Sequence record: PX880101.1
Reading direction: 5' to 3' (one strand)
Length of the DNA stretch: 64,000 nucleotides
Source of the DNA: a phage
Numbering within the stretch: the first letter of the stretch is position 1; each line of letters begins with the position of its first letter. The notes under the pieces are model-generated. The model had not been told where the DNA came from and did not search any database. It worked only from the letters and a program-made list of their open reading frames with translations. This document shows positions 1 through 64,000 of the stretch, piece after piece. The translations under genes were made by a program, and so were the position numbers.

Positions 1-3
1 AAG

Positions 4-1503
4 ATGATTATGACTGTAGACCTTGTTGATGGCACAATCATCTATGTTCCTTTAGCTCAATATGCTGTCAGCATCTCAGAGGACAAGAATGTTGCAGAAA
101 TTCATATTGATTTTGAGGACTGCGTCGGGATGGACCAGAACAACAACATGATGGGTGTTGATCCTCGGCAGGTGAGAAGGATTTTAATACCGCTCATGCC
201 TAAAGACTGGGTAAGTAATAGCACAGACCCGAGAACGGAAAATGTAGAGTGTGAGTTGCGCCTAGATCTGCTCCAGCCAGACACAGGCTGGAAAATGATG
301 CAACTTAACAATATTCAGGTGAAAGAGCACGACGTTGGGATCTGCACAGCATATGACGATATGTGGAACGTATCCCCTTTAAGGGTGTTGAACAATATCA
401 AACGTCTGGGCTATACCGGAACCATAAACCATTATGTTGGTATGAGCCATTATTATGACTACACATGGTCAGGAACCCAATGGTCTATAAACAGAACAGG
501 GGCGCTAAACGCTGCAGCTTATAAATGGCATGATGATTTTATGTACAATGCCAAACGACATAACTTCGACGTTATGCAGTCTGTAAGTTTTGAGCTTTAC
601 AGCGATGCCTGTCCGTTGGAATGGACCCAAAGAGACTGGAACGATAACTACGCTAAAACAGGGTATACACCTTGTAGCTACCTCCTGTCTCCAACCATTG
701 AAGAGGGTATGAATTTCCTTACTGCAGTATTTAAGAATTTTGCATCAGCCGCTATGAGAAACAACCTGCCAGTGATTATGCAGGTTGGTGAACCGTGGTG
801 GTGGTACAATACCGATACTCGTAGACCTTGTATTTATGATTACCCTACAAAACAGGCGTTTTATGATGAGACAGGCGAGTATGCATTAGATATTGGGACT
901 ATTGACGATCCTAAAACTGGCGGTGTTTACGACAAGTATGTAGCATTTTGTCGTGGTAAGCTTGGCGCTCGTATTGCGGCTATTTCAAAGGCGATAAAAG
1001 CACACGCTGCATCAGCTCAGATGACAGCTTTGCTGTTTTTCCCAACCATTATGGAAACCGAGCTTACGCAAAAGCTGAACCTTGCTGACCAATATAAAAA
1101 GGAAGCAGGTGCTCTTGATTTCTTCTGCACTGAGTGTTACGATTGGGTGATGCAGGGAGGTATTGAAAAGGCAAAAGAGTCTGTAAACATACCTATCGTT
1201 AAGTTAGGTTGGCAACCGTCTGAAATACAATACCTTGCAGGGTTCGTTCCTAGTAAAGAGCTTGCTCCGGTATATGGCTACGACCCAACTAGGAATTACC
1301 AAGAATTTTTATGGAGATGTATTTGCGGAAACATGGCAACTATAGAATATAGATACCCTGAGGTAAAACAGTATGTGTGGGCATACCCGCAAGTAATGTC
1401 TGACAGCATCACTGTTACCGCTAGAGATTCTACCGTGCTTCATATGGGGCAGGTTGCTCTGAAAGGGTATGTAGAAGATGTTGTCCCGCCAAACTTCTCA
1501 TAA
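4..1503 (+). CDS. virion structural protein, tail/baseplate-associated (possibly 5'-truncated at window edge)
   Basis: 499-aa ORF; frame is open to the window start; sits directly upstream of the tail-fibre cluster; no catalytic motif recognised. Confidence 0.45.
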   Translation: MIMTVDLVDGTIIYVPLAQYAVSISEDKNVAEIHIDFEDCVGMDQNNNMMGVDPRQVRRILIPLMPKDWVSNSTDPRTENVECELRLDLLQPDTGWKMMQLNNIQVKEHDVGICTAYDDMWNVSPLRVLNNIKRLGYTGTINHYVGMSHYYDYTWSGTQWSINRTGALNAAAYKWHDDFMYNAKRHNFDVMQSVSFELYSDACPLEWTQRDWNDNYAKTGYTPCSYLLSPTIEEGMNFLTAVFKNFASAAMRNNLPVIMQVGEPWWWYNTDTRRPCIYDYPTKQAFYDETGEYALDIGTIDDPKTGGVYDKYVAFCRGKLGARIAAISKAIKAHAASAQMTALLFFPTIMETELTQKLNLADQYKKEAGALDFFCTECYDWVMQGGIEKAKESVNIPIVKLGWQPSEIQYLAGFVPSKELAPVYGYDPTRNYQEFLWRCICGNMATIEYRYPEVKQYVWAYPQVMSDSITVTARDSTVLHMGQVALKGYVEDVVPPNFS

Positions 1504-1515
1504 TCAGGAGATAAA

Positions 1516-2556
1516 ATGTCAAAACCTAGTTTTCCATTAGAGATTTGGGCAGAGGAGGATCAGGTTCTGCCTAACACCCACAGACAGAACAGGCTACGCC
1601 CGATTGATGATTTGTGGAGAAAAGGTTGGGATCTTGGTCAAAAGCCCTCATGTGAAGAACTTAACTATATTTTCAATATGCTCGGAACTTGGGCAAAATA
1701 CATTGCTGACGAGCAGATCCCCGCTCAAGAAGGCCGTTATCTGGTACGTGATAATAACTTGAGTGATCTTTTGAACATCCCTGTTGCCCGTAGAAACCTT
1801 GGGATTATTACTAAGGAAGAGGCAGACGCCAGGTATGTAAAAGTTACAGGTGATACAATGACAGGCCCCTTGGGGTTGCAACGTATCAACTTTAAAGCTG
1901 CCGAGACAGATAAGGCTTGGATAGAGACAACTATTGGCCCAGATAAGACAACCCTCGACTTTGGGTTAAGTGATAATACCGGGTCGTTTGATGATGGTGG
2001 TACATCTACAGTAGATGCGTTTCGTTGGAGATTCCAGCCAACTCAGCCGGATATTAATCCAGAGTTCACTTTGATGTACCTTAACGCGATCACGGCTAAT
2101 CGTGCGCTGTTGAAAGTGGTAGGCAATGTTGAAGTTGTCGATAACATGAGGTGCAATAACCTTACTATCAGCAATACAGCAACATTCACCAACTGTAATG
2201 TGGCTAGTCAGTTGACGGCTGGGTCAGTATATGTTAATGGTGGTGCAAGTTGTGACAGTATAGTTGTAAGAAGCCAGCACTGTGTTGTCGGTAACAGAAA
2301 TGTGGTGCGCTCTGTGAACGGGGTGACGGCTAACGGTAACGGTGATGTAACGATCACTATCCCGCAGACAGGTGTGCAAGACATCAGAATCGGTGCAAGA
2401 CTTGTGGACGGAGTTTCTGAATCTCCAATCCGCAACGGCTACGTTGTCACAGGCTGGCATTTCGGTGACAAAAAAGAGATGCGTGGTTCAACCTACTGGG
2501 CAGGACCTTTACAAAAACTTGTAAATGGTCAATGGATCACTGTTAATTATGCATAG
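1516..2556 (+). CDS. tail fibre protein (paralog A)
   Basis: RBS aggaga; ARRNLG and GDTMTGPL motifs typical of phage tail fibres; N- and C-termini (…FVNGQWITVNYA) shared with the 3569-4615 product. Confidence 0.6.
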   Translation: MSKPSFPLEIWAEEDQVLPNTHRQNRLRPIDDLWRKGWDLGQKPSCEELNYIFNMLGTWAKYIADEQIPAQEGRYLVRDNNLSDLLNIPVARRNLGIITKEEADARYVKVTGDTMTGPLGLQRINFKAAETDKAWIETTIGPDKTTLDFGLSDNTGSFDDGGTSTVDAFRWRFQPTQPDINPEFTLMYLNAITANRALLKVVGNVEVVDNMRCNNLTISNTATFTNCNVASQLTAGSVYVNGGASCDSIVVRSQHCVVGNRNVVRSVNGVTANGNGDVTITIPQTGVQDIRIGARLVDGVSESPIRNGYVVTGWHFGDKKEMRGSTYWAGPLQKLVNGQWITVNYA

Positions 2557-2570
2557 ATCGGAGGACTAGC

Positions 2571-3155
2571 ATGAAAATACTTCAAGAGTTTAAACTTTAC
2601 CAACCGGGATCTGGCGAATACCACGCCAACAAGGAAACCAAGGAGCTGACCCCTCAAGAGGTTGAGGACTACACCGCATACACTGGGTATTTTTTACGTA
2701 ATGATGATGGCGATTGGTATGTGCAGTCACGAACATTACGACAAGAAAATCCGGGTTGTATCTTCCTACTTGTTGACGAGAAGGGAATTCTTAAGACATC
2801 TACAGAAGAACCTGATGCCTTATGGCCTGCTCCAGGTCTTCGTGTGGTTATCGCCAAAAAAGAAGAGGTACCAGAAAACATTATGCTTCACCACGACGCT
2901 TTGCGTTTAGTTGGTGATGAATTTGTCACAGACAATGAATTCTTTGTTCAACAGGCAGAGGGTGTCATAGAGACAGAACTTGCTTGGGCTACTGCTAGAA
3001 TTGGTGCCTATCAAGACATGATTGACCTTGAATATGATCTTACTGATGACCAGAAACGCAACATCAGAGATTTGAAAATGTACAGGGTAAAACTTCTTGA
3101 AATAGATACATCTAAAGCCCCTGACATTTTCTTCCCGGAGCGACCTACCCTCTAA
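2571..3155 (+). CDS. putative tail fibre assembly/chaperone protein
   Basis: 194-aa ORF directly after a fibre gene, strong RBS; size and position fit Tfa-like chaperones; assignment is positional. Confidence 0.35.
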   Translation: MKILQEFKLYQPGSGEYHANKETKELTPQEVEDYTAYTGYFLRNDDGDWYVQSRTLRQENPGCIFLLVDEKGILKTSTEEPDALWPAPGLRVVIAKKEEVPENIMLHHDALRLVGDEFVTDNEFFVQQAEGVIETELAWATARIGAYQDMIDLEYDLTDDQKRNIRDLKMYRVKLLEIDTSKAPDIFFPERPTL

Positions 3156-3166
3156 GAGGAGGTGTT

Positions 3167-3481
3167 GTGGAGTTGGATTTGGCGGCATTGTACGGTATCT
3201 GCATGGGTACCGTTGTCCCGATCTGTGTATGGGCTTTCAACCAGTGGCACACCAAATGGAAAGGCATTTCCAAGAGGTTAGATGAGCTGGAGAAAGACCT
3301 CATTTTAGTGAAAAATAGCATGGTTACAAAAGATAGACTTGATTCCATTATCGAGACCCGGTTAAGTAAGCTAGAGGCCGATATTAACGACCTTAAGCAA
3401 GATGTCAGGACAGATGTCTCCGGTATCAGAGCTGATGTGCAAAAGATTTTACACATGCTTGTAGAGCATAGTAAAAGGTAA
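3167..3481 (+). CDS. membrane-anchored coiled-coil protein
   Basis: GTG start after RBS aagaggagg; hydrophobic N-terminus (ICMGTVVPICVWAF) followed by heptad-like charged region. Confidence 0.45.
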   Translation: MELDLAALYGICMGTVVPICVWAFNQWHTKWKGISKRLDELEKDLILVKNSMVTKDRLDSIIETRLSKLEADINDLKQDVRTDVSGIRADVQKILHMLVEHSKR

Positions 3482-3568
3482 ACAAAGGTCAGAACGGCAA
3501 GGATGCCGTTCTTGCATTTTGTTCTCTAAAGTGTTAAAATAGTCCTTAAGGAATTTTCTCAGGAGAAC

Positions 3569-4615
3569 GTGATGACTAAACCAGTTATCCCTCTTGATAT
3601 TTGGGCCAATCAGGATGTTGTGCTTGAAAATACAGGAGAGTTGAACAAATCTCAACCGAGCAAAGAAGAGAGATTGAAAGGTTGGGATATGACACAAAGG
3701 ATAGCATGTGAAGTTGTTAACTTTGAACTCCATATGCTCTCTGCGTGGCTAAAGCATTTAACAGAAGATGTTGTCCCTGGATGGGATAATAGATTCTTAA
3801 GGGTCACTAATAATCTGGCAGACGTTCCAGACAAAGCTGCTGCACGTAAAGTTCTCAATGTATACTCGCCTGAAGAAATGGATGACCTTTATGTTGACAA
3901 GACTGGAGACACAATGATCCAGACTCAAACTTTAGGTCTTCAAAGAATTGAGTTTGCATCTGCGTCAACAGACAATGCGGCGATATACACCACCATAACT
4001 CCAGACAAGACGATGATGGATTTCTGGATTATGGACAACATCGGTGGCGCTGACGGCACAGACCTTGATGATCCTTCTCACCAAATAGATGGTTTCCGTT
4101 GGAGATTTCAACCTTCTGGTGGGCAGCCTGTGTTTTCGGCTATGAAGCTCAATGCTATAACTGCCAACCGTGCAAGACTGGCTATCCAAGGAAATCTTGA
4201 ATGCAATGATGCAAAAAGCTCCTCTGCAAATGCCAATGCGGTAACGATACCAAGAGCCACTGTTAATGGACAACAATCCTGCGGCAGCGCTCAAATAGGT
4301 GGAAGAGTAGATTGTAACGATAAAACCGCCAGGGGTCAATATGCAACAGTTGGTGGGAGAAACGTGGTCCGCAGGGTAAATGGTAGTAGCGCAGATAGCA
4401 GTGGTAACCTTACTATCCCTATGCCTAGTAGAGGTGTTGAAGATGTAAGGATAGCAAACCGCTTCAGAACCACCTACAGAGAATCAAGAGTATACCCTGG
4501 GCATGTAATGTGCTCCGGCAATTACGCCTATAAACACCCGTATCAAGGCGACTATTGGACTGGTGCCATTCAAAAATTTGTAAACGGTCAATGGATCACG
4601 ATATCTTATGCTTAA
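3569..4615 (+). CDS. tail fibre protein (paralog B)
   Basis: RBS aggaga; shares N-terminal PLxIWAxxD, AARKVLNV, GDTM, FRWRFQP, LNAITANRA and C-terminal FVNGQWITISYA with the 1516-2556 product. Confidence 0.6.
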   Translation: MMTKPVIPLDIWANQDVVLENTGELNKSQPSKEERLKGWDMTQRIACEVVNFELHMLSAWLKHLTEDVVPGWDNRFLRVTNNLADVPDKAAARKVLNVYSPEEMDDLYVDKTGDTMIQTQTLGLQRIEFASASTDNAAIYTTITPDKTMMDFWIMDNIGGADGTDLDDPSHQIDGFRWRFQPSGGQPVFSAMKLNAITANRARLAIQGNLECNDAKSSSANANAVTIPRATVNGQQSCGSAQIGGRVDCNDKTARGQYATVGGRNVVRRVNGSSADSSGNLTIPMPSRGVEDVRIANRFRTTYRESRVYPGHVMCSGNYAYKHPYQGDYWTGAIQKFVNGQWITISYA

Positions 4616-4624
4616 AGAGGGTAA

Positions 4625-4891
4625 ATGAAATTAACTCAGTTTTTATGGGGGTTGGTTGCGGCATCTGATGACCCTACGAAAGTGTCCCAATCTAAGCTAT
4701 GGTCAAACATAGGCATGGCAGTGATGACTGGGGTGTTTATTCATATGGGGTATAATGATACGCTTCCTGAATGGTATGCGTGGATATACGCACCTTCGGT
4801 AGCTTGCCCCCAGCTTATTAGCAAATTCATCTCGCTCCGGTGGGGTTGCCAGCACCCTGACCACGTTAAAAACGAAGAGCAAAAAGCTTAA
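4625..4891 (+). CDS. small protein with one hydrophobic segment, tail-fibre module
   Basis: 88-aa ORF, RBS agaggg; hydrophobic stretch NIGMAVMTGVFIHMGY. Confidence 0.4.
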   Translation: MKLTQFLWGLVAASDDPTKVSQSKLWSNIGMAVMTGVFIHMGYNDTLPEWYAWIYAPSVACPQLISKFISLRWGCQHPDHVKNEEQKA

Positions 4892-4900
4892 GGAGAAATC

Positions 4901-6646
4901 ATGGCGCAAGACATGACAAGCTTCGAGCAGGCGGTAGATCAAGTAATTGTTGATTCTGAACGTTTGCACTTGATTGTCAACGGTAACGCTGTGGATGAAG
5001 TTGTCGTAGAGGATGGGACCACTATCCCTACGGTACGAAAAGCCATGCTTGACACCCTTTATTTTAAAACGCCACCAATCCCTTGGGCGTATGGTGCATC
5101 CACAACAGTTTTTAACCAGTTGTATGAGTTTAAAGGGGATACAGGCACTCAGTGGTGGTACGCCCCAGCAGCATCAAAATCTAACCCGGTTAGGATGCCA
5201 GCAGATCCTTCACAATCTCCGAACTGGAGATTATATACCGATTCTGCAGTAATGGCAAAATACTACGCAAAACTTAACAGTCCAAGGTTCGAAGGTGACC
5301 CGAGAGTACCTACACCTCCAATGGACGATAAGTCCGAATCTATAGCAAACACAGAGTTTGTTGTTGACTATGTGGATAGCATATTTAAAGCCATGGAGGG
5401 GATGAAAGTTACTGTAGGATCTTTGGTGGTAAAAGGTCTTACAGAACTTGCCAACACCATAGTTGGGGGCACCCTTACCTTACACGGACCTGTTAATGGA
5501 GCAGATTCTACTGCACGCTTCAGGAACCTAATCCTTACGGCAAATACTTCTACACTAACTTTTGCGTGGAGCGATCCTAAGCATGCAGACTGGAGAAGCA
5601 CAGAGCTGCAACCTCATGAAGTATCAACTCACAGAGTTATAGCTGACACTATAACTTCTGGGAAACCAGTGGCTAATAACAACGATGTGCATTTTGATGG
5701 TCTAGGTAATAACTTTTTTGACTACGTGTACATTCGTGGTAATGCCATGAAGGCAGCCACCGAACCGACATTGCAGGTTGATGGGACCACCAGGGTTAAG
5801 AACCTTGAGGTGACAGGCACCGTTACAGGGATAACCTACTCTGTAGATGGCACCATGATCTACCCTAGCTATATTGAAAGCACGGGAGATGCACTGATCA
5901 ATGGAGATTTAGAGGTTGGTGGATCTATAGTCATTCGTGGCACAGCATCTGTCCAGAACATATCTTTAAATACTCTGAGGGTGAATGAGCGTGCCACTTT
6001 TGAAGGAGAGGGGCTTACAGCCAACAAAGGTGTAATTACCGAGCTGACAACCACCACTCTAACTGCAACAACTGCAAACTCTGAAAACTGCAACGTTACC
6101 AGAAACTTGCAGGTAAATGGAGATGTTAGTTTAAACGCAGCAGGGACGGGCACCACCTACCTTCACAACCTTGAAATATCAGGTACAGTGACTGGGTGGC
6201 TGCCAGACTTCTCTAATGTCAACTTTGTCTGTAATGGCATTAACTCCAGTGGCAAGATAACCACCTCTCAAGAAATTGAAGCTGGTAAAACTATTACTGC
6301 CCCTGCTTTCCATGCAGGGAAGGTGGAGTTTGACTTAGAGGAGGCTGACGCATCTAGTGGGACATGGACACCTAACGGGCAGGCCAATATGTATGTTGTC
6401 CACGCGAAAGGGGATTTTACAATAGGGCAATGGCCTGGAACATCGGCTGAAGATAAACCTTACCCGTTCACTGCAATCATCTATGTCATTCAAGATGCTG
6501 TAGGCCACAACGTGACTTTACACGATAAATATGCCATACTGTCGGCTACTCCTGTTATTAACAACAAAGCCAACAGTGTCACCTTGCTACAATTGACATA
6601 TTGTGGTGTTGGTGATATTGTGGATGTGGTTATTGCACAACGTTAA
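4901..6646 (+). CDS. tail fibre protein
   Basis: RBS aaggag; N-terminal SPRFEGDPRVPTPP…SESIANTEFV resembles the conserved tail-fibre N-terminal attachment motif (PTAPT…TQIATTAFV); repetitive Thr/Gly/Asn-rich shaft. Confidence 0.6.
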   Translation: MAQDMTSFEQAVDQVIVDSERLHLIVNGNAVDEVVVEDGTTIPTVRKAMLDTLYFKTPPIPWAYGASTTVFNQLYEFKGDTGTQWWYAPAASKSNPVRMPADPSQSPNWRLYTDSAVMAKYYAKLNSPRFEGDPRVPTPPMDDKSESIANTEFVVDYVDSIFKAMEGMKVTVGSLVVKGLTELANTIVGGTLTLHGPVNGADSTARFRNLILTANTSTLTFAWSDPKHADWRSTELQPHEVSTHRVIADTITSGKPVANNNDVHFDGLGNNFFDYVYIRGNAMKAATEPTLQVDGTTRVKNLEVTGTVTGITYSVDGTMIYPSYIESTGDALINGDLEVGGSIVIRGTASVQNISLNTLRVNERATFEGEGLTANKGVITELTTTTLTATTANSENCNVTRNLQVNGDVSLNAAGTGTTYLHNLEISGTVTGWLPDFSNVNFVCNGINSSGKITTSQEIEAGKTITAPAFHAGKVEFDLEEADASSGTWTPNGQANMYVVHAKGDFTIGQWPGTSAEDKPYPFTAIIYVIQDAVGHNVTLHDKYAILSATPVINNKANSVTLLQLTYCGVGDIVDVVIAQR

Positions 6647-6655
6647 TATATCTGA

Positions 6656-6680
6656 CCGCTCCTGACGGGGCGGTTTTCTT
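6656..6680 (+). terminator. intrinsic terminator-like hairpin between fibre gene and giant gene
   Basis: ccgctcc-tgac-ggggcgg stem-loop followed by ttttctt. Confidence 0.45.
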
Positions 6681-6694
6681 ATCTGGAGAACACA

Positions 6695-9600
6695 ATGCTT
6701 CCAATCCCTTTGCTAAAACTTGGTCGTCATTTCCTCGATAAGAGGGGTGGAGTTAAGGAACTTGCTGTTCTGTCATACCCAATAGACAACAGTGACGGTA
6801 CAAGCACTACAGTAGCTTATGTAAATAGCTTAGCTATACTTTTTGACGACGGTCAGCTTAATATTACTGGCTATAACAAGTTCGGGGAGTGTCGCACTGG
6901 GGATCGTAACCCTATAAACTACCCGAGCGAGACGGCCTGGAATGTTGATCATGTGTGGAGAGCAGACCGTGCGTTTGTGATCCGGACTTTTGATAACCAG
7001 TTTTTCTACATCGGCTGCACTGCAGGTCTTATCGGATCCACTGCGGCAGGTGGTAACGATGTTTGCGTAAACGAGTGGACACCTCTTCCGGAACAGATTG
7101 TTAAAGGGTTACACCTTGACACGCACCCAGAGCGCCTTGTTGAGGTGATGGGGGGTATTAACAACACTGTTTGGGTTATTGCAGAGGCAGAAGGCACTGG
7201 CATACTGAACCTGTATGGATCTGGTAACAACACCTACGGATCTTTGCATGTAGATAAAAACCAGCATGCAACTCCTGTAAAGATTGGTGAAACATCGGAA
7301 AATCCTGAAACAGGTCCTTGGAAAAACCCAAGCATTAACTGTGAGGTGCATGATAACTCTGTTATTTTCGGTGGTCCTAGAGGTTTCTGGATTGCTGGGT
7401 ACGACTTTCTGAGAAACAATAGTAGAAACACTCTCGTTTGGCCTCCTGCTCAGATTACCCGTGACGATTTGAGAGGAATTCCTGCAGATGAGGAGTGGAA
7501 AGGGTTCATGTGCGGTCCGAATGGGGCAGTGGTTGCAACACAAAGAATGCACAGACCTGATGACCAACAACTTGTTAACGTATTTTATGGTCAAAACGTT
7601 TGGGGAGATGATACCTGGCGTGCTTTGAATATAACCTACACCCATGAGGTGATAATGGCTCGTGGGTACGGCACAAGTGGCATTTTCTTCAACAATGGTA
7701 CTAAGCAGTATCGTGGCTTCTCTCGAAACCTGTGCAACGATATTGGCGCACAATCTGCAAACAATAACCCCCGTGCCGATTTTGTTCATTACCAGGCCCT
7801 TGCTACGGCTAAATATGTTGAGCAACGTTTGCCAGTTAGCTGGACAGAGAGTGTTTATTTCCAAGGCATCCATAGAGAAGGTTTTTTAGGGACCTTTACT
7901 GTTGTTAATGGTAAACTTTGGTGGTCAGGTATCCCAAGGGGAAGTTTTGCAGGCTCTAATAACCTGTTTGGCGGCAGACTTAATAGTCAAGGGTTCACAG
8001 AGGTTCCTGAGAATTGGTATAAAAATGTCCCAGTAGATAGTTGGGGTGTTGATGATATTTTTGACGTTAACGGTGTTAGCAGCGTTAGCAATATTTACAT
8101 TGGTGACACGGTCAAGATGAAATTGAAGCCTCAGCCAGAGGGGGCTACGTTCATTATTGACAAGATTGAGCTGGTAAATGCTGCGGGTACGGTTGTTACA
8201 GATGCAAATTACCAATTCTCCACCAACTGGAACCACGGCGGGGCCAACGAAGTTGTTGTTACTCAGTATAACAGGAATGTTAACAGACGTGGCCTGTACT
8301 CTGTAAAAATAACCTATCATGACAAGCATGGCACAGGAAGAACTCACACGACAAGGACTTTGAACTGGAACACCATAGTTCCTGCGTATCCTTCTGACGG
8401 TAAGTGGCATACCGTTGGTAGAAACAAGCAGTTCCATGTTAACGATACTGTATACTTCGGGCTGAATGGGACTCAGCCTGCGGTAGAAGGAGATACATCG
8501 TATATGGTCCGACTCCACAGAATGGATGCTGGATCAGTCACCTATGATGTTACCCAAGAGATTTATGATCAGAGACGAAATACCTACAACAACTTAGTGC
8601 AGACACAGGCCGTATGGGAGTTCAACCCTAACGGCAGAGGCGGTAAAATGTTGCAGGTTAACGAGCAAAACGGAACGTCGTTGACTGTCCACGAACACCC
8701 AGACCCTTGGCCTGATCCTGGAAAACCTCACCCAGGTGCTCGTACACTGAAAATTGTCAGCCATGATGCAGGATATTTCGGAATACGCTGGGAAGCCACA
8801 GTAAGATATGCCGACGGGACAACAAACAACATAGGGATTACACTTGGAGGCACTAGTGAAGATAGCTCTCTGAAAATTGCCTACACTCCTAGAGGTATTT
8901 CTATTGATAATATGGATGTTGTTCGCAACGGTTACGGGGATGTGAACATCAAAGTTACTCTTGGTGAACATCTTGGCGGGGAAAGGATCATCATGTACGC
9001 CTTTGATCACGACCCACGCACTGACGGAACCTATGCAGACCAAGCGTGGAGCTACCTGATAAGCGCACCTGAGCCAAATACCAAAGAATTCTACTACGGT
9101 ATGAAACGGGATGTGTGCAAGAAAACAGGGACACATGACTGGATTGCAATCTGCGTTAAAGATGAACGTACCGCTTGGGACGAGCCTGTTAACAGATGGT
9201 TCATAGGAATTCCCACTCGAAGTGATAAATACGTTGAAGAATATATTGTATGCATGGGCGGCACCAACCTCAACATGTGTTGGAACGAGGATGCAAACAA
9301 ATACTCTGATTACGATTATATGAGGGATTACTCTTGCAATCAATGGTTTAACCAAACCGGGTATGCTAATCGACAGTCAAGAGTAAACCCTGCAATCTTT
9401 ACAGATACGCAGGTTTTCTTGACAAAACAGGCCAACGAGGTTCAGACCTTCAAGAACAAATACGACCCTAACAAGTGGTTTTATAACTGTTATGGCGCAT
9501 TTTTCTGGGGGCCAGGGGAACTGCCTAACGGGGGATCTTGCTTCGAGGCTGCAACTTACGCCAGTGATTACATCATGGGGCAGGTTAAGAAGTATAAGAT

Positions 9601-12328
9601 AATTCCAGGGCCTGAAACTCTTGGTAATGCCGTTGATCCTTATATCATCATGACTGCGCTGAGATCAAACATGGACGGGACATCTATGTCTATGCAGATC
9701 CCAGTAACAAATGGGTACAAACGTGTCGTGATGATTATTAAGTGTGACTTAATAGGTAAACAAGTCCTTGCAGAAAACGGGACCTCCACACATCCTTTTG
9801 AAATTGCTCTGCACTATCAGTTTGCTGACTCACCTTTTTCAGGAGATAAGCGAATATCTGATACAGATGCGCAGCGTTGTAAGAAGGTATTGTTGGGTGC
9901 AGGTTGGTGGTGGTATGAATTTGATTTAACAGACAAATTCACCGACACGTCAAAAGTTGTAACAGGACTTCGTCTAGACCTTGGCGAGAACATGCACAAA
10001 GCTGTTTGTGATGGCACCTATGGTGACCCTACAGTATATCTGAAGTATGTCTCTTTTGAGCATCCGGAAGATGTTGTTTACGGTCCAAAACTGAGATTGT
10101 TTGGCAGTTGGATTGCAAAAGACAGGGTAGGCATGGGTAAAAAGGTAAGAGGGTTCTTGGTTGATGCAGGAACAGAAGACATGCTGGTTAATGCAGTGTG
10201 GCCTGAATTACCTGGGACTCAGTGGGATAACTCAGCCAAGTCTATAAACTGGTTCAACATTCACAGAGCTATGTGGACCACTAACTGCTATTTGTGGAGA
10301 GAGCTTAACGATCAGGCTTTTGGCTTCAGTAACGGCAGAAGGATGGCGATCATTTGCTGGACAACGCTGCAAAGATGTTATGACCATGACTACGAGATTG
10401 GGGGCAGGGCATGGAAAAACATCAGGGATAGAATCATAACCAATTTTGCAGACGACAACGGCGGTGGAGCACATAACTTCGGCACAAGTAGACTTATTCA
10501 CTTGAATGGGTCATCCGCGTATAAGAAAGAGGGTTACTCCGGATCCATGATCGAGTGGGGTCTGGTGAAAGATGCTCGCGTATTGATGGGTCAACAACTT
10601 GCTGCTGCAATAGGTCCTAACGCAGTGCAGTCTGTTAAGCCAGCGTGGTTCGATATACCAATATGGTCATCTGGAACACCGGGAACTGCGGCAATCAACC
10701 CTACCACGGGGGATTTGGAAATCTCTTGGGAGGACTTAAAGCAGGTTGGTGGCTGGGATAAGACAGGGTACCAGGTACAATGGTGGAGATCTGACGGATC
10801 GTTAGCAGCTGATGAGTTTGTTAAGGACAATTTCTACACTATGTCCTCTGCAAAAGCCCAGCAATTGTTTGGTCAGGCCACTCCGTCAACAATCACCATG
10901 TCTATGTGTTGTAAAGACAACAGAACTGGAGCTTTGGGACCAAGGGTTGCTAAAGTTTTCTCAGGTATTAAATGGAATCTCCCTGTTCAAAGTGTTTCAT
11001 GGAAGCAAATAGGTGATAACAAGCTACTGGTTACTCCCGCCTGCCAGTTCAACGCAACCCTCAACGTTGATCCGGCTGTTGCAGCAAACTCAGCTAAAGC
11101 TTCTGACTTCTCTGTGTCTAACACTGCCATGGCAGATGTGAGAAAGATTGATACACTGAATGCCAGAATTACCTGTAAAAACACTTATGGCACATTCCAG
11201 ATCATCAACAACTTCACAGATTCTGATTCTAAGGTAGTGAGGACAGCAAGCCAGACTATGCAGTTGGGAACTCTGGCATACTCTGCCTTGATCACTGAAC
11301 AATCTCCTACCCTTCAGGGTGGGGGTGTTGGTAAGTTGATCACAACACCTGTGTGGAAGCCAAATGAGTGGGTTGTGTTTGATTTGACTGTAGACTTCTC
11401 CAGTGACAATAACTGGACATGGGTAAGGAATTGCTTGTCACAGTTGATGGGTGGTCCAAGCTCTGTTAGTGATAGCCACGACTCTACTGACCCGAGCGTG
11501 TTCCAGGTGGGTAAAACTCACCCAGAAACTGGGGCACAGTTGCCTGACAGGAAGTATGCTTTGGTTTGCATCTCCAACGGCAAGGCAGATGTAACCTTCT
11601 CAGGGACACACGCATATAACGGCACTTACAACTTCTCTAAAAAGTACAGCCTCAAGGCAGGTAACATTGTAGATGAAGTTGGTGCGTTGTATAATCCAGG
11701 TAACGGCATAGGGATTGTGGGCGGTAAACTGCAGATGCAGGAACCTTCTATTACCCCTTCCAATGTGCCAGGGATTAGAAAGACTTGGGAAAGTAGTAAT
11801 ACTAACATTGCAACAGTGGATGCTACCACAGGATTGGTAACATTTAAAGCCCCTGGTAATGTCACTATAAAGTTTGTAGTTACGGATGATGCAGGCCGCA
11901 AAACGTCTTCAACATCTTTCACTGTCAGACAGATGGCACCTCAGTGGAGAATGTGGATAGGCACAGCAACAAACGGGGCATACCCTAATCCGGCAGGGAC
12001 TTCTGGTATGAAGACTTTCTCTACAAGCAAGCCGATGGAGTACGGCAGCGGTCCTAAGGTAGGGCAGATGGTGTACTTTGGTGCATATATTCCTGAAATT
12101 ATAGGGCTTCCGAGAAGTCAGCTTCAGTTGCTGTTTGGAGCTGGTGTTGACGAGCTTGCCACTTTTGGGTATAGCGACAACATCGAGGCTGCAAGGAGTT
12201 CCGGATGGGTAGGGTTCAGAATGGAGTCTGGAAAGGAAGGCAGGATTCTAGGGACAGCCTCTATAGGTGTTATGTTCCCTGGTGACCAGCAGTATCGTCT
12301 GGGAGCCTACGCGACTTTCTCTCTTTAA
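6695..12328 (+). CDS. giant virion-associated protein (1877 aa) with C-terminal Ig-like (Big_2-type) domain
   Basis: Uninterrupted 5.6-kb ORF, RBS ggag; Trp/Gly/Asn-rich, not coiled-coil biased; C-terminal segment ATVDATTGLVTFKAPGNVTIKFVVTDDAGRKTSSTSFTV resembles bacterial Ig-like domains; last gene of the structural block. Confidence 0.55.
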   Translation: MLPIPLLKLGRHFLDKRGGVKELAVLSYPIDNSDGTSTTVAYVNSLAILFDDGQLNITGYNKFGECRTGDRNPINYPSETAWNVDHVWRADRAFVIRTFDNQFFYIGCTAGLIGSTAAGGNDVCVNEWTPLPEQIVKGLHLDTHPERLVEVMGGINNTVWVIAEAEGTGILNLYGSGNNTYGSLHVDKNQHATPVKIGETSENPETGPWKNPSINCEVHDNSVIFGGPRGFWIAGYDFLRNNSRNTLVWPPAQITRDDLRGIPADEEWKGFMCGPNGAVVATQRMHRPDDQQLVNVFYGQNVWGDDTWRALNITYTHEVIMARGYGTSGIFFNNGTKQYRGFSRNLCNDIGAQSANNNPRADFVHYQALATAKYVEQRLPVSWTESVYFQGIHREGFLGTFTVVNGKLWWSGIPRGSFAGSNNLFGGRLNSQGFTEVPENWYKNVPVDSWGVDDIFDVNGVSSVSNIYIGDTVKMKLKPQPEGATFIIDKIELVNAAGTVVTDANYQFSTNWNHGGANEVVVTQYNRNVNRRGLYSVKITYHDKHGTGRTHTTRTLNWNTIVPAYPSDGKWHTVGRNKQFHVNDTVYFGLNGTQPAVEGDTSYMVRLHRMDAGSVTYDVTQEIYDQRRNTYNNLVQTQAVWEFNPNGRGGKMLQVNEQNGTSLTVHEHPDPWPDPGKPHPGARTLKIVSHDAGYFGIRWEATVRYADGTTNNIGITLGGTSEDSSLKIAYTPRGISIDNMDVVRNGYGDVNIKVTLGEHLGGERIIMYAFDHDPRTDGTYADQAWSYLISAPEPNTKEFYYGMKRDVCKKTGTHDWIAICVKDERTAWDEPVNRWFIGIPTRSDKYVEEYIVCMGGTNLNMCWNEDANKYSDYDYMRDYSCNQWFNQTGYANRQSRVNPAIFTDTQVFLTKQANEVQTFKNKYDPNKWFYNCYGAFFWGPGELPNGGSCFEAATYASDYIMGQVKKYKIIPGPETLGNAVDPYIIMTALRSNMDGTSMSMQIPVTNGYKRVVMIIKCDLIGKQVLAENGTSTHPFEIALHYQFADSPFSGDKRISDTDAQRCKKVLLGAGWWWYEFDLTDKFTDTSKVVTGLRLDLGENMHKAVCDGTYGDPTVYLKYVSFEHPEDVVYGPKLRLFGSWIAKDRVGMGKKVRGFLVDAGTEDMLVNAVWPELPGTQWDNSAKSINWFNIHRAMWTTNCYLWRELNDQAFGFSNGRRMAIICWTTLQRCYDHDYEIGGRAWKNIRDRIITNFADDNGGGAHNFGTSRLIHLNGSSAYKKEGYSGSMIEWGLVKDARVLMGQQLAAAIGPNAVQSVKPAWFDIPIWSSGTPGTAAINPTTGDLEISWEDLKQVGGWDKTGYQVQWWRSDGSLAADEFVKDNFYTMSSAKAQQLFGQATPSTITMSMCCKDNRTGALGPRVAKVFSGIKWNLPVQSVSWKQIGDNKLLVTPACQFNATLNVDPAVAANSAKASDFSVSNTAMADVRKIDTLNARITCKNTYGTFQIINNFTDSDSKVVRTASQTMQLGTLAYSALITEQSPTLQGGGVGKLITTPVWKPNEWVVFDLTVDFSSDNNWTWVRNCLSQLMGGPSSVSDSHDSTDPSVFQVGKTHPETGAQLPDRKYALVCISNGKADVTFSGTHAYNGTYNFSKKYSLKAGNIVDEVGALYNPGNGIGIVGGKLQMQEPSITPSNVPGIRKTWESSNTNIATVDATTGLVTFKAPGNVTIKFVVTDDAGRKTSSTSFTVRQMAPQWRMWIGTATNGAYPNPAGTSGMKTFSTSKPMEYGSGPKVGQMVYFGAYIPEIIGLPRSQLQLLFGAGVDELATFGYSDNIEAARSSGWVGFRMESGKEGRILGTASIGVMFPGDQQYRLGAYATFSL

Positions 12329-12340
12329 CAAGTAGTAGAT

Positions 12341-12371
12341 AAAAAAGGGGCCAAATGGCCCCTTTCTTTTT
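12341..12371. terminator. bidirectional intrinsic terminator
   Basis: aaaaaa-ggggcc-aaat-ggcccc-tttcttttt: perfect GC hairpin flanked by A-run and T-run, between convergent gene blocks. Confidence 0.75.
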
Positions 12372-12375
12372 ATAG

Positions 12376-12576
12376 TTAGTAATACTCCCAACATGCCCCA
12401 TCTTCAGACGGCTTGACGCGCTTACCTTTATGGTCAACATAGGTATAGCCACAACCTTCACAAATAACAGGTGCCGCATAACCTTCCTTCCACTGGTCTT
12501 CTGTGATCAGTCCTTCCAGATCTCTGCAGTCAAAACCAAACAACTCTTCAGAACAATCTTTGCAAAAATCAGCCAT
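12376..12576 (-). CDS. zinc-ribbon protein
   Basis: 66 aa with CKDC…C…CEGC cysteine pairs; RBS gagga. Confidence 0.5.
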   Translation of the reverse strand: MADFCKDCSEELFGFDCRDLEGLITEDQWKEGYAAPVICEGCGYTYVDHKGKRVKPSEDGACWEYY

Positions 12577-12579
12577 TTC

Positions 12580-13062
12580 TCAGTCCTCGCATTTAACAAA
12601 TTTTTCTACAGATCCACCAAGCACAGCTTGTTGTTTGATGGCACTTACTTCATCATAGTGGATAGACTTATGTTCCGTACCTCCGAACTTACCTGTGTGG
12701 AAGGTGTGCACCCAAATCTCTTTGGGAAGGGATTTATTCTCTTCTTCCACCAATTCCCACATACCCCACAAGTGATCTGTGATATCTTTGATGAAATATC
12801 CCTCGCCGAGGTTTGTATTCACACTATAGGCCGATTCGTGATCTCCGCAAATATAACGGAAGGCAGTGTACTCTTTCCCAGGTGTGAAGTGGGTATCCAT
12901 CAGTATAGCTGTTAGAGAATTAGGGTCTCGAAAGCCCAAGAACTTTAGTTTAACAATTTCGACGTTCACACTTGCAAGATTATCCATGACAATCTCCTCT
13001 GCTTGGTTGATGAGATAATCATATATAAATCTGGTGTTGATGTCAAGCTTAATTTTAAGCAA
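12580..13062 (-). CDS. hypothetical protein
   Basis: 160-aa ORF in leftward array, 3-nt spacing to downstream gene. Confidence 0.5.
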   Translation of the reverse strand: MLKIKLDINTRFIYDYLINQAEEIVMDNLASVNVEIVKLKFLGFRDPNSLTAILMDTHFTPGKEYTAFRYICGDHESAYSVNTNLGEGYFIKDITDHLWGMWELVEEENKSLPKEIWVHTFHTGKFGGTEHKSIHYDEVSAIKQQAVLGGSVEKFVKCED

Positions 13063-13150
13063 TTTGAGAGGGTATTTTATTTAGAGAGGTAATCACACAG
13101 AGGTGGGCAGTTTATGAAGGCACAGGCCTCGTTTGAGGCCTTAAAACAGA

Positions 13151-13531
13151 TTATGACGATTTGACGTAGCGCTCTGACAAAGCTGGGAAGCCAAAAGCAG
13201 CACCTACACTACCGTACGCTATCCACCATTGAAGTTCATCGTGACACCATTTTCCGATCAGAAAGGTGCTGGGGTAGCGAGTCAGTATTTTGGCATAAGC
13301 TTTAGGGTCTGCATCCTCTGGGATAATGATGCTTGGAACATCTTTGTTATGACCACAGCAGCAGTTTAGAGTTTTCAATCCTGCCGCCCATAGACTCATG
13401 ATAGGTTTAGCCATGCACTTATCAAGGCACACACGTTTTTTGCCGTCACGGAGCTTTTTAGGCACATCAACGATAACATTTGGATGCTTGGCACCTTTCA
13501 CTTTCCAATTATAAGATTTACACTTGCACAT
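13151..13531 (-). CDS. cysteine-rich hypothetical protein
   Basis: 126 aa, multiple Cys clusters (CKCK, CLDKC, NCCCGHN) suggesting metal binding. Confidence 0.5.
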   Translation of the reverse strand: MCKCKSYNWKVKGAKHPNVIVDVPKKLRDGKKRVCLDKCMAKPIMSLWAAGLKTLNCCCGHNKDVPSIIIPEDADPKAYAKILTRYPSTFLIGKWCHDELQWWIAYGSVGAAFGFPALSERYVKSS

Positions 13532-13561
13532 TTAGTCAGTCTCCATCTAGAAAGCCATACT

Positions 13562-13732
13562 TTACTTAAAGTCTTTGTCACCTATTACGATTGCACGAAT
13601 CCACTCATTGTGATGCTCAATGGATGTAAGGTGTAACATAATGCAGTGATTGTCATTACCAAACACGGCTCGATAAGCCTTAGCAGCACCATGATATAAC
13701 TTCCACATCACGTAATGGTATCTTCGTTTCAT
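13562..13732 (-). CDS. small hypothetical protein (56 aa)
   Basis: Not in ORF track (<60 aa); ATG overlaps the stop of the upstream gene as ATGA, suggesting translational coupling. Confidence 0.3.
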   Translation of the reverse strand: MKRRYHYVMWKLYHGAAKAYRAVFGNDNHCIMLHLTSIEHHNEWIRAIVIGDKDFK

Positions 13733-14208
13733 GGTTCTTTCTCCGGTTCAGGATCTGGGTAATCTTCAATAATAAAGGGCCATCCGTTACGCTTAGCGTC
13801 AGACTTATACTCAATCTCCTTCATTGCAAACTCTAACTGATTCTTAGCCGGAATGCAAGCTGGAGAGTCATCAACCCAGATGTCTGGGTAGATATCAAAC
13901 TGCGCCAGATAAGCGGCCTTCTGAACGCCTCCAGTATAAAACACTCCAACATCGAGCTCCTTGCGCCAGTATTCGATGTCCACGTTGTCTTGAGTGATGA
14001 ATCGGGAAGTCACAAGATAGACTGTCCACCCTTCCTTCTTCAGGTCCTTAATAAGGCGGGAGAAGATGAAAGGGCTCGCATTAAACGTTCCATCAAAGTC
14101 AATAGCAATGATGTGTGTGCCGTGACGAGTCTCATATGGATTACTCGTGGTGAGATTGCTGTAGTTAAAAGGTACTTCTTCTCCGCAGTAGCTGTAGTCC
14201 ATATTCAC
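13729..14208 (-). CDS. HAD-superfamily phosphatase (possible 5'-deoxynucleotidase)
   Basis: HAD motif I IIAIDFDGTF (DxDGT) and motif IV-like IWVDDSP. Confidence 0.55.
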   Translation of the reverse strand: MNMDYSYCGEEVPFNYSNLTTSNPYETRHGTHIIAIDFDGTFNASPFIFSRLIKDLKKEGWTVYLVTSRFITQDNVDIEYWRKELDVGVFYTGGVQKAAYLAQFDIYPDIWVDDSPACIPAKNQLEFAMKEIEYKSDAKRNGWPFIIEDYPDPEPEKEP

Positions 14209-14480
14209 ACCTTCTCGTTGATAAATTTACGGGCGGTTTGGTGAGTTGTTTCTGCTGTCTTCAGAATGATATTAATTTTATTGTCAAGATCATTCATCTC
14301 AGCAGTTAATTCAGGAATCTCTCCCGCATGCATGGTGAAATCATACATAGACATACCCAGGATCTCATTGATGCGGCGGTTGCATTCTGCAGCACGCTGG
14401 TTCATTTTCCAAGCTAACACCAAAGCCTCCTGCGTAGCCTCCAGTGCAAAGTCTAATACGTCAGCTTCTTCTTTCGTCAT
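14205..14480 (-). CDS. hypothetical protein
   Basis: 91-aa ORF, 4-nt overlap with downstream gene. Confidence 0.5.
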   Translation of the reverse strand: MTKEEADVLDFALEATQEALVLAWKMNQRAAECNRRINEILGMSMYDFTMHAGEIPELTAEMNDLDNKINIILKTAETTHQTARKFINEKV

Positions 14481-14536
14481 CTCAGTCTCTCTTGTTGTAT
14501 TGTTGATAGGCGTATGAATGCTTTATAACTCACCTT

Positions 14537-15103
14537 TTATTCAAACTGCAATAGCAAATCCACTACCGCGCTAGGTCTGTCAACAAATTCCCCAGGCCCA
14601 CATGCCCACAGAGGGTATCCGTCTACATACCGCCAAATCCAACCTGCAGTGTGGAGTTCTAGCAGGGCAGTACCGTCCTTACTGTCAACCACTCTTTCCC
14701 ACAGTGTTGGGCAGCGAAGCTTGAGGATCGGATCCCCTCCCTTATACCCATCCATGTAGATACCCATCGCAAAGTTTAACATCATCTTTTTGTGCACTGA
14801 CCTCTTACTGAGGGTGCTCATCACTTCCTCTTTGTGAATGTTTGTAAGCTTCTCCTTGGCTACCCGCAGATCATTGCAGCCATTGTTCAGAAGATCTTCC
14901 AGACACTTGATCCGAAGGTCGTGAATATCTTTGTCGTGCACCGTTGGTACAGGGTCGTAGCGATAAAGCACCGTTGATACAAGGTTGCTCGGGTGTGGGT
15001 CTGACAGCAACCCATAACCCCAATACTCCTCTGTATCTGAAAGGACAAGACACCCAATGTCTCTGTCAAGCTTTCCTGTGTTGTAAGCCACATTGACCGC
15101 CAT
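14537..15103 (-). CDS. hypothetical protein
   Basis: 188-aa ORF in leftward array. Confidence 0.5.
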   Translation of the reverse strand: MAVNVAYNTGKLDRDIGCLVLSDTEEYWGYGLLSDPHPSNLVSTVLYRYDPVPTVHDKDIHDLRIKCLEDLLNNGCNDLRVAKEKLTNIHKEEVMSTLSKRSVHKKMMLNFAMGIYMDGYKGGDPILKLRCPTLWERVVDSKDGTALLELHTAGWIWRYVDGYPLWACGPGEFVDRPSAVVDLLLQFE

Positions 15104-15105
15104 AA

Positions 15106-15351
15106 TTATAGCTCCACTAGCAAAGTGCTCTCAAAATGCCTCTCATGCAGACCGTTATAAGGAACCACTTCCACAACACCGTCGCGGATGTATGGAGTCA
15201 TCATGGTGACATAATCACCGAACGGGTTGACATTATCACTAACCACGACCACATGCTGTCCCTCCTTGGCAGAGTGCCAGATAGATCTGCACTTCATCAT
15301 GTGTTCGAGAGCGCCAGGTAAAATCTTGTTACGTTCTTTACGGGTCTTCAT
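15106..15351 (-). CDS. hypothetical protein
   Basis: 81-aa ORF, tight spacing. Confidence 0.45.
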   Translation of the reverse strand: MKTRKERNKILPGALEHMMKCRSIWHSAKEGQHVVVVSDNVNPFGDYVTMMTPYIRDGVVEVVPYNGLHERHFESTLLVEL

Positions 15352-15797
15352 AACAGATATAGCTCCTTATGAAAGTGGGCTTTCAATTTCTCACCGAGAA
15401 ACTTCTTGATACCTTCCTCTAAAGTGTTTTCGATGTAGTCCAACTTAACTGCTTCGATGGACATATCATAGATCGCCAGCTCTAAGCTGTCAAGTCCCAT
15501 CATAGCATGAACCATAAGATTTTCATCTTCAGATACATTCAGGGGACTTCCTATAACATCTGGAGGCAGAATAGTTTCCCAATTATTCTGGGCGGTAGAT
15601 CTCCCGCCATCCACCTTACGTCTCAGCTCGAATGTATTCTTAGTGTAGAACACTTCATAAGAAACGATACGACTGTCACTCTCATAATAGACGAAGTTCA
15701 AGTAGGAGCCCAGCCGTAGTCGGCAAACTTCTACCCCAAACCATTGTTTCTTATAAGAATTCAGGCTAATGCTGTCGCATTCACGTTTGCTCAACAC
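15348..15797 (-). CDS. hypothetical protein
   Basis: 149-aa ORF, 4-nt overlap with next gene. Confidence 0.5.
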   Translation of the reverse strand: MLSKRECDSISLNSYKKQWFGVEVCRLRLGSYLNFVYYESDSRIVSYEVFYTKNTFELRRKVDGGRSTAQNNWETILPPDVIGSPLNVSEDENLMVHAMMGLDSLELAIYDMSIEAVKLDYIENTLEEGIKKFLGEKLKAHFHKELYLL

Positions 15798-15813
15798 GGC
15801 TCTCTCCTTCTTG

Positions 15814-16047
15814 TTAATCTTCGTAAATAATGATTTCTGCTTTAGGTTTTCGTGCTTTCAGGTCCAGCTCTATCCAGTGCACCATCGCTGTTTCAAGAAA
15901 AACAGCCTGGATGCATCCGTCTTCAGCGTGCCCTACCAGCATAACAAGATCTTCACATTCATCATCTGCATCACGGACATACAAGATCTCTCCAGATTCA
16001 AAGTCTTTCACAACCTGATTGCTGGATAATTTACGAATTTTTGCCAT
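15814..16047 (-). CDS. hypothetical protein
   Basis: 77-aa ORF. Confidence 0.45.
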   Translation of the reverse strand: MAKIRKLSSNQVVKDFESGEILYVRDADDECEDLVMLVGHAEDGCIQAVFLETAMVHWIELDLKARKPKAEIIIYED

Positions 16048-16048
16048 A

Positions 16049-16312
16049 TCAGAAACCCTCTAAAAAGCTCTTGTAGAAAATAATCTCAGTATCCACACCA
16101 GTCACGATCTTGTCGTTCCTGATTTCATCTGTAAGATAGGTGTCAAAACGCAGCACCTGTGTGGTATTGTCACACATCCACTCGGCTGTGACCATGGCAA
16201 AAATCTTGGCATCTTCATTATCTGGTGTGAATGTTACCACCTCACCGCATTTAAACTTTTCGATAGGTTGCGTGTTAGCTTTTGGTTCTGCAATGGTGAT
16301 TTTTGTAGTCAT
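16049..16312 (-). CDS. hypothetical protein
   Basis: 87-aa ORF. Confidence 0.45.
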   Translation of the reverse strand: MTTKITIAEPKANTQPIEKFKCGEVVTFTPDNEDAKIFAMVTAEWMCDNTTQVLRFDTYLTDEIRNDKIVTGVDTEIIFYKSFLEGF

Positions 16313-16578
16313 TACTCTTCCTCCATAGTTTCACCAAATACTTCGATACGAGCGTCAAGCTCTGTTGCTTTCAGCTCCCCGACAAAATCTTTCAGTTCTT
16401 TCTCGTCAAGATCATATGCCCACACACAAGATGAGCATGCAGATTTCACGATTAGCAGTGTAGATACACGGCCTGACTCTGTAATCATGCTCACAATGGT
16501 TCCTACAGGGAACGTGTTGATAGCTTTTTTAACTGGGCGTTCAGCTTTAATTACTACCTCTGTTGCCATAAATACCAT
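16312..16578 (-). CDS. hypothetical protein
   Basis: 88-aa ORF, 1-nt overlap with the adjacent gene. Confidence 0.45.
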   Translation of the reverse strand: MVFMATEVVIKAERPVKKAINTFPVGTIVSMITESGRVSTLLIVKSACSSCVWAYDLDEKELKDFVGELKATELDARIEVFGETMEEE

Positions 16579-16584
16579 CCTCTC

Positions 16585-18066
16585 TTACTTAGCATACTCG
16601 ATTAATTCCACAGTTTTCCCAAAGCTCGGGATATAATTTTTATTATACCCTTCGGTGAGAACCCATAAAGTATCGTACTTTTTCCACTTGTTGTCAACAG
16701 CCTTTTGTTCAAAGTTATGCTCAAAGTATAGGTCGGTAAGGACGATGACATCTTTTGCATTCGGTATGTTAGCATCCAGATACTCGAACACGCAGGCGGC
16801 TGTTGTGCCCCATGTTGAGTGGACCTCATAGTTGATCATCTCATCGATGTTACCGCGAGTGTATACTTTAACCTCTCCAACCTCGGTTGACCAACAGAAC
16901 ATCGTAACCTTAAACTCTTTATACAAATTGCACAACCCGGTGATCTCATTGAACATTTTCTTTAAAGTTCTTTGCGAGATCGATCCAGAAACGTCCAAAG
17001 CCACTACAATATCTATGGTGTTTTCCGGATTACGACCAGGAACAATAACGTGTTGATTCTTGTTTATAGCTCCAACTTTTCGCATTGTGGTGGTCAAAGA
17101 CCCAGATCGGCGACCAGGTTTTCTGTAGGTTAGCTCGGCCTTTCGTTTAGACAACATACGTTGCTTAATAATATCTATATAGTTGATTACAGGCTTGCCT
17201 CTGTTTTTGACAAACTCGCGCACCGCCTCAGGGCAACGACCTCCTGAAGCTTGCATTGCTGCTTCCAACATGTCACCAGAGTCCTGCATGGCCTGATCTT
17301 TATCAGATTGACTGATTACTGGTTGCGGCTGATCATACCCCATAGCCTTTCCAAGATCATCACTAGTGCCACCGTTCCCGCTCATGTGATCATCGGTTTG
17401 TCGTTTATCTCCTTGGGAGTTCTCGCCTTTACCGTTCTTACTTTTACCGCTATTCTGATCTCTTTGTTTATCAAGAACTGCATAGACGTTTTCAGCAATC
17501 CATCCATGAAACTTCATGTCGCAGTAGCAACTAGCTAAGAAGCCAAAAGGCTTACCTTTTACGAACTCAGTGCTTTTCCCCTTCGGGAAGAAAACACAAG
17601 GAGGCTTGCTAAAGTCAACCACAAGACCTGTGTTGATAACGTGATCACAAGCAATATTGAACAGTTCCGGCTCAAAGCTTTTACCACGGACCAGATGATC
17701 ACAGATAATATGCCCCACCTCATGTGACAGAAGAAAGGCCACCTCTTTCACAGATTTTGGGGAATAGAAAACCTCAGCCATCTCAAACTGCTTGTCAGTC
17801 AGAGATGCTTTAAGAATGGTTTTACGCTCATCTGCCAACCCCATAATGAACTCAGGGCTGTAGTAGATGCGTTTATGGTCTGTTGCCATAGTGGAGCACC
17901 ATGTGTGGTTTTCTACGAACTGCAACCCTGACAACAGTGTGCCATAAAACGGCAGCTTTTCAAGAAGGTACATGCGAGCGGCCTGCAGCATTCGCAAGGC
18001 ATCATCTTTTTGTGCGGTAATGATTTCTGAACTTCTGCTATCCATTAAAACTCCAGAAGGGGCCAT
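16585..18066 (-). CDS. VWA-domain protein with N-terminal HExxH metallopeptidase-like domain (DUF2201-like, MoxR-partner type)
   Basis: HEVGHIICDH (HExxH) in N-terminal half; MIDAS-like DVSGSIS (DxSxS) in C-terminal half; annotated ATG lies inside a GC hairpin, an ATG at 18045 with RBS ggag is an alternative start. Confidence 0.6.
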   Translation of the reverse strand: MAPSGVLMDSRSSEIITAQKDDALRMLQAARMYLLEKLPFYGTLLSGLQFVENHTWCSTMATDHKRIYYSPEFIMGLADERKTILKASLTDKQFEMAEVFYSPKSVKEVAFLLSHEVGHIICDHLVRGKSFEPELFNIACDHVINTGLVVDFSKPPCVFFPKGKSTEFVKGKPFGFLASCYCDMKFHGWIAENVYAVLDKQRDQNSGKSKNGKGENSQGDKRQTDDHMSGNGGTSDDLGKAMGYDQPQPVISQSDKDQAMQDSGDMLEAAMQASGGRCPEAVREFVKNRGKPVINYIDIIKQRMLSKRKAELTYRKPGRRSGSLTTTMRKVGAINKNQHVIVPGRNPENTIDIVVALDVSGSISQRTLKKMFNEITGLCNLYKEFKVTMFCWSTEVGEVKVYTRGNIDEMINYEVHSTWGTTAACVFEYLDANIPNAKDVIVLTDLYFEHNFEQKAVDNKWKKYDTLWVLTEGYNKNYIPSFGKTVELIEYAK

Positions 18067-18073
18067 TGGCCCC
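18059..18073. other. intercistronic GC hairpin (ggggcc-att-ggcccc)
   Basis: Near-identical stem to the bidirectional terminator at 12341; lies between two leftward genes. Confidence 0.4.
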
Positions 18074-18078
18074 TGTCA

Positions 18079-19068
18079 TTATTTAACGTGCTTGAAAATA
18101 CCAGCCAACTCGGTCATTGTCATGCGAGTGGTCTTCATAAGGTCTGTCATAGCCTTCTCCATGATTGGAGACACTACCATGAAGTTACCTTTGGTGAAAC
18201 CTTTGTTCCAGTCGGTAACTAATAGGGGTTTAAGTCCGGCACCGAGACGTTCACCAGTTAAAGCACAACATTTTCGAATGTATGTGCTCTTAAACTGGCT
18301 GAATGACAGATCAACTTTCATACCTGCATCGTAGAACGTCTGGCAATAGAAAGTGTAAGCTTTGGCAATCTCAACATCGTCAGGCAGTGCAGGAACCTCT
18401 TCTGTAAGCTCTTCTTCGACTCCTTGAGGCTCTTTTTCCTCTTCGTAAGCCTGTTGCGTCATCTCTTCAATCTCCTCTACTACAGGCTCGTTTACAATGT
18501 CAGAAATGTGCTTGTTGGCTCCACGATTAGCCATGAAGTTTTTAAAATCCTGCATTGGTGACATATCTTCCTCCCATTCTTCGTCAAAGAGTGCTAGTTT
18601 ATCCTCTTCCGTTCCATATTGCAAGATGAAATCTTCAAAAGTGTAATCACCTTTCAATTTCTCCATACGCTCTTCGCTCAGGTGGAGCATCATCTGCTGG
18701 ACAATTTTTCGATCAGTTTTGTCTTTAATCAAGACTGCGGTCTTTTTATCTACCAGACAGTCCTTTAGGGAGTTGCATCTCAATCCCACCACACAACAAT
18801 TATCAACCGCATAAGGACCTTCATCATCTATCCGCTCCAGAGATGGGTAGAAAGGATTTCCCAGTCCGTTTTCATCTGTGTGCATGTCGAAAGGTATAAG
18901 GGTATAGTCGCATACTCCCTCTCCTAAAAGTTTTTTACCAAATAGGAGATATTCTTCCCATGACAGGTTGAACTCTATATCCCGTTTCCGTGCGTTATTC
19001 TGTTTGCGTCTGTATTTTTTGAGCAAGCGCTCTAACTCTTCTGGTGTATAATATTTTTCAAGATTCAT
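18079..19068 (-). CDS. hypothetical protein
   Basis: ORF is open to 19128 (TTG), but ATG at 19068 lies downstream of the leftward promoter at 19100-19129; acidic C-terminal half. Confidence 0.5.
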   Translation of the reverse strand: MNLEKYYTPEELERLLKKYRRKQNNARKRDIEFNLSWEEYLLFGKKLLGEGVCDYTLIPFDMHTDENGLGNPFYPSLERIDDEGPYAVDNCCVVGLRCNSLKDCLVDKKTAVLIKDKTDRKIVQQMMLHLSEERMEKLKGDYTFEDFILQYGTEEDKLALFDEEWEEDMSPMQDFKNFMANRGANKHISDIVNEPVVEEIEEMTQQAYEEEKEPQGVEEELTEEVPALPDDVEIAKAYTFYCQTFYDAGMKVDLSFSQFKSTYIRKCCALTGERLGAGLKPLLVTDWNKGFTKGNFMVVSPIMEKAMTDLMKTTRMTMTELAGIFKHVK

Positions 19069-19099
19069 GAGTTGTCTCTTGTTCTCTGTGGGTGGAGAA

Positions 19100-19129
19100 A
19101 TCTTACCAAGTGCCTGAGAAGATGTCAAC
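19100..19129 (-). promoter_or_regulatory. sigma70-like promoter for the leftward block
   Basis: On the minus strand: TTGACA (19129-19124), 18-nt spacer, TAAGAT (19105-19100). Confidence 0.45.
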
Positions 19130-19141
19130 CTGAAAAACGTG

Positions 19142-19170
19142 TTGACTTTACTCTAAATCCACGATATAGT
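19142..19170 (+). promoter_or_regulatory. sigma70-like promoter for the rightward replication block
   Basis: TTGACT-17 nt-TATAGT, 40 nt upstream of the first rightward gene; back-to-back with the leftward promoter. Confidence 0.5.
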
Positions 19171-19210
19171 GCACCCATTCAAAAGAAAACTAACATAGGA
19201 GCACTTACTC

Positions 19211-20110
19211 ATGGCAAATCTTAACAGTTTTAGCACCAGGTGGAAACAAGATATCACAACCAATCTCTCAGCAGGTGATATCCTTTCTGCAATTTACGAG
19301 GCTTTGGATGATAAAGCTACTTCAAAATCGGTTTGTACTAATCCGCTAATCCCTGTAGTGATGAAGGTAATTGAGCGGAGGTTGGTATCTGGGTCAGATA
19401 AGTGGACATACCTTGATAATGGAGGGCATACTTACTCCAACGGATATGTTGATATAAAAGTGGAACACGCAGTATCATACCGCCGGAGCGGTTCTGTAAC
19501 TTTCAACTTCTCTGGAGGTTTCCGATCTCTGGCAACTTCACCTTTTGTTTCCTCAGAGGAGAAGTATGAGCTGCCATTTCTTTGGATGATGGCTAACGCG
19601 ACAGGAAAAACCCCCGTTAGCATCCGAGTAAAATACAACTACAACGGATCTAGTAAGATCTATGCCGAGAGTGTCTCAGCAAGTTTTTATTTTGTGATGG
19701 GGGATGGAATCCTCAAACATATAAAGATGTGCGATATGCATGATGTTATAAATGAAGTGACTGATAAGAATGTCCTAGTGAAAGACCTCAATAATTTTTA
19801 TACACCTGGAGACTATTACGTCAACCGCCCACTGTGCATCTTTAATGCCGCACACCCTTTAGGTGAGTATTTGATCGCCAATAGCGATATTGCCAATAAT
19901 CGCTTCGAGGTAGCAAGAGTACAGAATGAGGTGTTGACATCTTGCAAGAGCGGTGATAAGTTTACCGAAGAAGAGATGGGTGTTTTAGAGATGATGGGAT
20001 ATAAGTGTAGCCTTTGGGTAGATGAGGTGTTTAATGACGGCATCTATGGACAGGATATTTACCCACTAAAGAAGTATACTGATTCCAGTTTAATTTACGC
20101 GGAGATTTGA
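19211..20110 (+). CDS. hypothetical protein
   Basis: 299-aa ORF, RBS aggag; first gene after the divergent promoters. Confidence 0.55.
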   Translation: MANLNSFSTRWKQDITTNLSAGDILSAIYEALDDKATSKSVCTNPLIPVVMKVIERRLVSGSDKWTYLDNGGHTYSNGYVDIKVEHAVSYRRSGSVTFNFSGGFRSLATSPFVSSEEKYELPFLWMMANATGKTPVSIRVKYNYNGSSKIYAESVSASFYFVMGDGILKHIKMCDMHDVINEVTDKNVLVKDLNNFYTPGDYYVNRPLCIFNAAHPLGEYLIANSDIANNRFEVARVQNEVLTSCKSGDKFTEEEMGVLEMMGYKCSLWVDEVFNDGIYGQDIYPLKKYTDSSLIYAEI

Positions 20111-20385
20111 CTATGATGAAGTCATGTGGTAGTGTATATTATGTTGGTGAGAATGTTCAGGCAGATAGTGTGTGGAAATCCATTAAGTCCACCACCGATG
20201 ATGCCTTCTTGAGCGGGTTATGTTTCCCCAATCCTGGGGACATTCTCCCTCACCCTGGGGATTTTGTTGTCAACAAGACAGACGGTTATACCGTGTGCCT
20301 GATGGTTGAAAAAATCTTTTTAGACACTAGACACAATCACCGTCTTGTGCTAAAATTTCAAGAATGTAAAATGACAGTTGCCTAA
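20107..20385 (+). CDS. hypothetical protein
   Basis: 92-aa ORF, 4-nt overlap with upstream gene. Confidence 0.45.
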   Translation: MTMMKSCGSVYYVGENVQADSVWKSIKSTTDDAFLSGLCFPNPGDILPHPGDFVVNKTDGYTVCLMVEKIFLDTRHNHRLVLKFQECKMTVA

Positions 20386-20397
20386 GGAGGCCTATCA

Positions 20398-20754
20398 ATG
20401 TCTAAAGTTACTTATCGTGCAGCTATTTACTGCAATGAGCAACCAATCAATAGTGATGGTCACTGCTTTTTTAAAGAAAATCAGTTGGGCTGTATTGCCC
20501 TCCCTGATGAAGGGGAAGGTTATATGATTGCATTGACAGGGTTTGAGCCTGAAGCCTTGGAAGCCAATCTGGACTACCTGGTAGAGAAGGGTGCTGCAGA
20601 CTTGGTTGCCAATGGCCTCTCCATAAGCCTTGAAGAAGTGGAGCGCTTCATGGGCAATTACCGTGTAGTGCGTGAGTTTACTGTCGAGGTGGAAACTCCA
20701 GAGTGGGGTGGTACTGAAACTAATGCCGAAGAAAAAGAAGAGGAGGCAGAATAA
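20398..20754 (+). CDS. acidic hypothetical protein
   Basis: 118 aa, RBS aaggagg; strongly acidic C-terminal tail (EEKEEEAE). Confidence 0.5.
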   Translation: MSKVTYRAAIYCNEQPINSDGHCFFKENQLGCIALPDEGEGYMIALTGFEPEALEANLDYLVEKGAADLVANGLSISLEEVERFMGNYRVVREFTVEVETPEWGGTETNAEEKEEEAE

Positions 20755-21011
20755 TGAAAGTGCAAATCTTAACTAATGCCGAGAAGATGTTTATCGAAGA
20801 TACGCCTTTTGAAACTGGTGAGCTACAGTTTGTATATTTTGTTGACTTAGATAAGGTTTTTCCTGCGCTGAATTTGGGTTTGGAGAAAGTACCTTATAAA
20901 ACTCTATGCCAGGTTGTCCGTGCCTTAGCGGCAGATGGAGAGTTCCACACCTTTGAAGATATCCAGACCTATGGGTATCTTGAACTGCAACGAGAAGAAG
21001 AGGTAGACTGA
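20754..21011 (+). CDS. hypothetical protein
   Basis: 85-aa ORF, RBS gaggagg, start overlaps upstream stop. Confidence 0.5.
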   Translation: MKVQILTNAEKMFIEDTPFETGELQFVYFVDLDKVFPALNLGLEKVPYKTLCQVVRALAADGEFHTFEDIQTYGYLELQREEEVD

Positions 21012-21013
21012 TA

Positions 21014-21394
21014 ATGGCCCAGTGGAAGACAACAGTTGACCTTCATGATCAGTGGTTAGGACGCATAACTGAAGACGGGAAACTGGTAGAGTGGGACAAC
21101 AAACATGTTAGCGAGTTGGCAAGTATTGTGGCTGGCAAGTTACGCTCCAAGTTCCCTGAACAGCTGGATCCTGATAGTTCAAAGTTCGATCCTGAGTTGG
21201 AGGATGTTGTATACTACTTCGATACCGTTGATGACTACGACGCGTGGTTTGCAGCACGGGAGCTTTACCCACAAGGCTCTGCTATGCGCAAGATGGAAGA
21301 AGATTATCCTCCGTGTGAGCAATTCAATAGTGCAATGACTTGCCTCTATGATTGGGCAGATAAGAACCTTGTCTGGATTCGGACTGCATTTTAG
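21014..21394 (+). CDS. hypothetical protein
   Basis: 126-aa ORF, RBS agagg. Confidence 0.5.
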   Translation: MAQWKTTVDLHDQWLGRITEDGKLVEWDNKHVSELASIVAGKLRSKFPEQLDPDSSKFDPELEDVVYYFDTVDDYDAWFAARELYPQGSAMRKMEEDYPPCEQFNSAMTCLYDWADKNLVWIRTAF

Positions 21395-21438
21395 TGGGTA
21401 GGGATGGCGGCAAGGATGCTGCTTAAGGAGCAGTAGAG

Positions 21439-21708
21439 ATGTTATACCAGCAGTACGAACTTCGTGCAGAAAAAGAATTAAATTTTGACAAAGATATTCA
21501 CAGATATTATTATGGGAAAGTTAGAGGGCAAGCAAGAAAGTGTACTCCAACACTCTTTTATGCCAGCAGACGACTAGCGCCAGAAGAGGCAACAGCAGAA
21601 AGGGTTGCATATGGCTGGAGAGTTGCGTATGATATTGACAGATCCGATGTGATGTCTGTTTTGGAAAACTTTGAAAACACTTACACACAAGTAGAGGACT
21701 TTTACTAA
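21439..21708 (+). CDS. hypothetical protein
   Basis: 89-aa ORF, RBS aaggag. Confidence 0.5.
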   Translation: MLYQQYELRAEKELNFDKDIHRYYYGKVRGQARKCTPTLFYASRRLAPEEATAERVAYGWRVAYDIDRSDVMSVLENFENTYTQVEDFY

Positions 21709-22892
21709 TGTCAAGAAACGTATTCGAAAGTGGTCAAATCACTGTCCGCGAGTTGCCAGCTATTATTCAATTTGCCCAGCGTCATAACCGATCTGTCCTG
21801 ATTTTAGGACCGATGGGCGTGGGGAAGAGCCAGGTGATGAAGCAGATTGCTGATAATATGTTCGGTGAGCGAGATGACAACCTGGTTGACGTGCGGTTGT
21901 CAGATAAAGATCCTGCTGACTTATCTGGGCTACCTATCCCTGTAGAGTCGGATGGGACTACACGCACAGTGTTTGCAATTCCAGAATTTTGGCCTGCAGA
22001 TCCGGACTGGAGCGGAATTATCTTTCTAGATGAGCTTACTCATGCAGATAACTACCTGCAGAAGGTTGCAATGCAAATTATGCTCGACCACAAGTGCGGC
22101 ACCTATGCATTTCCTAAGGGCTCTGTTTTTGTAGCTGCAGGTAACCGTGCTACAGACGGTGCTGTTCTTTCGGCGCTCGAAGCTCCTCTAGCTAACCGCT
22201 TTATCATTGTAGAAGTTACAAGCAGTGCAGAGGTGTTTATTGAGGACTATGCATTCCTTAATGGGGTGCACTCCTCGGTAATTGGATATCTGAAAAGAGT
22301 CCCATCAGCCATCGATAATTATGAGGCCATGGCTGAGATTAATTGTCCATCTTTTGCTACACCGCGATCTTGGGTTGCTGCATCTGACATCCTGCACGAT
22401 TTTGACAGCGGTATTATTTCTGACGCTATGACCCGTGTCCTTCTACAAGGTGCAATTGGTCACACTGCAGCGGTAGAAATTTGGACCTACCACACCAAGA
22501 AACGAAACTTGCCAGAAATCGGTCGGATTATGGCAGGAGGCTGCAAAGAATATGTAGGTCCTAAGCAGCCAGACATCTTGTGGATTCTGGGGTCTGAAGG
22601 TTGTATCGCTATTCGTAATATGATGGAAAATGCAAGTATCTCCGACGAAGATCTCGTCAGCTGTGTGGCAAACTTCCTTGATTTCCTTTGGGAAAATTTC
22701 AAGGATGAGAACCGAGACTTTGTATTCTCAGTCTTTATGGCGATGATGAAACCTAACGCCTTAGGAAATGCCTTGCTTATTGGTAAAGGCAGGGACAAGA
22801 TCGTTGCTCAGCTGATCAAAGCATACCCAAACCTGATGAAGATTGTAAAAGAGTTTGGTGAAGAGTTTAGCGCCATTTTAGCTAAAGCTTGA
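21708..22892 (+). CDS. MoxR/AAA_5-like AAA+ ATPase
   Basis: Walker A ILGPMGVGKSQ, Walker B IIFLDELTHA, sensor-1-like AAGNRATDG; 394 aa. Confidence 0.65.
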   Translation: MSRNVFESGQITVRELPAIIQFAQRHNRSVLILGPMGVGKSQVMKQIADNMFGERDDNLVDVRLSDKDPADLSGLPIPVESDGTTRTVFAIPEFWPADPDWSGIIFLDELTHADNYLQKVAMQIMLDHKCGTYAFPKGSVFVAAGNRATDGAVLSALEAPLANRFIIVEVTSSAEVFIEDYAFLNGVHSSVIGYLKRVPSAIDNYEAMAEINCPSFATPRSWVAASDILHDFDSGIISDAMTRVLLQGAIGHTAAVEIWTYHTKKRNLPEIGRIMAGGCKEYVGPKQPDILWILGSEGCIAIRNMMENASISDEDLVSCVANFLDFLWENFKDENRDFVFSVFMAMMKPNALGNALLIGKGRDKIVAQLIKAYPNLMKIVKEFGEEFSAILAKA

Positions 22893-22901
22893 GGAGGTTG
22901 T

Positions 22902-23282
22902 ATGGCTAAAGTAGGTAAGCGGGGAAACTACTTGGTGGTATTGACCGAGGAGCCGGAGAAGGAGTACGAATGCAGCTCCACTTGTGTGATCGATATCCGA
23001 GAAAAAGATGTGGATGAAATCTGGTTTAAAATACTGGACGCTTGCGACAGCAGTGACTATTTCTTCATCTATGTCAACGATAAAGCGGGGTTCTTCCATG
23101 ACGATGGGGAATTACCGTATGAAATCTATGAACTTGTAGAGGCTTGCCATCGTGGAGATGCGGAGTTGTTTGGTCTACGGCTGAAAAGCGGTAAATTCTT
23201 CTATCAAGATGAATGCATGAATCTTCACAACTTCGTAGAGGGGACTTGCAACGATGGAGAGATTTTGGCACACTACGATTAA
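22902..23282 (+). CDS. hypothetical protein
   Basis: 126-aa ORF, RBS gaggagg. Confidence 0.5.
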   Translation: MAKVGKRGNYLVVLTEEPEKEYECSSTCVIDIREKDVDEIWFKILDACDSSDYFFIYVNDKAGFFHDDGELPYEIYELVEACHRGDAELFGLRLKSGKFFYQDECMNLHNFVEGTCNDGEILAHYD

Positions 23283-23295
23283 TTTCTAAGACACA

Positions 23296-23322
23296 CCCCG
23301 CTTCGGCGGGGATTTTCTATTT
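23296..23322 (+). terminator. intrinsic terminator
   Basis: ccccg-cttcgg-cgggg hairpin followed by attttctattt. Confidence 0.6.
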
Positions 23323-23331
23323 GGAGCTATT

Positions 23332-23832
23332 GTGAAAATTAAAATCTTTGCTATTATTTTGAGCGCATTTTTATCGCTGCCTGTTGTTGCAGCACCAAAA
23401 CAAAAAGTATATCACACTTGCAAGCCGTCGGATACTAAGGAAAACATTCTAGCATGCAATATCTACAGGGAGGCTAGAGGGGATGGCACGATGGGTATGC
23501 TGGCATCCGGATTTGCCACACTAAACAGGAAATCTCACCCCAAATACCCAGACACTATAAGAAAGATTGTCTACCAACCTAACCAGTTTTCGTGGACAAA
23601 CCACGGCAAAACTTTTAAGGTGACAGAAAAAGATTCATGGGATCACGCTAAAAGTCTTGCAAAGATGCTTCTAAAGGTCTATAATAACAACCATGTTGCA
23701 TACATGGCTATGGATATAACAGGCGGAGCAACACACTACCATACAACAAAAGTACGACCGAAATGGGCAAAAAAGATGCAGAGGACAGCTCAATTCGGGA
23801 GCCATATCTACTACAAGGAGCGCAATAAATGA
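23332..23832 (+). CDS. secreted cell-wall hydrolase (SleB/Hydrolase_2-like)
   Basis: GTG start; N-terminal signal peptide KIKIFAIILSAFLSLPVVAAP; motifs NIYREARGDG, ATLNRK, NQFSWTN, GGATHYH resemble the SleB cell-wall hydrolase family. Confidence 0.6.
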   Translation: MKIKIFAIILSAFLSLPVVAAPKQKVYHTCKPSDTKENILACNIYREARGDGTMGMLASGFATLNRKSHPKYPDTIRKIVYQPNQFSWTNHGKTFKVTEKDSWDHAKSLAKMLLKVYNNNHVAYMAMDITGGATHYHTTKVRPKWAKKMQRTAQFGSHIYYKERNK

Positions 23833-25811
23833 TTGTAAACAGCAATGAAATTAAAGCGGTGCTAACTGGGAACATGGAGGTCACCAGGGGCTCAATTTCT
23901 CTGAACAAAGAGACTTTTGGGCTAATCATTAAAGGGATTTACGAAGATAAGGTGCTGGCAAGCTGCCGTGAACCAATCTTCAATGCTGTGGACTCCCATG
24001 TTGAGTCTGGACGGGGTGATGTACCGATCATCATTCACTCCCCTACAGACCTTGAACCATACTTCTTTGTGCAGGACGTTGGATTGGGTATGTCAGAAGA
24101 GATGGTCCGCAACACTTTCATGAACCTCGGGGAGTCAACCAAGCGCAACAGCAACGCTCTGGTAGGTAATAAAGGTGTAGGTTCAAAGGCCCCGTTCAGC
24201 ATGGTGGACACTTTCGATGTGATTAGTGTGCACAACGGTGTTGAAAGCACATATCTATTGTTCTTGGATCAGGGTATCCCAAACGTTACCAAGATCCGCG
24301 AGCGGAAGACTGAAGAGCACAACGGGGTAAAAGTTCAGTTCCATGTTAAGAAAGAGCATGTTCTGAAATATCGCACTGCTATTGCGTCATGCCTACGCTA
24401 TGCAAAGTTTCCGTTTACCGTTACCGACCCTATGACCAGTAAGATGCTGGAAGGTGACAAGGTTGAGGCGCAGTATTGCTACGAGAAAGATGGTTGGAAA
24501 ATGACTATCCTGAAAGGTTATACCAGCTCTGATGAGAGCCGTGTTGTGATGGGTCACCAACCTTACCGCTCTAAGTTCCTGGAGACATTGACCGATTACC
24601 CTGCAATCTGCGTGGAAATTCCTATTGGGGATTGCAATATTAACCCTGGGCGTGAATGGACCATAGAGGGCCATGACGACGGTGGATTCCAGGATCGCCT
24701 GGAGGCCTTTGTCAAAGAAGGTATACGTCTTCGCGGGGCAGAAGTTGTTGCAGAACTGGAGACGGCAAAAACCTCCGCAGAAGCACGTGAAATGATGAAG
24801 AATAGTGGGGTGTTCGGACACATCTTCGGCAAAAACTTTATGTGGAACCGTTGGGAAGAAACAGGACTTGGAGACTTAGGCGATTGTGAAATTTTCGCTG
24901 GCGGCTTAAATAAAGGCCGCATAGGCTATGCTCGTTATGGAAAGTCAGAGTTCTTACGGGGAGTCTATTTAGTATTTAACGACGGAGACGGCAAATATAA
25001 CCGAAATAAGTGTAACTACTTAAGCGAGATCACCGGACGCAACGTTTTCTATTGCCGTAACACGGATCTGGTGGAAGAGTTTAAAGAAGCGGCACACCAC
25101 CCGTTCTTTGCAGATACGGTCAAATTGTTATCAGAGCTCCCTCGCCGACCTGTCAAGAAAGGTGAAACAAAAACTCGTTATGAGCCAGGCTATTGGGTTA
25201 AAAAACTTGAGAAGGATGGTTACTTCCGCCGTGAGCGTATTACTAAGGCAGAGTTCCGGAAGATTAAACACTGCATCCCTTATGAGGGTGATATCCAACG
25301 TGGAAGTTGTTGGCTGGGGCAGATGAGTAACATCTACCAGCAAGATTATGACCGTGTACGTGCGGCACTTCAGATTCCTGAAGGTGAAGATCTGTATCTG
25401 GTATCTGAATCTCGTCTGCTTTGGACTGATCCTGATTGCCAGTATGTTACAGAGAAGAATGTGGAGCACCTGTTGAAAGAGGATGCTTGGAAATTCTTAC
25501 TGACCCGTGCAGCAAATGAGACTTCTTATGACAACCTGTATAGACAATTAGGGAAAATTATTCCCATGCAAGATTTTGGAAATTATCGGCCACATTTCCA
25601 CAAGTGGGAAGGTAACACCACGTGGAAGCACAGTGAGCTAAATCATCGTGCCAAAATCTTAATCGCCAACCGAGTTAAGTGCGGGAAGGCCTATATTGCA
25701 AGATTGGAAAAGAAATACCCACTTTTGAAGCATGTAGGCTTGAAATATTGGGACACCCCTGCTATGATTGAATACCGTGAGCTGATTGATACAAAGAATA
25801 ACACCAAATAA
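23829..25811 (+). CDS. GHKL (Bergerat-fold) ATPase-domain protein
   Basis: N-box EPIFNAVD (ExxxNxxD), G1 box QDVGLGM (DxGxG), G2 box GNKGVGSKA (GxxGxG) in canonical order and spacing in the N-terminal 120 aa; no Toprim motif seen. Confidence 0.55.
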   Translation: MIVNSNEIKAVLTGNMEVTRGSISLNKETFGLIIKGIYEDKVLASCREPIFNAVDSHVESGRGDVPIIIHSPTDLEPYFFVQDVGLGMSEEMVRNTFMNLGESTKRNSNALVGNKGVGSKAPFSMVDTFDVISVHNGVESTYLLFLDQGIPNVTKIRERKTEEHNGVKVQFHVKKEHVLKYRTAIASCLRYAKFPFTVTDPMTSKMLEGDKVEAQYCYEKDGWKMTILKGYTSSDESRVVMGHQPYRSKFLETLTDYPAICVEIPIGDCNINPGREWTIEGHDDGGFQDRLEAFVKEGIRLRGAEVVAELETAKTSAEAREMMKNSGVFGHIFGKNFMWNRWEETGLGDLGDCEIFAGGLNKGRIGYARYGKSEFLRGVYLVFNDGDGKYNRNKCNYLSEITGRNVFYCRNTDLVEEFKEAAHHPFFADTVKLLSELPRRPVKKGETKTRYEPGYWVKKLEKDGYFRRERITKAEFRKIKHCIPYEGDIQRGSCWLGQMSNIYQQDYDRVRAALQIPEGEDLYLVSESRLLWTDPDCQYVTEKNVEHLLKEDAWKFLLTRAANETSYDNLYRQLGKIIPMQDFGNYRPHFHKWEGNTTWKHSELNHRAKILIANRVKCGKAYIARLEKKYPLLKHVGLKYWDTPAMIEYRELIDTKNNTK

Positions 25812-25821
25812 GGAGACAGTT

Positions 25822-27027
25822 ATGATTTTCATCTACGAACACTTCAAGACTCGTAAAGAAGCACGCGACCGCCGTGCAGAACTTGAGAAGAAGGGTTTCA
25901 CATGTGCCATTGAGAAAGGCGACACAACCTGGACACTGGCAGTTGGTGCCCCAGAGTTGTTCGATCCTGACCGTGACAGCGTCTGCTACACCCGTGAGGA
26001 TTTTGAAACCCGCGAAGAGGCCCGTTTATTTCGATACGGTCTGGAAGATAACGGTAAGTACGCTATGATCTTAGACTTAGGCGAAGGTTCCGTTAAACGT
26101 TGGGGCGTGGTATACCCACTGTGTGTTGTTCACGGTGTGGGGTTCACTGGGGTGGCAATCAAGTCAGAAGAACCTTTAGTAGAAGTCAAAGACCCGGTGC
26201 TGGAGGTGGTGAGCAGTGTGTCTGAGCAACAGACTCGAAGCATCGAGCCTTTAGTAGTTATTTGTGGGGAACTCCTCCAGATCACCTGCAACGAAGGCAT
26301 TTTTGAAATTCGCCGCAGCGAAAGTGAGGAAGTTTACCAGAAAGTCTTCGACCATATCTCTGTTCAGGAATATGATGAGGCAATTGGTGAAATCCTTGTC
26401 TGGCTGGAACGCAAGAATGAGTTCACCACACTTGCAGACAACCTGATCATGAAAGATGGTAAGCTCTACTACTACGGTGTAGAGATGCGATCCACCATCG
26501 CAAAGAAAATTGAGAAAGATTATGCAGACGGAACACTGGATGACCGCTATGTGAAATTCCTCGTTCGCCTGCTACGCAATCCTTCTGCAAAATCTGTAAA
26601 CATGCTCTACGGTTTTATGCAGGCCAATGATATTCAGATTGCAGAAGATGGTCGAATCATTTGCTACAAAGGGGTTCAGTTTAACGGCAGCAAGTGGGTG
26701 GATTGGCACAGTGGTAAAGTCCCACAATACCAAGGTGCTTTTGTATCCATGCCTCGTAACTTTGTAGAGGATGATCCTGAAGCTGCGTGCTCCTATGGCT
26801 TACACTGCGCCAGCAAAGAGTATGCGAAGAGCTACGGCACTGTAATGACTGTTATGGTTGACCCTGCAGATGTGGTTAGTGTGCCATACCAACACAATAG
26901 CGCTAAGTGCCGTGCATGCCGCTATGAGATTGTGGTAGCTCCGGAAGCACGCAAGGACGGAGACCCGATTGAATACGTGGTTGACCGAGACGGTAACACT
27001 ATCGACATTCTTTACGAGGAGGCGTAA
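25822..27027 (+). CDS. hypothetical protein (possible partner of the GHKL ATPase)
   Basis: ORF is open from 25786, but ATG at 25822 follows RBS aaggaga; 401 aa. Confidence 0.5.
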   Translation: MIFIYEHFKTRKEARDRRAELEKKGFTCAIEKGDTTWTLAVGAPELFDPDRDSVCYTREDFETREEARLFRYGLEDNGKYAMILDLGEGSVKRWGVVYPLCVVHGVGFTGVAIKSEEPLVEVKDPVLEVVSSVSEQQTRSIEPLVVICGELLQITCNEGIFEIRRSESEEVYQKVFDHISVQEYDEAIGEILVWLERKNEFTTLADNLIMKDGKLYYYGVEMRSTIAKKIEKDYADGTLDDRYVKFLVRLLRNPSAKSVNMLYGFMQANDIQIAEDGRIICYKGVQFNGSKWVDWHSGKVPQYQGAFVSMPRNFVEDDPEAACSYGLHCASKEYAKSYGTVMTVMVDPADVVSVPYQHNSAKCRACRYEIVVAPEARKDGDPIEYVVDRDGNTIDILYEEA

Positions 27028-28397
27028 TGGAAAAAGGGCAGTATGATGTAGGCACAGATGCTGCCCTTGTTGCAATCATGAGTGGGGAGAATGTCTTCGT
27101 TTCAGGACCCGCAGGTTGTGGGAAGACGTACCTCATCAACATGATCCAGTCAATGTATGGAGACTCTTGCATAACGGTTGCCCCGACAGGGGTAGCCGCT
27201 TTAAACGTTAATGGAGCAACAGCACACCGAACCTTCGATCTTGCAGCAGGTGTGAGCATGGAGTCTGACTGGACTGCAATAAGGGCAAAAACAGCAAAGC
27301 CTTTGAAAAGCAAGGCATTTACCATCCTAATTATCGATGAAATCTCTATGATCCGTGCTGATAAGTTTATAGAGATGGATAGGAAACTCCGCTTCCTTCG
27401 AAAAAATGACAAACCTTTCGGAGGCATACAGGTCATATTGTTTGGCGATTTTTACCAGGCACCTCCTGTTGTCTCTTCTATGGAGAAGGAGGCCTACTTC
27501 AACTTCTACCACACAGACCTATGTTGCTATACCGAATCTTGGAAAGAGTTGGACCTTCACAACATAGCCCTAATAGACCAGTTCCGACAGGAGTCTATTC
27601 GATTTGCCACAATGCTCAACTGTGTTCGTGAGGGTCGTCGCATAAAAGAGGTTGTAGCAGAACTTAATGCTCGCTGTTACAAAGGCGGTGTACCAACAGA
27701 CGCTCTCACAATTTGCGCCACCAACAAACAAGCAGAGGAAGTGAACAGAAGGTTCTATGATGCCATCAACGCCCCAGAGAAGGTATACACTGGTGAAATG
27801 AAGGGTAAGTTTCCCTCCACCCTGCCAGTTGAGCAGGAGATGAAGTTGAAAATTGGCATGAAAGTTATGATAACCGCCAACGATGTTGACCCGACGCACA
27901 AAGTACCTTATTATGTTAACGGAACACGTGCCACAATTGTTAAATTTAAGAACAAGGCGGTGGTGGTAGAGCTTGAAGATGGAACACAGGTTGACATAGA
28001 GCAGAGGTTGTGGGAAAATAACGAGTATAAGCCATCTCAGAGATACAACATTGCAGAAAGGAAGATGGAGAAGTTTATAGAGAGGGTAGTGATTGGATCA
28101 TACAAGCAACTTCCTCTGAAATCTGGGTACGCCGTAACATCTCATAAAAGTCAAGGACTTACGCTAGATTGTTACAACCTAGACCTTGGAAAGAACGGAG
28201 CTTTCTCTCCTGGGATGACGTATGTCGCTTTGAGTAGAGTTAAGACAATACAAGGAATAAACTTGTTGCGTCCACTAAGAGAGGTTGACATTATTGTTGA
28301 CCCGCGAGTCGTAGAGTTTTACAATACAACATTCCCTGACTTAGACAAAATTGTCAGGAAAGATTTTGAAACCAGAGCAGAAGAGGGGGACGTATGA
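27027..28397 (+). CDS. Dda/RecD-like superfamily-1 DNA helicase
   Basis: Walker A GPAGCGKTYL, Walker B ILIIDEISM, conserved AVTSHKSQGLTLD motif. Confidence 0.7.
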   Translation: MEKGQYDVGTDAALVAIMSGENVFVSGPAGCGKTYLINMIQSMYGDSCITVAPTGVAALNVNGATAHRTFDLAAGVSMESDWTAIRAKTAKPLKSKAFTILIIDEISMIRADKFIEMDRKLRFLRKNDKPFGGIQVILFGDFYQAPPVVSSMEKEAYFNFYHTDLCCYTESWKELDLHNIALIDQFRQESIRFATMLNCVREGRRIKEVVAELNARCYKGGVPTDALTICATNKQAEEVNRRFYDAINAPEKVYTGEMKGKFPSTLPVEQEMKLKIGMKVMITANDVDPTHKVPYYVNGTRATIVKFKNKAVVVELEDGTQVDIEQRLWENNEYKPSQRYNIAERKMEKFIERVVIGSYKQLPLKSGYAVTSHKSQGLTLDCYNLDLGKNGAFSPGMTYVALSRVKTIQGINLLRPLREVDIIVDPRVVEFYNTTFPDLDKIVRKDFETRAEEGDV

Positions 28398-28735
28398 GTT
28401 TGTGGAGAAATATCGTTAACTACGTGTGCGGCAATCCAACTCCTGAAGAGAAGGATGTTGTGATTCACGATTTTACTAAAAGATCTCGTGAAAAAGATCT
28501 ACTGCTAACAAAGGTGACTGATAAAGATCCTGCAGTAGGGGACTGGGCAGGTTTTGCGTTTACATCGGACAAATACACCTTTAACAAAGGTGACTACCTT
28601 GTTGTGGATTTTAACGAAGACATTGAGGGTGCTGAACCTTACTATCAAACCCTTATTGTTGCAGGGTGTGTTGATCTCTCTGCAGGCATGCACAGTTTGA
28701 TTCTTTTTGAGCTTGACTCTGAAGACCTTGAGTAG
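28394..28735 (+). CDS. hypothetical protein
   Basis: 113-aa ORF, 4-nt overlap with the helicase gene. Confidence 0.5.
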   Translation: MSLWRNIVNYVCGNPTPEEKDVVIHDFTKRSREKDLLLTKVTDKDPAVGDWAGFAFTSDKYTFNKGDYLVVDFNEDIEGAEPYYQTLIVAGCVDLSAGMHSLILFELDSEDLE

Positions 28736-28795
28736 TAAGATGTGAGTATAAAGGGGAGGCACTCCTCCCCACAAAAACTAAGGAAGCACTAAACG

Positions 28796-29098
28796 ATGAA
28801 ACGTTATAAACCATACACTTTTGAAATCGATTTCGAACTTGACGATATGTTTACTGTGGAAGCTCAGGCAGTTGTCCAGTTGCCAGACTCGGAGTGCCGT
28901 GACTCTGATGTTGACTATTACGGGTTTAGACAAATTACCGATGTGCGTGTTTACCACAACGGTGAAGAGGTGGACTTCCACCAACTGCCAAACGATATGC
29001 GCCACTCAATTTACAAACGTGCAGCCCGTGAACTAGAGTCCTATCTGGATGCAGCGACGACAGCAGCTGCATTTGCTGAAGAAGTGGGAGGTTTCTGA
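28796..29098 (+). CDS. hypothetical protein
   Basis: 100-aa ORF, RBS aagga, preceded by a GC hairpin. Confidence 0.5.
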   Translation: MKRYKPYTFEIDFELDDMFTVEAQAVVQLPDSECRDSDVDYYGFRQITDVRVYHNGEEVDFHQLPNDMRHSIYKRAARELESYLDAATTAAAFAEEVGGF

Positions 29099-29493
29099 TG
29101 ATTACAGGTGTGAAGATTATCCAATACCACTTAACCAAATTGGAAGATGCTGAAAAAGAGCTTGCAGAAGTTCTGAATAGTGGATATACTTTGCTATCAT
29201 GCGCCTGCTCAGACACATACGCTGTGTGGACACTTATCCGGAAGGAAGAGCCTGCGGGGATCTTGGTGCCAAACCCTAAGATCATTAGTGAGGTGGATGA
29301 CTACGCTCAGGACGGCCTGCCAGAAGGCTGGGAAGTATGGGAAGGTGGTGAAAACCCTGCACCAGGTAAGTGGGTAAAATACAAACTGCGTAGTGGCGCA
29401 CAGTACGCTGACTATTCTGATGACCTGGACTGGAGTCATTCTTCACCAGAATCATCTGCAAGTTCCTATGATATCATAGCTTTTAAGGAATAA
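29098..29493 (+). CDS. hypothetical protein
   Basis: 131-aa ORF, start overlaps upstream stop. Confidence 0.5.
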   Translation: MITGVKIIQYHLTKLEDAEKELAEVLNSGYTLLSCACSDTYAVWTLIRKEEPAGILVPNPKIISEVDDYAQDGLPEGWEVWEGGENPAPGKWVKYKLRSGAQYADYSDDLDWSHSSPESSASSYDIIAFKE

Positions 29494-29505
29494 GGAGAAG
29501 GTGGT

Positions 29506-29988
29506 ATGTCAGATTTTATGTGGAAAGTTGGTTATTCCTCCCCTGAAATGTGTAAGGCCTGTTTTGTGAAAATAGGTCGCGAGGATATCGACAAAGTGAT
29601 TCTTAAGTTTCGTGATGTGGCTGTAATCGGCAACCGAGTGCTTAAGCACTTAAAGAATCTGAAGCTCACCAAAAAGAAGTTCTTTGGACTTTTCGAAGAG
29701 AAGGTTGATGCTTGGACCCATTGCATTCAGGAAGCTAAATCTCACTACAGTGCTATCATTACCCCAGAACGGGTAGCCAAGATGGAAGGATTCATCAACA
29801 GCACAGAGTTTGAGTGCCTGAAAGCTGCACTTGATAGTTATCCGAAATGCCTCAAGCACTTGGACAAGTATGTAGAAAAGGATGGGGAAATGTACCTAAC
29901 CCTGGACGCATATTATGAGATGCAAGAAATTTTAAATTTAGATTTGACATTGGTATCCACCGAGTATACAATAGGTATCCGGGTTTAA
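29506..29988 (+). CDS. hypothetical protein
   Basis: 160-aa ORF, RBS aaggaga. Confidence 0.5.
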   Translation: MSDFMWKVGYSSPEMCKACFVKIGREDIDKVILKFRDVAVIGNRVLKHLKNLKLTKKKFFGLFEEKVDAWTHCIQEAKSHYSAIITPERVAKMEGFINSTEFECLKAALDSYPKCLKHLDKYVEKDGEMYLTLDAYYEMQEILNLDLTLVSTEYTIGIRV

Positions 29989-29994
29989 CACTAG

Positions 29995-30021
29995 GCCCTG
30001 CCCGAAAGGGTGGGGCTTTTT
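29995..30021 (+). terminator. intrinsic terminator (repeated element, copy 1)
   Basis: gccctgccc-gaaa-gggtggggc plus T5; the same 22-nt hairpin recurs at 41057. Confidence 0.6.
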
Positions 30022-30039
30022 GCATTAGGAGACAGCAAA

Positions 30040-30804
30040 TTGAAATTCATCTACAAAGAACACTACCACAAAGGTGTTGTGTGGAGTCTATTTGACGGGT
30101 CTGGTGGTGCAGTTATTGACTGGGCAAAAGCTGGGTACCTGTGCCTGTGCTTTAATGCAGAAGGTGCTGACCACGGCAGTTATGCAGAGGTGATAACCGA
30201 TCATCCTAACATTCACTATGTGGATTATTGGATTGACCCATGGTTCCCTCAGGAAACTTTTTGCATGTATCCAGCTCCAGACTTTATTCTTGCATTTCCT
30301 CCGTGCACGCATTTAGCGGTATCAGGTGCTGCACATTTTAAGAAAAAGCTGGCTAAGGATCCTTTGATCCAAATTAATGCTGTAAAGGATGCTCGGGTTG
30401 CGGAAGAGTTGGGAGAGATTTACGATTGCCCGTGGCATGTAGAGAATCCTGTAGGGGTTATGTCCACACTGTGGCGAAAACCTGATTACCGTTTTCATCC
30501 TTCGGATTATGGTGGGTATTTACCGGAGGATGATGTAAACCCCTGGTTTCCTGAATTTATAGCTCCACGTGATGCCTATCCAAAAATAACTTGCGGCTGG
30601 ATAGGCAATGGATTTATAATCCCGGCCACAAAACCTGTCCCGCAAATAGTTGACGCGGTTAGCGGGTATTCCATGCAACACGCCAAGCTGGGTGGAAAGA
30701 GTGCAAGAACGAAGATGATCCGAAGCCTCACGCCACGTGGCTGGGCAAAAGCCGTATTCTTAGCAAACGAGCCTGTAGTAAGGAGCAGAATTAATGGGAA
30801 GTAA
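30040..30804 (+). CDS. divergent DNA (cytosine-5)-methyltransferase-like protein
   Basis: ORF track starts at GTG 30010 inside the terminator hairpin; TTG at 30040 after RBS aggaga is more plausible. Motif I SLFDGSGG, motif IV-like FPPCT (PC-Q with T for Q), motif VI HVENP. Confidence 0.4.
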   Translation: MKFIYKEHYHKGVVWSLFDGSGGAVIDWAKAGYLCLCFNAEGADHGSYAEVITDHPNIHYVDYWIDPWFPQETFCMYPAPDFILAFPPCTHLAVSGAAHFKKKLAKDPLIQINAVKDARVAEELGEIYDCPWHVENPVGVMSTLWRKPDYRFHPSDYGGYLPEDDVNPWFPEFIAPRDAYPKITCGWIGNGFIIPATKPVPQIVDAVSGYSMQHAKLGGKSARTKMIRSLTPRGWAKAVFLANEPVVRSRINGK

Positions 30805-32872
30805 ATTTATGGCATCTGCATACAACCGTTTCGGTGAGCCAAACCCGAAAGCAACTAAGTATAAAAGTGGGGGAAGTGTGAAACGAGACTATCGTGATGA
30901 AAAAGAGGTTGAAACTGTAGAGACTGTTTTAGAAAATACTAAAATTGTCCCTGTCCCACAACAAAATATCGGTCTGATGGCTGCACAATATTTTGGTGTG
31001 CGATCAGCATTGTCACAAGAAGACGGTGTGACAGTCACTGCAACATATTTCCCATATTACGACCGCTACGGAAATCTGTCCGGTTTCAAAAAGCGTGACT
31101 GGGCTATTCCTAAAGAACAAAGGGGCCACTTCTCCGTTGTTGGCATCGTAAAGGCCAACTCCCAGATGTTTGGTCAAAAGCTGTGTGCATCTTCCAACAA
31201 CCGTAAGCAGATTAACGTTTGTGAGGGAGAAGGTGATGTTATTGCAGCATGGCAGGCTGCATATCAGATACAAGTAAAAGGGATTCTCACCAACGCTAAA
31301 GCCCCGGCAAAGGTGAAGCAGTGGGCTAAAGAGGTCCAGGACGGGATCGACGCAGTTATCAACGGTGGTGATCTGGCAGGAAAACCCTGCCTGCCTTTTG
31401 TTGGAATTAACTGTGGATGTGCAAACGCAGTAGATACTTTTGCAAACAATGAGAAGTTTATCCGTAGCTATGGAACAGTTGTGCTGGCAATGGATAACGA
31501 TGCAGCTAACGAGGTAGAGAAGCAAAAACACGTCATTAAAGGTGTTGAGGCCACGCACAATATCGCAGCATTTTTGATGGCTGATAACGTTTACCACGTA
31601 GAATACCCTGGTGAAGTAAATGACCCTGACGGGGTAAAAGATATCCGTGACATGCTGAAGGCTAAAAAGCTGGAAGATATTGTCAACATGTTCCGGCACC
31701 CTGTTAAATATGTGCCTGATGCTGTGTCGGATTTAGAAGACTTCTCTATCGAGTCTTTGCGGAAAAAGACTTCCAACGGGGTAGATATCAGCGCAGAGTT
31801 CCCAAAACTGCAAAAAATGCTAAAAGGCTTGCACAAAGGGACACTCGTAATGCTTACAGGGCCATCAGGGGGCGGTAAAACAACTGTAGCTAAAAAACTG
31901 GAACATTGTATTGCAAGATACCTAATGGACCCGACATGCCCGAAGGCTGATGACTATGAAGAGGATGATCGTCTATGTATGATCCATCTTGAGGAGGACC
32001 CAGAGGAAGCAATTAACTCCTTGTATGCAAACCAGTTAGGGTTTGATGTTAAAGAGTTTGTTGAAGATCCTAGCCAGTTTTTAACTGATCAAGAACACGC
32101 AGAGATTCACCAATCATGGGCAAAAGCTGGAAAAATCAAAGTGTTCAAACATTTCGGATCTATTCCGGTGGACGAGTTGATTACCAAGCTTAAGCAAATG
32201 GTTTGCCTGTACCATTGCCGTTATATTGTGCTGGATCACCTGTCCATGGTAATTTCAGGGCTTAATGTTAAGGATGAGCGAAAAGAACTGGACATGGCTA
32301 TGACTCAGCTGGCTGCGTTTTGTAAGCAGTTTAACGTGTTTATCTTGGTGATCGCTCACCTCAAACGTACAGAGATTGTGCCTCCTAAGGACAAGGATGG
32401 TAACCCGTTACCTTTCTGGTATCCTGTGCGAAAAGAGAATTTGCGAGGATCGGCGGGGCTTGAACAGTTGAGTTGGGTAGTCATAGGTGTCGAGGCCGAA
32501 GAAATGGTGGATCGTTCTCGTGGACGTGTCCGTCTGGTAGGTCTTAAAAACCGTCCAGCAAAAACTCTAGGTATTGCTGACACTTTGGTTATGGACCCGC
32601 ACACAGGTAAGTTCCATGATGCCAGTAATTGGTACTGGGACAAAGAAATGCAAATGTTTACAGACGGAGAAGGTGGGGAGGTTGTTTGGAGACCTCAGGC
32701 TATGTTTGAGGATCAGGAGCATGCAGTTGTAGAAACACCTATGGGCAAGGTTGTGGCTGATAAGGTTGTAACTCCTACTGTTAAGCCTGTTGACACGCAG
32801 GAAGACCTCCAGTACGATGATCCATCCTCTGACCAGGTCCCTGGTTTTGAGGATGATGAAACGCCTTTTTAA
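30794..32872 (+). CDS. primase-helicase (T7 gp4-like: TOPRIM primase plus DnaB-family helicase)
   Basis: TOPRIM-like VCEGEGDVIAAW and AMDNDAANE; helicase Walker A LTGPSGGGKTT and Walker B IVLDHL; acidic C-terminus ending in Phe (FEDDETPF). Confidence 0.65.
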   Translation: MGSKFMASAYNRFGEPNPKATKYKSGGSVKRDYRDEKEVETVETVLENTKIVPVPQQNIGLMAAQYFGVRSALSQEDGVTVTATYFPYYDRYGNLSGFKKRDWAIPKEQRGHFSVVGIVKANSQMFGQKLCASSNNRKQINVCEGEGDVIAAWQAAYQIQVKGILTNAKAPAKVKQWAKEVQDGIDAVINGGDLAGKPCLPFVGINCGCANAVDTFANNEKFIRSYGTVVLAMDNDAANEVEKQKHVIKGVEATHNIAAFLMADNVYHVEYPGEVNDPDGVKDIRDMLKAKKLEDIVNMFRHPVKYVPDAVSDLEDFSIESLRKKTSNGVDISAEFPKLQKMLKGLHKGTLVMLTGPSGGGKTTVAKKLEHCIARYLMDPTCPKADDYEEDDRLCMIHLEEDPEEAINSLYANQLGFDVKEFVEDPSQFLTDQEHAEIHQSWAKAGKIKVFKHFGSIPVDELITKLKQMVCLYHCRYIVLDHLSMVISGLNVKDERKELDMAMTQLAAFCKQFNVFILVIAHLKRTEIVPPKDKDGNPLPFWYPVRKENLRGSAGLEQLSWVVIGVEAEEMVDRSRGRVRLVGLKNRPAKTLGIADTLVMDPHTGKFHDASNWYWDKEMQMFTDGEGGEVVWRPQAMFEDQEHAVVETPMGKVVADKVVTPTVKPVDTQEDLQYDDPSSDQVPGFEDDETPF

Positions 32873-32930
32873 TGTTTAACAAAGAGTGGGAGGGGTAGTA
32901 CAACCGCCTCCCCTTTAAGGAGAACTGTAT

Positions 32931-35360
32931 ATGAGCATGTGGTCGTTCGATTTTGAGTCATCCGGTTTGCTGGAAGACCCAGATCTTTATTATCACTGCG
33001 GTCTGTTTAAAGAGCTGAATAAGAACCGTTTTATGCTGTTCCTTCCTCTAAATGACCGCACACACTACTCCGAGGAGGATATAGAAAAGGCTAAGAACTT
33101 CATTCTGGCAAAGAAAACTCTTTATAAAGATTTTGAAGTTCGCATAGCAGATTTTTCGGAGTTGGAAGGTTGGCTTACAGGCAATTCCGACTGGTCACCA
33201 ACAGCTTTGAACTGCCATAACTGCTACAGTTATGACTTTATGCTGATGGAGAGATTGTCCGGTATTCATTTTGATATGTTCCGTGATCCTAAATGCATGG
33301 GGACTATCAACGACCACCAGGTTAACCTGTTTGATACGTTGGCGATGAGCCGAATTTTGTGGCCTGATCGCCCTCTACCAAAAGGTTGTCCGGACGCTGT
33401 ATTCAACCCGGTTACTAAGAAAATGCAGCCTGTTGGTCCTCACGGCCTTATGGCATGGGGCTACGCCCTTGGTAACCAGAAAGTTCAAATTGATGACTGG
33501 CGCGATCTTCCGTTGTGGAAGTATGTGGATCGTGTATTCGAGGACGTTATCATCCAGGAGCTGCTCTGGAAAGAGCTGGTAGCGGAATCAAAAGGTGTAT
33601 TCTACGGCAAATCTGACATGCAGAACTTTATGTACGATCCTGCCAAAGAGAAGCCGAAAGGGTTCAAGAAGATCACCTGGAAGAACGCATTACGCCGGGG
33701 TATGCTGCAGCACTTCCTGATGGAGCTGCAGGCCCGTCAGGGTGTATATTTCGACATAGATGGAGCTATTGCTTTACGTGACCGTTGTGATGCGTGGATG
33801 AAAGAGATCGCTGATCGTGTTGAACCTCAACTTCCTTTAAAAGAGTTGTCAATGTCTCAGCGGCCCAAGTTCCCTGAAAAGCCGTTTAACCAAGATGGGA
33901 CAATCTCCAATAATGGTTGGAAATGGTTAAAAGATAAGCTTGGCTATCCTGTGGACATGAGCGCTTTAGAGTTCAAAGCCCCACCTAAGCGAGCATTTAC
34001 CTCCACAGGGGATGTCAGTAAGATGGGGATAAAATGGTGTGAAGAGATGGGCTGTAAAGACCCTGATAAGATGGCTGATTTCTTGAGGGGCTATATTAAG
34101 GGCACCTCCACACCACAACCTTTACCTAAAGAGCTAATGGATCAGGCAATAAGTGATCTACAGCAGAAGCGAATGCCTGACTGCAAGATACCTATGAAAA
34201 TCAGCAATCAGGACGACATTAAGCGATACCTGATCAGTGCTGGTTGGCTTCCGACAATGTGGAGAACTAAGGATGTAACTAAAGACAGCAAGAAGAAAGC
34301 TCTACCTGATGCAGATGTTGATGCACGAGTATATGCATATATGGACGAGCTTTTAGAGTCAGAGTATTGTGACCTGATTATCAACTTCTGGAACAAAACT
34401 GATGCTAAGTTCCAGACAACCGTGCACAAGTTCCGAAGCTTTCCTAACTCCGAAAGGATTAAAAAGGAAGTATTCGGGAAAATACGTAGAAAAGCCAGGG
34501 CACTTATTACTTCTCCGCAACTGAAAGATACGTTTGGACACCTATGTCCGAATCTTGAAAAATTGAACGGAGAGATGGCTAAAGATATCGTCTTGTGGTT
34601 ATCCTTGCGAAACCGCAGATCGGTCCTTGATCCAATCAAGGAGGATAAGGTTGATACTGGTCTTCTTAATCACCCACGTTTGAAGATTGACCATAAGCTT
34701 CCTGCTAAAAGTTCTGGATTAACAAACACTTCCCGACAGAAACACAGTATTTGTGCGAACATGCCTAAACCATCTCCTAAAGTGGTTATGGGTAAAGAGA
34801 TGCGTAGTCTGTGGGGTGTTCCTCCAGGATACTTTGAGATTGGTATTGACGGGTCCAACTTAGAGCAGCTTATCGGGGCTTGGGGTGCCTTTGAGTTCGA
34901 CAACGGCTTGTATTATGATGTTGTAAGTAACGGGGACGCACACCAAAACAATGCTGAGGCATATACAAAAGTAGCAGGTAGAGAGGTGTCTCGTAACGAC
35001 GGTAAACCTATCACGTATGGGGTTATGTATGGGGCACAAAAAGATAAAGTTGCAGATATGCTGGACATCTCTCCAGAGTTGGGACAAAGGGTAATCGATG
35101 CACTCTGGGATGCCAACCCAGGTCTTAAGGGGCGCAAAGAGGATCTGGAGAAATTCTGGGAAGCAACAGGTAAGAAGTTTATCTACTCTTTTGATGGTCA
35201 TGCTATCTGGACCCGATCTAAACACTCTTTACTTAATGCATACCAACAAAATGGCGGTGCATCGTTGTGTGACTTAGTTGGAATACTCATGCACCACCAG
35301 ATGGTGAAGCGTGGGTGGTACGATGAAGGTGTTCGTCGTATTATTTATTACCATAAATAA
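32931..35360 (+). CDS. family-A DNA polymerase, 5' exon with 3'-5' exonuclease and polymerase motifs A and B (inferred splice donor after 35354)
   Basis: Exo I FDFESSGL; motif A IGIDGSNLEQL; O-helix region RNDGKPITYGVMYG; the ORF stops at …RRIIYYHK* exactly where motif C (HDE) should follow. Confidence 0.75.
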   Translation: MSMWSFDFESSGLLEDPDLYYHCGLFKELNKNRFMLFLPLNDRTHYSEEDIEKAKNFILAKKTLYKDFEVRIADFSELEGWLTGNSDWSPTALNCHNCYSYDFMLMERLSGIHFDMFRDPKCMGTINDHQVNLFDTLAMSRILWPDRPLPKGCPDAVFNPVTKKMQPVGPHGLMAWGYALGNQKVQIDDWRDLPLWKYVDRVFEDVIIQELLWKELVAESKGVFYGKSDMQNFMYDPAKEKPKGFKKITWKNALRRGMLQHFLMELQARQGVYFDIDGAIALRDRCDAWMKEIADRVEPQLPLKELSMSQRPKFPEKPFNQDGTISNNGWKWLKDKLGYPVDMSALEFKAPPKRAFTSTGDVSKMGIKWCEEMGCKDPDKMADFLRGYIKGTSTPQPLPKELMDQAISDLQQKRMPDCKIPMKISNQDDIKRYLISAGWLPTMWRTKDVTKDSKKKALPDADVDARVYAYMDELLESEYCDLIINFWNKTDAKFQTTVHKFRSFPNSERIKKEVFGKIRRKARALITSPQLKDTFGHLCPNLEKLNGEMAKDIVLWLSLRNRRSVLDPIKEDKVDTGLLNHPRLKIDHKLPAKSSGLTNTSRQKHSICANMPKPSPKVVMGKEMRSLWGVPPGYFEIGIDGSNLEQLIGAWGAFEFDNGLYYDVVSNGDAHQNNAEAYTKVAGREVSRNDGKPITYGVMYGAQKDKVADMLDISPELGQRVIDALWDANPGLKGRKEDLEKFWEATGKKFIYSFDGHAIWTRSKHSLLNAYQQNGGASLCDLVGILMHHQMVKRGWYDEGVRRIIYYHK

Positions 35361-35630
35361 CATTGTGGCTTCATAGAGTAATCTATGTCGAATAACCTCT
35401 TTAACTGCGGGAAGCCTAAACCTTATGGCAAGGTAATCCGCAACGAAGCGCTCAAAAGAGCGAACGCTCAGAGGCCATTCCGAAAGGAAGTAGACCAGCA
35501 AGTGCGGTCGAAATGGGAGGATTCCTGTGGTTGCTTATCATAGGAATATGAGATGGTCCGATCCTACGTGAAAACGTATGGCTATGCACGTAAAGGTGCG
35601 GGGTAGCTTAACGACCTACCTGAACTATTG
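35355..35630 (+). ncRNA. group I self-splicing intron (276 nt, no internal ORF) within the DNA polymerase gene
   Basis: 5' exon ends in U (35354), intron ends in G (35630); guide sequence CAUU|GUGG (35361-35368) pairs with both exon ends; P-like CUGCGGGAAG (35405-14), Q-like AAUCCGCAACG (35435-45), P7 GACCA (35493-97) with UGGUC (35554-58); splicing restores …YYH-DEYQLQV…. Confidence 0.7.
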
Positions 35631-35984
35631 GATGAGTACCAACTTCAAGTCCCTGACACACCGAAGTATAAGACTGTGTACACCTTCGACACAATCGAAG
35701 AACTGGAAGCATTTAAGGCAGAGCAGGAGGCCAAACTTCATGTGTTCGACGGTCATAAGTACAAAAAGGCACGCAAGGATGAGGACGGAAACGAAGTGGT
35801 TGACAGAGACGGAAACACGGTGTACGATCCTATCCTGAATGATGACGGAAAGCTTGAACTTATCTGGAGCCCTGTGGGTGAAATGGTGGTGCATTGCTTC
35901 TGGCAAGCTTCTAAAATGATGGGCGTCCCGTTCCAGATCACAGGTGAATACTTGTGTGGTCGTAATTGGGGTGATTGTCACTAA
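35628..35984 (+). CDS. family-A DNA polymerase, 3' exon with motif C and C-terminus (coding sequence inferred to begin at 35631)
   Basis: Begins DEYQLQV (motif C HDE after joining to exon 1) and ends …GRNWGDCH, resembling the T7 DNA polymerase C-terminus …GPNWAICH. Confidence 0.7.
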   Translation: MDEYQLQVPDTPKYKTVYTFDTIEELEAFKAEQEAKLHVFDGHKYKKARKDEDGNEVVDRDGNTVYDPILNDDGKLELIWSPVGEMVVHCFWQASKMMGVPFQITGEYLCGRNWGDCH

Positions 35985-36033
35985 TGTAAACTATCAACAC
36001 ATGGAAGTGTTGTTGAGCAAAGAGGAGACTTTT

Positions 36034-36318
36034 ATGGTAGTAGAACCAACAAAAACATTTACATCCATGACTATCCCTGTTATTATGCAGGTGGAGTGTG
36101 TTCAGGTATCTCAAGTGTGGCCAGGCACTAAAATCCCAACAGGGCCTGATTTCTTTCAGGTTGGGAAAGTGTACAATGTCTGGAAGGCACCAGATTGTCA
36201 CCCTTTCATTAAAGATGACCGTGGAATGCTGTGGTATCTTGGAAATGATTTGACACTGCACCTTGGGAATGCTATTATTGCAGTATTCAGACTTAACAAG
36301 AAGGAGACCGATCAATGA
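36034..36318 (+). CDS. hypothetical protein
   Basis: ORF is open from 35944 overlapping the polymerase 3' exon; ATG at 36034 follows RBS agaggag. Confidence 0.45.
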   Translation: MVVEPTKTFTSMTIPVIMQVECVQVSQVWPGTKIPTGPDFFQVGKVYNVWKAPDCHPFIKDDRGMLWYLGNDLTLHLGNAIIAVFRLNKKETDQ

Positions 36319-36542
36319 CGACTTTGGTTAAAGCTACCTTTGTAGAAGAAAAGATGACAGACATGTCATTCTTTAAAGAAGGAAAGACCTACGAGGTTTA
36401 TTACGATAAAGCTCGTGCAAACAAAATGATTAAAGACGAGGAAGGGGTTGACTGGTATATCTCTCACCTGGCAAACGGTGAGTATCATATCTACGGAACC
36501 ACTTTGCTTGCCAAGTTTGTAGTTGTTGAAGAGGACCTATGA
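36315..36542 (+). CDS. hypothetical protein
   Basis: 75-aa ORF, RBS aaggaga. Confidence 0.5.
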   Translation: MTTLVKATFVEEKMTDMSFFKEGKTYEVYYDKARANKMIKDEEGVDWYISHLANGEYHIYGTTLLAKFVVVEEDL

Positions 36543-36733
36543 AAGTAAAGTATCTTGCTGAAGGTATGAATAGGTATTTTACCCTTGGTGAAGAATATTG
36601 GCCCTTTACAAACAACGGCGATGTCTACGTGAAAGATAATTTCGGCACGCCGTGGTTTCTGCACTCTAATGGGCTGGGATACTCCATTTACTGCGGTGCA
36701 GTGAACAACACAACTCTTGCAGAGTTCGTTTAG
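36539..36733 (+). CDS. hypothetical protein
   Basis: 64-aa ORF, RBS agagga. Confidence 0.45.
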   Translation: MKVKYLAEGMNRYFTLGEEYWPFTNNGDVYVKDNFGTPWFLHSNGLGYSIYCGAVNNTTLAEFV

Positions 36734-36743
36734 AGGAGGTAGG

Positions 36744-37115
36744 ATGTTAGTAAAAGGTACCCACACAGTCAAACAACGTATTGAAGTTGAGATTGATGAT
36801 TGTGAGCTGAAGCATATTTTACGGTCATGCTCCAACGTTTTGCTCCTTAGTATTCTTCAGGAGCGAGCGGAGAACGAGTTCTTAAATGCATTGGCAGGCC
36901 GTCCCGGTGACTTCTGTGTGCGTAAGCGTGGTGACAACAAGTCGTGGTTGTGGGAGATCGATGCCGACTGGGATTACCACAAAAATGAGGGTATAGATGG
37001 GCCTATTCGTGAACTGACGGACAAAGAGATTCAGATGTACAATGAAGTTTGTCATTGGGCAACACGCCAACAAATTTACCTAGACCCTGTGTGGCTGATT
37101 GAAAATAGTCGTTGA
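36744..37115 (+). CDS. hypothetical protein
   Basis: ATG at 36744 follows RBS agaggagg (ORF open from 36717). Confidence 0.5.
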   Translation: MLVKGTHTVKQRIEVEIDDCELKHILRSCSNVLLLSILQERAENEFLNALAGRPGDFCVRKRGDNKSWLWEIDADWDYHKNEGIDGPIRELTDKEIQMYNEVCHWATRQQIYLDPVWLIENSR

Positions 37116-37191
37116 CAAGAAGTAAGGCTAGATGTAAGATACTCCCCACAAACAGAGTATTGATTGTTAAATAATTAAGGAGACCTCTAAG

Positions 37192-37446
37192 ATGAAAATC
37201 ATGTTGAAACCAGAATGCGTTGCAAACGACCGAGCTTTTAAAGATTGCACACTTGGCGCTACTTATGAAGCAGAGTTTTGTGAGAACCCTTTGGTAAAAG
37301 CCCTTCTGGAAGAAGGGGCCCCTTTATCACAAGAAGAGATTGATGAGCTGGAAAACTCAGCACAGTGCCTTACCTTTAAAGATGATGAAGGAGACTCTGT
37401 CTGGTGCACTGTTAATGAAGTAGTTTTTGTAAAACCTGAACATTAA
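37192..37446 (+). CDS. small hypothetical protein (tandem paralog 1)
   Basis: 84 aa, RBS aaggaga; resembles the next gene (DRAFKDCT…EGDSVWCT versus DSAFRDCT…QGDYVCCT). Confidence 0.5.
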   Translation: MKIMLKPECVANDRAFKDCTLGATYEAEFCENPLVKALLEEGAPLSQEEIDELENSAQCLTFKDDEGDSVWCTVNEVVFVKPEH

Positions 37447-37509
37447 TACTTGACAACAGTGATGGGGCCTAATATAATGGCCCTATCAAAACGAAAGGGG
37501 ACCACAGCA

Positions 37510-37782
37510 ATGACCAAACAATATCAACGAATTAAAGCCAAGGTTAAGCCAGACTATCTGGAGAAGGACTCTGCTTTTCGGGACTGCACAGCTGACAAAG
37601 TTTATACAGGGGCCGTCCTGTTGAACGATGAACTTGAAGTAGATATTCTGGGTAAAGAGGCAACTATTAAGGACGACCAAGGCGATTATGTTTGCTGCAC
37701 CACACGTGAGCTAGAAATCTTAGAATACTTCGGTGAAATCTTCACCTCTCTTGATGATTACTTAGATGATGAGGAAGCGTGA
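37510..37782 (+). CDS. small hypothetical protein (tandem paralog 2)
   Basis: ATG at 37510 after RBS aagggga (ORF open from 37450); paralogous to the 37192-37446 product. Confidence 0.45.
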   Translation: MTKQYQRIKAKVKPDYLEKDSAFRDCTADKVYTGAVLLNDELEVDILGKEATIKDDQGDYVCCTTRELEILEYFGEIFTSLDDYLDDEEA

Positions 37783-38171
37783 TGAAAAATATTTGGGATA
37801 TCGATATCTTTGAAGCCTCTAAGCTTGATGGTGCTGATGGAGTGATTATGGTGTCTGATGGCAAGGCAACACTAACTTCCGGAGATATCATCTATGCCTT
37901 GGACGAGCTGGCGCTTCTGAAATCTACCGGTAACACTTTGGAGGAGCGTCTTCAGGGATTCGCTTTCAAAGAAGGTACAAATACAGCCATGATGTGCACC
38001 ACACGGACAGTTCAGGTTGGTAACGGTGTCTATATGATTATTGCTGTGTGTCCTAAATTCAGCAACGTCAACAAAGATGATGCTGACGCGGTCAACGATG
38101 TGGTTGTTCTCTTCGTGGGTGACGCTATGGCAGATCTGATGAATGCAGGAGAAGCAGCAAATGAAGACTGA
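37779..38171 (+). CDS. hypothetical protein
   Basis: 130-aa ORF, RBS gaggaag. Confidence 0.5.
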   Translation: MMKNIWDIDIFEASKLDGADGVIMVSDGKATLTSGDIIYALDELALLKSTGNTLEERLQGFAFKEGTNTAMMCTTRTVQVGNGVYMIIAVCPKFSNVNKDDADAVNDVVVLFVGDAMADLMNAGEAANED

Positions 38172-38463
38172 AAACATCACCCCAGCAGGGTTCTTAAAAG
38201 TATACCGTGAACTGCTATATACTACAGAGGACAGTGTTCTAGAGTATCCAGAATATCTTTTGCTGTATAAGTATCTGCAGGAGGCTGGTGAAAATCTGCC
38301 AGTTAGTGCAGAAGGTGGTCCAAACTGGATATACAGCGCATGGAGAAAGGTTGACATTCTCCCAGACCCAGGTAAAGATATGGTAGTTTGGCAGCTTATC
38401 AACAACATCGGGATTCCAATCTTTGATGAAGCTGTTAAAATCTATTTTGAACTTGACGATTAA
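38161..38463 (+). CDS. hypothetical protein
   Basis: ORF open from 38143; ATG 38161 preferred by RBS spacing. Confidence 0.45.
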   Translation: MKTENITPAGFLKVYRELLYTTEDSVLEYPEYLLLYKYLQEAGENLPVSAEGGPNWIYSAWRKVDILPDPGKDMVVWQLINNIGIPIFDEAVKIYFELDD

Positions 38464-38480
38464 TATCAGGAGACCTTAAG

Positions 38481-38726
38481 ATGACTGAAGCAGTTGCTCG
38501 CGCAGGACAGAAAGTACGTTGTGTTGAAGTGGGTTTTGGTGGCAAAGGGTGTCAAAACTTGACTCAAGGCAAGGAATATGCTGTTATCTCTGGTGGTGGC
38601 GACGAAAGTATTGTGTTCGAGGGCCACATCCTGGATGCTGAAAACTTTGAAATCTTTGACGACGATGGGGATCCGATCACCTGCCTGCTGGACGGGAATT
38701 GGGGAACTTTCGAAGTGATTGGCTAA
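38481..38726 (+). CDS. hypothetical protein
   Basis: 81-aa ORF, RBS aggaga. Confidence 0.5.
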   Translation: MTEAVARAGQKVRCVEVGFGGKGCQNLTQGKEYAVISGGGDESIVFEGHILDAENFEIFDDDGDPITCLLDGNWGTFEVIG

Positions 38727-38809
38727 CAAATACCTATTGTAATTTACAGAAGGGGATGCTAAAATAGTATCTCCTTCTATGTTGTTCAAATAAAATCGGA
38801 GATTCCATA

Positions 38810-39178
38810 ATGGAACAAATGAACGATCAAGAGTCGGTTGCGATGAACGAGCAAGAACAACCTCAAGAATTTTTCTTAGGGTTAAGTAAAGATCAAGTGT
38901 CTCTTTTGCTAGTGCTTTCTTCTTTCATGGGAAGACTTCAGGAGCTCACACAACAACCGGAGGCTGAACAATTATTTCAGGCTCTGCGTGAAGAAGAAAA
39001 ATATCGTCGTTTGGACTATGCCTTAGGTTGGGTAGCTCAACAACGAGATATGTTGATGGCCCTCTCTGGGACCACAAGTTTTGCAATGGGCCTGTTGGCT
39101 CAAGTTCAGGACAAATTAATTCAAGCAGGGTTTGCACACACGGCAAACACTAACGAAGAACAAGGAGACAAAGAATGA
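38810..39178 (+). CDS. hypothetical protein
   Basis: 122-aa ORF, RBS ggaga; preceded by a hairpin. Confidence 0.5.
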   Translation: MEQMNDQESVAMNEQEQPQEFFLGLSKDQVSLLLVLSSFMGRLQELTQQPEAEQLFQALREEEKYRRLDYALGWVAQQRDMLMALSGTTSFAMGLLAQVQDKLIQAGFAHTANTNEEQGDKE

Positions 39179-40446
39179 GCGTTATTCAACAATTCGCTAA
39201 CCCGATGAATCCGCGTGAAACTGTTTTACTGGCTCACGGCATGATTAAACGCGTCAGCATCAAGCCTATCAAAGGTGCTGATCCTACAACAGGTATTAAA
39301 ACCACTGTGTGGCAAGGTAAGAAAATTGAGTCCAGCCACACCATCTCTTTACTGATTTCTGAACTGGATTCCTCTGATAACCTACTTCAAGGTGGTGAAG
39401 AAGTTTGGATCAGTATGGGCGATAAGCTGCTTAAACCGGGTCATCAAGACTCTGTCTCTGTTAAAATTGATGACAAGTGGGAAACCGTAACGCCAGGATG
39501 GATCGTAAATATCCCTTTGAAGGCAAACGAGCATAACGGTAAGACCTACTACAAAGGCTCACTGGCTAAGATGGTTAAGCTGGGTGCAGGAGAGACTCCA
39601 GCAGCGACTCAGCAGCAAAAACCGCAACAAGGTGCACAATCACAAGGCCAGAAGCAGAAACCTCAGCAGAATGCCAATCAGGACGTTTTACGCATCTATG
39701 GTGATGTGACTCAGATTGTTGGCAACGTGGTTACTGTTAATGACCACAAGATTGGCGAAGGTGCTATGGTTGTAACTGATGAGCAGCTTAAAGACCTGGT
39801 GGTAGGTGGTCGTGTTGCAGCCATTGTTGACAAAGACACCGGAAACATTATCAGTGGTTTCAAAGCCTATCCTCCTAAGGCAGAGAACGGTACTCAAGGC
39901 TCTGGTGGCAAGCGTAAATCCTCTTACGACCCTATCGGTGTGGAAACGGGGCATAGCATCAATGCGTTGCAAATCATCCTGGATCGCGGGTTTAAGGTAG
40001 ACGACCCACTAGGAGTGGCTAAAACACTACACGTAGTCACTATTGAGCTTAAGAAAGAGTATGCTCAAGCCACCAACCGAACTGAAGATGAAGTAGGTGC
40101 CAGTGTCGGTAATGCGGTGTTGAACGCTTGTCGCCGTATTGACAAGAAAACGAAAGTTGATGATTTTGCAGCGGCAATTACTGCAGAAGCAAAAGATGTC
40201 TTGACTAATCTGGCTGAGCCGTTGTACGATTGGATCAAGAACGGTGCTGGGTCAACTGACCATCAAGAACCTCAGGCTGCCAAACAGGAAGCAGCTCCAC
40301 AGCAAAACACTGTAGACGCTCCTCCTGTAAATGATGGGGAAGATGACCCGATGGATCAGAATCCAGCACAGTATGACTTCTGTGATGACATACCTTTCGC
40401 TCCGGTAGGTCTGCAATATGGTAAAAGTAGAATCTACGCATTGTAA
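39175..40446 (+). CDS. putative ssDNA-binding/replisome accessory protein with Gln-rich linker
   Basis: 423 aa; low-complexity [26 protein letters not shown] linker; acidic …DFCDDIPF motif near the C-terminus recalls acidic-Phe tails of T7 replisome proteins; function unproven. Confidence 0.3.
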
Positions 40447-41041
40447 GAGGTGCATCAAGTGCGGAGAGGTGAAAAACCTCTCCGAGTTCTACAAACATCC
40501 AAAGATGGCTGACGGTCATCTTAATAAGTGCAAAGAGTGCTGTAAGAAGGCCAGCAGAGAGGCTGACCAGTTTTCCCACGACTCTTCAGAAAAAGGTGTA
40601 ATACGCGTGCTGTACAAGGCTCAAAAGTGCAACAGCAAGCAAAGAGGTCACCCTCCTCCGACTTACACCAAAAAAGAGTTTAAGGAGTGGCTATACCTGA
40701 ACGGTTACAAAGAGTTGTATGATCAGTGGGTAGCCAGCGGATACGACAAAAGGAAAAAGCCTTCTTGTGACAGGATAGATGATTTCAAAGGGTACTCTTT
40801 TGATAATATCCGTTTAACAACCTGGGGAGAAAATAAAGACAAGCAGACGGAGGATATTCTGTTGCATAGAAGCACCAGCGGTAGACGGTGTAAAAATGTA
40901 AGGAGGCTGGACATGAATGGCAACGTTCTTAAAGAATGGGTATCCCACAATTCTTGTAGAAGAGAAACCGGAATATGTGTTGATTACTACATTCATGAAA
41001 AAATTCCAGCTCCCGATGGATACCTCTATGAATACTTTTAG
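40418..41041 (+). CDS. HNH/zinc-finger homing-endonuclease-like protein
   Basis: N-terminal [19 protein letters not shown]…[11 protein letters not shown] zinc ribbon; later [26 protein letters not shown] resembling HNH-type nuclease motifs; overlaps the upstream gene by 29 nt. Confidence 0.45.
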
Positions 41042-41056
41042 CACCTAACTGACATA

Positions 41057-41085
41057 GCCCTGCCCGAAAGGGTGGGGCATTTTTG
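41057..41085 (+). terminator. intrinsic terminator (repeated element, copy 2)
   Basis: Identical gccctgcccgaaagggtggggc hairpin plus T5, directly after the HNH gene. Confidence 0.6.
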
Positions 41086-41103
41086 TATAAGGAGATCTGA
41101 AAA

Positions 41104-41520
41104 ATGACATTAGAAGATATCATTGTTAAACCTGAGAACTATGACCAATACAACCTGTCAACTCAATCTGTAGACCTTGGATGCGCCACGGTCAGTGCGT
41201 GGATGGTTAACGGAAAAGAGCTGGATAAATGCTTAGAAGCTCACATGTCTATTAACAAGTTTCTGGATGAAAATACTCACTGGCTTGAGGGTGCAGGTGT
41301 ATATGCTTCATGGTTGGAGAGTATGGGATTCGACTACCAATCTGAAGAGGGGTGGTGGAGCTATTTAGCTATCTGCCCAGAGACGCTGCAATGCTTCATG
41401 AAATATTCTGAAGATTTGGAGTACCGGGCGGTGGTTGATAGTGCTATTGCCCGTTATAGCCGTAAACCTTTTTCCCACGACATTAAAACTGTGGAAGAAT
41501 TTGTTGAAGTTTTCTGTTGA
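41104..41520 (+). CDS. hypothetical protein
   Basis: 138-aa ORF, RBS aaggaga. Confidence 0.5.
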   Translation: MTLEDIIVKPENYDQYNLSTQSVDLGCATVSAWMVNGKELDKCLEAHMSINKFLDENTHWLEGAGVYASWLESMGFDYQSEEGWWSYLAICPETLQCFMKYSEDLEYRAVVDSAIARYSRKPFSHDIKTVEEFVEVFC

Positions 41521-41616
41521 CACAAGTTGAAAGGTGTGCAATTATAACTTCATAGAACGGGAGGACGTGATGAACGAAGAAAACTGGGATGTATAACTAA
41601 CAGGAGGCCACTGCCC

Positions 41617-41814
41617 ATGATTTATCGAATCCGTGTAAGAGAAGATGCACCAGGCTGTTACTTTGACTGGCGTGGGTGGTGGTTTCTCCACCCAATGGAT
41701 GGACTCACAGATAGAATGCTGGAGGCTGCCCTTTATACAGATACCGACATAGAATATAATCTTTATCTGAAGGACGGTATAGATAACGGCCTGTTTGAAG
41801 CAATTCCTGTGTAA
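41617..41814 (+). CDS. hypothetical protein
   Basis: 65-aa ORF, RBS aggagg. Confidence 0.45.
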   Translation: MIYRIRVREDAPGCYFDWRGWWFLHPMDGLTDRMLEAALYTDTDIEYNLYLKDGIDNGLFEAIPV

Positions 41815-41882
41815 GAGACTATGATAGCCATGTTTTATGATCTTCCTGTAGCACCACCACCTGTTGAACCCGGAGAACTAAG

Positions 41883-42308
41883 ATGATCTATGAAATGCCA
41901 AAACTGATTCGCGACGATGCCCAAAACGCCCACACCTTTATCATGGGCAAGCGCATGGATATTATTTGTCATAAAGACTTCTGGGAAGGGAGTTACTTCA
42001 CAGAGTATTTTGGTAAACTGGACAATGGTCTGCTGATCCAGTTCTACACCGATGCGGAAAACAACATTCACTGGGAGTTCGAAACTGAAGATATCCATAA
42101 ACTTTTCACCTTCCTCGGTATTAAGGTTGAGGCCAAGTTTGAAGAAGGTGAGTGCGACGATTGTGGATTCTATGAGGTAACAGATTTCTACCTTCCAAGT
42201 GGTAAAAATCTCTACTACGAAAGCCACTTCGGCAACTCAAATATGCCACAGTGTTGGGATGAGTTTTTGGAAATTGCAGAAGAGGAGCTGGAATACCGTG
42301 ATTATTGA
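41883..42308 (+). CDS. hypothetical protein
   Basis: 141-aa ORF, RBS ggaga. Confidence 0.5.
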   Translation: MIYEMPKLIRDDAQNAHTFIMGKRMDIICHKDFWEGSYFTEYFGKLDNGLLIQFYTDAENNIHWEFETEDIHKLFTFLGIKVEAKFEEGECDDCGFYEVTDFYLPSGKNLYYESHFGNSNMPQCWDEFLEIAEEELEYRDY

Positions 42309-42756
42309 TACTGTAGAGGGAGATCTAATCTCCCTTTTCAAGAAAGGGGCAGGACACATGATCCACGGTTGCAACTGCTTTCACACAATGGGTGCAGGCA
42401 TAGCGAAAGATATTGCCCGTGAGTTCCCTCAAGCATTGGCAGCAGACAAAGAGACTGCTTATGGTAATCTAGACAAGCTGGGTATGTTTTCTTGTTGGGA
42501 GCATTTTGCCAAGAACAAGGTTGTATATGGAATCAACCTATATACTCAGTTCTACCCAGGACCTAATGCTGAATACTTCTCAATCATGAAAGGCTTTGAG
42601 CGAGTCAACGAGGTATTCAAAGGTATGTCATTACCGTTCTACATTCCTAAAATCGGATGCGGTATTGGTGGTCTAAAGTGGGAACACGTGGAAGACGTCA
42701 TTAATCTTGCCACCACCGACATCGATGTGATCGTGGTGGAGTACAAAAAGTGTTGA
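42296..42756 (+). CDS. macro-domain protein (ADP-ribose binding/processing)
   Basis: GTG start overlapping the upstream stop; VIIDTVEGDL…MIHGCNCFHTMGAGIAKDIAREFP and later IPKIGCGIGGL match the macro-domain glycine-rich loops; ORF open from 42199 upstream. Confidence 0.5.
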
Positions 42757-42810
42757 CGACCATCTTCTGAGGTGATATAGTTTCCACAACAACTAAGAGA
42801 GGAGAGCACT

Positions 42811-42981
42811 GTGGAGACTAAAATCTTAATTCTTGCTGTGGTAGATACAACCGAAGGAGCTATATTCGAATCTGCAGGAGGGTATTTCTACCTACCATAC
42901 GGAAAAAGAACTTCCGAGCCAAGTAAAGATTCAATCCTCAAAGTGTTCCCGTGTGCTTTCTGGCTGGAGATTTTGGTATAA
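42811..42981 (+). CDS. small hypothetical protein (56 aa)
   Basis: Not in ORF track; GTG start after RBS agaggagag. Confidence 0.25.
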   Translation: METKILILAVVDTTEGAIFESAGGYFYLPYGKRTSEPSKDSILKVFPCAFWLEILV

Positions 42982-43007
42982 GATTGCAGAGGATTTTGGA
43001 GAGAATT

Positions 43008-43202
43008 ATGAGAAACAAGAAAGAGCTTTACTCTGGCGAGTGGATTAACGATCAACAGATCGGAGAGGTAACCTGCTTCCGATGTTTTACCAGGTACAAT
43101 ATTAAAACTGCACCAAAAAGTGTTCCAAAGACTGACGGTTATTACATAAAAGAACCTCATTGCCCAAAATGTAAATGCCGATTGTACTGGAGCAATCTGT
43201 AA
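43008..43202 (+). CDS. small zinc-ribbon protein
   Basis: ATG 43008 after RBS ggagaga; CFRCF…CPKCKC cysteine pairs. Confidence 0.45.
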   Translation: MRNKKELYSGEWINDQQIGEVTCFRCFTRYNIKTAPKSVPKTDGYYIKEPHCPKCKCRLYWSNL

Positions 43203-43265
43203 GAGGTTGACATCTGAAAACTGCAGTGTATAATATACGCATAAACTAACAGAGAGTGATGTATT

Positions 43266-43457
43266 ATGGTAATTTTTAACCGGGATGGTATCATAGTTAG
43301 ACAGCACCCGTTCCTTGAATACTATCAAATTGAGCAATGGTGCTACGGGGATTGCAGTCACTCCTATGGGCAAAGTTGGGGATATCGCACAGTTTTTGAA
43401 TCAACAGACCTTGACAAAGTAAGACAGAAAGTTTTAGAACTTATTAACAACAAGTGA
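43266..43457 (+). CDS. hypothetical protein
   Basis: 63-aa ORF. Confidence 0.4.
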   Translation: MVIFNRDGIIVRQHPFLEYYQIEQWCYGDCSHSYGQSWGYRTVFESTDLDKVRQKVLELINNK

Positions 43458-43466
43458 GTATGATAT

Positions 43467-43799
43467 ATGGTAACATTAGAAAGACGTAAAGCTATCGCCG
43501 CCACACTGGCAGACATCTTTTGGGATTGCAACTTAAAAGATACCAGAAATTGTGGCGCATCTGTAGATGTATTATTCCCACGGCCCACCATTGTTGCAAT
43601 GGGAAACCTGTTAAACGTAGTGTACGGAGCATGGGACAAAGAAGGTGGATTCTATATCTGGCAACCTGACTACAGAGCCTGGAAAGAGGTAAGGGGTGCG
43701 GTTGACTTTGGGCCTGCAAGTGCTAAGATGGATGGCTGGGAAATTTATGTTGGAAACGACATGAAGCTGAAAGGCGAGATTGTTTACTGGTTACCTTAA
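43467..43799 (+). CDS. hypothetical protein
   Basis: 110-aa ORF. Confidence 0.45.
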   Translation: MVTLERRKAIAATLADIFWDCNLKDTRNCGASVDVLFPRPTIVAMGNLLNVVYGAWDKEGGFYIWQPDYRAWKEVRGAVDFGPASAKMDGWEIYVGNDMKLKGEIVYWLP

Positions 43800-43819
43800 G
43801 AAAGTGCAGGAGATAAAGT

Positions 43820-44065
43820 ATGAACAAAGGGTGGACATTTGTAGACGGAGTTAAAAACATGCCTCTAGGAAAGTATATCGTAGCCATGGCTGATGAGGAT
43901 GGCAATGTAGATTTCGGAGCTTGCGAGGTTGTTCTTGCAGGATCTGGTAACTATGTGAGTAAAACCGGGATAATTAACGGTCAGTTCTACTTTGATCACA
44001 ACCCTGTTGTAGCGTATATGGCTATGCCAGAGTTCAAGTTCCCAAAGGAGGGTGCAGATGTTTAA
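43820..44065 (+). CDS. hypothetical protein
   Basis: 81-aa ORF, RBS aggaga. Confidence 0.5.
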   Translation: MNKGWTFVDGVKNMPLGKYIVAMADEDGNVDFGACEVVLAGSGNYVSKTGIINGQFYFDHNPVVAYMAMPEFKFPKEGADV

Positions 44066-44255
44066 GCTTAAATCTGCATGGAACATCGCTGTGGGGGACG
44101 AGATCCGTATCCCAGGTGGAAAGACCATTATGAAGATATCTCGTATTGAGTACGAAGGTGACCGTGTATTCCACATCTTCGCAGAAGATGGTCGAGAAAT
44201 TTATATACAGGCAGGTTCTCACATTTATATCCGTAAGAAAGGGGACGACAAATGA
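44052..44255 (+). CDS. hypothetical protein
   Basis: 67-aa ORF, RBS aaggagg. Confidence 0.45.
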   Translation: MQMFKLKSAWNIAVGDEIRIPGGKTIMKISRIEYEGDRVFHIFAEDGREIYIQAGSHIYIRKKGDDK

Positions 44256-44581
44256 CAGAGATCATCATTTCAACTGCAGGGTATGTGTTCCTGACAATCA
44301 TTGCACTGACTATTTTGGTGACAGTGTATGGGTTTGTTATCCTTCCTATCCTTGAGACATTTAGTTTGTGTCGGTGTTGGAGAAAAGCTTACGGTCCACA
44401 ACCATGGAAGGACTGGCCCCACCTGGTGCGCTTAGCGTTCTCTTATGCTTACGATCACTCCAGTAGTGCATGCATAACCGGATACCACGCCCACAACTGG
44501 AGCTGGGAAGGATTGAGGAAATGGAATGTTACAAAGACCATACCTCTACGCATGTACAAACCTAAAAACAAAGACAGCTGA
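44252..44581 (+). CDS. membrane protein
   Basis: 109 aa; N-terminal TM segment IIISTAGYVFLTIIALTILVTVYGFVILPIL; last gene of the replication block. Confidence 0.5.
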   Translation: MTEIIISTAGYVFLTIIALTILVTVYGFVILPILETFSLCRCWRKAYGPQPWKDWPHLVRLAFSYAYDHSSSACITGYHAHNWSWEGLRKWNVTKTIPLRMYKPKNKDS

Positions 44582-44892
44582 TACTTGAAAATTCCTGGCA
44601 TATCAAGTGTAAGGGGGATTTCTAAAATGGATTTCCTCCTTTTGATATTTCACCGGGCTGGATATTTTAAAATTCTTAGAAAATCAGAAAATGGATCGAA
44701 AACTAAAATGGATTTTTCAGAGTAGGCGCGACAAGCTGAATAACTCATCCTATCGTTTGCACCATATTCCAGGCCACCATTATAGATTTCCCACACATGC
44801 TAACCTCCCTCTACTAGAACTTCCTCCACTTGCCCTTAACCTTCTATGGTAACAATCTAACCACTATCTTGAAGTTGCGGTGCAGCTTTCCA

Positions 44893-45025
44893 AGTACTCG
44901 ATCTACTTTTCATTTCATGGCTTGGATTTTCTGAAAATTTTTCTCGATAAATTTCTCAGTACTCGATCTGTTTTTCGTTTTCTGAATCGGATTTTCTGGA
45001 AATCGTTCCGGATCTCGACCTGAAA
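44893..45025. repeat. imperfect tandem direct repeat, two 65-bp units
   Basis: agtactcgatct…ggattttctg…ttctc occurs at 44893 and 44958 in the same order and spacing. Confidence 0.6.
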
Positions 45026-45130
45026 TTTTTGGGGACGAAATCGATTTTTCGTTTTCAGAAATGGATTTTTAAAATTTCTATATGGGAATATTTTATGGGA
45101 TACTGTTTTATAGGAAATTGTTACGGAGGG

Positions 45131-45148
45131 TAATTAGCATGCTAATTA
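45131..45148. repeat. 18-bp perfect palindrome taattagcatgctaatta
   Basis: Exact inverted symmetry seen directly; possible protein-binding site. Confidence 0.6.
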
Positions 45149-45216
45149 AATTTATTAAATGCGAGGAGTTCTCATTTAGAATTTTGAATGATAATCATTC
45201 TCGTTTGCAGAATAAC

Positions 45217-45258
45217 GGGCAGGCCCGGTGATTGTCTCCCGGCCCCTGTTGCCCCGGC
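45217..45258 (+). repeat. GC-rich repeated element, copy 1
   Basis: gggcaggcccggtgattgtctcccggcccctgttgcc; GC-rich island in AT-rich DNA; near-identical inverted copy at 54969-55013. Confidence 0.55.
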
Positions 45259-45356
45259 TTGTTATTATAGTATCACACAGGACAAAGAAAGCAAGGATTT
45301 TTTGCATAAATTTTTAAATGATAATGATAACCGTTCTCATTTTATGCAGCGCCCAT

Positions 45357-45396
45357 CCCCGGTGGTTGTCTCCCCCGTCACCGGTGCCTGCCGTCC
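45357..45396 (+). repeat. GC-rich repeated element, copy 2 (diverged)
   Basis: ccccggtggttgtctcccccgtcaccggtgcctgccgtcc shares the ggtgRttgtctccc core; the preceding aatgataat…tgcag is also duplicated at 45183 and 45315. Confidence 0.45.
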
Positions 45397-45598
45397 TTTC
45401 GATAGGTATATTTTGCCACCTGGCGGGGCCGCTGTCAACACTTTTCAAAAAAAAATTTCTAACCTGATGCGCTGACCGCTGCAACCTGGCGGGGCCAGCC
45501 TGGCAGGGCCTAACTGACCAGGTAGGAGATAATGAAGGCTTGCAAACCTGGTGGGCCTATGCTATAGGATAGGTAACAATTGAAGAGGAGGTACAAAA

Positions 45599-45775
45599 AT
45601 GGAAGGTAATATGATCCCCCTGGAAAATGTAGCTATTAATGACACTGAGGCTATCGCCCTGGTTGAAAAGGCTATGGCGGGAGCGTTGGAACATAAAGAA
45701 GAGTACGAAAAAATGATGGTTAACCTGGCAGGGGCGGCGGCTGGAGAATTCTACCCAAAAAATAATTTTAACTAA
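45599..45775 (+). CDS. small hypothetical protein (58 aa), first gene of the early array
   Basis: Not in ORF track; ATG follows strong RBS gaagaggagg at 7-nt spacing. Confidence 0.45.
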   Translation: MEGNMIPLENVAINDTEAIALVEKAMAGALEHKEEYEKMMVNLAGAAAGEFYPKNNFN

Positions 45776-45778
45776 TGG

Positions 45779-45807
45779 TTGACAGCTCGGACAGTTCTTG
45801 TTATTCT
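45779..45807 (+). promoter_or_regulatory. sigma70-like early promoter
   Basis: TTGACA-17 nt-TATTCT. Confidence 0.45.
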
Positions 45808-45860
45808 TATCCTCGCAAGGTGAACAACACCACACCAATTAACAGAGAGGATAAAAAATC

Positions 45861-46058
45861 ATGAACGCCTACGGAATTAAAGTACGTCGCAACACTCGCC
45901 AGGTGGTCACCAATCAAGTGATTTGCCGGGTGGATGTAACCATCAACAACGGGCAAGGCCTTTATAAATTTCGTCGCGGTCATAGCTATACCCTGCAGCA
46001 GCTTAACCGTTGCGCCCTGACAAAAGGTCAGATCAACCACTGGTTTAATAAAAAATAA
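45861..46058 (+). CDS. small basic hypothetical protein
   Basis: 65-aa ORF, RBS agagagga. Confidence 0.5.
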   Translation: MNAYGIKVRRNTRQVVTNQVICRVDVTINNGQGLYKFRRGHSYTLQQLNRCALTKGQINHWFNKK

Positions 46059-46061
46059 ATA

Positions 46062-46090
46062 TTGACACGTAGTCTGACACAAAATATACT
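46062..46090 (+). promoter_or_regulatory. sigma70-like early promoter
   Basis: TTGACA-17 nt-TATACT. Confidence 0.55.
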
Positions 46091-46122
46091 TAAATCACAA
46101 AAGACACTAAGAGGATAAAATC

Positions 46123-46521
46123 ATGAAAACTACAACCTTTAATTTTGACAATGCCGACTTCTCTTTTTCTGATGTTAAGAATTGCCGCCGTGATCGTGGA
46201 TTTTACAAGGCTTATAATCTGGTTGGCCTAGACGATGATAATAATTTGCACGAAGTAGCGGAGATCCGGTACTATGCCGCCGCCAGCGGTAACACTAACT
46301 ACTGCGTTTTTTGGATACACGACAACAAGAATAATAAGTACGGTTATACTGGTGGCAAGGCGAGCGGTCACGGTTATGATAAGGCCAATGCAGCACTTGA
46401 GAGCGCGTTAAATGCTATGGGGATCACTGCCAACGGCTGGATCTATGAAGATGAGTTTTTGTCAGCACTTGCTGCCCACCTGGGGTATAAAAAGCACATT
46501 GTGACATGCGCCCACGAATAA
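46123..46521 (+). CDS. hypothetical protein
   Basis: 132-aa ORF, RBS aagagga. Confidence 0.55.
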   Translation: MKTTTFNFDNADFSFSDVKNCRRDRGFYKAYNLVGLDDDNNLHEVAEIRYYAAASGNTNYCVFWIHDNKNNKYGYTGGKASGHGYDKANAALESALNAMGITANGWIYEDEFLSALAAHLGYKKHIVTCAHE

Positions 46522-46531
46522 AAAAAAATTA

Positions 46532-46560
46532 TTGACACGCTGCAAAATTAAAGTAAACTA
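46532..46560 (+). promoter_or_regulatory. sigma70-like early promoter
   Basis: TTGACA-17 nt-TAAACT, followed by leader hairpin ggcggg-aatgttt-cccgcc. Confidence 0.5.
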
Positions 46561-46608
46561 GACACAAAAGGCGGGAATGTTTCCCGCCAACACAAAGGAA
46601 AAAAGATC

Positions 46609-47004
46609 ATGAATAAGAACGTACGCCGCATCATGAACGAACTGGCAAACGATGAAAAAATTATTGATATGCATTTGGTAAACATTTGCCGCCGTTGTGT
46701 AACATATAACAACCGCGCCGCAAAAGCGCGTGAGATGAACGCAAAAGGCACCTTAAAGCCCTTTCAGGTGGTTGTAAAATCTATAACCAGTGCAGCAGAC
46801 CAGGCGCATGACCACAACAACGGGAGCACTAATATTGATCCGTCTTACGTAATGAAACGGATCCGGACTTGCAAGAATAAAGAGCAGGTGTATAACGTCA
46901 TAGATTGGTTGGACTCCCTGGGCGATGTGGTTTATAATAGGTTTTCTGCAGCTATCGAGATCCAGCTTGACAGACTGGACGGGAAAGTACTGAAAACTTA
47001 CTAA
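46609..47004 (+). CDS. hypothetical protein
   Basis: 131-aa ORF, RBS aaggaaaa. Confidence 0.55.
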   Translation: MNKNVRRIMNELANDEKIIDMHLVNICRRCVTYNNRAAKAREMNAKGTLKPFQVVVKSITSAADQAHDHNNGSTNIDPSYVMKRIRTCKNKEQVYNVIDWLDSLGDVVYNRFSAAIEIQLDRLDGKVLKTY

Positions 47005-47052
47005 GTTTATTTTTAGATGGCCTTGACGCCAGGGCCATCAATAAAGTAAACT
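47005..47052 (+). repeat. promoter-stem-loop cassette (PeSL-like), copy A
   Basis: ttatttttagatggccTTGACgccagggccatcaataaagTAAACT: 7-bp stem gatggcc/ggccatc with the -35 hexamer in the loop, -10 18 nt downstream. Confidence 0.6.
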
Positions 47053-47083
47053 AATCCCAGTTAAGCTAAAAGGAGGCTTGAAG

Positions 47084-47203
47084 ATGAGCACTACACGCCA
47101 GCACACAAAGGTAACTATTATCGTTTGCATCATTGGTTATATCCTGGCGCAAATGTTGATGGGTAGCGCCAACGGTGTCGCAAAATTTTTCTTAAACTTT
47201 TAA
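47084..47203 (+). CDS. small membrane peptide (39 aa)
   Basis: Not in ORF track; strong RBS aaaggagg; hydrophobic core IIVCIIGYILAQMLMG. Confidence 0.4.
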   Translation: MSTTRQHTKVTIIVCIIGYILAQMLMGSANGVAKFFLNF

Positions 47204-47231
47204 TTGACAAGCTAACTTAGATCGGTATACT
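47204..47231 (+). promoter_or_regulatory. sigma70-like early promoter
   Basis: TTGACA-16 nt-TATACT, then leader hairpin gggaaaacttccc. Confidence 0.55.
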
Positions 47232-47281
47232 AAACACATCAACGGGAAAACTTCCCAGAACACACAAAAGGAGAAAACACC

Positions 47282-47623
47282 ATGACCACTATGACCGCCG
47301 CAGAAAAAGCTATTCAGATCGCTGCCCTGAAAAAACAGATCGCAGACCTTGAGAATAAGATCGATAACTTTGAAATCGACGAGGACAAGTACGACGAAAA
47401 CTATGATGAATGGTTAGACGAGATCTACGGCGAAATTATGATCGGAAACATTTCTTTTCTTCCGTCGCGTATCCTCAAGGAGCTAGATCCTATCGCTTAC
47501 CGCTGCGGATTTAGCGACTACATCGACAGCCTGGATATTGAGGACGATGAAGAATACCAGGAATTACAGACAGAGTTGGAAGAAGCAAAAGAAGAGCTTG
47601 CGGAGCTGGAAGAAAACGAGTAA
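47282..47623 (+). CDS. highly acidic protein; candidate DNA-mimic/anti-restriction factor
   Basis: 113 aa with very high Asp/Glu content (…DIEDDEEYQELQTELEEAKEELAELEENE); RBS aaaggag. Confidence 0.5.
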   Translation: MTTMTAAEKAIQIAALKKQIADLENKIDNFEIDEDKYDENYDEWLDEIYGEIMIGNISFLPSRILKELDPIAYRCGFSDYIDSLDIEDDEEYQELQTELEEAKEELAELEENE

Positions 47624-47671
47624 GATTATTTTTAGATGGCCTTGACTCCAGGGCCATCAATAAAGTAAACT
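47624..47671 (+). repeat. promoter-stem-loop cassette (PeSL-like), copy B
   Basis: gattatttttagatggccTTGACTccagggccatcaataaagTAAACT; one mismatch to copy A. Confidence 0.6.
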
Positions 47672-47712
47672 TTATACTGTTAACACTGAACTAATGCATA
47701 GGAGTTAAAACC

Positions 47713-47958
47713 ATGGCAGCACTAATCACTAAATATTACGCCCCTACCAACACCAAAAGCGCCCGTATCATGGTAAAAGGCTTCGGACGTAAAAAGGTTT
47801 ACACCTGGGATTATGCCTTAGACACGGAAGACAACTACACCAACGCGATGACAGATTTTATTAATGAGCTGAACACGCGGATCTTGACAAATTATAAAAT
47901 TACCGATATTGCCTATATAGGGGAAGGCGGGATCTGTTTTGTCGGTATCGTCAAATAA
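47713..47958 (+). CDS. hypothetical protein
   Basis: 81-aa ORF, RBS aggag. Confidence 0.5.
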   Translation: MAALITKYYAPTNTKSARIMVKGFGRKKVYTWDYALDTEDNYTNAMTDFINELNTRILTNYKITDIAYIGEGGICFVGIVK

Positions 47959-48016
47959 ACTGTTTTTTCGGTGGTCCTGGTAGCAGGGCCATCTATAAAG
48001 ATAGTTTATCAATACA

Positions 48017-48388
48017 ATGAAAGGAGAAAGTAACATGATCAGTGGGGCAAGTTTTATTATTGGCGCTATTGCTACGGCTTTAATTGTAAACAAGATCCAA
48101 TCTAAAAACGAAAAAGAGAGCAACGCGCTCACAGAATACCCATTTTGGATATTCAACGACAATGAAGACTACATTATCAAGTACAAGAATGAGAAGGGCG
48201 ACCAGGTAACACCGCGACCGATCCCGGCCTACAAGATGCAAGAAACACTATACCGCCTAAAGGCTGGAGGCGCAAAAATCGTAGACTTTTGGGGATATGA
48301 TTGCAAGGATCAGGAGGTTATAAAACGGCGTATCCGGGCTATTCAGGCCAATATTGAAGTTAGCAAGGGGGGAATATATGAAGATTAA
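48017..48388 (+). CDS. hypothetical protein with N-terminal hydrophobic segment
   Basis: 123 aa, RBS aaaggag; preceded by a degenerate PeSL-like hairpin (47971-48000). Confidence 0.5.
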   Translation: MKGESNMISGASFIIGAIATALIVNKIQSKNEKESNALTEYPFWIFNDNEDYIIKYKNEKGDQVTPRPIPAYKMQETLYRLKAGGAKIVDFWGYDCKDQEVIKRRIRAIQANIEVSKGGIYED

Positions 48389-48575
48389 TTTTGAGAAGAT
48401 TGTAAAGCGATCTCATGATTCCGAAGAGCTGCCGGAACGCCGCCAGCGTAACAATAAACTGAATAAGCCAAAAAGATTTGGGAAGATCTGGCGGAATCAT
48501 TATGATCGTAAATTGCCGGGCCTCCTTTTGGAACGTGAACGGCAGGCGGAACGATACCGCCACAAAGGCAACTAA
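48378..48575 (+). CDS. small basic hypothetical protein
   Basis: ATG 48378 after RBS aagggggg (ORF open from 48354). Confidence 0.4.
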   Translation: MKINFEKIVKRSHDSEELPERRQRNNKLNKPKRFGKIWRNHYDRKLPGLLLERERQAERYRHKGN

Positions 48576-48583
48576 CAACCAAC

Positions 48584-48612
48584 GCCCCGCCATCGTGCGG
48601 GGCTTTTTATTT
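48584..48612 (+). terminator. intrinsic terminator
   Basis: gccccgc-catcgt-gcggggc followed by tttttattt. Confidence 0.65.
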
Positions 48613-48755
48613 CTACCCTACGAATAGCGCCCCTGGTTGGCCCTGTAAGCGCCAAAAAGGCCCCACCTATGCAATCGCCCCCTTTAACCTGAAAACATCG
48701 CTTAGGGCCGTTTTATGGCGTTAAAAATATCATTGACAGTGATTTTATTTAAAGC

Positions 48756-48783
48756 TTGACATCTTAAACAGGTTAGCTATACT
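48756..48783 (+). promoter_or_regulatory. sigma70-like early promoter
   Basis: TTGACA-16 nt-TATACT; a second TTGACA lies 23 nt upstream. Confidence 0.55.
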
Positions 48784-48815
48784 AACCACATCAAAGAGAG
48801 AAAGGAGTAAACGCC

Positions 48816-49076
48816 ATGCGTAAATTAAAAAATTTTGATAAAGTTGATGTTGTCCTGAATAATTTTTACTACTGCAACAACAAGGCCATTTGGTGGCGTG
48901 ATAGTTCCACCGATAAAGTCAAGGCGCGCTTTCTCCAGGGGCACTGGCAAGGCCGCCCAGTGATTAAAATCATGGGGCAATTGGTAGCGTTTAAAAATTG
49001 CCGCCGTGTTGATGACGTTGAGGAGATTTTAAACATTTTGCGCCACAATAATTTAAAAAATAGTGTTGACAAGTAA
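48816..49076 (+). CDS. hypothetical protein
   Basis: 86-aa ORF, RBS aaaggag. Confidence 0.5.
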   Translation: MRKLKNFDKVDVVLNNFYYCNNKAIWWRDSSTDKVKARFLQGHWQGRPVIKIMGQLVAFKNCRRVDDVEEILNILRHNNLKNSVDK

Positions 49077-49093
49077 ATCTCAATAAGTATAAT
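49066..49093 (+). promoter_or_regulatory. sigma70-like early promoter
   Basis: TTGACA-16 nt-TATAAT overlapping the stop of the upstream gene; leader hairpin ggcgggaaaacttaccgcc. Confidence 0.55.
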
Positions 49094-49150
49094 TAAACAC
49101 ACAGGCGGGAAAACTTACCGCCACTAACAAAGAAAACAGGAGAAAATATC

Positions 49151-49774
49151 ATGACCACCGTTAACATTACCACAGGTTACAATTTATCTTTCGACGTGCT
49201 GACCGACGAACAAAAAGAAAAAGCCATTGAAATGGTACGCGAAAGAGAAGAACACAGCGGGGATGACTTTTTTGCAGAAAGTGTAATTGAACACTACAAA
49301 GAATATATCTTTCCAGAGTACGGCCTTGAAGATACCGAAGTACATTGGTCCGGCTTTTGGTGCCAGGGTGACGGCGCGTCAATCAGTGCTGAAAACGTGG
49401 ATTTAGAAAAATTTTTGCGTAAAGTAAAGGCCCTGACCAAGTTCCGATCAATTCGTCACTTGTTCGGCACAATGCACGATGGCGAGTTATCAGCCAGTGT
49501 TGAACGCGACAAGTACAGCCATTACAGCCATGAAAACACTGTAAGCGGATACATTGATACCACCTGGCTAGATCTGACCGCCAAACAAGAAAACAAAGTG
49601 GAAGACCTGGAAGAGCTGATCACCGAGACGGTACGGGAGCTATCCCGCAAGGTTTACGTAGACCTGGAGGAGGCCTATCTAGAACAGTTCACTACCGAAA
49701 ACCTGATCGGCCTTATTGAGGCCAATGATTGGCGGTTTGATGTGGATGAATATGGAGAGATGAGTTTTTCATAA
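49151..49774 (+). CDS. acidic hypothetical protein
   Basis: 207-aa ORF, RBS caggaga; net acidic. Confidence 0.55.
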   Translation: MTTVNITTGYNLSFDVLTDEQKEKAIEMVREREEHSGDDFFAESVIEHYKEYIFPEYGLEDTEVHWSGFWCQGDGASISAENVDLEKFLRKVKALTKFRSIRHLFGTMHDGELSASVERDKYSHYSHENTVSGYIDTTWLDLTAKQENKVEDLEELITETVRELSRKVYVDLEEAYLEQFTTENLIGLIEANDWRFDVDEYGEMSFS

Positions 49775-49782
49775 ATAAAGTG

Positions 49783-49810
49783 TTGCAATAATCTAAAAAC
49801 CTGCTATATT
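49783..49810 (+). promoter_or_regulatory. sigma70-like early promoter
   Basis: TTGCAA-16 nt-TATATT, then leader hairpin ggggcaagacgtttgcccc. Confidence 0.45.
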
Positions 49811-49865
49811 AAAACTCAAGGGGGGGCAAGACGTTTGCCCCACACAAAACAAAGAGGAAAACATT

Positions 49866-50246
49866 ATGAAAAACACTACTAAAGCTATTGACACCGTTAT
49901 GTTTAACCTGGTTACCTTTCGCGAGGATATGAAAGATCTTCCACGTGAAACAGTGTGCGATCACATTGAAAACTATCGCAAACTAATCAAAGAGTTGCCT
50001 TTAAAACGTGACCAGTATGCGGCTAACGCTATGCTCAACGCCATGATCAAAAAGATGATTCAGTGTGATTTAACCCTGGCCTATGATTATGCAGGTGGTC
50101 GTTTTGCAGTATACAATCAGCCCGTGCCTGGTATGAGCACCACCGAAGAATTGCACGCGTTAAATCTGAAACAAGATGTATGGGATAACATGCCCCGCGT
50201 GGTGGTGTGGGCAGAAAGCGGAAAGATTTACGGCGATAATTTTTAA
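49866..50246 (+). CDS. hypothetical protein
   Basis: 126-aa ORF, RBS agaggaaaa. Confidence 0.55.
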   Translation: MKNTTKAIDTVMFNLVTFREDMKDLPRETVCDHIENYRKLIKELPLKRDQYAANAMLNAMIKKMIQCDLTLAYDYAGGRFAVYNQPVPGMSTTEELHALNLKQDVWDNMPRVVVWAESGKIYGDNF

Positions 50247-50256
50247 TCAGGTAACA

Positions 50257-50284
50257 GGCGGCATATTTGCCGCCTTATTGTTAA
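50257..50284 (+). terminator. intrinsic terminator/attenuator
   Basis: ggcggc-atattt-gccgcc followed by ttattgtt. Confidence 0.5.
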
Positions 50285-50310
50285 ACAGAACTGCAAAAGA
50301 GGTACATAGA

Positions 50311-50682
50311 ATGGAATTTATTATTTTGGCTGTAGTAGTTGCCTTGTTCAACGCCTGGATCGCTGGCAAGATAGGTAGATCCGCTTTTCTATGGTTTGTT
50401 ATATCTATTTTCCTGGGAGTGGTTGCAACTATTGTATTGGTTATCCTTGCAATTGTTGACAAGGGCGATAATAGAAAGGGTAAAGTGTTTTCCGACCTGT
50501 ATGACGCACAAACGTTTGTCAACGCCTATTATAGTGATCTTCCAGTCTCCCTACGCTGCAGCCTGGCACAACAGGTTTTTGATGAGGCTAAAACCAGAGA
50601 CCAAGCCCATGAGATATGTTTAACTGAAGCGGATCGCCTATTTGAGAGGAATAGAAAATATGTGGACCAGCCGTTTAAATAA
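50311..50682 (+). CDS. membrane protein with two predicted TM helices
   Basis: ATG 50311 after RBS aaagagg (ORF open from 50176); MEFIILAVVVALFNAWIAG and FLWFVISIFLGVVATIVLVILAIV. Confidence 0.5.
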   Translation: MEFIILAVVVALFNAWIAGKIGRSAFLWFVISIFLGVVATIVLVILAIVDKGDNRKGKVFSDLYDAQTFVNAYYSDLPVSLRCSLAQQVFDEAKTRDQAHEICLTEADRLFERNRKYVDQPFK

Positions 50683-50792
50683 CGCCACGTTAATTAATCC
50701 CTTTAGTGAAGATTTGAAGCCAGCCGCCTGGCGTGACGGATTCAATAACGAACGCTTTATTTTCAGGCCTGATCTTGAGGAATTTTATAACA

Positions 50793-50918
50793 ATGGATCG
50801 AACAACAGCGGAGATAATTTTTCTTGTGGTGTGCGTGGTGATAGGACTCCTGGGGGCCATTGTAAACCACGTCACTACTAACAGGAGGGAAGGGGGAGAC
50901 GATGACAACCAAGGATAA
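50793..50918 (+). CDS. small membrane peptide (41 aa)
   Basis: Hydrophobic core IIFLVVCVVIGLLGAIV; an alternative overlapping frame (50660-50881) cannot be excluded. Confidence 0.25.
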   Translation: MDRTTAEIIFLVVCVVIGLLGAIVNHVTTNRREGGDDDNQG

Positions 50919-51021
50919 GCCATGCGCTGATAAGGTGCGCCGTGTTATGGTATGGCTTGAGATTATCGCCCTTGAAATATTGTTAGGCGTAGGGATGTAC
51001 TTTATCGCTGTAAGTAACTAA
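50902..51021 (+). CDS. small membrane peptide (39 aa)
   Basis: Not in ORF track; RBS aggagggaaggggga; hydrophobic core VMVWLEIIALEILLGVGMYFIAV. Confidence 0.3.
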   Translation: MTTKDKPCADKVRRVMVWLEIIALEILLGVGMYFIAVSN

Positions 51022-51025
51022 GAGC

Positions 51026-51053
51026 GGCCCCCGATCATGGGGGCCTATCTTTT
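51026..51053 (+). terminator. intrinsic terminator
   Basis: ggccccc-gatcat-gggggcc followed by tatctttt. Confidence 0.65.
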
Positions 51054-51075
51054 AAAAAATTTTTCTTCCGGGGTG

Positions 51076-51103
51076 TTGCAATCCGGTCCGGAATGTGGAT
51101 AAT
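51076..51103 (+). promoter_or_regulatory. sigma70-like early promoter
   Basis: TTGCAA-16 nt-GATAAT, then leader hairpin ggggagctaatcccc. Confidence 0.45.
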
Positions 51104-51159
51104 AACAATCAACGGGGAGCTAATCCCCACCACCACAAAAACCAGAAAGGAGAAACAAA

Positions 51160-51360
51160 ATGAGCAACAATATCCGCGTTATTAACTTCAAAAAAGAAGA
51201 AAAAATTGCCGTGCTGATTGACGGTCAAGAAATCTTCAAGGGCGACTATGAAGATCATCAAACGGCGATTAGTATCACTCGCGTGATTGGTTATCATAAT
51301 TTCTACCCCCAAGGCGCTGAGGCAGCAGTTAAACGAATCAAAGAGATTGTAGGCCTGTAA
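51160..51360 (+). CDS. hypothetical protein
   Basis: 66-aa ORF, RBS aaaggaga. Confidence 0.5.
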   Translation: MSNNIRVINFKKEEKIAVLIDGQEIFKGDYEDHQTAISITRVIGYHNFYPQGAEAAVKRIKEIVGL

Positions 51361-51362
51361 AA

Positions 51363-51409
51363 TTTATTTTTAGATGGCCTTGACTTCAGGGCCATCGATA
51401 AAGTAAATT
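51363..51409 (+). repeat. promoter-stem-loop cassette (PeSL-like), copy C
   Basis: tttatttttagatggccTTGACTtcagggccatcgataaagTAAATT; same architecture as copies A and B. Confidence 0.6.
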
Positions 51410-51444
51410 TAAACCCTGTTAAAATACCACGCAGTTAACAAGGA

Positions 51445-51753
51445 GTGATAGACATGTTTATCCAGGCTAATAATCTTTATTTCTTTGATGGTCAGATCGT
51501 AGATGGTGTGGAAGTGGAGATCACCGGGTGCCCTGGCGGTCAGGCTATGACTTTTCGGAATAATGCCTTTGATGATTCTCATATCGTTATGAGAATGGAA
51601 GTTACGAAGCTGGACGACAAGAAAACACTTATTGACTATTCTGTGAAAGATCATCCAGACTACCGCATGATCCATGGTGATTTGTGCATTGTTGACCGTG
51701 ACAAGGTGGGCGGCATTGTGATCGCTATTGTGAACGATGTTTTCTCAAACTAA
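51445..51753 (+). CDS. hypothetical protein
   Basis: 102-aa ORF, RBS aaggag. Confidence 0.5.
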   Translation: MIDMFIQANNLYFFDGQIVDGVEVEITGCPGGQAMTFRNNAFDDSHIVMRMEVTKLDDKKTLIDYSVKDHPDYRMIHGDLCIVDRDKVGGIVIAIVNDVFSN

Positions 51754-51930
51754 TTTCAGCAGGCGATTTTATGAAAGTCAAACTATATTACCTTAATGAG
51801 CTTAACCCCCTTGCCCAGGTCCGCGCCCTAGCTAATACCTTGATTTGTGAGAAATCTGTATATTGTGTTGAGCTTAACACGTCTCAAAGGTGGTTACTTT
51901 GACATCCATGCTGCAATCAACGGCCTGAAT

Positions 51931-52110
51931 ATGGAATTTATACGCTTACGTAACAGCCGCCGGAATCTGGCAAGAATGGAACAAGATCCGGCCCACCTTC
52001 GCAAGCTGGTTATTGAAAATCATCTGATGTTTAATGCCGAGGGGGATTATTACCATTTTCACCGCAAACGCTGGTACCGTGGCGGCAATACAGGCAAGAA
52101 TGCAAAATAA
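51931..52110 (+). CDS. small basic hypothetical protein
   Basis: In frame with ORF 51847-52110; start ambiguous (ATG 51847 or 51931); a 43-aa ORF at 51771-51902 is an alternative neighbour. Confidence 0.35.
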   Translation: MEFIRLRNSRRNLARMEQDPAHLRKLVIENHLMFNAEGDYYHFHRKRWYRGGNTGKNAK

Positions 52111-52147
52111 GGCCCCTAGCAGGGCCTGCAGCAATATAATCACATAA

Positions 52148-52179
52148 AGGCCATGCGGTTGCATGGCCTTTATTATTTT
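52148..52179 (+). terminator. intrinsic terminator
   Basis: aggccatgc-ggtt-gcatggcct followed by ttattatttt; preceded by a second hairpin ggcccctagcagggcc. Confidence 0.65.
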
Positions 52180-52227
52180 GGCGTTACAACGGCATACGGG
52201 GCGCTTAAAAAATTTTTAAAGAAGTAC

Positions 52228-52256
52228 TTGCATCATTCCCGACAATATGGATAATA
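52228..52256 (+). promoter_or_regulatory. sigma70-like early promoter
   Basis: TTGCAT-17 nt-ATAATA, then leader hairpin gggggaggccccc. Confidence 0.45.
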
Positions 52257-52312
52257 AGAGTTGTCGAGGGGGAGGCCCCCAATCGTTGACCAGATAGATA
52301 GGAGTTAAAATC

Positions 52313-52597
52313 ATGGCTATTGTTACCGCTGGCGATGTAGTAGAAATGGAAGCAAAATACTTAAAAGCGGGTATGCACATCCTACGGAATGATCAAGAGT
52401 TATTATTAACGATGGTTGACTATAATCACGGCCAGGATTATCCAAGCATCGACTACTTTTTTGAGTATGTTGATGAAGAGTTGAAAGAGGATGAGGCCTA
52501 TTGCGGTGAGTTCTGCAACTTCTTTTGTCCTGATGAGGTTGTAAAGGTTATTTATCAACCTGGCGTAGCTTTCCCGCTGCACGCTATCAATAAATAA
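52313..52597 (+). CDS. hypothetical protein
   Basis: 94-aa ORF, RBS taggag. Confidence 0.5.
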   Translation: MAIVTAGDVVEMEAKYLKAGMHILRNDQELLLTMVDYNHGQDYPSIDYFFEYVDEELKEDEAYCGEFCNFFCPDEVVKVIYQPGVAFPLHAINK

Positions 52598-52652
52598 ACC
52601 TGGCGGGGCCGAAAAGGCCCCCAATTATGAAAATAAAGAGAGGCAAATCATC

Positions 52653-52886
52653 ATGATGGAACAAATTAAACGCGCCGAGGCTATTAATGGCAACGTGATC
52701 TATTTTGTCAGCAAAAACGAAAAAGGCGTACCATATGCGGCAGTAATAGTACAACCTGACGGCGATTATTGGTTTACTGTGTACGGCGCTTATTCTTTTG
52801 GGCGTCCAGTGCATGATAAAATTTTGAAAGTAGCGAACCCTACCGGGAAGAATATCACAGCAGAAAAATTTTTTGAAAATAGTTGA
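52653..52886 (+). CDS. hypothetical protein
   Basis: 77-aa ORF, RBS agagagg; leader hairpin ggggccgaaaaggcccc. Confidence 0.5.
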   Translation: MMEQIKRAEAINGNVIYFVSKNEKGVPYAAVIVQPDGDYWFTVYGAYSFGRPVHDKILKVANPTGKNITAEKFFENS

Positions 52887-52910
52887 CATGACCATATAAG
52901 ACTGTAATAT
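52883..52910 (+). promoter_or_regulatory. sigma70-like early promoter
   Basis: TTGACA-16 nt-TAATAT; the -35 overlaps the stop codon of the upstream gene. Confidence 0.5.
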
Positions 52911-52961
52911 ATAAATCAAAGGGGGCAACGAACCCCACCAACTACAAAGAGGATAAAAATC

Positions 52962-53141
52962 ATGGCTATTATTGCAAAGACTGAGATCGTAGGCTTAGAT
53001 TCTATTCTCCTCGCATATGAGGAAGCTATAGAAATGTATGTGGTTTCCTATGGTGAGTATATCCGTGAATATAAATCTATTGATCTGGCTTTTGAATGTT
53101 ATATCCGCCAGGTTAATAAAGCGTACGATGATTATCGTTAA
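52962..53141 (+). CDS. small hypothetical protein (59 aa)
   Basis: Not in ORF track; RBS aagagga; downstream of promoter and leader hairpin gggggcaacgaacccc. Confidence 0.45.
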   Translation: MAIIAKTEIVGLDSILLAYEEAIEMYVVSYGEYIREYKSIDLAFECYIRQVNKAYDDYR

Positions 53142-53147
53142 AATAGT

Positions 53148-53177
53148 TTGACAACAGCCATCTTACAAAGCATAATA
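53148..53177 (+). promoter_or_regulatory. sigma70-like early promoter
   Basis: TTGACA-18 nt-ATAATA, then leader hairpin ggcggtggaatggtccgcc. Confidence 0.5.
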
Positions 53178-53228
53178 CATAAGGCGGTGGAATGGTCCGC
53201 CACCTGGAACAAAGAAGAGGTAAACACC

Positions 53229-53474
53229 ATGAAAAGCAATAAAGGTTATAACGGTTACAAAAACAAAACTCATTGGAATGTAAGCCTTTGGATTAATAAC
53301 GATGAGTCATTGTACCGGTTGGCCCAAGGCTTTATTAACGCCAATGCTAATCGTAATGATGCGGCGCGGGATATGATGCTTTTTCTGGAGCTAACCGGAC
53401 AAGATAAGACCCCGGACGGCTTCAAGTACAGCACTACGGCGATCCGTGCCGCGATGGTTGGAATGAAACACTAA
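53229..53474 (+). CDS. hypothetical protein
   Basis: ATG 53229 after RBS aagaggtaa (ORF open from 53148, which would overlap the promoter). Confidence 0.5.
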   Translation: MKSNKGYNGYKNKTHWNVSLWINNDESLYRLAQGFINANANRNDAARDMMLFLELTGQDKTPDGFKYSTTAIRAAMVGMKH

Positions 53475-53665
53475 AAGCACATAGCTGCCTTACCCTGGGG
53501 CTGTGGTAGCGGCCCCATGAATAAGGTTACTAACAGAAGAGAATAAACACCGTGAAACAGAAATTAATCGATGCAGTGATCTTGGTTATTGCCCTGGGTA
53601 TTGGCCTGATTGCAACCATGTCTAATATGATCTTGTCTTCCAACGGTATCTGGTGAGGTTGGCAA

Positions 53666-53881
53666 ATGATCACTAACAAAACAGGCAAAACGGAATTTTT
53701 ACGCAACTTACAGATCGGCAAGCCTGAGATCTGGTACTGCACTAAAACACCGCGTGACGAAATGAAAGACTTCACCGCCACGCTGCAACGGGTAAAGATA
53801 TCTATCACGCAGAAAAAGGCCTTACTAGTGGTGGAAGGGGAGATCCCCCAAACCGTTGTTATAGTTGAGCGTACAGCATAG
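53666..53881 (+). CDS. hypothetical protein
   Basis: 71-aa ORF, RBS gaggttgg; a 34-aa hydrophobic peptide ORF (53551-53655, GTG start) may precede it. Confidence 0.45.
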   Translation: MITNKTGKTEFLRNLQIGKPEIWYCTKTPRDEMKDFTATLQRVKISITQKKALLVVEGEIPQTVVIVERTA

Positions 53882-53972
53882 TTTAATTTATACAGATACC
53901 TGAAAATTAACCAACAAAGCATAAACAGGCGGTTACCGCCGCCTTAAACGTAGCAGAAAGAGGATAGACACA

Positions 53973-54257
53973 ATGAAAAAGATGATCGCAGTGGTTACCC
54001 TGGTTGTTGGACTTAATGCGCCTGTAATGGCTAAAGAGCTGGCAAAAGAGGTTAATCTAACGGATATTCATGCCGTCAATCAAATCGGGGTTACTTATCG
54101 CTTATGCCTTGCCGCTAAAACTTTTAAGGACGGCACAACAGAGTACTACGGATTCGAGGGTATCCGGTGCGGTGAGCTTGCTCGCGACCTTAAGGAAGAT
54201 CCAGACCTGGAGGAACTGCCCATAACCGTGAACGGGAAAACTTACGTGAACCGTTAA
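53973..54257 (+). CDS. secreted/periplasmic small protein
   Basis: 94 aa; signal-peptide-like N-terminus MKKMIAVVTLVVGLNAPVMA; RBS aagagga. Confidence 0.5.
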   Translation: MKKMIAVVTLVVGLNAPVMAKELAKEVNLTDIHAVNQIGVTYRLCLAAKTFKDGTTEYYGFEGIRCGELARDLKEDPDLEELPITVNGKTYVNR

Positions 54258-54259
54258 CC

Positions 54260-54394
54260 ATGAGAAAGATAATTATTACCATGGGGATCGTGGCGGCAAT
54301 GTTGGCGATCTTTCCCTTTATGGTTAGGTATGTGCTGATTAATGTTGTCCTGGTAGTCAGCGATCTGGTGTTATATATTAACTCATTGTTTTAG
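54260..54394 (+). CDS. small membrane peptide (44 aa)
   Basis: Not in ORF track; hydrophobic MGIVAAMLAIFPFMVRYVLINVVLVVSDLVLYI; 2 nt after the upstream stop. Confidence 0.3.
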   Translation: MRKIIITMGIVAAMLAIFPFMVRYVLINVVLVVSDLVLYINSLF

Positions 54395-54402
54395 GCGCGA
54401 TA

Positions 54403-54594
54403 ATGACAGCGGAAGAAGTTAAAAAAGTACTGGCGGTACTGCGTTATCATAATCATTGCAAGGTGAAGAATGATCCTGATTATCTTGATTCATCCCTTGA
54501 AGAGGATACACTACAAGCCATAAGCAACATGCAAGAATTGCTTAAGCGTATGACAGAGAAAAACCGACCGGACTACATAGGGGGTAAAATATGA
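54403..54594 (+). CDS. hypothetical protein
   Basis: 63-aa ORF. Confidence 0.4.
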   Translation: MTAEEVKKVLAVLRYHNHCKVKNDPDYLDSSLEEDTLQAISNMQELLKRMTEKNRPDYIGGKI

Positions 54595-54902
54595 TCGCTA
54601 TTACGCCAACCGTTTTAGATTGGTATCGGCAACGCATAGCGCCTCCGCTGGCTATCTTCAAAGATGCGGAAGCAAAACAACGCCGGATCTCAATACATGA
54701 GATCATCAACCTTAACGCTGGAGGCACACCATACCGCCCAGGACCTGGCCGTGAGATGGACAATACATTGGCGATCCTGAAGATACGCCGTAAACGGTCC
54801 TCCCTTACGCTGGATTCATTACACACAATGCAGTCTCCGTTCCAGGTGACTGGGAAACGGATCGCCAGGTCCTGGACAAAGGCCAATGACCGGACCGTAT
54901 AA
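54591..54902 (+). CDS. basic hypothetical protein
   Basis: 103-aa ORF, 4-nt overlap with upstream gene. Confidence 0.45.
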   Translation: MIAITPTVLDWYRQRIAPPLAIFKDAEAKQRRISIHEIINLNAGGTPYRPGPGREMDNTLAILKIRRKRSSLTLDSLHTMQSPFQVTGKRIARSWTKANDRTV

Positions 54903-54968
54903 ATAAAAAGTGTTTTGGTACTGATTTTGGGGTTGACTTGTTCGGCCCCTTTTGCTATTCTTATTAAA

Positions 54969-55013
54969 CGGGCGGCACTTGGGAACAGGGGGAGACAATC
55001 ACCAGGCCTGCCT
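54969..55013 (-). repeat. GC-rich repeated element, copy 3 (inverted relative to copy 1)
   Basis: Reverse complement reads caggcaggcctggtgattgtctccccctgttcccaag, about 30 of 34 identical to copy 1 at 45217. Confidence 0.55.
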
Positions 55014-55037
55014 GTCATATAAGAACTATAAAAACCG

Positions 55038-55067
55038 TTGACATCTGCCAGGGGGGTGGGGTAACAT
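55038..55067 (+). promoter_or_regulatory. sigma70-like early promoter
   Basis: TTGACA-18 nt-TAACAT, then leader hairpin gggcaaaggtgccc. Confidence 0.4.
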
Positions 55068-55121
55068 TTATCTTGAAGGGGCAAAGGTGCCCACACAACA
55101 ACCAGAAGAGAGGAAAACACT

Positions 55122-55394
55122 ATGTCAAGCTGGATTAATCAAGAAGTCGAATCACGTTTTAATGCTATTTGGGATCTCATCGAAAAAGAAGACGGCACAT
55201 CAAGCCCCTACCTCAACAATTTGGAATTCCATTTTGTGGAAGCGATGAACGCAGAACATGATCACGAAGGTGGTGCGGACGAGTTCGCTAAAGGGTATGG
55301 CTTCAATAATGCCAACGAAATGATCGAGGCGGTTGTACTCCAGGCTGAGGAAGATTATCAATTAAAAACGCTTGAATTCTGCCGCCGTAAGTAA
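55122..55394 (+). CDS. acidic hypothetical protein
   Basis: 90-aa ORF, RBS agagagga. Confidence 0.5.
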   Translation: MSSWINQEVESRFNAIWDLIEKEDGTSSPYLNNLEFHFVEAMNAEHDHEGGADEFAKGYGFNNANEMIEAVVLQAEEDYQLKTLEFCRRK

Positions 55395-55454
55395 TAGGAT
55401 AATGACACGGGCCGGGAGGCCCACTAATCAGAACCACACAAAGAGGTAAACATC

Positions 55455-55718
55455 ATGAAACGTCTTGATCAGCTTAAACTAGTTCAGTACATGGCCTACA
55501 AAGTTCTTGAAGTCCAAAAAGGTAGCAAAAAAGAGGTTTGCGAGAAAGCATATAAGATCTTTACCCGTAAAAAAGATGATTGGATGTTACGCCAGACCAA
55601 AAAAGCCGATATCCTGGGATACCTGGAAGAAGAGATCCGACTTGAAGAACAAGAAGAGATCCGCCGTAGTGAGGCAGATTATCAGGCAGCTTGGGAAAAC
55701 TGGATGAGTAACAAATAA
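55455..55718 (+). CDS. hypothetical protein
   Basis: 87-aa ORF, RBS aagaggtaa; leader hairpin gggccgggaggccc. Confidence 0.5.
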   Translation: MKRLDQLKLVQYMAYKVLEVQKGSKKEVCEKAYKIFTRKKDDWMLRQTKKADILGYLEEEIRLEEQEEIRRSEADYQAAWENWMSNK

Positions 55719-55785
55719 TACAACAAGTTACATGGTCAGGGGCAATAAAGCCCCTTGATCGCATAAAAAATTATGCTATCCTTGG

Positions 55786-55814
55786 TTGACAAGGATCGTC
55801 AGTTTTGCTATATT
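55786..55814 (+). promoter_or_regulatory. sigma70-like early promoter
   Basis: TTGACA-17 nt-TATATT. Confidence 0.55.
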
Positions 55815-55862
55815 CTTTTTGAAGGGAAGTTGTAAGAAAATTAACTAAGAGGTAAAAACACC

Positions 55863-56282
55863 ATGAACATTAAATCTAATAATCCGGCATATAGCTTTGA
55901 TAACGCTTTTTGTCACGGTCCGGCGGCGAAAGGATTCGAAATCGATGGTAAACTAATTATTGTCAATGTTGACGGGGAAGAGGTTGCAGTATATCCGGTG
56001 GCAGACGTAAAAAGCCGTTTACAATGCCGCATTGATGTTACCGCCTATCAGCTTGATCCGGTCCGCATAGTTGCCCTGGTCCTGGAAGAAGAAATTAAAG
56101 CCATGCACCATAGCAACAGATTTATTGGTGACGCGCAGGATAATATGAAAGTATGCCGCCATAAAGTTAATGAAGTGCTTAAAGAGTACGGCTATAAAGA
56201 TCTTATGATCAAACGTGAGGAAAAATTCCGCTACCGTAACGACCTGGCAAATCGAATCTATGAAATATACGAATCATTATAA
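55863..56282 (+). CDS. hypothetical protein, last gene of the rightward early array
   Basis: 139-aa ORF, RBS aagaggtaa; followed by a terminator. Confidence 0.55.
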   Translation: MNIKSNNPAYSFDNAFCHGPAAKGFEIDGKLIIVNVDGEEVAVYPVADVKSRLQCRIDVTAYQLDPVRIVALVLEEEIKAMHHSNRFIGDAQDNMKVCRHKVNEVLKEYGYKDLMIKREEKFRYRNDLANRIYEIYESL

Positions 56283-56300
56283 TTTCTTAACTAAACTATC

Positions 56301-56328
56301 AGGGGCTTTAAAAGGCCCCTTTCTTTTT
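56301..56328 (+). terminator. intrinsic terminator closing the early array
   Basis: aggggc-tttaaaag-gcccct followed by ttcttttt. Confidence 0.65.
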
Positions 56329-58805
56329 GTCTGTATTTCTCCTACCACAAACGGCCCAGCCTGGCAAGTGGAATAATTGACTAGCCATCAATCCCACACA
56401 CTGTACAAATATACATGGAAAATAACTATTGCATAATTTTTCATTGTGTGGTAGCAAGTCCATTTTTACCCGTTTTCTCTCTCAAAATTGCACGTAATGC
56501 CGCTATTGCACAAATTTTAACCTGATGCACATCTCCAATATCTTGTCAACAACTAAAAATCTTTATAAGTCATACACTTACACAGCATCGAAAGCGTGTT
56601 CTACGCGAAAAATCGAGTATAACTATAGCCGCCAGATCTCAGAATTCACGTACGCACGCCATTCTATAGCCTGCAAAGTATTTATTCCAACCACAGAATA
56701 ACGGAATAGTCAATACCTGCATAAAATAATTATTCGTGTAAACTGCATAACATAAATCAGCTCAGGTGTCAACATTTTTCGTAAACAGTCCGAAATTATC
56801 ACGATGAGTTATCATAAACAGAGAAATCTTTAGTCGTCTAATGTTTACTGTACATTACTATACTGACTGGAATCATTAGATGACTAAGAGAAAGATAAGA
56901 AATAATTAATAATGTAATTATTTTACCTGTAACAATAAGGCAACTATGCAAACGAATGGCATGGCGCGACGGAGTCGCGACATAATATAAAAGCAGTAAC
57001 CATCACCCCCGTGATAGTTTGTCTGCAATCTATTAATCAGATCATAGTTGCCTTGTATTCAGTTAATCATGACATAATAAGCAAGGCAACTATAGATCTG
57101 CTAATAGTTGCCCTGCTTTTATATTATGTCATAGAAACACCCGAAGGGGTGACCAAAGGTCACCTGGCATGGCCAGTGAAAGATTATTAACTTGTTAATT
57201 GTTAACTTGCTAATTGTTTTCATGCAAACGAATGTCATGGCTTATCCTATCTGTGTAAACAGTTAAGGTGTAAACTATCCAGGCGTAAACAGTCTATGCG
57301 GGAACAATCTATACGTGAACAGTGAAACATGAAATAATAACAATCGTTATTGTGTCGAAAGTGTATAAGGTGTCATAGTATGTCAGACAAGTTTTTCTCC
57401 TCTTTGTCAAGTGCTGCATGAAAATTTACAAACTGGTATGGTAGCATTTTTGCGGCCCTGTTTACATTCAGTTGTGTATGTATAACCCTTGTTGTGTGGG
57501 CGTTTAGACGTCTGGACGGTTGGAAGTCTACAGGTCAATATCTAATCTATTGGCTGCTAACTATATCCCACACAAATAGTAAGAAATACAATTGTTATGT
57601 GAGTAAACGGTAACTCATGTTATCAATCCCTGTATGGATCGCCAGTGGTGCGCATAATGGGTATTATGTTAAATTGCCCGTAATGATAACTATTCTCACA
57701 ATGATAGGTATTCTCATTCACTCCCACAAGATAGGTTGCAAATGTTGTGCCACTGTGTGAACGGCCTCACCTATTAATTTGCCTCACTGCCTCGATATTT
57801 GAGAATTGTTATAAGAATGAGAAGTATTCCCATTTCGTCCGCCTGGCAGCACTCCAGTCGCTACCGCTCATGACAGGGCAGAACTGGGTCCATTCAGATA
57901 TTTCTGGCTGACTCTTCAGGTCTGTGTGGGAAAAGCCAACCTCTCCGGCGGGGCAGGGGTAGGTCAATTAAAAAATTTACGTGGTGTATGAAGAGCCCTT
58001 CAGGTAAGGCATGTATTATGGGATGAAACACCCTTCAGGCAATGATATTTGTGGGTGGGATATTTGCTGGAAAGCCAGATATGACGGGACTCCTGGCGGG
58101 GCAGGGGTAGTACAGACAGGGGAAATATGGTGGATGTAGTTGGGTGGATTGATCAGGCAGGTAGAGTATGGAATATGTTACAAGTATGTTAAATATGGAG
58201 GATGAATATCTGTAGGATTTGTGTGTAAAATCAAAGACTTAAGTGGTGTTGTGGTATTTTCTATAAATAATTCAAGTTTAATAGGTAATATTTGTCTCTA
58301 TCCGCTTTGTGTGGTAAACAAATTCAGATGGTGTTGGTTTACAAGTGTATACATAATATACAAATTAAAGATACAAGAAACCCCCCTCCCCCTTCGGCTA
58401 CCATTCACCTTTTCCTCTGACTGGTACTTAAACACTTATTCAGACTCTTCAGGTTATCACCCATATATCATATGGCAGTGACTGGTGTCCTCCGGCCCCT
58501 CTTTCGTCACCCGTCCGCTTCGCCATGCTAATGCCATAGCCAACGGTTCGGTTGTTCACCCTGTTCACTCAGGTGTATCTCCATACCCCTTCAAACCGAA
58601 GAGAACAGAAAACCCGAATTACTCGGTAAAAGAAAAGAGAAGAACTTAATTTTATCAGGATAGGCAAGAATGTCAAGGCATGACTGCTCACTAAACAAGC
58701 AAACAGTCATGTGTGGAAGGTAAGTGATTGTGGTGGTAGGAAATTTAGTTGAAAGATGTGTTATAGGTGCGCTTCCAGCACTTTAGCCGGGCAGCTAATT
58801 GTGTG
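56329..58805. other. 2.5-kb ORF-free, repeat-dense region between convergent gene blocks
   Basis: No ORF with an RBS. 18-bp inverted repeat gacataatataaaagcag (56979-56996 and 57113-57130); hairpins cgcgac-gga-gtcgcg (56965) and ggtgacc-aaa-ggtcacc (57148); direct repeats atgcaaacgaatgNcatggc (56946, 57231); gtaaacagt-like iterons (57252-57325); ctggcggggcaggggtag twice (57935, 58093). Confidence 0.5.
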
Positions 58806-59021
58806 TCAGTCCAGCGGTTCATCCTCTACTTCACTGAAATCAATGTTCATGGTCTCTTCCCAACCATCGATCTCAGCACAAGAGTGGAGTTCTTTAGGGT
58901 TTACTCCCAAAGCCTCAGCAACAGAGTCTATATTTAACACCTCTGGCAGGTATGATTCATCGAATTCAAGGTAAATCAGGCCACGAGTGTTGTCAGCTCC
59001 ACCAAATATTTCTATCTTCAT
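58806..59021 (-). CDS. small acidic hypothetical protein
   Basis: 71-aa ORF; last gene of the leftward array. Confidence 0.45.
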   Translation of the reverse strand: MKIEIFGGADNTRGLIYLEFDESYLPEVLNIDSVAEALGVNPKELHSCAEIDGWEETMNIDFSEVEDEPLD

Positions 59022-59142
59022 AAAATCTCCTCTGGAAATGAGAGTGTGAACAGGGTTTTATACGTTCTAATGCACAGGAATTATACACGTTTTCCTCTTC
59101 AGGCCATGCTTTAGCATGAGGAACCTGTGTGGGCTCGGTGCT

Positions 59143-59355
59143 TCATAGTCTACCACCCCTGAACTCTTCGTGCTCAGGCATAATAGAGAACCAGATATCT
59201 ACGATGTCTTCCCACGTTAGGTCATCAGCCTCAGGATCTACCTGGAGCGAAGATGGAGAATCTTCAGAATCGAAGTTTTCCTCTTTCACTGGCTCAGCCA
59301 AGGGACATATAGTCACTCCTTTGGATGTCTCTTCAGATGCATGTGTGTTTATCAT
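59143..59355 (-). CDS. small acidic hypothetical protein
   Basis: 70-aa ORF. Confidence 0.45.
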   Translation of the reverse strand: MINTHASEETSKGVTICPLAEPVKEENFDSEDSPSSLQVDPEADDLTWEDIVDIWFSIMPEHEEFRGGRL

Positions 59356-59453
59356 GTTCCACCCGTGAGTATTCCGGCAACAGCCGCTATGGACGTAATG
59401 ATCATCAGGATCACCACTAAAACTTCGGACAATGTTCTCATTGTGTACCTCAT
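59352..59453 (-). CDS. small membrane peptide (33 aa)
   Basis: Not in ORF track; RBS ggaga; hydrophobic LVVILMIITSIAAVAGIL; stop overlaps the next ATG as ATGA. Confidence 0.25.
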   Translation of the reverse strand: MRYTMRTLSEVLVVILMIITSIAAVAGILTGGT

Positions 59454-59660
59454 ATTCTCCAAACTATGTGTGGATACTATCACGAGAGTGGCAATGTGTC
59501 AACAGAAACGCCGCGAGGGTTTGGTTAAAATCCGAGCGTATGGTGATTTGGGTCAAAACGGACGTGCGTTCTCGCTACGCTCGAAATATGGAGTTGTTTG
59601 TAGGAAGCTCTTAAACGCTCTGTAATGAGATTATCTGTCCAAGGTATGCAATCGTGCACC

Positions 59661-59690
59661 AGATAAAGAAAAGGACGCCACAGAGCGTCC
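59661..59690 (-). terminator. intrinsic terminator (minus strand)
   Basis: On the minus strand: ggacgc-tctgtg-gcgtcc followed by ttttctttat. Confidence 0.55.
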
Positions 59691-59715
59691 TAGGTGTCTT
59701 AAATTTGATATTTTG

Positions 59716-60027
59716 CTATACCCATGAGGGCTTATCAAGGTTGGAGTAGCTGAAAGGTGTCAAAAGGTGACTGTCAAAATCCCTCAAACTATCCAAATCT
59801 TTTTCCTCGTCCTGACACCATCTGTGCCTACATTTATTGTTGTAGTGCATGGAATGCATGGCGTTCTGCAACTTAACAGGCACAAGTGATTCAGGAGTAG
59901 ATAGTATTGTTGGGTATGCCAGAACCACCTCAAACAGTGGAAACACATCGAAACTAAAGTCTACCTCTGCAGAGGTTGATGGCATATAGGAGTATTTAGC
60001 CGCCTTTGTAGACATAATCCACCTCAC
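59716..60027 (-). CDS. hypothetical protein
   Basis: 103-aa ORF, 4-nt overlap with upstream gene. Confidence 0.45.
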   Translation of the reverse strand: MRWIMSTKAAKYSYMPSTSAEVDFSFDVFPLFEVVLAYPTILSTPESLVPVKLQNAMHSMHYNNKCRHRWCQDEEKDLDSLRDFDSHLLTPFSYSNLDKPSWV

Positions 60028-60356
60028 ACAGGTTTGATAATACCTTTACCGAATAACTCTTCGTATCTAATCTTGTCCGGATCCCACTCCTGGATAATTT
60101 CGAAGACAATATCCAACCCAGGAACAATCACTTCTCCAGTGTCAAGCTTAGCAAGAACAAAACCGGAAGGTTGAATGGTTTCCCAGTTACGGCGATCAGA
60201 ATAAAATACTTCGAAAATATCACCAACCTCAATCCGTTTCTGTTGCTCAAGATGCTCAAGGTTCTCTTTCATACGGATGCAACGGATTTTTCGTACAGGC
60301 CATAGACCACCTGCATCACGTTCATTCAATTCTTTTACAGTGATCGGCATACCCAT
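60024..60356 (-). CDS. hypothetical protein
   Basis: 110-aa ORF, RBS aaggaga. Confidence 0.5.
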   Translation of the reverse strand: MGMPITVKELNERDAGGLWPVRKIRCIRMKENLEHLEQQKRIEVGDIFEVFYSDRRNWETIQPSGFVLAKLDTGEVIVPGLDIVFEIIQEWDPDKIRYEELFGKGIIKPV

Positions 60357-60375
60357 CTCAAATCTCCTTCATAGA

Positions 60376-60405
60376 TAGTAAAAAGAGGGGCCTAAGCCCC
60401 CCTCT
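60376..60405 (-). terminator. intrinsic terminator/attenuator (minus strand)
   Basis: On the minus strand: agagggggg-cttagg-cccctct followed by ttttt, then the RBS of the next gene. Confidence 0.55.
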
Positions 60406-60411
60406 TTGTCA

Positions 60412-60717
60412 TTATTCTACAGAGCGTTTGAACAGAATGTCTGCCTCAGACATGTGCTCAACCTCTTCTTCGATTTTAGCTCGACGTTTTTCAGCCTCAT
60501 ATCGAATATCGAACTCGGTAGCCACCAAAGATTTGATGAATTTAGGAGAATACAGATGATCCTGCTTCTCAACAAGAATGATATCCTTGATGGCATCTTT
60601 CAGATCTTTAATCTGAAGCTGGAGTTCCACCAGTTCTTCGATTGTTTTGCGAAGGCGATCACGTTCTGCAGTGTCAGAAGGAAGAGAGGTGAACAGTTCA
60701 ACTTTAGATTTAGCCAT
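60412..60717 (-). CDS. coiled-coil hypothetical protein
   Basis: 101 aa, charged heptad-like sequence (ELVELQLQIKDLKDAIKD). Confidence 0.5.
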   Translation of the reverse strand: MAKSKVELFTSLPSDTAERDRLRKTIEELVELQLQIKDLKDAIKDIILVEKQDHLYSPKFIKSLVATEFDIRYEAEKRRAKIEEEVEHMSEADILFKRSVE

Positions 60718-60745
60718 AGTAAGAGTCTCCTTATGTTGTTTTAAA

Positions 60746-61063
60746 TTAACGTTCTACAAAAATACCGTTCAGTTCAATAACCAGGAATTTCTGGTCTTCA
60801 CTATCGTCTCGTGCCAGCACCTCACAGACGTATCGGTCATCCCCATCATCATCGCAGTCAAATACAAGACTGAGGACTTTATCATGATAAACCTTCGCCA
60901 CTACCGCCTCATAAGTATTGCCGATTGTGAATCCAAGATAATCTCCGATGCATTTGACAACAACATGGTCGCCAGCATTCAAGTCAATCTTCGTCATTAC
61001 TGCGCTCCTTGGGTAATAATACTGTATGTAAAACTTTAACCAGAGATGTGAATAACGCCCCAA
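60746..61063 (-). CDS. hypothetical protein
   Basis: 105-aa ORF. Confidence 0.5.
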   Translation of the reverse strand: MGRYSHLWLKFYIQYYYPRSAVMTKIDLNAGDHVVVKCIGDYLGFTIGNTYEAVVAKVYHDKVLSLVFDCDDDGDDRYVCEVLARDDSEDQKFLVIELNGIFVER

Positions 61064-61152
61064 AACACACCGATAGCGCTAAAACAGACAAGGCCATCAT
61101 TAAAGCTTCAGTAAAATCAGTCACTCCTCACCTCTTGTTAGTCACTATACTG

Positions 61153-61416
61153 TCATTTATCCTTGCCGTCAAGAACTTTTTTAAATCTTTCAGGAATATC
61201 ACCTGTTCTTAGATAGTTCATGACCTCACAAGGTTCCCACTTGAATTTCTTACAAAGCAGGGCGGCTGAGATTGTTTCATTGCGAAAAGAAAGGATATTA
61301 ATATCCCATTCTGAGAACCCCAACTTCCGAAGGGTAGCTACAGAAATCCTCACCGCAACCCAGCAGCAAAAACATGCAACAAACGCCACTGCTATAACCC
61401 ACATCAGGATGTTCAT
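61153..61416 (-). CDS. membrane-anchored hypothetical protein
   Basis: 87 aa; N-terminal TM segment ILMWVIAVAFVACFCCWVAV. Confidence 0.5.
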   Translation of the reverse strand: MNILMWVIAVAFVACFCCWVAVRISVATLRKLGFSEWDINILSFRNETISAALLCKKFKWEPCEVMNYLRTGDIPERFKKVLDGKDK

Positions 61417-61505
61417 ACAAGCACCTCACTGAAATACAAGACACAGTGTTAAGGTTACTGACCAGCAAATAATTAACAGTACCGTTGCAACCTTGGCAAG
61501 ATTTA

Positions 61506-61793
61506 TCATAGTGCCTCTAAGATTTCATATCCTTCGGGTCGGAATACAAGCCACTCCGTGGCTCCGTTTGGTCGATACGCTTTATACAGAACAACCTGGT
61601 CTCGGCACATGCACATGGCTACATAGTTTTCATCCACACCTGCAGCCTGCATTGCATCTTCTTCTCCGGCAACTGCTTTGCTTACAACTTCCTTGGTAGG
61701 CAGGTGTGCGATCAGCTCGTCACCATCATTAATTCCAAAATGGCTGAGTTCGCCGTTGGTATCTTTAATCTTAATCTTAACCAGATCTTTCAT
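61506..61793 (-). CDS. hypothetical protein
   Basis: 95-aa ORF. Confidence 0.5.
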   Translation of the reverse strand: MKDLVKIKIKDTNGELSHFGINDGDELIAHLPTKEVVSKAVAGEEDAMQAAGVDENYVAMCMCRDQVVLYKAYRPNGATEWLVFRPEGYEILEAL

Positions 61794-62122
61794 TAGTCTT
61801 CCCCCAGGTTCAAAGGTCCTAAGATTTCATATGCCAGATTAGAAGTTACAAGAGGGTCTTCTGCGTCTTTAGTATTATACCACCCGTGAATAACCAGAGT
61901 CCCACTTTGTTTCATGTCCAACTGGAACTCTTCTGCCGTTTCCTCATCCAGCTCCAAGATTTCCATAAGGTATTTGATGTTAGGGAGGTATGCAGCTGTT
62001 ACAGTCCCCTCTACCAGACCTTCAGGCCAACCTACATCTGGATGACAAGTAGGAACCAGGTTGGTCAGCTTAATGGTGTACGCTTTTTCTGCACGAGCCT
62101 TCAGTAACGGGTCAATCTTCAT
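61793..62122 (-). CDS. hypothetical protein
   Basis: 109-aa ORF, 1-nt overlap. Confidence 0.5.
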   Translation of the reverse strand: MKIDPLLKARAEKAYTIKLTNLVPTCHPDVGWPEGLVEGTVTAAYLPNIKYLMEILELDEETAEEFQLDMKQSGTLVIHGWYNTKDAEDPLVTSNLAYEILGPLNLGED

Positions 62123-62472
62123 TATTCGTCCTCCTCTTCGGTACCTGCTTCCAGTAATAAGTTAAGAATATCTTCTGCACAAGGCTCATAGAACTCTTGG
62201 CCTTCATTATCGATGATTTTATAGTCATCTCCACGAATAATCAGGGGATCACTCTCAAAATTATCGAGACCTTTAACAACGACAACACGATCGATTGCCA
62301 TCATTGTAAGAACTTTATCGACATCTTCCTCTGCTACACCATACTGCAGCAGAATGTCTTTGGTAGGAGGAACAGCATCCACCACAACACCGTTACCAAA
62401 ACCTTCCGGGAGTTTAGCTAAAATATCTTCCGGAACCACATTCACATCAAAACCAGTAATTTCTACTTTCAT
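62122..62472 (-). CDS. acidic hypothetical protein
   Basis: 116-aa ORF. Confidence 0.5.
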   Translation of the reverse strand: MKVEITGFDVNVVPEDILAKLPEGFGNGVVVDAVPPTKDILLQYGVAEEDVDKVLTMMAIDRVVVVKGLDNFESDPLIIRGDDYKIIDNEGQEFYEPCAEDILNLLLEAGTEEEDE

Positions 62473-62733
62473 TTACAGCACCTCTTCGTCAACTACTTCA
62501 TAAAAATGGCTTGGGATTGCAATAGCGTTCTCACCTTCACCCAAGAACACTGTCCCACTAACGATTAACATTAGAAGAACGTCTGCGATACCTTCCTCGG
62601 GGACGTTGCCAAAACCTTTGATCAGCTCGTAGGTTGGAATATTTACCTCTAAGATGTCACCATCTTTAGAACGGAAATCAACACCGTCCTGAATCTCTGC
62701 CGTTTCAAGGTTTTTCAATTTAATCTTCATCAA
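62473..62733 (-). CDS. hypothetical protein
   Basis: 86-aa ORF, RBS aggaga. Confidence 0.5.
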   Translation of the reverse strand: MMKIKLKNLETAEIQDGVDFRSKDGDILEVNIPTYELIKGFGNVPEEGIADVLLMLIVSGTVFLGEGENAIAIPSHFYEVVDEEVL

Positions 62734-62761
62734 TCGGTCTCCTGTCTTGTTAAGATGAAGG

Positions 62762-62792
62762 TATTATTTCACACAGGGTTGGCGTTGTCAAC
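62762..62792 (-). promoter_or_regulatory. sigma70-like promoter (minus strand) with overlapping imperfect palindrome
   Basis: On the minus strand: TTGACA-18/19 nt-ATAATA/AATAAT, about 25 nt upstream of the gene starting at 62733; -35 sits in the near-palindrome cacaggtgttgacaacgccaaccctgtgtg. Confidence 0.4.
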
Positions 62793-62809
62793 ACCTGTGT
62801 GCAAGAAAA

Positions 62810-63205
62810 TTACTGAAACAGTGCAGATAAATTACCTTCTGGTGGGAACTTATCTGCCAAAAACGGTGTTAGCACAGTAGCCTTCTGAAGATCTGGGGTC
62901 CACTCGTTGTTCAGAACATCCCAGTAGTACGCAATATTGCTGTGTGGGTGCCGCATTACGAACTTTTTCCCTTCGTAGTCATCTGAAACCTCTACAGAAG
63001 AAATAACAACAGAATCTTCAAGGGTTTCTTCATAGAAAGATCCACCTTCAAATTTCCAACGAGATGCAAGAGCCCCTGCCTTGAACGCTGCAGATAACGG
63101 ACTGTCGGCAAGAACATACATTTCTTGCACTCTGTCGCTGCGATCTTTGCTTCTTACGTTGTATACAGTATCTGAGCTATACTCAACACGGTATAGGCTT
63201 ACCAT
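62810..63205 (-). CDS. hypothetical protein
   Basis: 131-aa ORF. Confidence 0.5.
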   Translation of the reverse strand: MVSLYRVEYSSDTVYNVRSKDRSDRVQEMYVLADSPLSAAFKAGALASRWKFEGGSFYEETLEDSVVISSVEVSDDYEGKKFVMRHPHSNIAYYWDVLNNEWTPDLQKATVLTPFLADKFPPEGNLSALFQ

Positions 63206-63564
63206 TACCGCACCTCCTCAATAACTTCCACATCTGAACCTACCACAAATGCAAAAGGACAGGTTTCATGAAAGATATCCGGATCGCCGCCAAGCTTGCT
63301 AACAATTTCTCCACCACTAATAAACACAAGCTCACCGATATTCATCAGATTGCTGAAATAGTACCCATAATGATTAAAGAATGCAGCAGGGTCAGGTAGA
63401 CTAGTAGCCTCAAGCACTACATCGGTTGAGGTTACTTTCTTATCATAACCTCTCGCCTTTTGAGATGCAAGATCTGCAGAATCCTCAGGAGACCGGAGAT
63501 GCACAGGAATTGTTTCACCAATAAAGCGTACTTTCATATTATCACCCAACAACCATAGCTTCAA
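63205..63564 (-). CDS. hypothetical protein
   Basis: 119-aa ORF, 1-nt overlap. Confidence 0.5.
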   Translation of the reverse strand: MKLWLLGDNMKVRFIGETIPVHLRSPEDSADLASQKARGYDKKVTSTDVVLEATSLPDPAAFFNHYGYYFSNLMNIGELVFISGGEIVSKLGGDPDIFHETCPFAFVVGSDVEVIEEVR

Positions 63565-63805
63565 AAGGAGTCATGAACGAATAAACGGCATCATCATCTG
63601 CTTCAGGGAATGCTCCCAAAGACTTCATGTCTGAGCCCTTGACAAATACAAGGTTTTGATCAAAAGCTTCTTGGGGGTCAATCCGATACATATTTCGTAG
63701 AATATCGCTTACCTCCTCATCAAGAGGTGAGTATGCTGTGCACGTTTTTCCGATCAAGCTTTGAGAATCAGGGTAGCCACCTGAAGTTTTAAAATAAACA
63801 ATCAT
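63542..63805 (-). CDS. hypothetical protein
   Basis: 87-aa ORF overlapping the downstream gene by 23 nt. Confidence 0.45.
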   Translation of the reverse strand: MIVYFKTSGGYPDSQSLIGKTCTAYSPLDEEVSDILRNMYRIDPQEAFDQNLVFVKGSDMKSLGAFPEADDDAVYSFMTPFEAMVVG

Positions 63806-63896
63806 ATAGTATCACCTCTGGTAAGAGATTGGGATTCCTTTCCCATAAATAATTACAAATCTTCCTTAGCGAGGAAGTATGCTAATCCAAGCAGGA

Positions 63897-64000
63897 TTAT
63901 TCCTCTACAATCTCATACACATCAGGAGTTACAATCAACTCTTCTCCATTACCAGGTGCAACAAACACCACCAAACCCTCAGGTGTGTGCTTTTTAGCCA
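63897..64000 (-). CDS. hypothetical protein (3' end only; gene starts beyond the window)
   Basis: Minus-strand frame open from the window edge to a stop at 63897-63899. Confidence 0.3.
   Translation of the reverse strand, partial: AKKHTPEGLVVFVAPGNGEELIVTPDVYEIVEE

Follow-up and report, generated by a model that had tools for sequence, protein, structure and literature searches.

Two-tier intergenic hairpins with a superimposed predicted promoter in a Vequintavirus: candidate RNA processing signals

Introduction

PeSLs (promoter-early stem-loops) have been described in the T4-type phages RB49/phi1, PST/T4 and nt-1/KVP40 (Arbiol et al., 2010, PMC2839356; Comeau et al., 2014, PMC4122927). They combine an AT-rich tract, a sigma-70-like promoter and a stem-loop that possibly overlaps the promoter, followed by an SD and an ATG, and they occur in dozens per genome among small ORFs of unknown function, in regions that vary among close relatives and where cassette indels are explained by recombination of two copies. 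Their stem-loops are poly-G/poly-C hairpins for which termination has been shown. Moron-type cassettes, consisting of a promoter, a gene and a terminator, are single-gene units in phage genomes.

The RNase III sites in the early and late mRNAs of phage T7 (R0.3, R0.5, R1, R1.1, R1.3, R4.7 and R18.5) are intergenic hairpins situated directly after a cistron. An upper stem of ca. 10 bp, capped by a loop of 4-5 nt, is separated from a lower stem by an asymmetric internal loop, the whole spanning about two helical turns; in the T7 consensus site, the lower stem is 5 bp, the internal loop 4x5 and the upper stem 10 bp. Criteria for reactivity to RNase III are available (Pertzev and Nicholson, 2006, PMC1540722). 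Here we analyse a repeated element that resembles both PeSLs and T7 RNase III sites in a 64-kb stretch of DNA (the window) from a Vequintavirus, an rV5-like coliphage.

Results

An intergenic module in four copies

The window contains four copies of an intergenic module of ca. 56 nt, all on the + strand and flanked by homologues of rV5 genes: copy 1 (47001-47056) between ORF194 and ORF193, copy 2 (47620-47675) between ORF192 and ORF191, copy 4 (47955-48010), which is a hairpin only, between ORF191 and ORF190, and copy 3 (51358-51413) between ORF179 and ORF178. The core GATGGCCTTGACNCCAGGGCCATC occurs at 47016, 47635 and 51373, with no match in 100 shuffles, and a 51-nt direct-repeat family begins at 47002, 47621 and 51359 (88-96% identical) and at 47956 (67%); these data bear out a previous sequence-only reading, which had recognised three near-identical units and a degenerate copy. 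That reading also placed the units directly after stop codons and 35-40 nt before the next start. Every copy does open with the TAA of the upstream ORF (47002-47004, 47621-47623, 47956-47958 and 51358-51360), with the stop codons of a 131-aa ORF (46609-47004, + strand) and a 66-aa ORF (51160-51360, + strand) opening the lower stems of copies 1 and 3, respectively, and the ATG codons at 47084, 47713 and 51454 are at a similar distance, 31-44 nt past the -10-like hexamer. The ORF downstream of copy 3 (51454-51753, + strand; 99 aa) is restricted to Vequintavirus. A covariance model identified exactly four members in the window and exactly four in the complete rV5 genome, and all four positions are orthologous in ca. 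120 genomes whose flanks differ by 5-15%. A laboratory-evolved variant of rV5 lacks copies 1 and 3.

A superimposed predicted promoter in copies 1 to 3

Copies 1-3 contain a sigma-70-like TTGACN-18 nt-TAAAYT arrangement (9/12 to consensus), the spacing being that already given in the sequence-only reading: TTGACG (47023-47028) and TAAACT (47047-47052) in copy 1, TTGACT (47642-47647) and TAAACT (47666-47671) in copy 2, and TTGACT (51380-51385) and TAAATT (51404-51409) in copy 3. The loop bases A and C that complete TTGAC are conserved, and the next two loop bases vary freely. Copy 4 lacks TTGAC, and no usable -35/-10 pair was found in it. In phage Gotham, PhagePromoter predicts promoters at copies 2 and 3. 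The neighbouring promoters are stronger (11-12/12, spacer of 16-17 nt) than that of the element (9/12, 18 nt), which is absent from the promoter listing of the rV5 authors. The promoter predicted in copies 1-3 is probably active.

The whole unit folds as a two-tier hairpin

The T-rich 5' part of the unit pairs with the -10 region in a second stem of 10-13 bp, so that the entire unit is one long two-tier hairpin. An A/U lower stem of 10-13 bp, which begins at the upstream stop codon, is followed by an internal loop of 2x3 nt, a G/C upper stem of 10 bp and a tetraloop, with the two tiers totalling 20-23 bp. In copy 1, these parts correspond to 47004-47013/47043-47052 (lower stem), 47016-47025/47030-47039 (upper stem) and 47026-47029 (loop). 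The internal loops are at about 47040-47043 (copy 1), 47659-47662 (copy 2), 47994-47997 (copy 4) and 51397-51400 (copy 3). The upper stem, GAUGGCCUUG/CAGGGCCAUC, including one U.G, is longer than the 7 bp previously assigned to it, and the TTG of the -35 hexamer is itself part of the stem. Both the two-tier hairpin and its preference for the sense-strand RNA had been overlooked.

All copies fold alike (-22 to -28 kcal/mol, z -5 to -8), and none of 200 shuffled sequences was as stable. The values were -25.0 kcal/mol (z -6.4; 80.0 bits with element model R1) for copy 1, -22.3 kcal/mol (z -6.0; 80.1 bits) for copy 2, -24.7 kcal/mol (z -5.0; 79.3 bits) for copy 3 and -28.2 kcal/mol (z -7.9; 70.1 bits) for copy 4. 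Copy 4 is degenerate as a promoter only; its hairpin is the most stable of the four and is retained in full through G.U and compensatory changes. Folds of the minus strand are weaker (-8.5 to -21 kcal/mol; -12.7 for copy 4), with the G.U pairs favouring the sense-strand RNA, and the energies as DNA hairpins are -10 to -12 (+ strand) and -6 to -10 (- strand).

The same fold was found in 39 copies from 12 genomes, the only loss being copy 1 of Gotham, which has a 7-nt deletion, and 98% of cells are paired, vs 33-58% with slid partners. Both-sided changes occur at four pairs of the lower stem, and those in the upper stem proceed solely via G.U, with few independent events behind the pair changes. 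Among the 23 distinct sequences, none departs from CAGGGCCAUC in the 3' arm or from AUAAAG, and the 5' arm is variable. These results indicate that a hairpin in the sense-strand RNA is very probably under selection. The hairpin is not followed by a T-run, the elements are absent from a terminator scan of the window, and the order of the arms (T-rich 5', A-rich 3') is opposite to that of a terminator; the lack of a U-tract makes a role as canonical, intrinsic terminator unlikely.

A 619-bp cassette bounded by copies 1 and 2

A cassette of 619 bp that includes one repeat copy (47053-47671, + strand) is present or absent among relatives. It comprises a 39-aa hydrophobic ORF (47084-47203), a near-consensus promoter corresponding to rV5 P192 (47204-47231) and a 113-aa acidic or coiled-coil ORF (47282-47623), which has scattered homologues. 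Exactly these 619 bp between copies 1 and 2 are missing from six GenBank relatives, all with a hybrid copy 1/copy 2 junction, and from an IMG/VR contig (L013); in ECP32, magaca and L013, the junction is inside the repeat. The interior of the cassette is present in 115 of ca. 121 records (absent from ca. 5%), and the indel is polyphyletic with respect to the flanks. From these junctions, the indel almost certainly arose by recombination between copies 1 and 2, as a deletion or an insertion.

Two intervals, 47084-47623 and 47713-51360, had been put forward as mobile cassettes, and differences in gene content had been expected at the repeats. The first interval shows this presence/absence polymorphism with its junction in a repeat; the second was excised in 0/121 records, with no copy 2/copy 3 junction and no relative lacking it. 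None of the other indels of the hyperplastic region, and no mosaic breakpoint, maps to the elements.

The 81-aa gene is flanked by similar hairpins in siphoviruses

The 81-aa ORF between copies 2 and 4 (47713-47958, + strand; rV5 ORF191, phrog_3199) has homologues with ca. 45% identity in Seuratvirus and others (tblastn), and is the sole gene common to this phage and Seuratvirus-type siphoviruses. The annotation of the Pseudomonas KIL3 homologue gives it a promoter and a terminator of its own. Matches to the element model flank the 81-aa gene in Skure, CSP1, CAjan, SD04 and three further loci (L043-L045), and the structure is kept in them while the stem sequences differ entirely, also from one copy to the other within a genome. 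According to the model, hairpins of the same design as the elements flank the homologous gene in Seuratvirus siphoviruses, their homology being based on weak model scores (18-29 bits) and position.

Comparison with T7 RNase III sites

The elements share with the T7 sites their position directly after a cistron and the arrangement of upper stem, small loop, asymmetric internal loop and lower stem over about two helical turns, and in both the U.G wobbles make the hairpin strand-specific. Copies 1-3 have U.G and U-A at pairs 8 and 9 of the upper stem, the distal-box position, as in T7 R1.1, and five apical pairs of the hairpin downstream of the gene in Skure are identical to those of T7 R1. A model built from T7 sites only ranked copies 1, 2 and 3 as #2, #3 and #5 in the window (E 0.06-0.19), which count as one observation because the copies are near-identical, and its best four matches in 44 homologue loci were all elements; reciprocally, the best match of the element model across all of T7 was the R1 site. 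Scores between models were marginal (E 0.03-0.7 in one direction and 4.7 in the other), and the T7 model did not find the Seuratvirus elements.

There are also differences. The lower stem of the element is longer and A/U-rich (10-13 bp vs ca. 5 bp), its internal loop is smaller (2x3 vs 4x5), and it lacks the AAGGUC...GGCCUUUAUGA characteristic of T7; at the R1.1 positions, neither copy 4 nor the Seuratvirus elements have the canonical U-A/U.G distal box. Unlike in the T7 sites, the pair adjoining the internal loop is an invariant G-C, and a G-C at position 4 of the proximal box can suppress cleavage with binding unblocked (PMC1540722). The upper stem is 10 bp, compared to a minimum of 11 bp from cut site to loop in a minimal RNase III substrate. 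In T7 promoters are located beside the RNase III sites, whereas here the promoter is inside the hairpin. The likeness is to T7 sites, and cleavage of the elements is a prediction from sequence and model.

Discussion

Our preferred explanation, which we hold tentatively, is that the elements are intergenic punctuation modules of an early region transcribed by the host RNA polymerase. The hairpin is most likely a processing or stability signal, and a substrate of host RNase III is a plausible, model-based candidate for its identity. It would act on read-through transcripts that start at promoters further upstream, marking them for double-strand-specific processing and stabilising their 3' ends, like the RNase III sites between the early genes of T7; cleavage at the internal loop would end the upstream message in a protective 3' hairpin and part it from the next cistron. 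The promoter predicted in copies 1-3 would initiate transcription anew for the following gene. Its UP-like tract is T-rich, its TTGAC is at the apex of the hairpin, and its TAAAYT is in the lower stem, on the 3' arm; transcripts from it would start past the hairpin and lack it. Copy 4, with a hairpin only, is located within an operon. Recombination is a side effect, with ca. 50 bp of identity between copies serving as substrate for homologous recombination.

The elements are PeSL-like in organisation and consequence, as the sequence-only reading proposed: they share the composite layout, the setting among small, functionally uncharacterised ORFs in a part of the genome that is hyperplastic among relatives, and one repeat-bounded cassette explained by recombination of two copies, and genes like those of RB49 are near by in rV5. 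That they are classical PeSLs, whose stem-loop terminates or attenuates upstream transcription before the promoter restarts it, and whose main role is gene shuffling, including by mini-circles, is nevertheless unlikely. The phage is not of the T4 type, it has four copies instead of dozens, and these are far more alike in sequence; the element is a long hairpin that contains the promoter in full and has no U-tract. Copy 4 stands between two genes and is promoterless, so that strong termination at this point would shut off the genes behind it. Most of the nearby indels, moreover, do not involve the elements.

A hairpin that works as RNA but is no substrate of RNase III has a similarly low probability; it could passively block 3'-5' exonucleases, serve in pausing or folding, or bind a protein of the phage or host that governs how stable the adjacent cistrons are or how they are translated. 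This reading draws on the same structural evidence as our preferred explanation; the invariant 3' arm and AUAAAG next to a variable 5' arm hint at sequence-specific recognition, and the marginal RNase III model scores and the G-C pair also suit it. However, a plain exonuclease barrier would work without a conserved 2x3 internal loop at a constant 10 bp from the terminal loop and without two turns of helix, and the apical-stem identities with T7 R1 and R1.1 and the reciprocal model matches would be coincidence.

The remaining alternatives are very improbable. In an operator model, a repressor dimer of the phage or the host would bind GATGGCC-N10-GGCCATC in the DNA over the -35 region and shut the early promoters. 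Operators commonly take the form of an inverted repeat with its centre at the -35 region, and the 3' half-site is invariant, but copy 4 has no promoter to repress and alters one half-site only, by transitions that keep the sense-strand G.U; the second A/U stem and its compensatory changes would be unexplained, as would the entirely different stem sequences of the structured Seuratvirus counterparts. The inverted-repeat geometry also fits a DNA hairpin or cruciform, formed by supercoiling or on single-stranded DNA, that modulates the promoter or signals recombination or replication; the DNA energies are weak, the G.T pairs, opposite-strand mismatches and internal loop disfavour extrusion, and the strand asymmetry is that expected of a transcribed sense strand. 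Functionless relics of recent duplications or insertions that carry an ordinary promoter and fold incidentally would accommodate the identity of copies 1-3, perhaps a sign of recency, and the tolerated losses in Gotham and in the laboratory-evolved rV5, but not the orthologous positions, the fold stability relative to shuffled sequences or the structure kept after sequence divergence in copy 4 and Seuratvirus.

Returning to the punctuation modules, the arrangement around the 81-aa ORF recalls morons, in that small accessory genes with their own expression signals occur in unrelated phage families, as do the scattered homologues of the 81-aa and 113-aa genes; unlike morons, the 81-aa gene has structured hairpins of one family on both sides instead of a promoter and an intrinsic terminator, and the phages are virulent, not temperate. 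As a mobile unit, the element-gene-element arrangement around this ORF (47620-48010), common to Seuratvirus siphoviruses, is better supported, and we infer that hairpin-gene-hairpin constitutes a portable unit.

A family of four intergenic elements among small early genes

The 5.5 kb around the elements matched 124 phage records, the top one being Escherichia phage A6-1 (99.7 % identity) and the remaining ones Vequintavirus (rV5-like) myoviruses, with 90–97 % identity. This region is a rightward block of small early genes, the counterpart of rV5 ORFs 194–178, and all the ORFs flanking the elements belong to PHROGs of unknown function. Seventeen MG0656xx GenBank records named as "Campylobacter phage" (C7, C9, A112b and others) are 94–97 % identical across the region; to this E. 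coli Vequintavirus; these records are unannotated, and their host label looks doubtful.

A sequence-only reading had described three near-identical units and a degenerate copy, which was confirmed: the core GATGGCCTTGACNCCAGGGCCATC was found at 47016, 47635 and 51373 and in none of 100 shuffles, and a repeat finder returned a 51-nt family with members at 47002, 47621 and 51359 (88–96 % identical) and at 47956 (67 %). Immediately upstream, TTTATTTTTA doubles as the 5′ arm of the lower stem described below. We designate these elements copies 1 (47001–47056), 2 (47620–47675), 3 (51358–51413) and 4 (47955–48010), all on the plus strand. Their reported placement, directly after a stop codon and about 35–40 nt before the next start, also held, since the stop codon of the preceding ORF opens every copy and 31–44 nt separate its end from the next ATG, with Shine-Dalgarno sequences (AAGGAGG, TAGGAG and AAGGAG) 6–9 nt ahead of the ATGs at 47084, 47713 and 51454. 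A covariance model of the elements found exactly four members in the 64-kb window (70–80 bits; next match, 13.6 bits). In the complete rV5 genome the count was again exactly four; these lie between ORFs 194/193, 192/191, 191/190 and 179/178 and all within 4.4 kb.

No Rfam family matched the elements in a search of 44–58 kb at a permissive threshold, none of the 33 promoters and 20 terminators given in the rV5 genome paper corresponds to them, and the rV5 GenBank record has no feature annotated at these sites; the Gotham record alone has annotations of this kind, software-predicted promoters at copies 2 and 3. Likewise, we found in the literature no description of these elements and no transcript maps of Vequintavirus or Seuratvirus. 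A pattern scan of IMG/VR with CAGGGCCATCNATAAAG returned 18 loci, three of them relevant (from two contigs) and the others chance matches.

The elements fold into a conserved two-tier RNA hairpin

RNA folding, which had been proposed as a check, gave the same structure in every copy: a 10–13 bp lower stem, formed by the T-rich 5′ part and the −10 region, a 2 × 3 nt internal loop, a 10-bp upper stem (GAUGGCCUUG/CAGGGCCAUC, including one U·G) and a tetraloop. Energies ranged from −22 to −28 kcal/mol, with z-scores of −5 to −8, and no shuffled sequence was equally stable. The stable stem-loop overlapping the promoter hexamers was correctly recognized from the sequence, but its anatomy was incomplete, because the whole unit is one long hairpin. 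The reverse complements fold far worse, at about −13 to −17 kcal/mol, since several of the pairs are G·U. Copy 4, listed as degenerate at 47971, is so only in its hexamers, having lost TTGAC and a usable −10; its hairpin is the most stable of the four (−28.2 kcal/mol vs. −12.7 on the other strand). In a scan of 43–59 kb, the four elements were the strongest single hairpins and, among the intergenic ones, those with the largest strand asymmetry.

The architecture was identical across 39 copies from 12 genomes, except for Gotham copy 1, where a 7-nt deletion takes out half of the upper stem. When 23 distinct sequences were aligned, 98 % of the cells were paired, compared with 33–58 % with slid partners. 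Four pairs of the lower stem showed changes on both sides (e.g., G-C/A-U and C-G/U-A), and three variable pairs of the upper stem changed through G·U only. The covariation events, though few of them are independent, all point to pairing in the sense strand.

The elements account for one specific indel

The 619 bp between copies 1 and 2, which contain two ORFs, of 39 and 113 aa, and the strong promoter P192, are missing in ECP32, magaca and one IMG/VR contig, where a single element copy remains, flanked as copy 1 is on the left and as copy 2 is on the right. A 452-nt chimeric copy 1/copy 2 query was uninformative, because its halves were joined across the 619-bp gap; with a 100-nt junction query instead, the junction state was found in six GenBank records (A147, ECP26, ime, magaca, ECP32 and phiWec189), in agreement with the presence of the cassette interior in 115 of about 121 records. 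The three cassette-less genomes that could be compared are not mutual nearest relatives in either flank, and their nearest neighbours have the cassette, indicating that the cassette-less state arose more than once or spread by recombination. Two candidate mobile cassettes had been proposed; the copy 1/copy 2 junction supports that at 47084–47623, and there is no such support for that at 47713–51360, as a copy 2/copy 3 junction appeared in none of 121 records. The annotated "repeat_region" of phage isim was considered as an element and rejected, being a different, coding repeat within the 113-aa gene.

The expectation that the gene content of relatives would change precisely at the repeats was borne out by this indel, which is the only one of at least 25 bp in 45.6–51.75 kb among eight genomes, but not by the other indels nearby nor by the mosaic breakpoints between relatives, which are scattered and do not cluster at the elements (e.g., identity between the window and isim switches near 47450 and 48300). 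The adjacent 51.7–55.5 kb are hyperplastic among close relatives (compared records L002–L004 and L023–L026), with at least six indels or replacements of 150–1000 bp, such as 51746–52100, 52653–53661 and 53240–53532; none is bounded by elements or long repeats, with no more than short microhomology near ribosome-binding sites. Additionally, in rV5_ev146 (L001, LR699804.1), derived from rV5 by laboratory evolution, two stretches of about 0.5 kb and 6.5 kb are missing relative to window 46598–47096 and 48526–54997. These deletions take copies 1 and 3, so that the genes and elements there are dispensable under its growth conditions; neither is bounded by elements, and their junction overlaps are only about 15 nt. 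The elements thus account for one specific indel and not for the general plasticity of the region.

Similar hairpins flank homologues of the 81-aa gene in Seuratvirus phages

The 81-aa ORF between copies 2 and 4 (47713–47958) has homologues with about 45 % identity in the Seuratvirus siphoviruses Skure, CAjan, Greed, slur01, Cronobacter CSP1 and Aeromonas SD04, and more distant ones in Pseudomonas myoviruses and T7-like Klebsiella podoviruses; its product had no match in Pfam, NCBIfam or PDB. It is the only gene common to the window and Skure (49 kb), and the top two matches of the element model in Skure are the intergenic regions flanking its homologue (22.1 and 19.5 bits; next, 14.7). Both regions form the same two-tier hairpin starting from the upstream stop codon, at −22 to −28 kcal/mol (z about −5) and weaker on the other strand, with entirely different upper-stem sequences. 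In the upstream Skure copy, TTGAT stands in the apical loop and there is a promoter-like match of 9/12; the downstream copy has neither, as in the window. Relative to the hairpin, the Skure hexamers are about 7 nt out of register with those of rV5, so that what is conserved is the hairpin and not the promoter.

Compensatory changes also occur within Seuratvirus: at two positions of the upper stem, Skure has C-G where CSP1 has U-A, and an A bulged out in Skure is paired in record L045, with an inserted U. Of the 44 IMG/VR loci that contain a homologue of the 81-aa gene, elements were found only in two Vequintavirus and three Seuratvirus-type contigs, always on both sides of the gene; in a third lineage (L068), a borderline hairpin with this plan lies downstream. 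Homologues in Nonagvirus SP8, Pseudomonas KIL3 and Klebsiella cp31 have no such hairpins. An ORF at 52313 shares leader sequence with the 81-aa gene and is not its paralogue.

As for the neighbouring genes, the 113-aa gene of the copy 1–2 cassette has scattered distant homologues in unrelated phages, and the 99-aa gene after copy 3 is genus-restricted. Distant homologues of the ORFs at 47713–47958 and 47282–47623 occur in Seuratvirus, Nonagvirus, Pseudomonas Flaumdravirus and Otagovirus, Klebsiella and Proteus T7-like phages, where they lie at the very start of the early region, and Vibrio myoviruses; no family or structure match to these two ORFs indicated a function. Several early rV5 ORFs (205, 206, 209, 210 and 167; records L026/L029), in the upstream part of the same early region, are annotated as similar to RB49 hypothetical proteins. 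RB49 is the T4-type phage in which the promoter-early-stem-loop repeats (PeSLs) were defined, so these families have small early genes in common too.

Promoter and terminator features

The −35- and −10-like hexamers with 18-nt spacing reported from the sequence were found in copies 1–3 (TTGACN-18 nt-TAAAYT), with a 9/12 match to the sigma-70 consensus, this being a consensus match only; copy 4 has no sigma-70-like hexamers. Neighbouring promoters of the region score 11–12/12, with spacers of 16–17 nt. The consensus match favours a promoter, and so does the loop: its bases 1 and 2 (A and C, which complete TTGAC) are kept in nearly all copies, and bases 3 and 4 vary freely (GC, TC, TT, AC or CC), a pattern not required by the hairpin alone. 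Several points weigh against it: the spacer has 18 nt, the −10 is weak, the promoter is absent from the list of the rV5 authors, and both copy 4 and Gotham copy 1 manage without one. The predicted promoter of copies 1–3 is thus unproven but plausible. Two other early promoters of the window, at 54929–54961 and 55778–55814, have the −35 within an unrelated hairpin: GGGGTTGACTTGTTCGGCCCC, followed by TTTT and TATTCT, is a terminator-plus-promoter composite nearer to the classical PeSL form, and ATCCTTGGTTGACAAGGAT bears TTGACA-17-TATATT.

By its sequence form the element is not an intrinsic (Rho-independent) terminator. No T-run follows the hairpin, the sequence continuing as AAUAAAG; a scan of 44–58 kb for terminator-like sites returned 28, none of them an element; and the polarity of the arms, T-rich upstream and A-rich downstream, is the reverse of that of a terminator. 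Additionally, copy 4 lies between two genes and has no promoter of its own, so that strong termination at this site would deprive the genes after it of transcription. Elsewhere in the window, 29995–30021 and 41057–41083 carry the same terminator-like hairpin, GCCCTGCCCGAAAGGGTGGGGC(T/A)TTTT, 96 % identical and 11 kb apart.

The elements resemble PeSLs in their sigma-70-like hexamers (copies 1–3; spacing of 18 vs. about 17 nt), the AT-rich tract just before them, the stable stem-loop overlapping the promoter, the Shine-Dalgarno sequence and start codon at the 3′ end, their location in a hyperplastic, ORFan-rich region and, for the copy 1/copy 2 pair only, indel junctions inside the elements. 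They differ in that the hairpin lacks the sequence form of a terminator, in their number, four rather than many across variable regions, and in their host genome, a Vequintavirus and not a T4-type phage. The element finding is real, and the analogy with PeSLs holds for how the elements are organised and for one outcome of recombination; besides being anatomically incomplete, it is probably wrong about the role of the hairpin. A likeness to integron attC sites, with a hairpin after each cassette gene, was evaluated by eye only and rejected, because the core-site motifs do not fit; also, we know of no integrase in these phages.

Likeness to RNase III processing signals

The intergenic regions of T7 with RNase III sites were folded for comparison, at positions that we take to be those of Dunn and Studier 1983. 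Seven T7 sites have in common a 5-bp lower stem, a 4 × 5 internal loop, a 10-bp upper stem and a 3–5 nt loop; the plan of the elements is the same, except that the lower stem is longer and the internal loop smaller. The identity of R1.1 was confirmed by its GCAA tetraloop and U12:G27 pair (PMC1540722).

Substrates of E. coli RNase III span about two helical turns, possibly as two stacked helices, with at least 11 bp from the cut site to the loop; internal loops confine cleavage to one strand, so that the 3′ hairpin left shields the upstream RNA, and recognition involves a proximal box of 4 bp and a distal box of U-A and U·G pairs, the U·G being strictly needed (Pertzev and Nicholson, PMC1540722). 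The element helix, with 10–13 bp and 10 bp across the 2 × 3 loop, has about the two turns described there, and its asymmetric internal loop, present in all copies (vs. the 4 × 5 T7 consensus), may act likewise in confining cleavage. Its upper stem of 10 bp compares with 9–10 bp in natural T7 sites, where the 11th position falls within the internal loop. Counted from the loop, the pairs are CG, UA, UG and AU in T7 R1.1, GC, UA, UG and CG in copies 1–3, and GC, UA and CG in copy 4; similarly, T7 R1 has CG, UG, AU, CG, UG, GC and GC, and the downstream Seuratvirus hairpin CG, UG, AU, CG, UG, CG and GC. The Seuratvirus copies have U·G and U-A in other registers, and several T7 sites deviate from the distal box too. 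In the proximal box, a G-C or C-G pair at position 2 is inhibitory, and a substrate should have no G-C adjoining the scissile bond; by analogy with R1.1 numbering, position 2 is A-U in copies 1–3 and G·U in copy 4.

A model of the seven T7 sites alone, run on 128 kb of window sequence, placed copies 1, 2 and 3 at ranks 2, 3 and 5, with full-length matches without a broken pair and marginal scores (15.5–17.3 bits, E 0.06–0.19); these three count as one observation. On the 44 loci with homologues of the 81-aa gene, its best four matches were elements (E 0.03–0.67, marginal). Conversely, when the whole T7 genome was searched with the element model, the R1 site came out best (12.5 bits, E 4.7, marginal). 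On these marginal results combined, an RNase III-type signal is the reading that fits best, with a roughly even chance of being correct. T7 also offers a classical precedent for a module of promoter plus processing site, since its promoters adjoin RNase III sites: the E. coli C promoter at R1, phi1.1A/B at R1.1 and phi1.3 at R1.3.

Three observations speak against an RNase III-type signal: an invariant G-C pair adjoins the internal loop of the elements, copy 4 and the Seuratvirus copies have a non-canonical distal box, and the T7-site model missed the Seuratvirus copies. Another role in RNA, as an exonuclease barrier or a protein-binding site, is a serious alternative. A cruciform or single-stranded DNA hairpin would draw on the same inverted repeat and is disfavoured, because the hairpins are weak when folded with DNA parameters (−10 to −12 and −6 to −10 kcal/mol) and the other strand has mismatches. 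A DNA operator is unlikely: copy 4 alters one half-site only, by transitions that preserve G·U pairing, the second stem would have no role, and the Seuratvirus copies hold the structure with different sequences. Functionless relics are likewise unlikely, considering that the four sites are orthologously conserved in about 120 genomes and that the structure was kept after sequence divergence.

Other structured sequences in the window

The best match of the T7-site model in the whole window was a hairpin at 52135–52181 (AAAGGCCATGCGGTTGCATGGCCTTT), after an ORF ending at 52110, with 24.8 bits (E 0.0003) on the minus strand and 17.1 bits on the plus strand; on the latter it is also intrinsic-terminator-like, being followed by TTATTATTTTGG. 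A near-perfect 26-bp palindrome at 57040–57099 (GATCATAGTTGCCTTG...CAAGGCAACTATAGATC; −25.1 and −22.6 kcal/mol on the two strands) sits in a stretch of about 2.6 kb termed "non-coding" by the rV5 authors (rV5 104013–106618), and could be an origin or a packaging-related site. Three direct repeats of about 47–62 nt, spaced 65–74 nt (AAATTTCTCAGTACTCGATCTGTTTTTCGTTTTCTGAATCGGATTTT), occupy 44884–45069, where there is no convincing ORF, and the last one overlaps a 16-bp A/T-rich hairpin.

Implications for the early regions of virulent phages

The early regions of large virulent phages are full of small genes of unknown function, many of them suspected anti-defence or host-takeover factors, and, to our knowledge, little is understood, except in T4 and T7, of how such genes are individually expressed, gained and lost. 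A tentative and rather improbable possibility is that RNase III-type hairpins and the gene that they enclose constitute a self-contained portable unit, its upstream hairpin with a built-in promoter, that moved between unrelated virulent phages, the Vequintavirinae myoviruses and the Queuovirinae siphoviruses. If so, the hairpins would insulate the mRNA of the newcomer gene from its neighbours and would be homology handles for cassette insertion and excision, linking T7-style mRNA punctuation with PeSL-style gene shuffling.

In practical terms, the copies mark sites of potential gene loss and gain in rV5-like phages for therapy or biocontrol, and cassettes could be engineered into them. More generally, the elements would carry promoter-stem-loop cassettes beyond T4-type phages, would suggest RNase III-type mRNA punctuation, a hallmark of T7, in rV5-like and Seuratvirus phages, and would provide a concrete, testable example of a gene travelling between phage families together with its flanking RNA structures.

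Follow-up and report, generated by a model that had tools for sequence, protein, structure and literature searches.

Small predicted membrane-protein genes in the promoter array of an rV5-like coliphage, with a candidate overprinted gene among them

We analysed a window of 64,000 nucleotides of phage DNA (PX880101.1), which by its sequence is that of a Vequintavirus, an rV5-like coliphage; its region 46000-55500 is 99.8% identical to phage A6-1. The small hydrophobic open reading frames (ORFs) in this region are, on balance, best explained as real genes for small inner-membrane proteins with a putative role at the envelope. ORFs A, B, E, F and G almost certainly encode genuine translated membrane peptides. 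ORF D probably encodes one as well: it would be an unannotated gene overprinted, in the +1 frame, on the 3' half of a gp182 homologue (ORF C), a half in which C itself is unconstrained. The original prediction had named six small hydrophobic ORFs, and all six are present in the sequence; five pairs of coordinates were right and the fifth, 53551-53655, was off by one (correctly 53552-53656). Its view of them as small membrane peptides stands, in that they appear to be genuine, conserved genes, with the caveat that 50793-50918 is not free-standing and overlaps 50660-50881 in another frame. The features discussed are the following:

47016..47052, plus strand: promoter-like element upstream of ORF A (promoter scan; self-blastn, alignment and pattern search)
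47084..47203, plus strand: ORF A, rV5 gp193 orthologue, a 39-aa single-pass membrane peptide with an ATG start and the SD AAGGAGG
50311..50682, plus strand: ORF B, rV5 gp183 orthologue, 123 aa, with the moderate SD AAGAGG
50660..50881, plus strand: ORF C, rV5 gp182 homologue, 73 aa (81 aa in other genomes), annotated in AlexBoehm, Murica, inoa and others
50793..50918, plus strand: ORF D, a 41-aa single-pass peptide (MDRTTAEIIFLVVCVVIGLLGAIV...) with an ATG start, in the +1 frame relative to C
50818..50822, plus strand: T5 run in the C/D overlap (alignment, run lengths)
50852..50856, plus strand: G5 run in the C/D overlap (P0010, P0011 and their contigs L033, L034)
50902..51021, plus strand: ORF E, rV5 gp181 orthologue, 39 aa, with the strong SD GGAGGGAAGGGGGAG
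51026..51045, plus strand: intrinsic terminator (terminator scan), GGCCCCCGATCATGGGGGCC followed by a T-rich tail
53552..53656, plus strand: ORF F, rV5 gp173 orthologue, a 34-aa single-pass peptide with a GTG start and the weak SD GAAGAGAA
53973..54257, plus strand: rV5 gp171 homologue, a 94-aa protein absent from the original prediction
54260..54394, plus strand: ORF G, rV5 gp170 orthologue, 44 aa, with no SD

All of the six except D thus have an orthologue in rV5: A, B, E, F and G correspond to gp193, gp183, gp181, gp173 and gp170. On the strength of TMHMM and Phobius calls, Kropinski et al. (2013, Virol J 10:76, Table S3) entered these as "membrane protein, 1(-2) TMD": gp193 as 'membrane protein, 39 aa, 1 TMD', gp183 as '1-2 TMD', and gp181 and gp170 as '1 TMD'. 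The matches to rV5 are full-length, with the same order and sizes (39, 123, 39, 34/46 and 44 aa), and nothing essential differs; F of the phage studied here has a GTG start and a terminal Trp. Our own transmembrane (TM) assignments come from hydropathy and, for B, from AlphaFold helices, the TMHMM and Phobius calls being those reported for the rV5 orthologues. These five ORFs have been on record as membrane proteins since 2013, and the set is ordinary and largely known; their PHROG families (16391, 13090, 13629, 14631 and 16005 for A, B, E, F and G) are all function-unassigned. ORF D has no counterpart in Table S3 of the rV5 paper, where the overlapping gp182 (81 aa) is listed alone, and this overlapping gene is a modest annotation finding.

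Codon-substitution tests over roughly 10-34 related genomes indicated purifying selection on the small ORFs in their predicted frames (omega ~0.2-0.55). The values were ~0.30 for A (p=1e-4, this frame only), ~0.19-0.23 for E (p<1e-4), ~0.24 for F (p=0.009) and ~0.55 for G (p=0.006), where the p-values, here and below, are approximate because substitutions were counted by parsimony or as allele counts on recombining, closely related genomes. For B, omega was ~0.05-0.10; for G and D (omega ~0.55) the constraint is weak. A synonymous excess was found for A, E, F and G in the predicted frame only. By tblastn, the ORFs are open in 113-152 phage records (113 for A, 119 each for D and E, and 152 for G, 41 of them full length), F being found in 72 at E<=1. 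Of the SD sites, which the original prediction called strong for several ORFs, those at 47084 and 50902 are indeed strong; those at 50311 and 50793 are moderate, that at 53552 is weak, and 54260 has none.

The ORFs lie in an array of short plus-strand genes, downstream of rIIA/rIIB and replication genes, in which a promoter scan found many near-consensus sigma-70 promoters. This position and these promoters fit early expression driven by the host RNA polymerase; our literature search found no transcriptome of the rV5-like phage group. ORF A, uninterrupted in every aligned relative and left without annotation in several records, stands alone behind its own promoter-plus-dyad element. The loop of the dyad, GATGGCC-TTGACGCCAG-GGCCATC, contains the -35 hexamer TTGACG, and TAAACT follows as the -10; the element occurs three times in the window (47016, 47635 and 51373), with zero copies expected by chance.

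Further along, the ORFs from B to E overlap one another in a chain that is closed by one terminator; Murica, too, has a terminator annotated at the corresponding position. ORF B is predicted to be anchored in the membrane by two helices and to end in a conserved C-terminal domain of ~70 aa with three helices: the AlphaFold2 model (mean pLDDT 72) has helices at residues 2-20, 25-54, 63-73, 79-92 and 96-118, of which the first two are the predicted hydrophobic N-terminal helices. Two homologues (P0006, P0007) keep the C-terminal domain and have a single, different TM helix; a frameshifted allele of B also exists (P0005). In ORF E the N-tail is basic, and the TM segment with its two glutamates (VWLEIIALEILLGVGMYFIAV) hardly varies: except for one V-to-I, all amino-acid changes fall in the N-tail.

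At the far end of the array, ORF F lies 9 nt upstream of a 71-aa gp172 homologue, to which it is predicted to be coupled. Its start is GTG here and ATG in all relatives examined, and given this start and the poor SD, F may be weakly expressed in this genome. F occurs as two alleles of 52% identity that have the C-tail ATM(S/A)N(M/V)ILSS(N/H)GIG in common, and the second is also found in Phapecoctavirus REC. The gp171 homologue has a hydrophobic, signal-peptide-like N-terminus (MKKMIAVVTLVVGLNAPVMA) and an omega of ~0.21 (p=2e-12); AlphaFold2 predicts a compact beta/alpha domain (pLDDT ~90 past residue 22), for which fold and sequence searches gave no informative match. ORF G starts 2 nt past the stop of this gene (TAA-CC-ATG), which implies translational coupling. 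It contains one long or two short hydrophobic segments and shows sub-threshold similarity to DUF7396; it is present, unannotated, in Phapecoctavirus REC and missing from Murica, JLBYU08 and MiataMamis. The F-gp172-gp171-G cassette is common to another subfamily (Phapecoctavirus), with variable presence.

The case for D rests on a switch of selection from the C frame to the D frame at ~50793. ORF C (PHROG 12060), which overlaps the end of B by 23 nt, shows coding constraint limited to its first ~44 codons (to ~50792): omega in its frame is ~0.31 (p=8e-6) at 50683-50792 and ~1.0 at 50793-50881. Over the same overlap, the D frame gives ~0.54 (p=0.006, or p=0.003 if extended to 50901), compared with 1.02 in the C frame and 0.80 in the third frame. 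ORF D has a very high 19-residue Kyte-Doolittle maximum (2.89), an invariant ATG with the moderate SD GAGGA 11 nt upstream, and an ORF of 41 aa that is intact in most of 31 sequences examined. None of the GenBank records that we examined annotates it, and it matches no PHROG; two JGI gene calls (P0012, P0021) follow the D frame. The conserved C-terminus of D is uninformative on D, as it overlaps the ribosome-binding site and start codon of E (17 nt of overlap with E).

It is unlikely, albeit a serious alternative, that D is untranslated and the gp182-type frame (50660-50881, 73-81 aa) is the sole gene. In that case the C-terminal third of C would be a disordered tail that evolves fast, and both the hydrophobic +1 frame and the mild constraint on it would be incidental. 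The C frame is open in 119 of 119 records and is the choice of those GenBank annotators who call any gene there; the support for D is statistical and moderate (p=0.003-0.036), and its SD lies 11 nt from the ATG. Furthermore, public assemblies contain four independent 1-nt homopolymer contractions that join frames C and D. In P0008 (7 contigs, at least 3 samples) and, independently, in the P0009 lineage, the T5 run has contracted to T4, which fuses C to D in an 85-aa ORF; in another two lineages the G5 run has contracted to G4, and the resulting C-D fusion has no TM helix. These lineages have no free-standing D ORF, yet persist in several samples. Against this stand the loss of constraint in the C frame beyond its first 44 codons, the lower omega of the D frame over the same bases, and the invariant ATG and hydropathy of D. 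Moreover, replacements in D are hydrophobic-for-hydrophobic, whereas those in the C tail are radical.

What the peptides do was approached by family and fold searches. None of the Pfam, NCBIfam and PADLOC models for exclusion, holin, toxin or anti-defence families matched at cutoff, and the fold searches were uninformative. We found no experimental paper on these genes, nor any report, for any phage, of their transcription timing, translation, membrane insertion or phenotype. Superinfection exclusion, takeover of division or the membrane, and toxin-like shut-off, as proposed in the original prediction, are a generic expectation for small peptides of this kind. In the mechanism that we propose, the host RNA polymerase would transcribe the small-gene array early, and the peptides would insert into the inner membrane with their basic N-tails in the cytoplasm, and would bind other membrane or periplasmic proteins rather than act as enzymes. 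Selection would act on short extramembrane tails in F and A, on the TM helix with its two buried glutamates in E, and, in B, on a soluble domain whose membrane anchors are interchangeable. We prefer an envelope role because the F-gp172-gp171-G cassette is shared across subfamilies, is variably present and includes a signal-peptide-like protein. Tentatively, the peptides might modify the infected cell's envelope as accessory factors, excluding superinfecting phage or protecting from envelope-directed attack.

Alternatively, although we consider this rather improbable, the peptides could act like type I toxins, killing the host or shutting it off by depolarising or permeabilising its inner membrane. 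Hok/TisB/Ldr-type peptides have a similar size and a single hydrophobic helix; the two acidic residues inside the helix of E and the early-type promoter context are also compatible with such an activity. However, Pfam gave no match to a toxin family, several lineages can dispense with G, and a 135-kb phage needs an energised host, to which premature depolarisation would be harmful.

Two weaker alternatives to separate small-protein genes concern the chain from B to E. The first, which has little probability, is programmed +1 frameshifting that joins the 44 N-terminal codons of C to the D helix in a membrane-anchored protein of ~85 aa, with the T4 alleles as hard-wired versions of this product. 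The shift of selection into the +1 frame near 50793 would be expected from it; stops abound in the third frame but close the C or D frame in no genome, in-frame 85-aa versions occur in four independent backgrounds, and a TTT_T (50783-86) lies 2 nt past an SD-like GAGG. Such a TTT_T after an SD-like motif has a prfB-like geometry. On the other hand, neither candidate slip site is followed by a stop or a rare codon in the 0 frame; the next codon is TAT or TCT, both ordinary sense codons, and D has an invariant ATG and an SD-like motif of its own. The D frame is already constrained ahead of the T run, in the stretch after its ATG, which means that the natural T4 fusion is not what selection maintains. 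Fusions through G4, devoid of a TM helix, look like plain frameshift alleles or assembly errors, and the frameshifted B allele shows that such variants occur elsewhere too. The discovery of the fusions was also biased, because the search was designed to find them.

The second, less probable still, is a lysis module made up of B, C, D and E, in which B would be the holin, partnered by the small peptides in an antiholin-like or spanin-like role. ORF B resembles holins in being small with two N-terminal TM helices, it is annotated as 'putative holin' in BASEL records (AlexBoehm, CarlMeissner and others), and the +1-overlapping gene pair brings the Rz/Rz1 architecture to mind. However, by its own statement, BASEL assigned holins by scanning small TM proteins where a homologue was lacking, and the putative holin of the rV5 paper is another protein, gp129. 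Holin models of Pfam and NCBIfam gave no match and Foldseek holin matches had probabilities <=0.07, leaving the label on 50311-50682 unsupported. B further differs from holins in that its conserved part is a soluble helical domain of 70 aa, not a short charged tail, and its anchor varies between one and two helices among homologues. The chain lies within the sigma-70 promoter array rather than among late genes, ~40 kb from the lysin gp89. As in embedded Rz/Rz1 spanin genes, the 3' part of one gene (C) is overlapped by another ORF (D) that is read in the +1 frame, and the two frames have both stayed open. The differences are that D has no lipobox (V or M precedes its Cys), that C has neither an N-terminal TM helix nor a long periplasmic coiled coil, and that the C tail is unconstrained rather than dual-coding.

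It is hardly credible that the ORFs encode nothing and are open merely by chance, as frames in AT-rich spacers between genes: short hydrophobic ORFs do arise randomly here, F has a GTG start and weak SD, G has no SD, and A and G are unannotated in several GenBank records, but this reading is already contradicted by the frame-specific synonymous excess, by ORF length kept across the tblastn records and, for F and G, across two subfamilies at ~80% nucleotide identity, and by strong SDs and exact placement in gaps. Among ORFs of 30-60 aa with 19-residue hydropathy >=2.0 in region 46000-55500, the plus strand has exactly four, all wholly within gaps between larger plus-strand genes, and the minus strand has four equally hydrophobic ones, all four overlapping plus-strand genes.

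Small membrane proteins of superinfection exclusion, such as T4 Imm, Sp, HK97 gp15 and P22 SieA, are the closest parallel to the favoured envelope role. Systems of the T4 Imm and Sp type are small, inner-membrane or periplasm-facing, and early, in a virulent myovirus, and the pairing of a signal-peptide protein with a membrane peptide (the gp171 homologue and G) fits envelope-side action. They differ in sequence (no match to Pfam Imm_superinfect or Sie families at E<=1) and fold, and the peptides described here are half the size. Bacterial small membrane proteins and type I toxins, such as AcrZ, MgtS, Hok, TisB, Ldr and Ibs, are likewise below 50 aa with one hydrophobic helix, are often missed by annotation, and act by binding larger membrane proteins or by forming pores. 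The phage peptides have no homology to them in Pfam and, unlike type I toxins under antisense-RNA control, each has an SD or translational coupling.

The original prediction listed six small hydrophobic open reading frames (ORFs A, B, D, E, F and G) as membrane peptides in the early array, and all six are present in the sequence of the window. Five of the reported coordinates are exact, and that of ORF F was one base too low. "Several strong SD sites" holds for A and E; B and D carry moderate sites, F a weak one and G none.

Small hydrophobic ORFs of the array
ORF A: 47084-47203, + strand, 39 aa; ATG 6 nt past AAGGAGG
ORF B: 50311-50682, + strand, 123 aa; ATG; SD AAGAGG
ORF D: 50793-50918, + strand, 41 aa; ATG; GAGGA 11 nt upstream
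ORF E: 50902-51021, + strand, 39 aa; ATG; GGAGGGAAGGGGGAG upstream
ORF F: 53552-53656, + strand, 34 aa; GTG (ATG in every relative); weak SD (GAAGAGAA)
ORF G: 54260-54394, + strand, 44 aa; ATG; no SD; starts 2 nt past the upstream stop codon (TAA-CC-ATG)

The 19-residue Kyte-Doolittle maxima of the six ORFs range from 2.08 to 3.13, and transmembrane (TM) helices are predicted by hydropathy, by the AlphaFold2 helices of B, and by TMHMM/Phobius on the rV5 orthologues. The + strand of 46000-55500 has exactly four ORFs of 30-60 aa with a hydropathy of at least 2.0, and all four lie wholly inside gaps between larger + strand genes. The - strand of the same region also has four comparable hydrophobic ORFs, but every one of them overlaps + strand genes. 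This difference in placement sets the candidates apart from chance hydrophobic frames.

Related loci (19 long, 15 short) were taken from GenBank, IMG/VR, ENA and Logan; we aligned each ORF with its flanks and scored substitutions as synonymous or not in all three frames. Judged by the codon-substitution ratio (omega), A, B, E, F and G are genuine genes, and ORF length is kept in every relative possessing the locus.

Omega in the predicted frame, p value for synonymous excess, and omega in the other frames
ORF A: about 0.30; p = 1e-4; 0.8-1.7
ORF B: 0.05-0.10; p = 3.5e-52; 1.4-3.2
ORF E: 0.19-0.23; p = 2.6e-5 to 1.7e-10; about 1.0-1.45
ORF F: 0.24; p = 0.009; about 1.6
ORF G: 0.55; p = 0.006; 0.64 (p = 0.045) and 1.03

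By tblastn in phages, A was found in 113 records, and D, E and the annotated ORF C (50660-50881, the gp182 homologue) in 119 records each, all four restricted to Vequintavirus. A wider homologue search with B returned vequintavirus-type proteins only, and none of B, C, D and E is missing from any Vequintavirus locus examined. F matched 72 records at E<=1, a count limited by its length. G matched 152 records, 41 of them at full length, the remainder being weak N-terminal matches in Phapecoctavirus-type phages.

Most of these genes are not new. A, B, E, F and G are already on record as predicted membrane proteins of unknown function: the rV5 annotation lists gp193 (39 aa), gp183 (123 aa), gp181 (39 aa), gp173 (46 aa) and gp170 (44 aa) as "membrane protein" from TMHMM and Phobius calls, tags gp183 with "1-2 TMD", and gives gp182 (81 aa) without comment (Kropinski et al. 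2013, Table S3). Each of the five matched a PHROG family over the whole protein, namely A 16391 (gp193; E 1.8e-31), B 13090 (gp183; E 3e-83), E 13629 (gp181; E 7.6e-32), F 14631 (gp173; E 1.5e-22) and G 16005 (gp170; E 1.5e-26), all families of unknown function; D had no PHROG match. Gene order is collinear with AlexBoehm, Murica, inoa, I29, rV5_ev168, FV3 and the rV5 Table S3 coordinates. GenBank records treat these genes inconsistently: in several of those listed, no feature covers the tblastn match to A or to G, and for G this includes the nearest relative, A6-1. The finding is an ordinary one, largely on record, whose value is mostly annotation housekeeping, namely the point on D and the gp182 tail and the withdrawal of a holin label that lacks support; no long-standing question becomes newly testable from it.

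The region 46000-55500 matches 303 phage records. Escherichia phage A6-1 ranks first (99.8% identity over 100%) and AlexBoehm/Bas56 next (97.9%), ahead of many further phages of Vequintavirus, the genus of rV5-like coliphages. In AlexBoehm, the region comes after rIIA/rIIB, helicase, primase and DNA polymerase and consists of about 55 short + strand genes, almost all "hypothetical protein"; the array ends in an ORF-poor stretch of about 2.5 kb, past which the genes lie on the opposite strand. In rV5, the region falls within the transcription unit "genes 10-1-238-164", and the same non-coding gap was described (Kropinski et al. 2013). The corresponding gap in the window (56283-58800; rV5 "non-coding" box, 104013-106618) is about 2.5 kb of ORF-poor, low-GC (0.39) DNA at the convergence of + and - strand gene arrays, where neither a tRNA nor an Rfam family was detected; an Rfam scan of 44000-59000 gave no RNA family at E<=0.1. 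Another ORF-poor stretch, 44600-45600, holds imperfect direct repeats of 65-74 nt (44884-45069) with no Rfam match, and the 17-nt motif CCCGGTGATTGTCTCCC occurs at 45224 and 45358 (+) and also at 54990 (-). Further upstream, Rfam identified a group I intron at 35345-35580 (RF00028, 64.7 bits), corresponding to the split DNA polymerase gene of AlexBoehm with its annotated homing endonuclease.

The homologue of AlexBoehm bas56_0115 (116 aa; window 51771-52110) has an 11-nt deletion near 51878, where GCCATGCGTGA is absent. Two ORFs result, one of 43 aa and one of 87 aa with a GTG start, so this phage likely carries the gene as a pseudogene or in truncated form. The 29-aa TTG-start ORF that AlexBoehm annotates as bas56_0126 (window 54952-55041) lies within a 219-nt gap, in which there is also a terminator at 54929-54949 and a promoter-like site at 55038-55067; it looks like a doubtful gene call. 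Two more predicted membrane-anchored proteins were absent from the original list. The one at 48035-48388 has 117 aa and a hydrophobic helix at its N-terminus; the one at 44252-44581 has 109 aa and matches rV5 gp200 ("membrane protein, 1 TMD"). Across 45861-56282, about 8 of 31 genes encode predicted membrane or exported proteins, including D and a signal-peptide protein, and all five genes shorter than 50 aa fall into this class.

The one new point, itself an annotation matter, concerns D versus the tail of gp182. D lies in the +1 frame relative to C and overlaps it; C has 73 aa in this phage and 81 aa in other genomes. Annotators calling a gene at this locus picked C, with the exceptions of I29, where a minus-strand ORF is annotated, and ime, where nothing is. 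Both frames are open in all sequences examined and in the 119 tblastn records, whereas the third frame is stop-rich. We counted parsimony events on 26 haplotypes. Over 50683-50792, frame C alone appears to be coding (omega 0.31, p = 8e-6; other frames 0.79 and 0.98). Over 50793-50881, frame C has an omega of 1.02, the third frame 0.80 and frame D 0.54 (p = 0.006, or 0.003 with the interval extended to 50901). Allele counts over a smaller set of sequences led to the same result.

The kind of replacement differs as well. Exchanges in D stay among V, M, I, A and G and preserve the hydrophobic character of the helix, whereas the tail of C takes radical changes (SG to DR, G to D/N, R to G/N/S, C to W/R). 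Between the ATG of D and a downstream run of five T residues (T5; 50818-50822), the D frame shows five synonymous and five conservative changes and the C frame two synonymous and eight mostly radical ones; the D-frame constraint thus starts at the ATG of D. The conserved C-terminal GGDDD(N/T)QG of D overlaps the ribosome-binding site and start codon of E, so its conservation is uninformative on D, and we left it out of the main test. Given that an indel in phage pangalan (L018; homologue of 50880-50918) swaps the acidic tail KGGDDDTQG for ERGRR, the C-terminus of D is not strictly conserved. An invariant stretch of 27 nt around the start of D (50780-50806), first seen in 13 sequences, was dropped as an argument, since 31 sequences revealed four variable sites.

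From these substitution patterns, it is likely that 50793-50918 is the true coding frame here, and the annotated gp182-type protein (PHROG 12060) is probably under no sequence constraint in its last third. A single locus, 50660-50918, could then encode two products; in one option, D is an overprinted 41-aa membrane peptide initiating within the gene.

A different way of obtaining the D sequence would be a +1 frameshift from C. Such a fusion, which would anchor the conserved N-domain of C (44 residues) in the membrane, seems improbable, and we are equally doubtful that the T5 run and a G5 run (50852-50856) naturally switch the locus between "two proteins" and "one fusion". The idea draws on variants found when a hypothetical fusion of the C N-terminus and D was used as a query against a large protein collection. 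The query returned four 85-aa proteins spanning both frames, from contigs carrying 1-nt contractions. T5 is contracted to T4 in two backgrounds, P0008 (seven contigs from at least three samples, closest to rV5_ev168) and P0009 (closest to YN3), and G5 to G4 in two more, P0010 (closest to inoa) and P0011 (closest to I29). Four independent variants with fused ORFs would fit the frameshift, but their junctions differ, and two are without a TM helix: the T4 fusions retain most of the helix and the G4 fusions none. The variants may be true alleles or assembly errors; the query was built to find them, so discovery was biased, and a frameshifted B allele (P0005) exists too, so that such variants are not unique to C and D. 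The switch of selection from one frame to the other near 50793 would also fit a frameshift, but it coincides with the own ATG of D, which is invariant, and it lies upstream of the T5 run, on which ground we rejected that run as the frameshift site explaining the selection pattern. Moreover, in prfB-type +1 frameshifting the slippery codon is followed by a stop or slow 0-frame codon, whereas an ordinary sense codon comes next at each candidate slip site here, TTT_TAT (50783) and TTT_TCT (50819).

We also rejected C and D as an embedded or overlapped spanin pair: D has no lipobox (...FLV(V/M)C..., with V or M at -1), and C, with its polar N-terminus MWTSRLNNATL, has no N-terminal TM helix.

As for organization, B, C, D and E overlap in series (B/C by 23 nt, C/D by 89 nt, D/E by 17 nt) between terminators at 50256-50275 and 51026-51045, and look like a co-translated membrane module. 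The helix of E, with its two glutamates, is invariant save for one V-to-I change, and its basic N-tail is variable. Promoter-like sites are enriched in the array (38 observed versus 21.2 +/- 4.5 in shuffles), and all sites with a match at 11 or more of the 12 positions are intergenic and on the + strand. A conserved intergenic element of about 60 nt occurs in three copies with none expected by chance, at 47016-47052, 47635-47671 and 51373-51409, upstream of ORF A, an 81-aa gene at 47713 and a 99-aa gene at 51454, respectively. It combines a 7-bp dyad (GATGGCC...GGCCATC) around a -35 TTGAC(G/T) with TAAAC/TT as -10, a layout resembling a promoter that contains its own operator or hairpin.

B has been labeled "putative holin", which we found unsupported. 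No holin family matched it in Pfam (E<=1) or NCBIfam, and Foldseek matches to annotated holins had E>2 and a probability of at most 0.07. Its conserved part is a three-helix C-domain of about 70 aa rather than a TM core with a short charged C-terminus, and B lies inside the sigma-70 promoter array, with the rV5 lysin gp89 about 40 kb away. The holin candidate of the rV5 paper itself is gp129 (Kropinski et al. 2013), and in BASEL holins were assigned heuristically among small TM proteins where homologues were missing. In the B homologues P0006 and P0007, one unrelated TM helix replaces two. A profile search with B against PDB sequences found nothing, and its AlphaFold2 model matched only its own orthologues by Foldseek against PDB and BFVD.

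F and G belong to a second group. F ends 9 nt upstream of the 71-aa gp172 homologue and exists as two alleles, 52% identical, with a common tail ATM(S/A)N(M/V)ILSS(N/H)GIG. F, G and the intervening 71-aa and 94-aa genes also occur in Phapecoctavirus REC at about 80% nucleotide identity, where G is present but unannotated. The 94-aa gene, the gp171 homologue (53973-54257), has a Sec signal-peptide-like N-terminus, is translationally coupled to G, and is conserved in Vequintavirus and Phapecoctavirus. Its mature part is modeled as a compact small beta/alpha domain (AlphaFold2, pLDDT about 90); a profile search of PDB sequences gave no match, and Foldseek against PDB and BFVD returned only its own orthologues. 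The three lineages in this set that lack G, namely Murica, JLBYU08 and MiataMamis, carry a 96-aa allele of the upstream protein (ending ...NRQQ).

The original prediction had further proposed superinfection exclusion, host takeover or toxin-like action. Pfam, NCBIfam, PADLOC and PHROG scans of the peptides and their neighbors returned only PHROGs of unknown function, and the fold searches with B and the gp171 homologue gave no informative match. All matches to Pfam, NCBIfam and PADLOC models stayed below the model cutoffs: B matched PycTM/DUF805 weakly, below threshold, and G matched DUF7396 with at best 16.1 bits (E = 0.013) against a gathering threshold of 27 bits, seven of 12 G variants giving weak matches and none reaching the cutoff. 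A literature search yielded neither a transcriptome nor ribosome profiling for these rV5 genes, nor any toxicity screen or functional study of them, and rV5 is outside the coverage of an accessory-gene screen paper.

The anatomy of the peptides suggests that they would be small inner-membrane binders made early in infection. Tentatively, they may serve an accessory envelope modification such as superinfection exclusion; we prefer this role because the F-to-G cassette is common to subfamilies, variably present, and includes a protein with a signal-peptide-like N-terminus. Roles as toxins, in takeover or in lysis control are possible alternatives. Characterized functions would extend the short list of known phage membrane micro-proteins. 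Among the known systems, the type I toxins Hok, Ldr, TisB, Ibs and ShoB stand apart from the peptides, none of which matched their family models at E<=1 in Pfam. No Pfam or NCBIfam hit linked the peptides to the T4 Imm/Sp-type exclusion proteins, with which the preferred role invites comparison, nor did the gp171-homologue model give an informative PDB or BFVD match.

What the first reader, a model, noticed from the sequence alone, without database searches (positions are those of the whole stretch)
47282..47623. Highly acidic small early protein: candidate DNA mimic
Seen in sequence: the 113-aa product has very high Asp/Glu content with long acidic runs (DEDKYDENYDEWLDEIYGE…DIEDDEEYQELQTELEEAKEELAELEENE). 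It sits directly behind an early promoter and is bracketed by two PeSL-like cassettes. Established knowledge: phage DNA-mimic proteins such as Ocr and ArdA are small, strongly acidic, early-expressed inhibitors of restriction-modification and other DNA-binding defences. Inference: this is a candidate of that type.
Basis: inference. Interest (0 to 1): 0.5.

Follow-up and report, generated by a model that had tools for sequence, protein, structure and literature searches.

The report
Acidic early phage protein, function unknown
This is a real, conserved, very acidic small protein of an rV5-like E. coli phage that founds a huge uncharacterised phage family and has the size, charge and likely early timing of a DNA-mimic defence inhibitor, but nothing yet shows what it binds.

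Summary
ORF 47282-47623(+) encodes 113 aa with 31% Asp+Glu, net charge -26 and pI 4.05. These values almost equal those of T7 Ocr (117 aa, net -28, pI 4.05). It is the most acidic ORF in the window.

The window is a Vequintavirus (rV5-like) genome, and the gene is rV5 ORF192 / Bas59 gene 0104, annotated as hypothetical. It follows a near-consensus sigma-70 promoter and a conserved leader hairpin. Two copies of a 51-nt hairpin cassette bracket it.

The protein is under purifying selection (dN/dS about 0.12). It is predicted to fold confidently (pLDDT 89) as an N- and a C-terminal amphipathic helix flanking a small conserved core, YDxxLDExYG…SRxLKELDPIAYRCGFSDY. About 3,850 50%-identity clusters share this core, all acidic and phage-borne. 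None is in Pfam, NCBIfam or the PDB.

It is not homologous to Ocr, ArdA or gp5.9, and its fold matches no known mimic. Homologues sit in early regions: PAK_P3 gp086 by RNA-seq, and Proteus phage PM16 gp02.

Published plating data show that Vequintaviruses escape type I restriction only. However, phi92-like relatives that lack the gene escape it too.

Verdict: a plausible but unproven polyanionic decoy from a new family. The target is unknown.

The parts
47002..47052 (+). Upstream copy of the 51-nt intergenic hairpin cassette. A 10-bp GC stem with a tetraloop sits inside an AU-rich outer stem. It also contains TTGACG-18-TAAACT.
   Evidence: Repeat family D1. Exact 36-nt core at 47016-47051. RNA fold -25 kcal/mol, z = -6.6. 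Weak promoter match 47023-47052, 9/12.
47084..47203 (+). 39-aa hydrophobic small ORF (MSTTRQHTKVTIIVCIIGYILAQMLMGSANGVAKFFLNF) with an AAGGAGG ribosome-binding site. It equals rV5 ORF193 and bas59_0103.
   Evidence: Conserved in three phages.
47204..47231 (+). Sigma-70-type promoter, TTGACA-16-TATACT.
   Evidence: 11/12 match. Annotated as 'Sigma70-type promoter P192' in rV5. Conserved in Bas59 and rV5.
47231..47273 (+). Transcript leader. It holds a short conserved hairpin (GGGAAAACTTCCC, 47244-47256) and the Shine-Dalgarno sequence AAGGAG (47268-47273).
   Evidence: Repeat family D2, with copies after other promoters at 46559, 49094 and 54221. Sequence read. Conserved.
47282..47623 (+). Coding sequence of the 113-aa acidic protein (rV5 ORF192 orthologue; PHROG 9294).
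47297..47365 (+). N-terminal amphipathic helix (residues 6-28). Heptad a/d positions are I/L/A, with mixed Lys/Glu on the surface.
   Evidence: AF2 secondary structure. Heptad register. Family column statistics.
47393..47533 (+). Conserved core mini-domain (residues 38-84): helix, beta-hairpin and two helices. The motif is YDxWLDExYG…SRxLKELDPIAYRCGFSDY. D69, Y73, C75 and D79 are invariant in alignment A2.
   Evidence: Alignments A1/A2. Profile statistics. Matches phrog_9396 and phrog_37123 over residues 38-101. A 64-aa core-only homologue folds on its own.
47549..47614 (+). C-terminal polyanionic amphipathic helix (residues 90-111). Leu occupies the a/d positions. The other positions are about 60-77% Asp/Glu and at most 15% Lys/Arg across the family.
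47621..47671 (+). Downstream copy of the hairpin cassette, 96% identical to the upstream copy. It overlaps the stop codon.

Best explanation
**What it is.** An early-expressed host-takeover or anti-defence effector of an rV5-like phage.

**Expression (inferred).** Host RNA polymerase transcribes the gene from its own sigma-70 promoter soon after DNA entry.

**Proposed mechanism (inferred).**
- The polyanionic rod occupies the basic nucleic-acid-binding surface of a host protein and so acts as a competitive decoy.
- The conserved core gives specificity or mediates oligomerisation.

**Target.** Not identified. Type I restriction-modification is only one option. Others are BREX, RecBCD, an SMC complex, or a nucleoid or RNA-polymerase-associated protein.

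**Shown versus inferred.**
- Shown here: the gene, the charge, family-wide conservation of acidity, the predicted fold, and the genomic setting.
- Inferred: the timing in this phage, decoy action, and any target.
For: - **Charge and size.** They equal the archetypal mimic: 113 aa, net -26, pI 4.05, against Ocr at 117 aa, -28, 4.05.
- **Acidity is selected, not incidental.** Among 183 diverse members the median D+E is 0.30 and the median net charge is -28; 180 have net charge of -10 or lower and none is 0 or above. Solvent-facing positions of the C-helix are about 60-77% D/E and at most 15% K/R. Even 64-71-aa minimal members carry -11 to -12.
- **Confident fold, not disorder**.
- **Purifying selection.** dN/dS is 0.11-0.15.
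- **Early setting.**
  - A consensus sigma-70 promoter is present.
  - The PAK_P3 homologue gp086 (profile E = 1e-13) lies inside the early-transcribed block gp74-gp112.
  - PM16 gp02 (E = 2e-15) is the second gene from the left end of an Autographiviridae genome.
  - Other members always sit in co-oriented arrays of small unknown ORFs.
- **Phage-restricted, with no catalytic signature.** No Pfam, NCBIfam or PADLOC match was found, and no member was found in 72,556 plasmid records apart from one mislabelled phage genome.
- **Type I escape in relatives.** Vequintaviruses carrying the orthologue plate at EOP 0.06-0.8 on EcoKI and 0.5-1 on EcoCFT_I despite 9-15 EcoKI sites. A phage with 3 sites is restricted about 10^4-fold. 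The window shows no EcoKI site avoidance: 10 sites against 7.3 expected.
Against: - No homology to Ocr, ArdA or gp5.9.
- No structural neighbour among known mimics.
- The most conserved residues (LKELDPIAYRCGFSDY, including an invariant Cys and Tyr) are not acidic. That fits a specific protein-protein interface or a structural role better than generic charge mimicry.
- Phi92-like phage Bas60 has no family member in 150 kb, yet escapes EcoKI equally: EOP 0.13-0.72 with 12 sites. The type I phenotype therefore cannot be assigned to this gene.
- The BASEL authors conclude that these phages lack effective protection against RM.
- At least four other strongly acidic unknown proteins occur in the same window, including a 207-aa protein with net -26 lying 1.5 kb downstream.
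- Coordinates of the model were not available, so the charge geometry was not measured.
Confidence: 0.4

Rival explanations
1. It is specifically an Ocr/ArdA-type inhibitor of type I restriction-modification enzymes. A dimer of the acidic rod would fill the DNA groove of the HsdM2S core. This is a sub-case of the best explanation.
For: - Size, charge and pI are like Ocr.
- The promoter type suggests early expression.
- Vequintaviruses with the orthologue escape EcoKI and EcoCFT_I but are hit hard by EcoRI, EcoRV and EcoCFT_II, and variably by EcoP1. That is the selectivity expected of a type I inhibitor.
- There is no EcoKI site avoidance.
Against: - Bas60-62 (phi92-like) show the same type I escape. 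Bas60, the one genome searched, has no family member.
- The BASEL authors ascribe weak type I restriction to the low number of sites.
- The family occurs in phages of very diverse hosts, and its conserved core is unrelated to Ocr or ArdA.
- No member is found on plasmids, where type I inhibitors are common.
Confidence: 0.1
2. It is a specific protein-protein effector that is not a nucleic-acid mimic. The conserved core would dock onto a conserved host or phage protein, for example RNA polymerase, a sigma factor, a replication factor or a protease. The two helices would serve only as a dimerisation or solubility module whose acidity is secondary.
For: - The strongest conservation is in the non-acidic core motif, which has invariant D69, Y73, C75 and D79.
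- The core exists alone as 64-71-aa proteins lacking the long helices (P0054-56, PM16 gp02).
- The core also occurs in tandem duplicates inside larger proteins.
- The core is predicted to fold autonomously.
Against: - Even the core-only versions are strongly acidic, at net -11 to -12 in 64-71 aa.
- The near-absence of Lys/Arg from exposed C-helix positions across hundreds of clusters is unusual for a plain coiled-coil dimeriser, which normally uses Glu/Lys salt bridges.
- No partner gene is conserved next to it.
Confidence: 0.3
3. It has a phage-internal housekeeping role. It could be an acidic chaperone or assembly factor for a basic phage protein, with a prefoldin-like or histone-chaperone-like architecture, rather than acting on the host.
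For: - Two long helices flank a beta-hairpin-containing central module, an arrangement that superficially resembles prefoldin subunits.
  - Weak phmmer hit to prefoldin beta, E = 2.8.
  - A few homologues carry precomputed Prefoldin Pfam hits.
- The gene is nearly universal in Vequintavirus: 113 of 121 matching records carry the region.
Against: - The prefoldin-type matches are weak and typical of coiled-coil noise.
- The gene lies among small accessory ORFs with host-type promoters, not in morphogenesis or replication modules.
- The family is patchily distributed and is absent from the related phi92-like Bas60.
- No basic partner gene is conserved nearby.
Confidence: 0.12
4. It is an incidental low-complexity ORF with no specific function.
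For: The Glu/Leu-rich C-terminus is compositionally simple. All database 'names' for homologues are coiled-coil artefacts such as SbcC, GvpG and CwlO.
Against: - dN/dS is 0.11-0.15.
- 3,854 50%-identity clusters reach E of 1e-3 or better, and 1,604 reach 1e-10 or better.
- The core motif is nearly invariant.
- The predicted fold is confident.
Confidence: 0.02

Closest known systems
T7 Ocr (gp0.3), DNA-mimic inhibitor of type I R-M and BREX and a trigger of PARIS
   Same: - Length, acidic content, net charge and pI are almost identical: 113 vs 117 aa, 35 vs 34 D+E, -26 vs -28, pI 4.05 for both.
- Both are all-or-mostly helical with an acidic C-terminal tail.
- Both have a host-type promoter and an early-region setting. 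A homologue is the second gene of a T7-like podophage.
   Different: - No detectable homology: no Pfam ocr hit, and hhalign probability 0.4%.
- The predicted architecture differs: two helices flanking a small helix/beta-hairpin core rather than Ocr's helical bundle dimer.
- It has a strongly conserved non-acidic motif.
- No functional data exist.
T7 gp5.9, an acidic coiled-coil DNA mimic that blocks RecBCD (and MukBEF)
   Same: A small early phage protein whose functional surface is an acidic amphipathic helix or coiled coil. The C-helix (EEYQELQTELEEAKEELAELEENE) has the same style as the gp5.9 helix.
   Different: - hhalign probability is 1.4%.
- gp5.9 is 52 aa with net -8 and has no globular core.
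- That gp5.9 forms a parallel dimer comes from established knowledge and was not tested here. The oligomeric state of this protein is unknown.
ArdA / KlcA (ArdB) anti-restriction proteins of plasmids and transposons
   Same: Small, acidic and expressed first on entry. They are candidate inhibitors of DNA-targeting defences.
   Different: - No Pfam match to ArdA or Antirestrict.
- The family is phage-restricted and absent from 72,556 plasmid records, apart from one mislabelled phage genome.
[quoted passage not shown]
   Same: Small, strongly acidic phage proteins of unknown primary function. They share no fold with Ocr but are sensed by an anti-anti-restriction system (PMC11464382).
   Different: - Relationship not established. 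No family member was detected in the first 50 kb of T5, and the rest of T5 was not searched.
- PARIS sensitivity of this protein is untested.
PeSL (promoter-early stem-loop) cassettes of T4-type phages
   Same: Short repeated intergenic modules that combine sigma-70 promoter hexamers with a stable stem-loop and flank small accessory ORFs.
   Different: - The phage lineage and the sequence differ.
- Here the -35-like TTGAC lies inside the hairpin and the hexamer match is weak (9/12).
- The strong promoter of this gene is a separate element with its own leader hairpin.
- No evidence of cassette-mediated shuffling was seen, because the region is collinear in 113 of 121 related genomes.
- The comparison with T4 PeSLs rests on recalled literature and was not tested.

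Membership tests
Ocr (Pfam PF08684, T7 gp0.3-like) | Sequence or profile similarity to Ocr | tested here: not met
   No Pfam hit at E of 1 or less. hhalign of the family profile against T7 Ocr gives probability 0.4%.
Ocr (Pfam PF08684, T7 gp0.3-like) | Small size with extreme negative charge (pI about 4) | tested here: met
   113 aa, net -26, pI 4.05, against Ocr at 117 aa, -28, 4.05.
Ocr (Pfam PF08684, T7 gp0.3-like) | Inhibits type I R-M (EcoKI/EcoBI) in vivo or in vitro | not testable with these tools
   Only indirect data exist. Orthologue-carrying Bas56-59 escape EcoKI and EcoCFT_I, but so do Bas60-62, and Bas60, the one genome searched, lacks the family.
ArdA (PF07275) / ArdB-KlcA (PF06067) | Profile match to the family | tested here: not met
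   No such families among the Pfam hits at E of 1 or less. NCBIfam gave none.
T7 gp5.9-like RecBCD inhibitors | Sequence or profile similarity | tested here: not met
   hhalign probability 1.4%, with 5 aligned columns.
DNA-mimic proteins (functional class) | Stable fold presenting a rigid array of surface carboxylates | tested here: inconclusive
   The fold is confident (pLDDT 88.9 and 84.8), and exposed helix positions are about 60-77% D/E family-wide.
DNA-mimic proteins (functional class) | Structural similarity to any solved mimic (Ocr, ArdA, Gam, Arn, gp5.9, Ugi, Acr mimics) | tested here: not met
DNA-mimic proteins (functional class) | Binds the DNA-binding site of a target protein competitively | not testable with these tools
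   Needs complex prediction or biochemistry.
PHROG 9294 / wider 'LKELDPIAYRCGFSDY' family (uncharacterised) | Full-length profile match and the core motif | tested here: met
   phrog_9294 E = 1.3e-53, and phrog_9396 and phrog_37123 match over the core. 3,854 representative clusters reach E of 1e-3 or better. Motif columns are invariant or nearly so.
Early phage genes | Transcribed by unmodified host RNA polymerase early in infection | tested here: inconclusive
   A consensus sigma-70 promoter is present. The homologue PAK_P3 gp086 lies in the RNA-seq early block gp74-gp112. No transcriptome for a Vequintavirus was found.
PeSL-like cassettes | Repeated intergenic unit combining promoter hexamers with a stable stem-loop and flanking small ORFs | tested here: met
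   Four copies, against 0.03 expected by chance. Fold z = -5.4 to -7.2. TTGAC(G/T)-18-TAAACT lies within the cassette.
PeSL-like cassettes | Evidence that the cassettes mediate modular gene shuffling | tested here: not met
   The 3-kb region is collinear in 113 of 121 related genomes. Cassette positions are identical in Bas59.

The most novel reading that the evidence does not exclude
The protein is the first recognisable member of a very large family of phage-encoded polyanionic decoys with a previously unseen small fold. The family has at least 3,800 clusters at 50% identity. Carriers include phages of Enterobacteria, Pseudomonas, Vibrio, Acinetobacter and Actinobacteria, and marine viral contigs; one member is fused to a cyanophage (Kyanoviridae Gp96) domain. 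The conserved LKELDPIAYRCGFSDY core would target a universally conserved host nucleic-acid-handling machine or immune sensor. That would make it one of the most widespread anti-defence or host-takeover modules not yet described.
Probability: 0.3. Interest if true: 0.75.

Novelty: new variant of a known kind. Interest (0 to 1): 0.45.

Why it matters
- **Tools and phage design.** Small acidic early proteins such as Ocr, ArdA and gp5.9 have been productive tools and have revealed how phages disable restriction, BREX, RecBCD and SMC complexes, and how backup systems such as PARIS sense them.
- **An unannotated family.** This family is much larger than its annotation suggests. It is absent from Pfam, NCBIfam and the PDB, and is 'hypothetical' in every genome examined. 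It also occurs in therapeutic-candidate phages, namely rV5-like coliphages and PAK_P3-like Pseudomonas phages.
- **An unremarked phenotype.** Published BASEL data contain a pattern the authors did not discuss. Vequintaviruses and their phi92-like relatives escape type I restriction despite many sites, while being strongly restricted by type II and III systems. Finding the responsible gene, this one or another, is a tractable experiment.

Tried and rejected
- **Known-family searches.** Pfam, NCBIfam and PADLOC scans of the protein gave only sub-threshold coiled-coil noise such as GvpG, HalX, LmuB and SbcC. Database 'names' of homologues (SbcCD ATPase, GvpG, CwlO, Zn-ribbon) were rejected as coiled-coil artefacts.
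- **Solved structures.** phmmer and profile searches against PDB sequences found nothing below E = 0.37.
  - The DSL tripeptide lies at the end of the last helix, not at a helix N-terminus as in ACP.
  - The Ser is only about 50% conserved.
- **Direct comparison with known mimics.** hhalign against T7 Ocr and gp5.9 was negative.
- **Fusion partners.** Pfam scans of ten longer family members gave only Kyano_Gp96, which is itself of unknown function.
- **Gene neighbourhoods.** Six diverse members showed no conserved partner and no known anti-defence neighbour.
- **T5 Ptr1/Ptr2 link.** No family member lies in T5 positions 1-50,000. The rest of T5 was not fetched.
- **Presence/absence versus phenotype.** Bas60 lacks the family but shows the same EcoKI escape, so the correlation test does not support assigning the phenotype to this gene.
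- **Literature.** Searches for the PHROG ids, the locus tag, Vequintavirus transcriptomes and accessory-gene screens found nothing on this protein.
- **Rfam.** The region gave only one sub-threshold chance match.
- **Hairpin cassettes as terminators.** I rejected the intrinsic-terminator reading because on both strands the T-rich tract precedes the stem and the A-rich tract follows it.

Full report
**1. What the window is.** A 3-kb stretch around the finding is 99.9% identical to Escherichia phage A6-1 and 95-99% identical to many rV5-like phages (Vequintavirus), including BASEL phage Bas59 EduardKellenberger. The gene is annotated there as a hypothetical protein: bas59_0104 and rV5 ORF192/gp187.

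**2. The observation.**
- The ORF at 47282-47623(+) exists as described.
- It encodes 113 aa, of which 35 are Asp/Glu (31%) and 9 are Lys/Arg. Net charge is -26 and pI is 4.05. It is the most acidic by fraction of the 168 ATG-started ORFs of at least 60 aa in the window.
- These figures are nearly those of T7 Ocr taken from the T7 record: 117 aa, 34 D+E, net -28, pI 4.05.
- Pairwise dN/dS among the window, Bas59 and rV5 orthologues is 0.11-0.15, so it is a real gene under purifying selection.

**3. Regulatory anatomy.**
- *Promoter.* TTGACA-16-TATACT lies at 47204-47231, an 11/12 match. The rV5 authors annotated it independently as sigma-70 promoter P192 (Kropinski et al., PMC3606486).
- *Leader.* It carries a short hairpin (47244-47256) belonging to a repeat family that also follows other promoters at 46559, 49094 and 54221. 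AAGGAG follows, 8 nt before the ATG.
- *Cassettes.*
  - The 'PeSL-like cassettes' are real. A 51-nt unit occurs at 47002, 47621, 47956 and 51359.
  - Each folds into a 10-bp GC stem with a tetraloop nested in an AU-rich outer stem: -22 to -28 kcal/mol, z = -5.4 to -7.2.
  - They contain a weak promoter-like TTGAC(G/T)-18-TAAACT.
  - On both strands the T-rich arm precedes the stem, so they are not canonical intrinsic terminators.
- *Layout.* The upstream cassette is separated from the gene by a 39-aa hydrophobic ORF (47084-47203). The whole arrangement is conserved in Bas59 and rV5.
- *Shuffling.* I saw no sign that the cassettes shuffle genes here, since the region is collinear in 113 of 121 related genomes.

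**4. The protein family.**
- No Pfam, NCBIfam or PADLOC family matches. PHROG 9294, of unknown function, matches full length.
- A word-indexed search found 71 relatives. A profile search of 1.84 billion 50%-identity representatives found 3,854 at E of 1e-3 or better and 1,604 at 1e-10 or better. A profile search of the 90% database found 1,909 at 1e-5 or better.
- None carries a meaningful name.
- All share a core, YDxxLDExYGxVxIxGxxFxxSRxLKELDPIAYRCGFSDY. D69, Y73, C75 and D79 are invariant in alignment A2, and S62, L65, E67, P70, I71, A72, G76 and Y80 are at least 90% conserved.
- Members come in several forms:
  - core-only proteins of 64-71 aa;
  - the common form of about 105-135 aa with terminal helices;
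  - tandem double cores inside 200-560-aa proteins;
  - a fusion to the cyanophage Gp96 domain.
- Carriers include Vequintaviruses and phages of Vibrio, Klebsiella, Serratia, Acinetobacter, Providencia/Proteus, Pseudomonas (PAK_P3 group), Microbacterium, Clavibacter and Gordonia, plus marine viral contigs.
- The only plasmid hit is a mislabelled Vequintavirus genome.

**5. Structure.**
- AlphaFold2 with the family alignment gives pLDDT 88.9 and pTM 0.65. The elements are helices 6-28 and 34-49, a beta-hairpin at 52-59, and helices 61-68, 70-83 and 90-111.
- A 64-aa core-only member gives the same helix, hairpin and two-helix unit on its own, with pLDDT 84.8 and pTM 0.67.
- Both terminal helices have a/d heptads.
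- Across 183 members the C-helix has Leu at a/d. Its other positions are about 60-77% Asp/Glu and at most 15% Lys/Arg. The N-helix is mixed.
- BFVD returns only uncharacterised relatives. PDB sequence and profile searches are empty.
- hhalign against T7 Ocr and gp5.9 is negative, at 0.4% and 1.4%.
- The protein is therefore not a member of any known mimic family, and the core may be a new small fold.

**6. Is the acidity functional?** It is conserved as a property. The median D+E is 30% and the median net charge is -28. Of 183 members, 180 have net charge of -10 or lower and none is 0 or above. Minimal members are also acidic: PM16 gp02 has -12 in 71 aa and the TARA 64-mer has -11. The profile used to collect members is itself acidic, which biases this somewhat. 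However, membership is driven by the non-acidic core motif.

**7. Timing and context.**
- PAK_P3 gp086 is a family member (profile E = 1e-13). It lies in the block gp74-gp112 that RNA-seq defined as early (PMC4933390).
- Proteus phage PM16 gp02 (E = 2e-15) is the second gene from the left end of an Autographiviridae genome.
- Other members sit in long co-oriented arrays of small unknown ORFs with no conserved neighbour.
- I found no Vequintavirus transcriptome.

**8. Phenotypic evidence from the literature.**
- The BASEL paper states that Vequintavirinae are 'exceptionally susceptible' to RM systems and seem to lack effective protection (PMC8594841).
- Its raw data are more nuanced.
  - Bas56-59 carry 9-15 EcoKI and 4-6 EcoCFT_I sites. 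Bas59 has a 96% identical orthologue.
  - They plate at EOP 0.06-0.83 on EcoKI and 0.2-1 on EcoCFT_I.
  - On EcoRI the EOP is about 1e-4, and there are no plaques on EcoRV or EcoCFT_II.
  - Bas01, with only 3 EcoKI sites, is restricted about 10^4-fold.
- The window has 10 EcoKI sites against 7.3 expected, so sites are not avoided.
- This selectivity is what a type I inhibitor would produce. However, the phi92-like phages Bas60-62 behave the same way. I found no family member in 150,000 of the 150,425 bases of Bas60, which carries 12 EcoKI sites. The phenotype therefore cannot be pinned on this gene.
- Other strongly acidic unknown proteins are present in the same window, notably a 207-aa protein with net -26 at 49151-49774 behind a perfect sigma-70 promoter.

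**9. Conclusion.**
The protein has the size, charge, predicted rigidity, family-wide conservation of acidity and probable early timing expected of a polyanionic decoy.
- It belongs to no known mimic family, and its most conserved feature is a non-acidic motif. No target can be named.
- I put about 0.4 on a nucleic-acid-mimicking decoy of some host DNA- or RNA-binding protein. Within that, type I R-M specifically gets about 0.1.
- I put about 0.3 on a specific non-mimic protein-protein effector, about 0.12 on a phage-internal chaperone-like role, and about 0.02 on no function.
- The wider finding is that this is a very large, unannotated phage protein family worth experimental screening.

Noticed in passing
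window 49151-49774 (+), promoter 49066-49093: A second strongly acidic protein (207 aa, net -26) lies 1.5 kb downstream, behind a perfect 12/12 sigma-70 promoter. It has no Pfam match, falls in PHROG 5162 (unknown function) and belongs to a narrow, mostly Vequintavirus-type family. It is an equally valid candidate for any charge-based anti-defence role.
   Followed up: partly
window 47084-47203 (+): A conserved 39-aa hydrophobic, probably membrane, micro-ORF with a strong ribosome-binding site sits between the upstream hairpin cassette and the acidic gene's promoter. It is annotated in rV5 (ORF193) and Bas59.
   Followed up: partly
window 46559-46596, 47231-47268, 49094-49131, 54221-54258: A second repeat family: a short GC hairpin placed immediately after the -10 box, in the 5' leader of several small genes. 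It may be a transcript-stabilising or regulatory leader shared by this promoter class.
   Followed up: no
window 47002, 47621, 47956, 51359 (51-nt units): The hairpin cassettes have the T-rich arm 5' and the A-rich arm 3' of the stem on both strands. They therefore do not look like intrinsic terminators in either direction. Their role (RNA processing or stability, weak promoter, recombination site) is unexplained.
   Followed up: partly
window 44884-45069: Three direct repeats of 65-74 nt lie in an ORF-poor stretch upstream of the small-gene array. This may be the 'non-coding' box noted in the rV5 paper. Its function is unknown.
   Followed up: no
public records MG065658, MG065661, MG065682 and others; CP057073.1: Seventeen records labelled 'Campylobacter phage' match this E. 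coli Vequintavirus region (those listed are 98.7% identical). A 137.5-kb 'E. coli plasmid' is a Vequintavirus genome. These are probably mislabelled or contaminant records.
   Followed up: no
BASEL S1 Data (PMC8594841), phages Bas56-62: Vequintaviruses and phi92-like phages escape the two type I RM systems (EOP about 0.1-1) despite 9-15 EcoKI sites. They are restricted 10^4-fold or completely by EcoRI, EcoRV and, variably, the type III systems. The paper attributes weak type I restriction to the small number of sites, yet Bas01 with 3 sites is restricted 10^4-fold. The responsible factor is unidentified.
   Followed up: partly
proteins P0117, P0128, P0146, P0154, P0099, P0103 (metagenomic): These large proteins contain two tandem copies of the core motif. 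The copies are separated by repeated AETF(G/E)A-like linker motifs, and several proteins end in a C-terminal transmembrane helix. They look like polyprotein-like or modular assemblies of small phage domains.
   Followed up: no
window 49796-49868 (+): A weak Rfam match to Clostridium-PBP RNA (33.6 bits against a gathering score of 94.4, E = 0.16). It is most likely chance.
   Followed up: no
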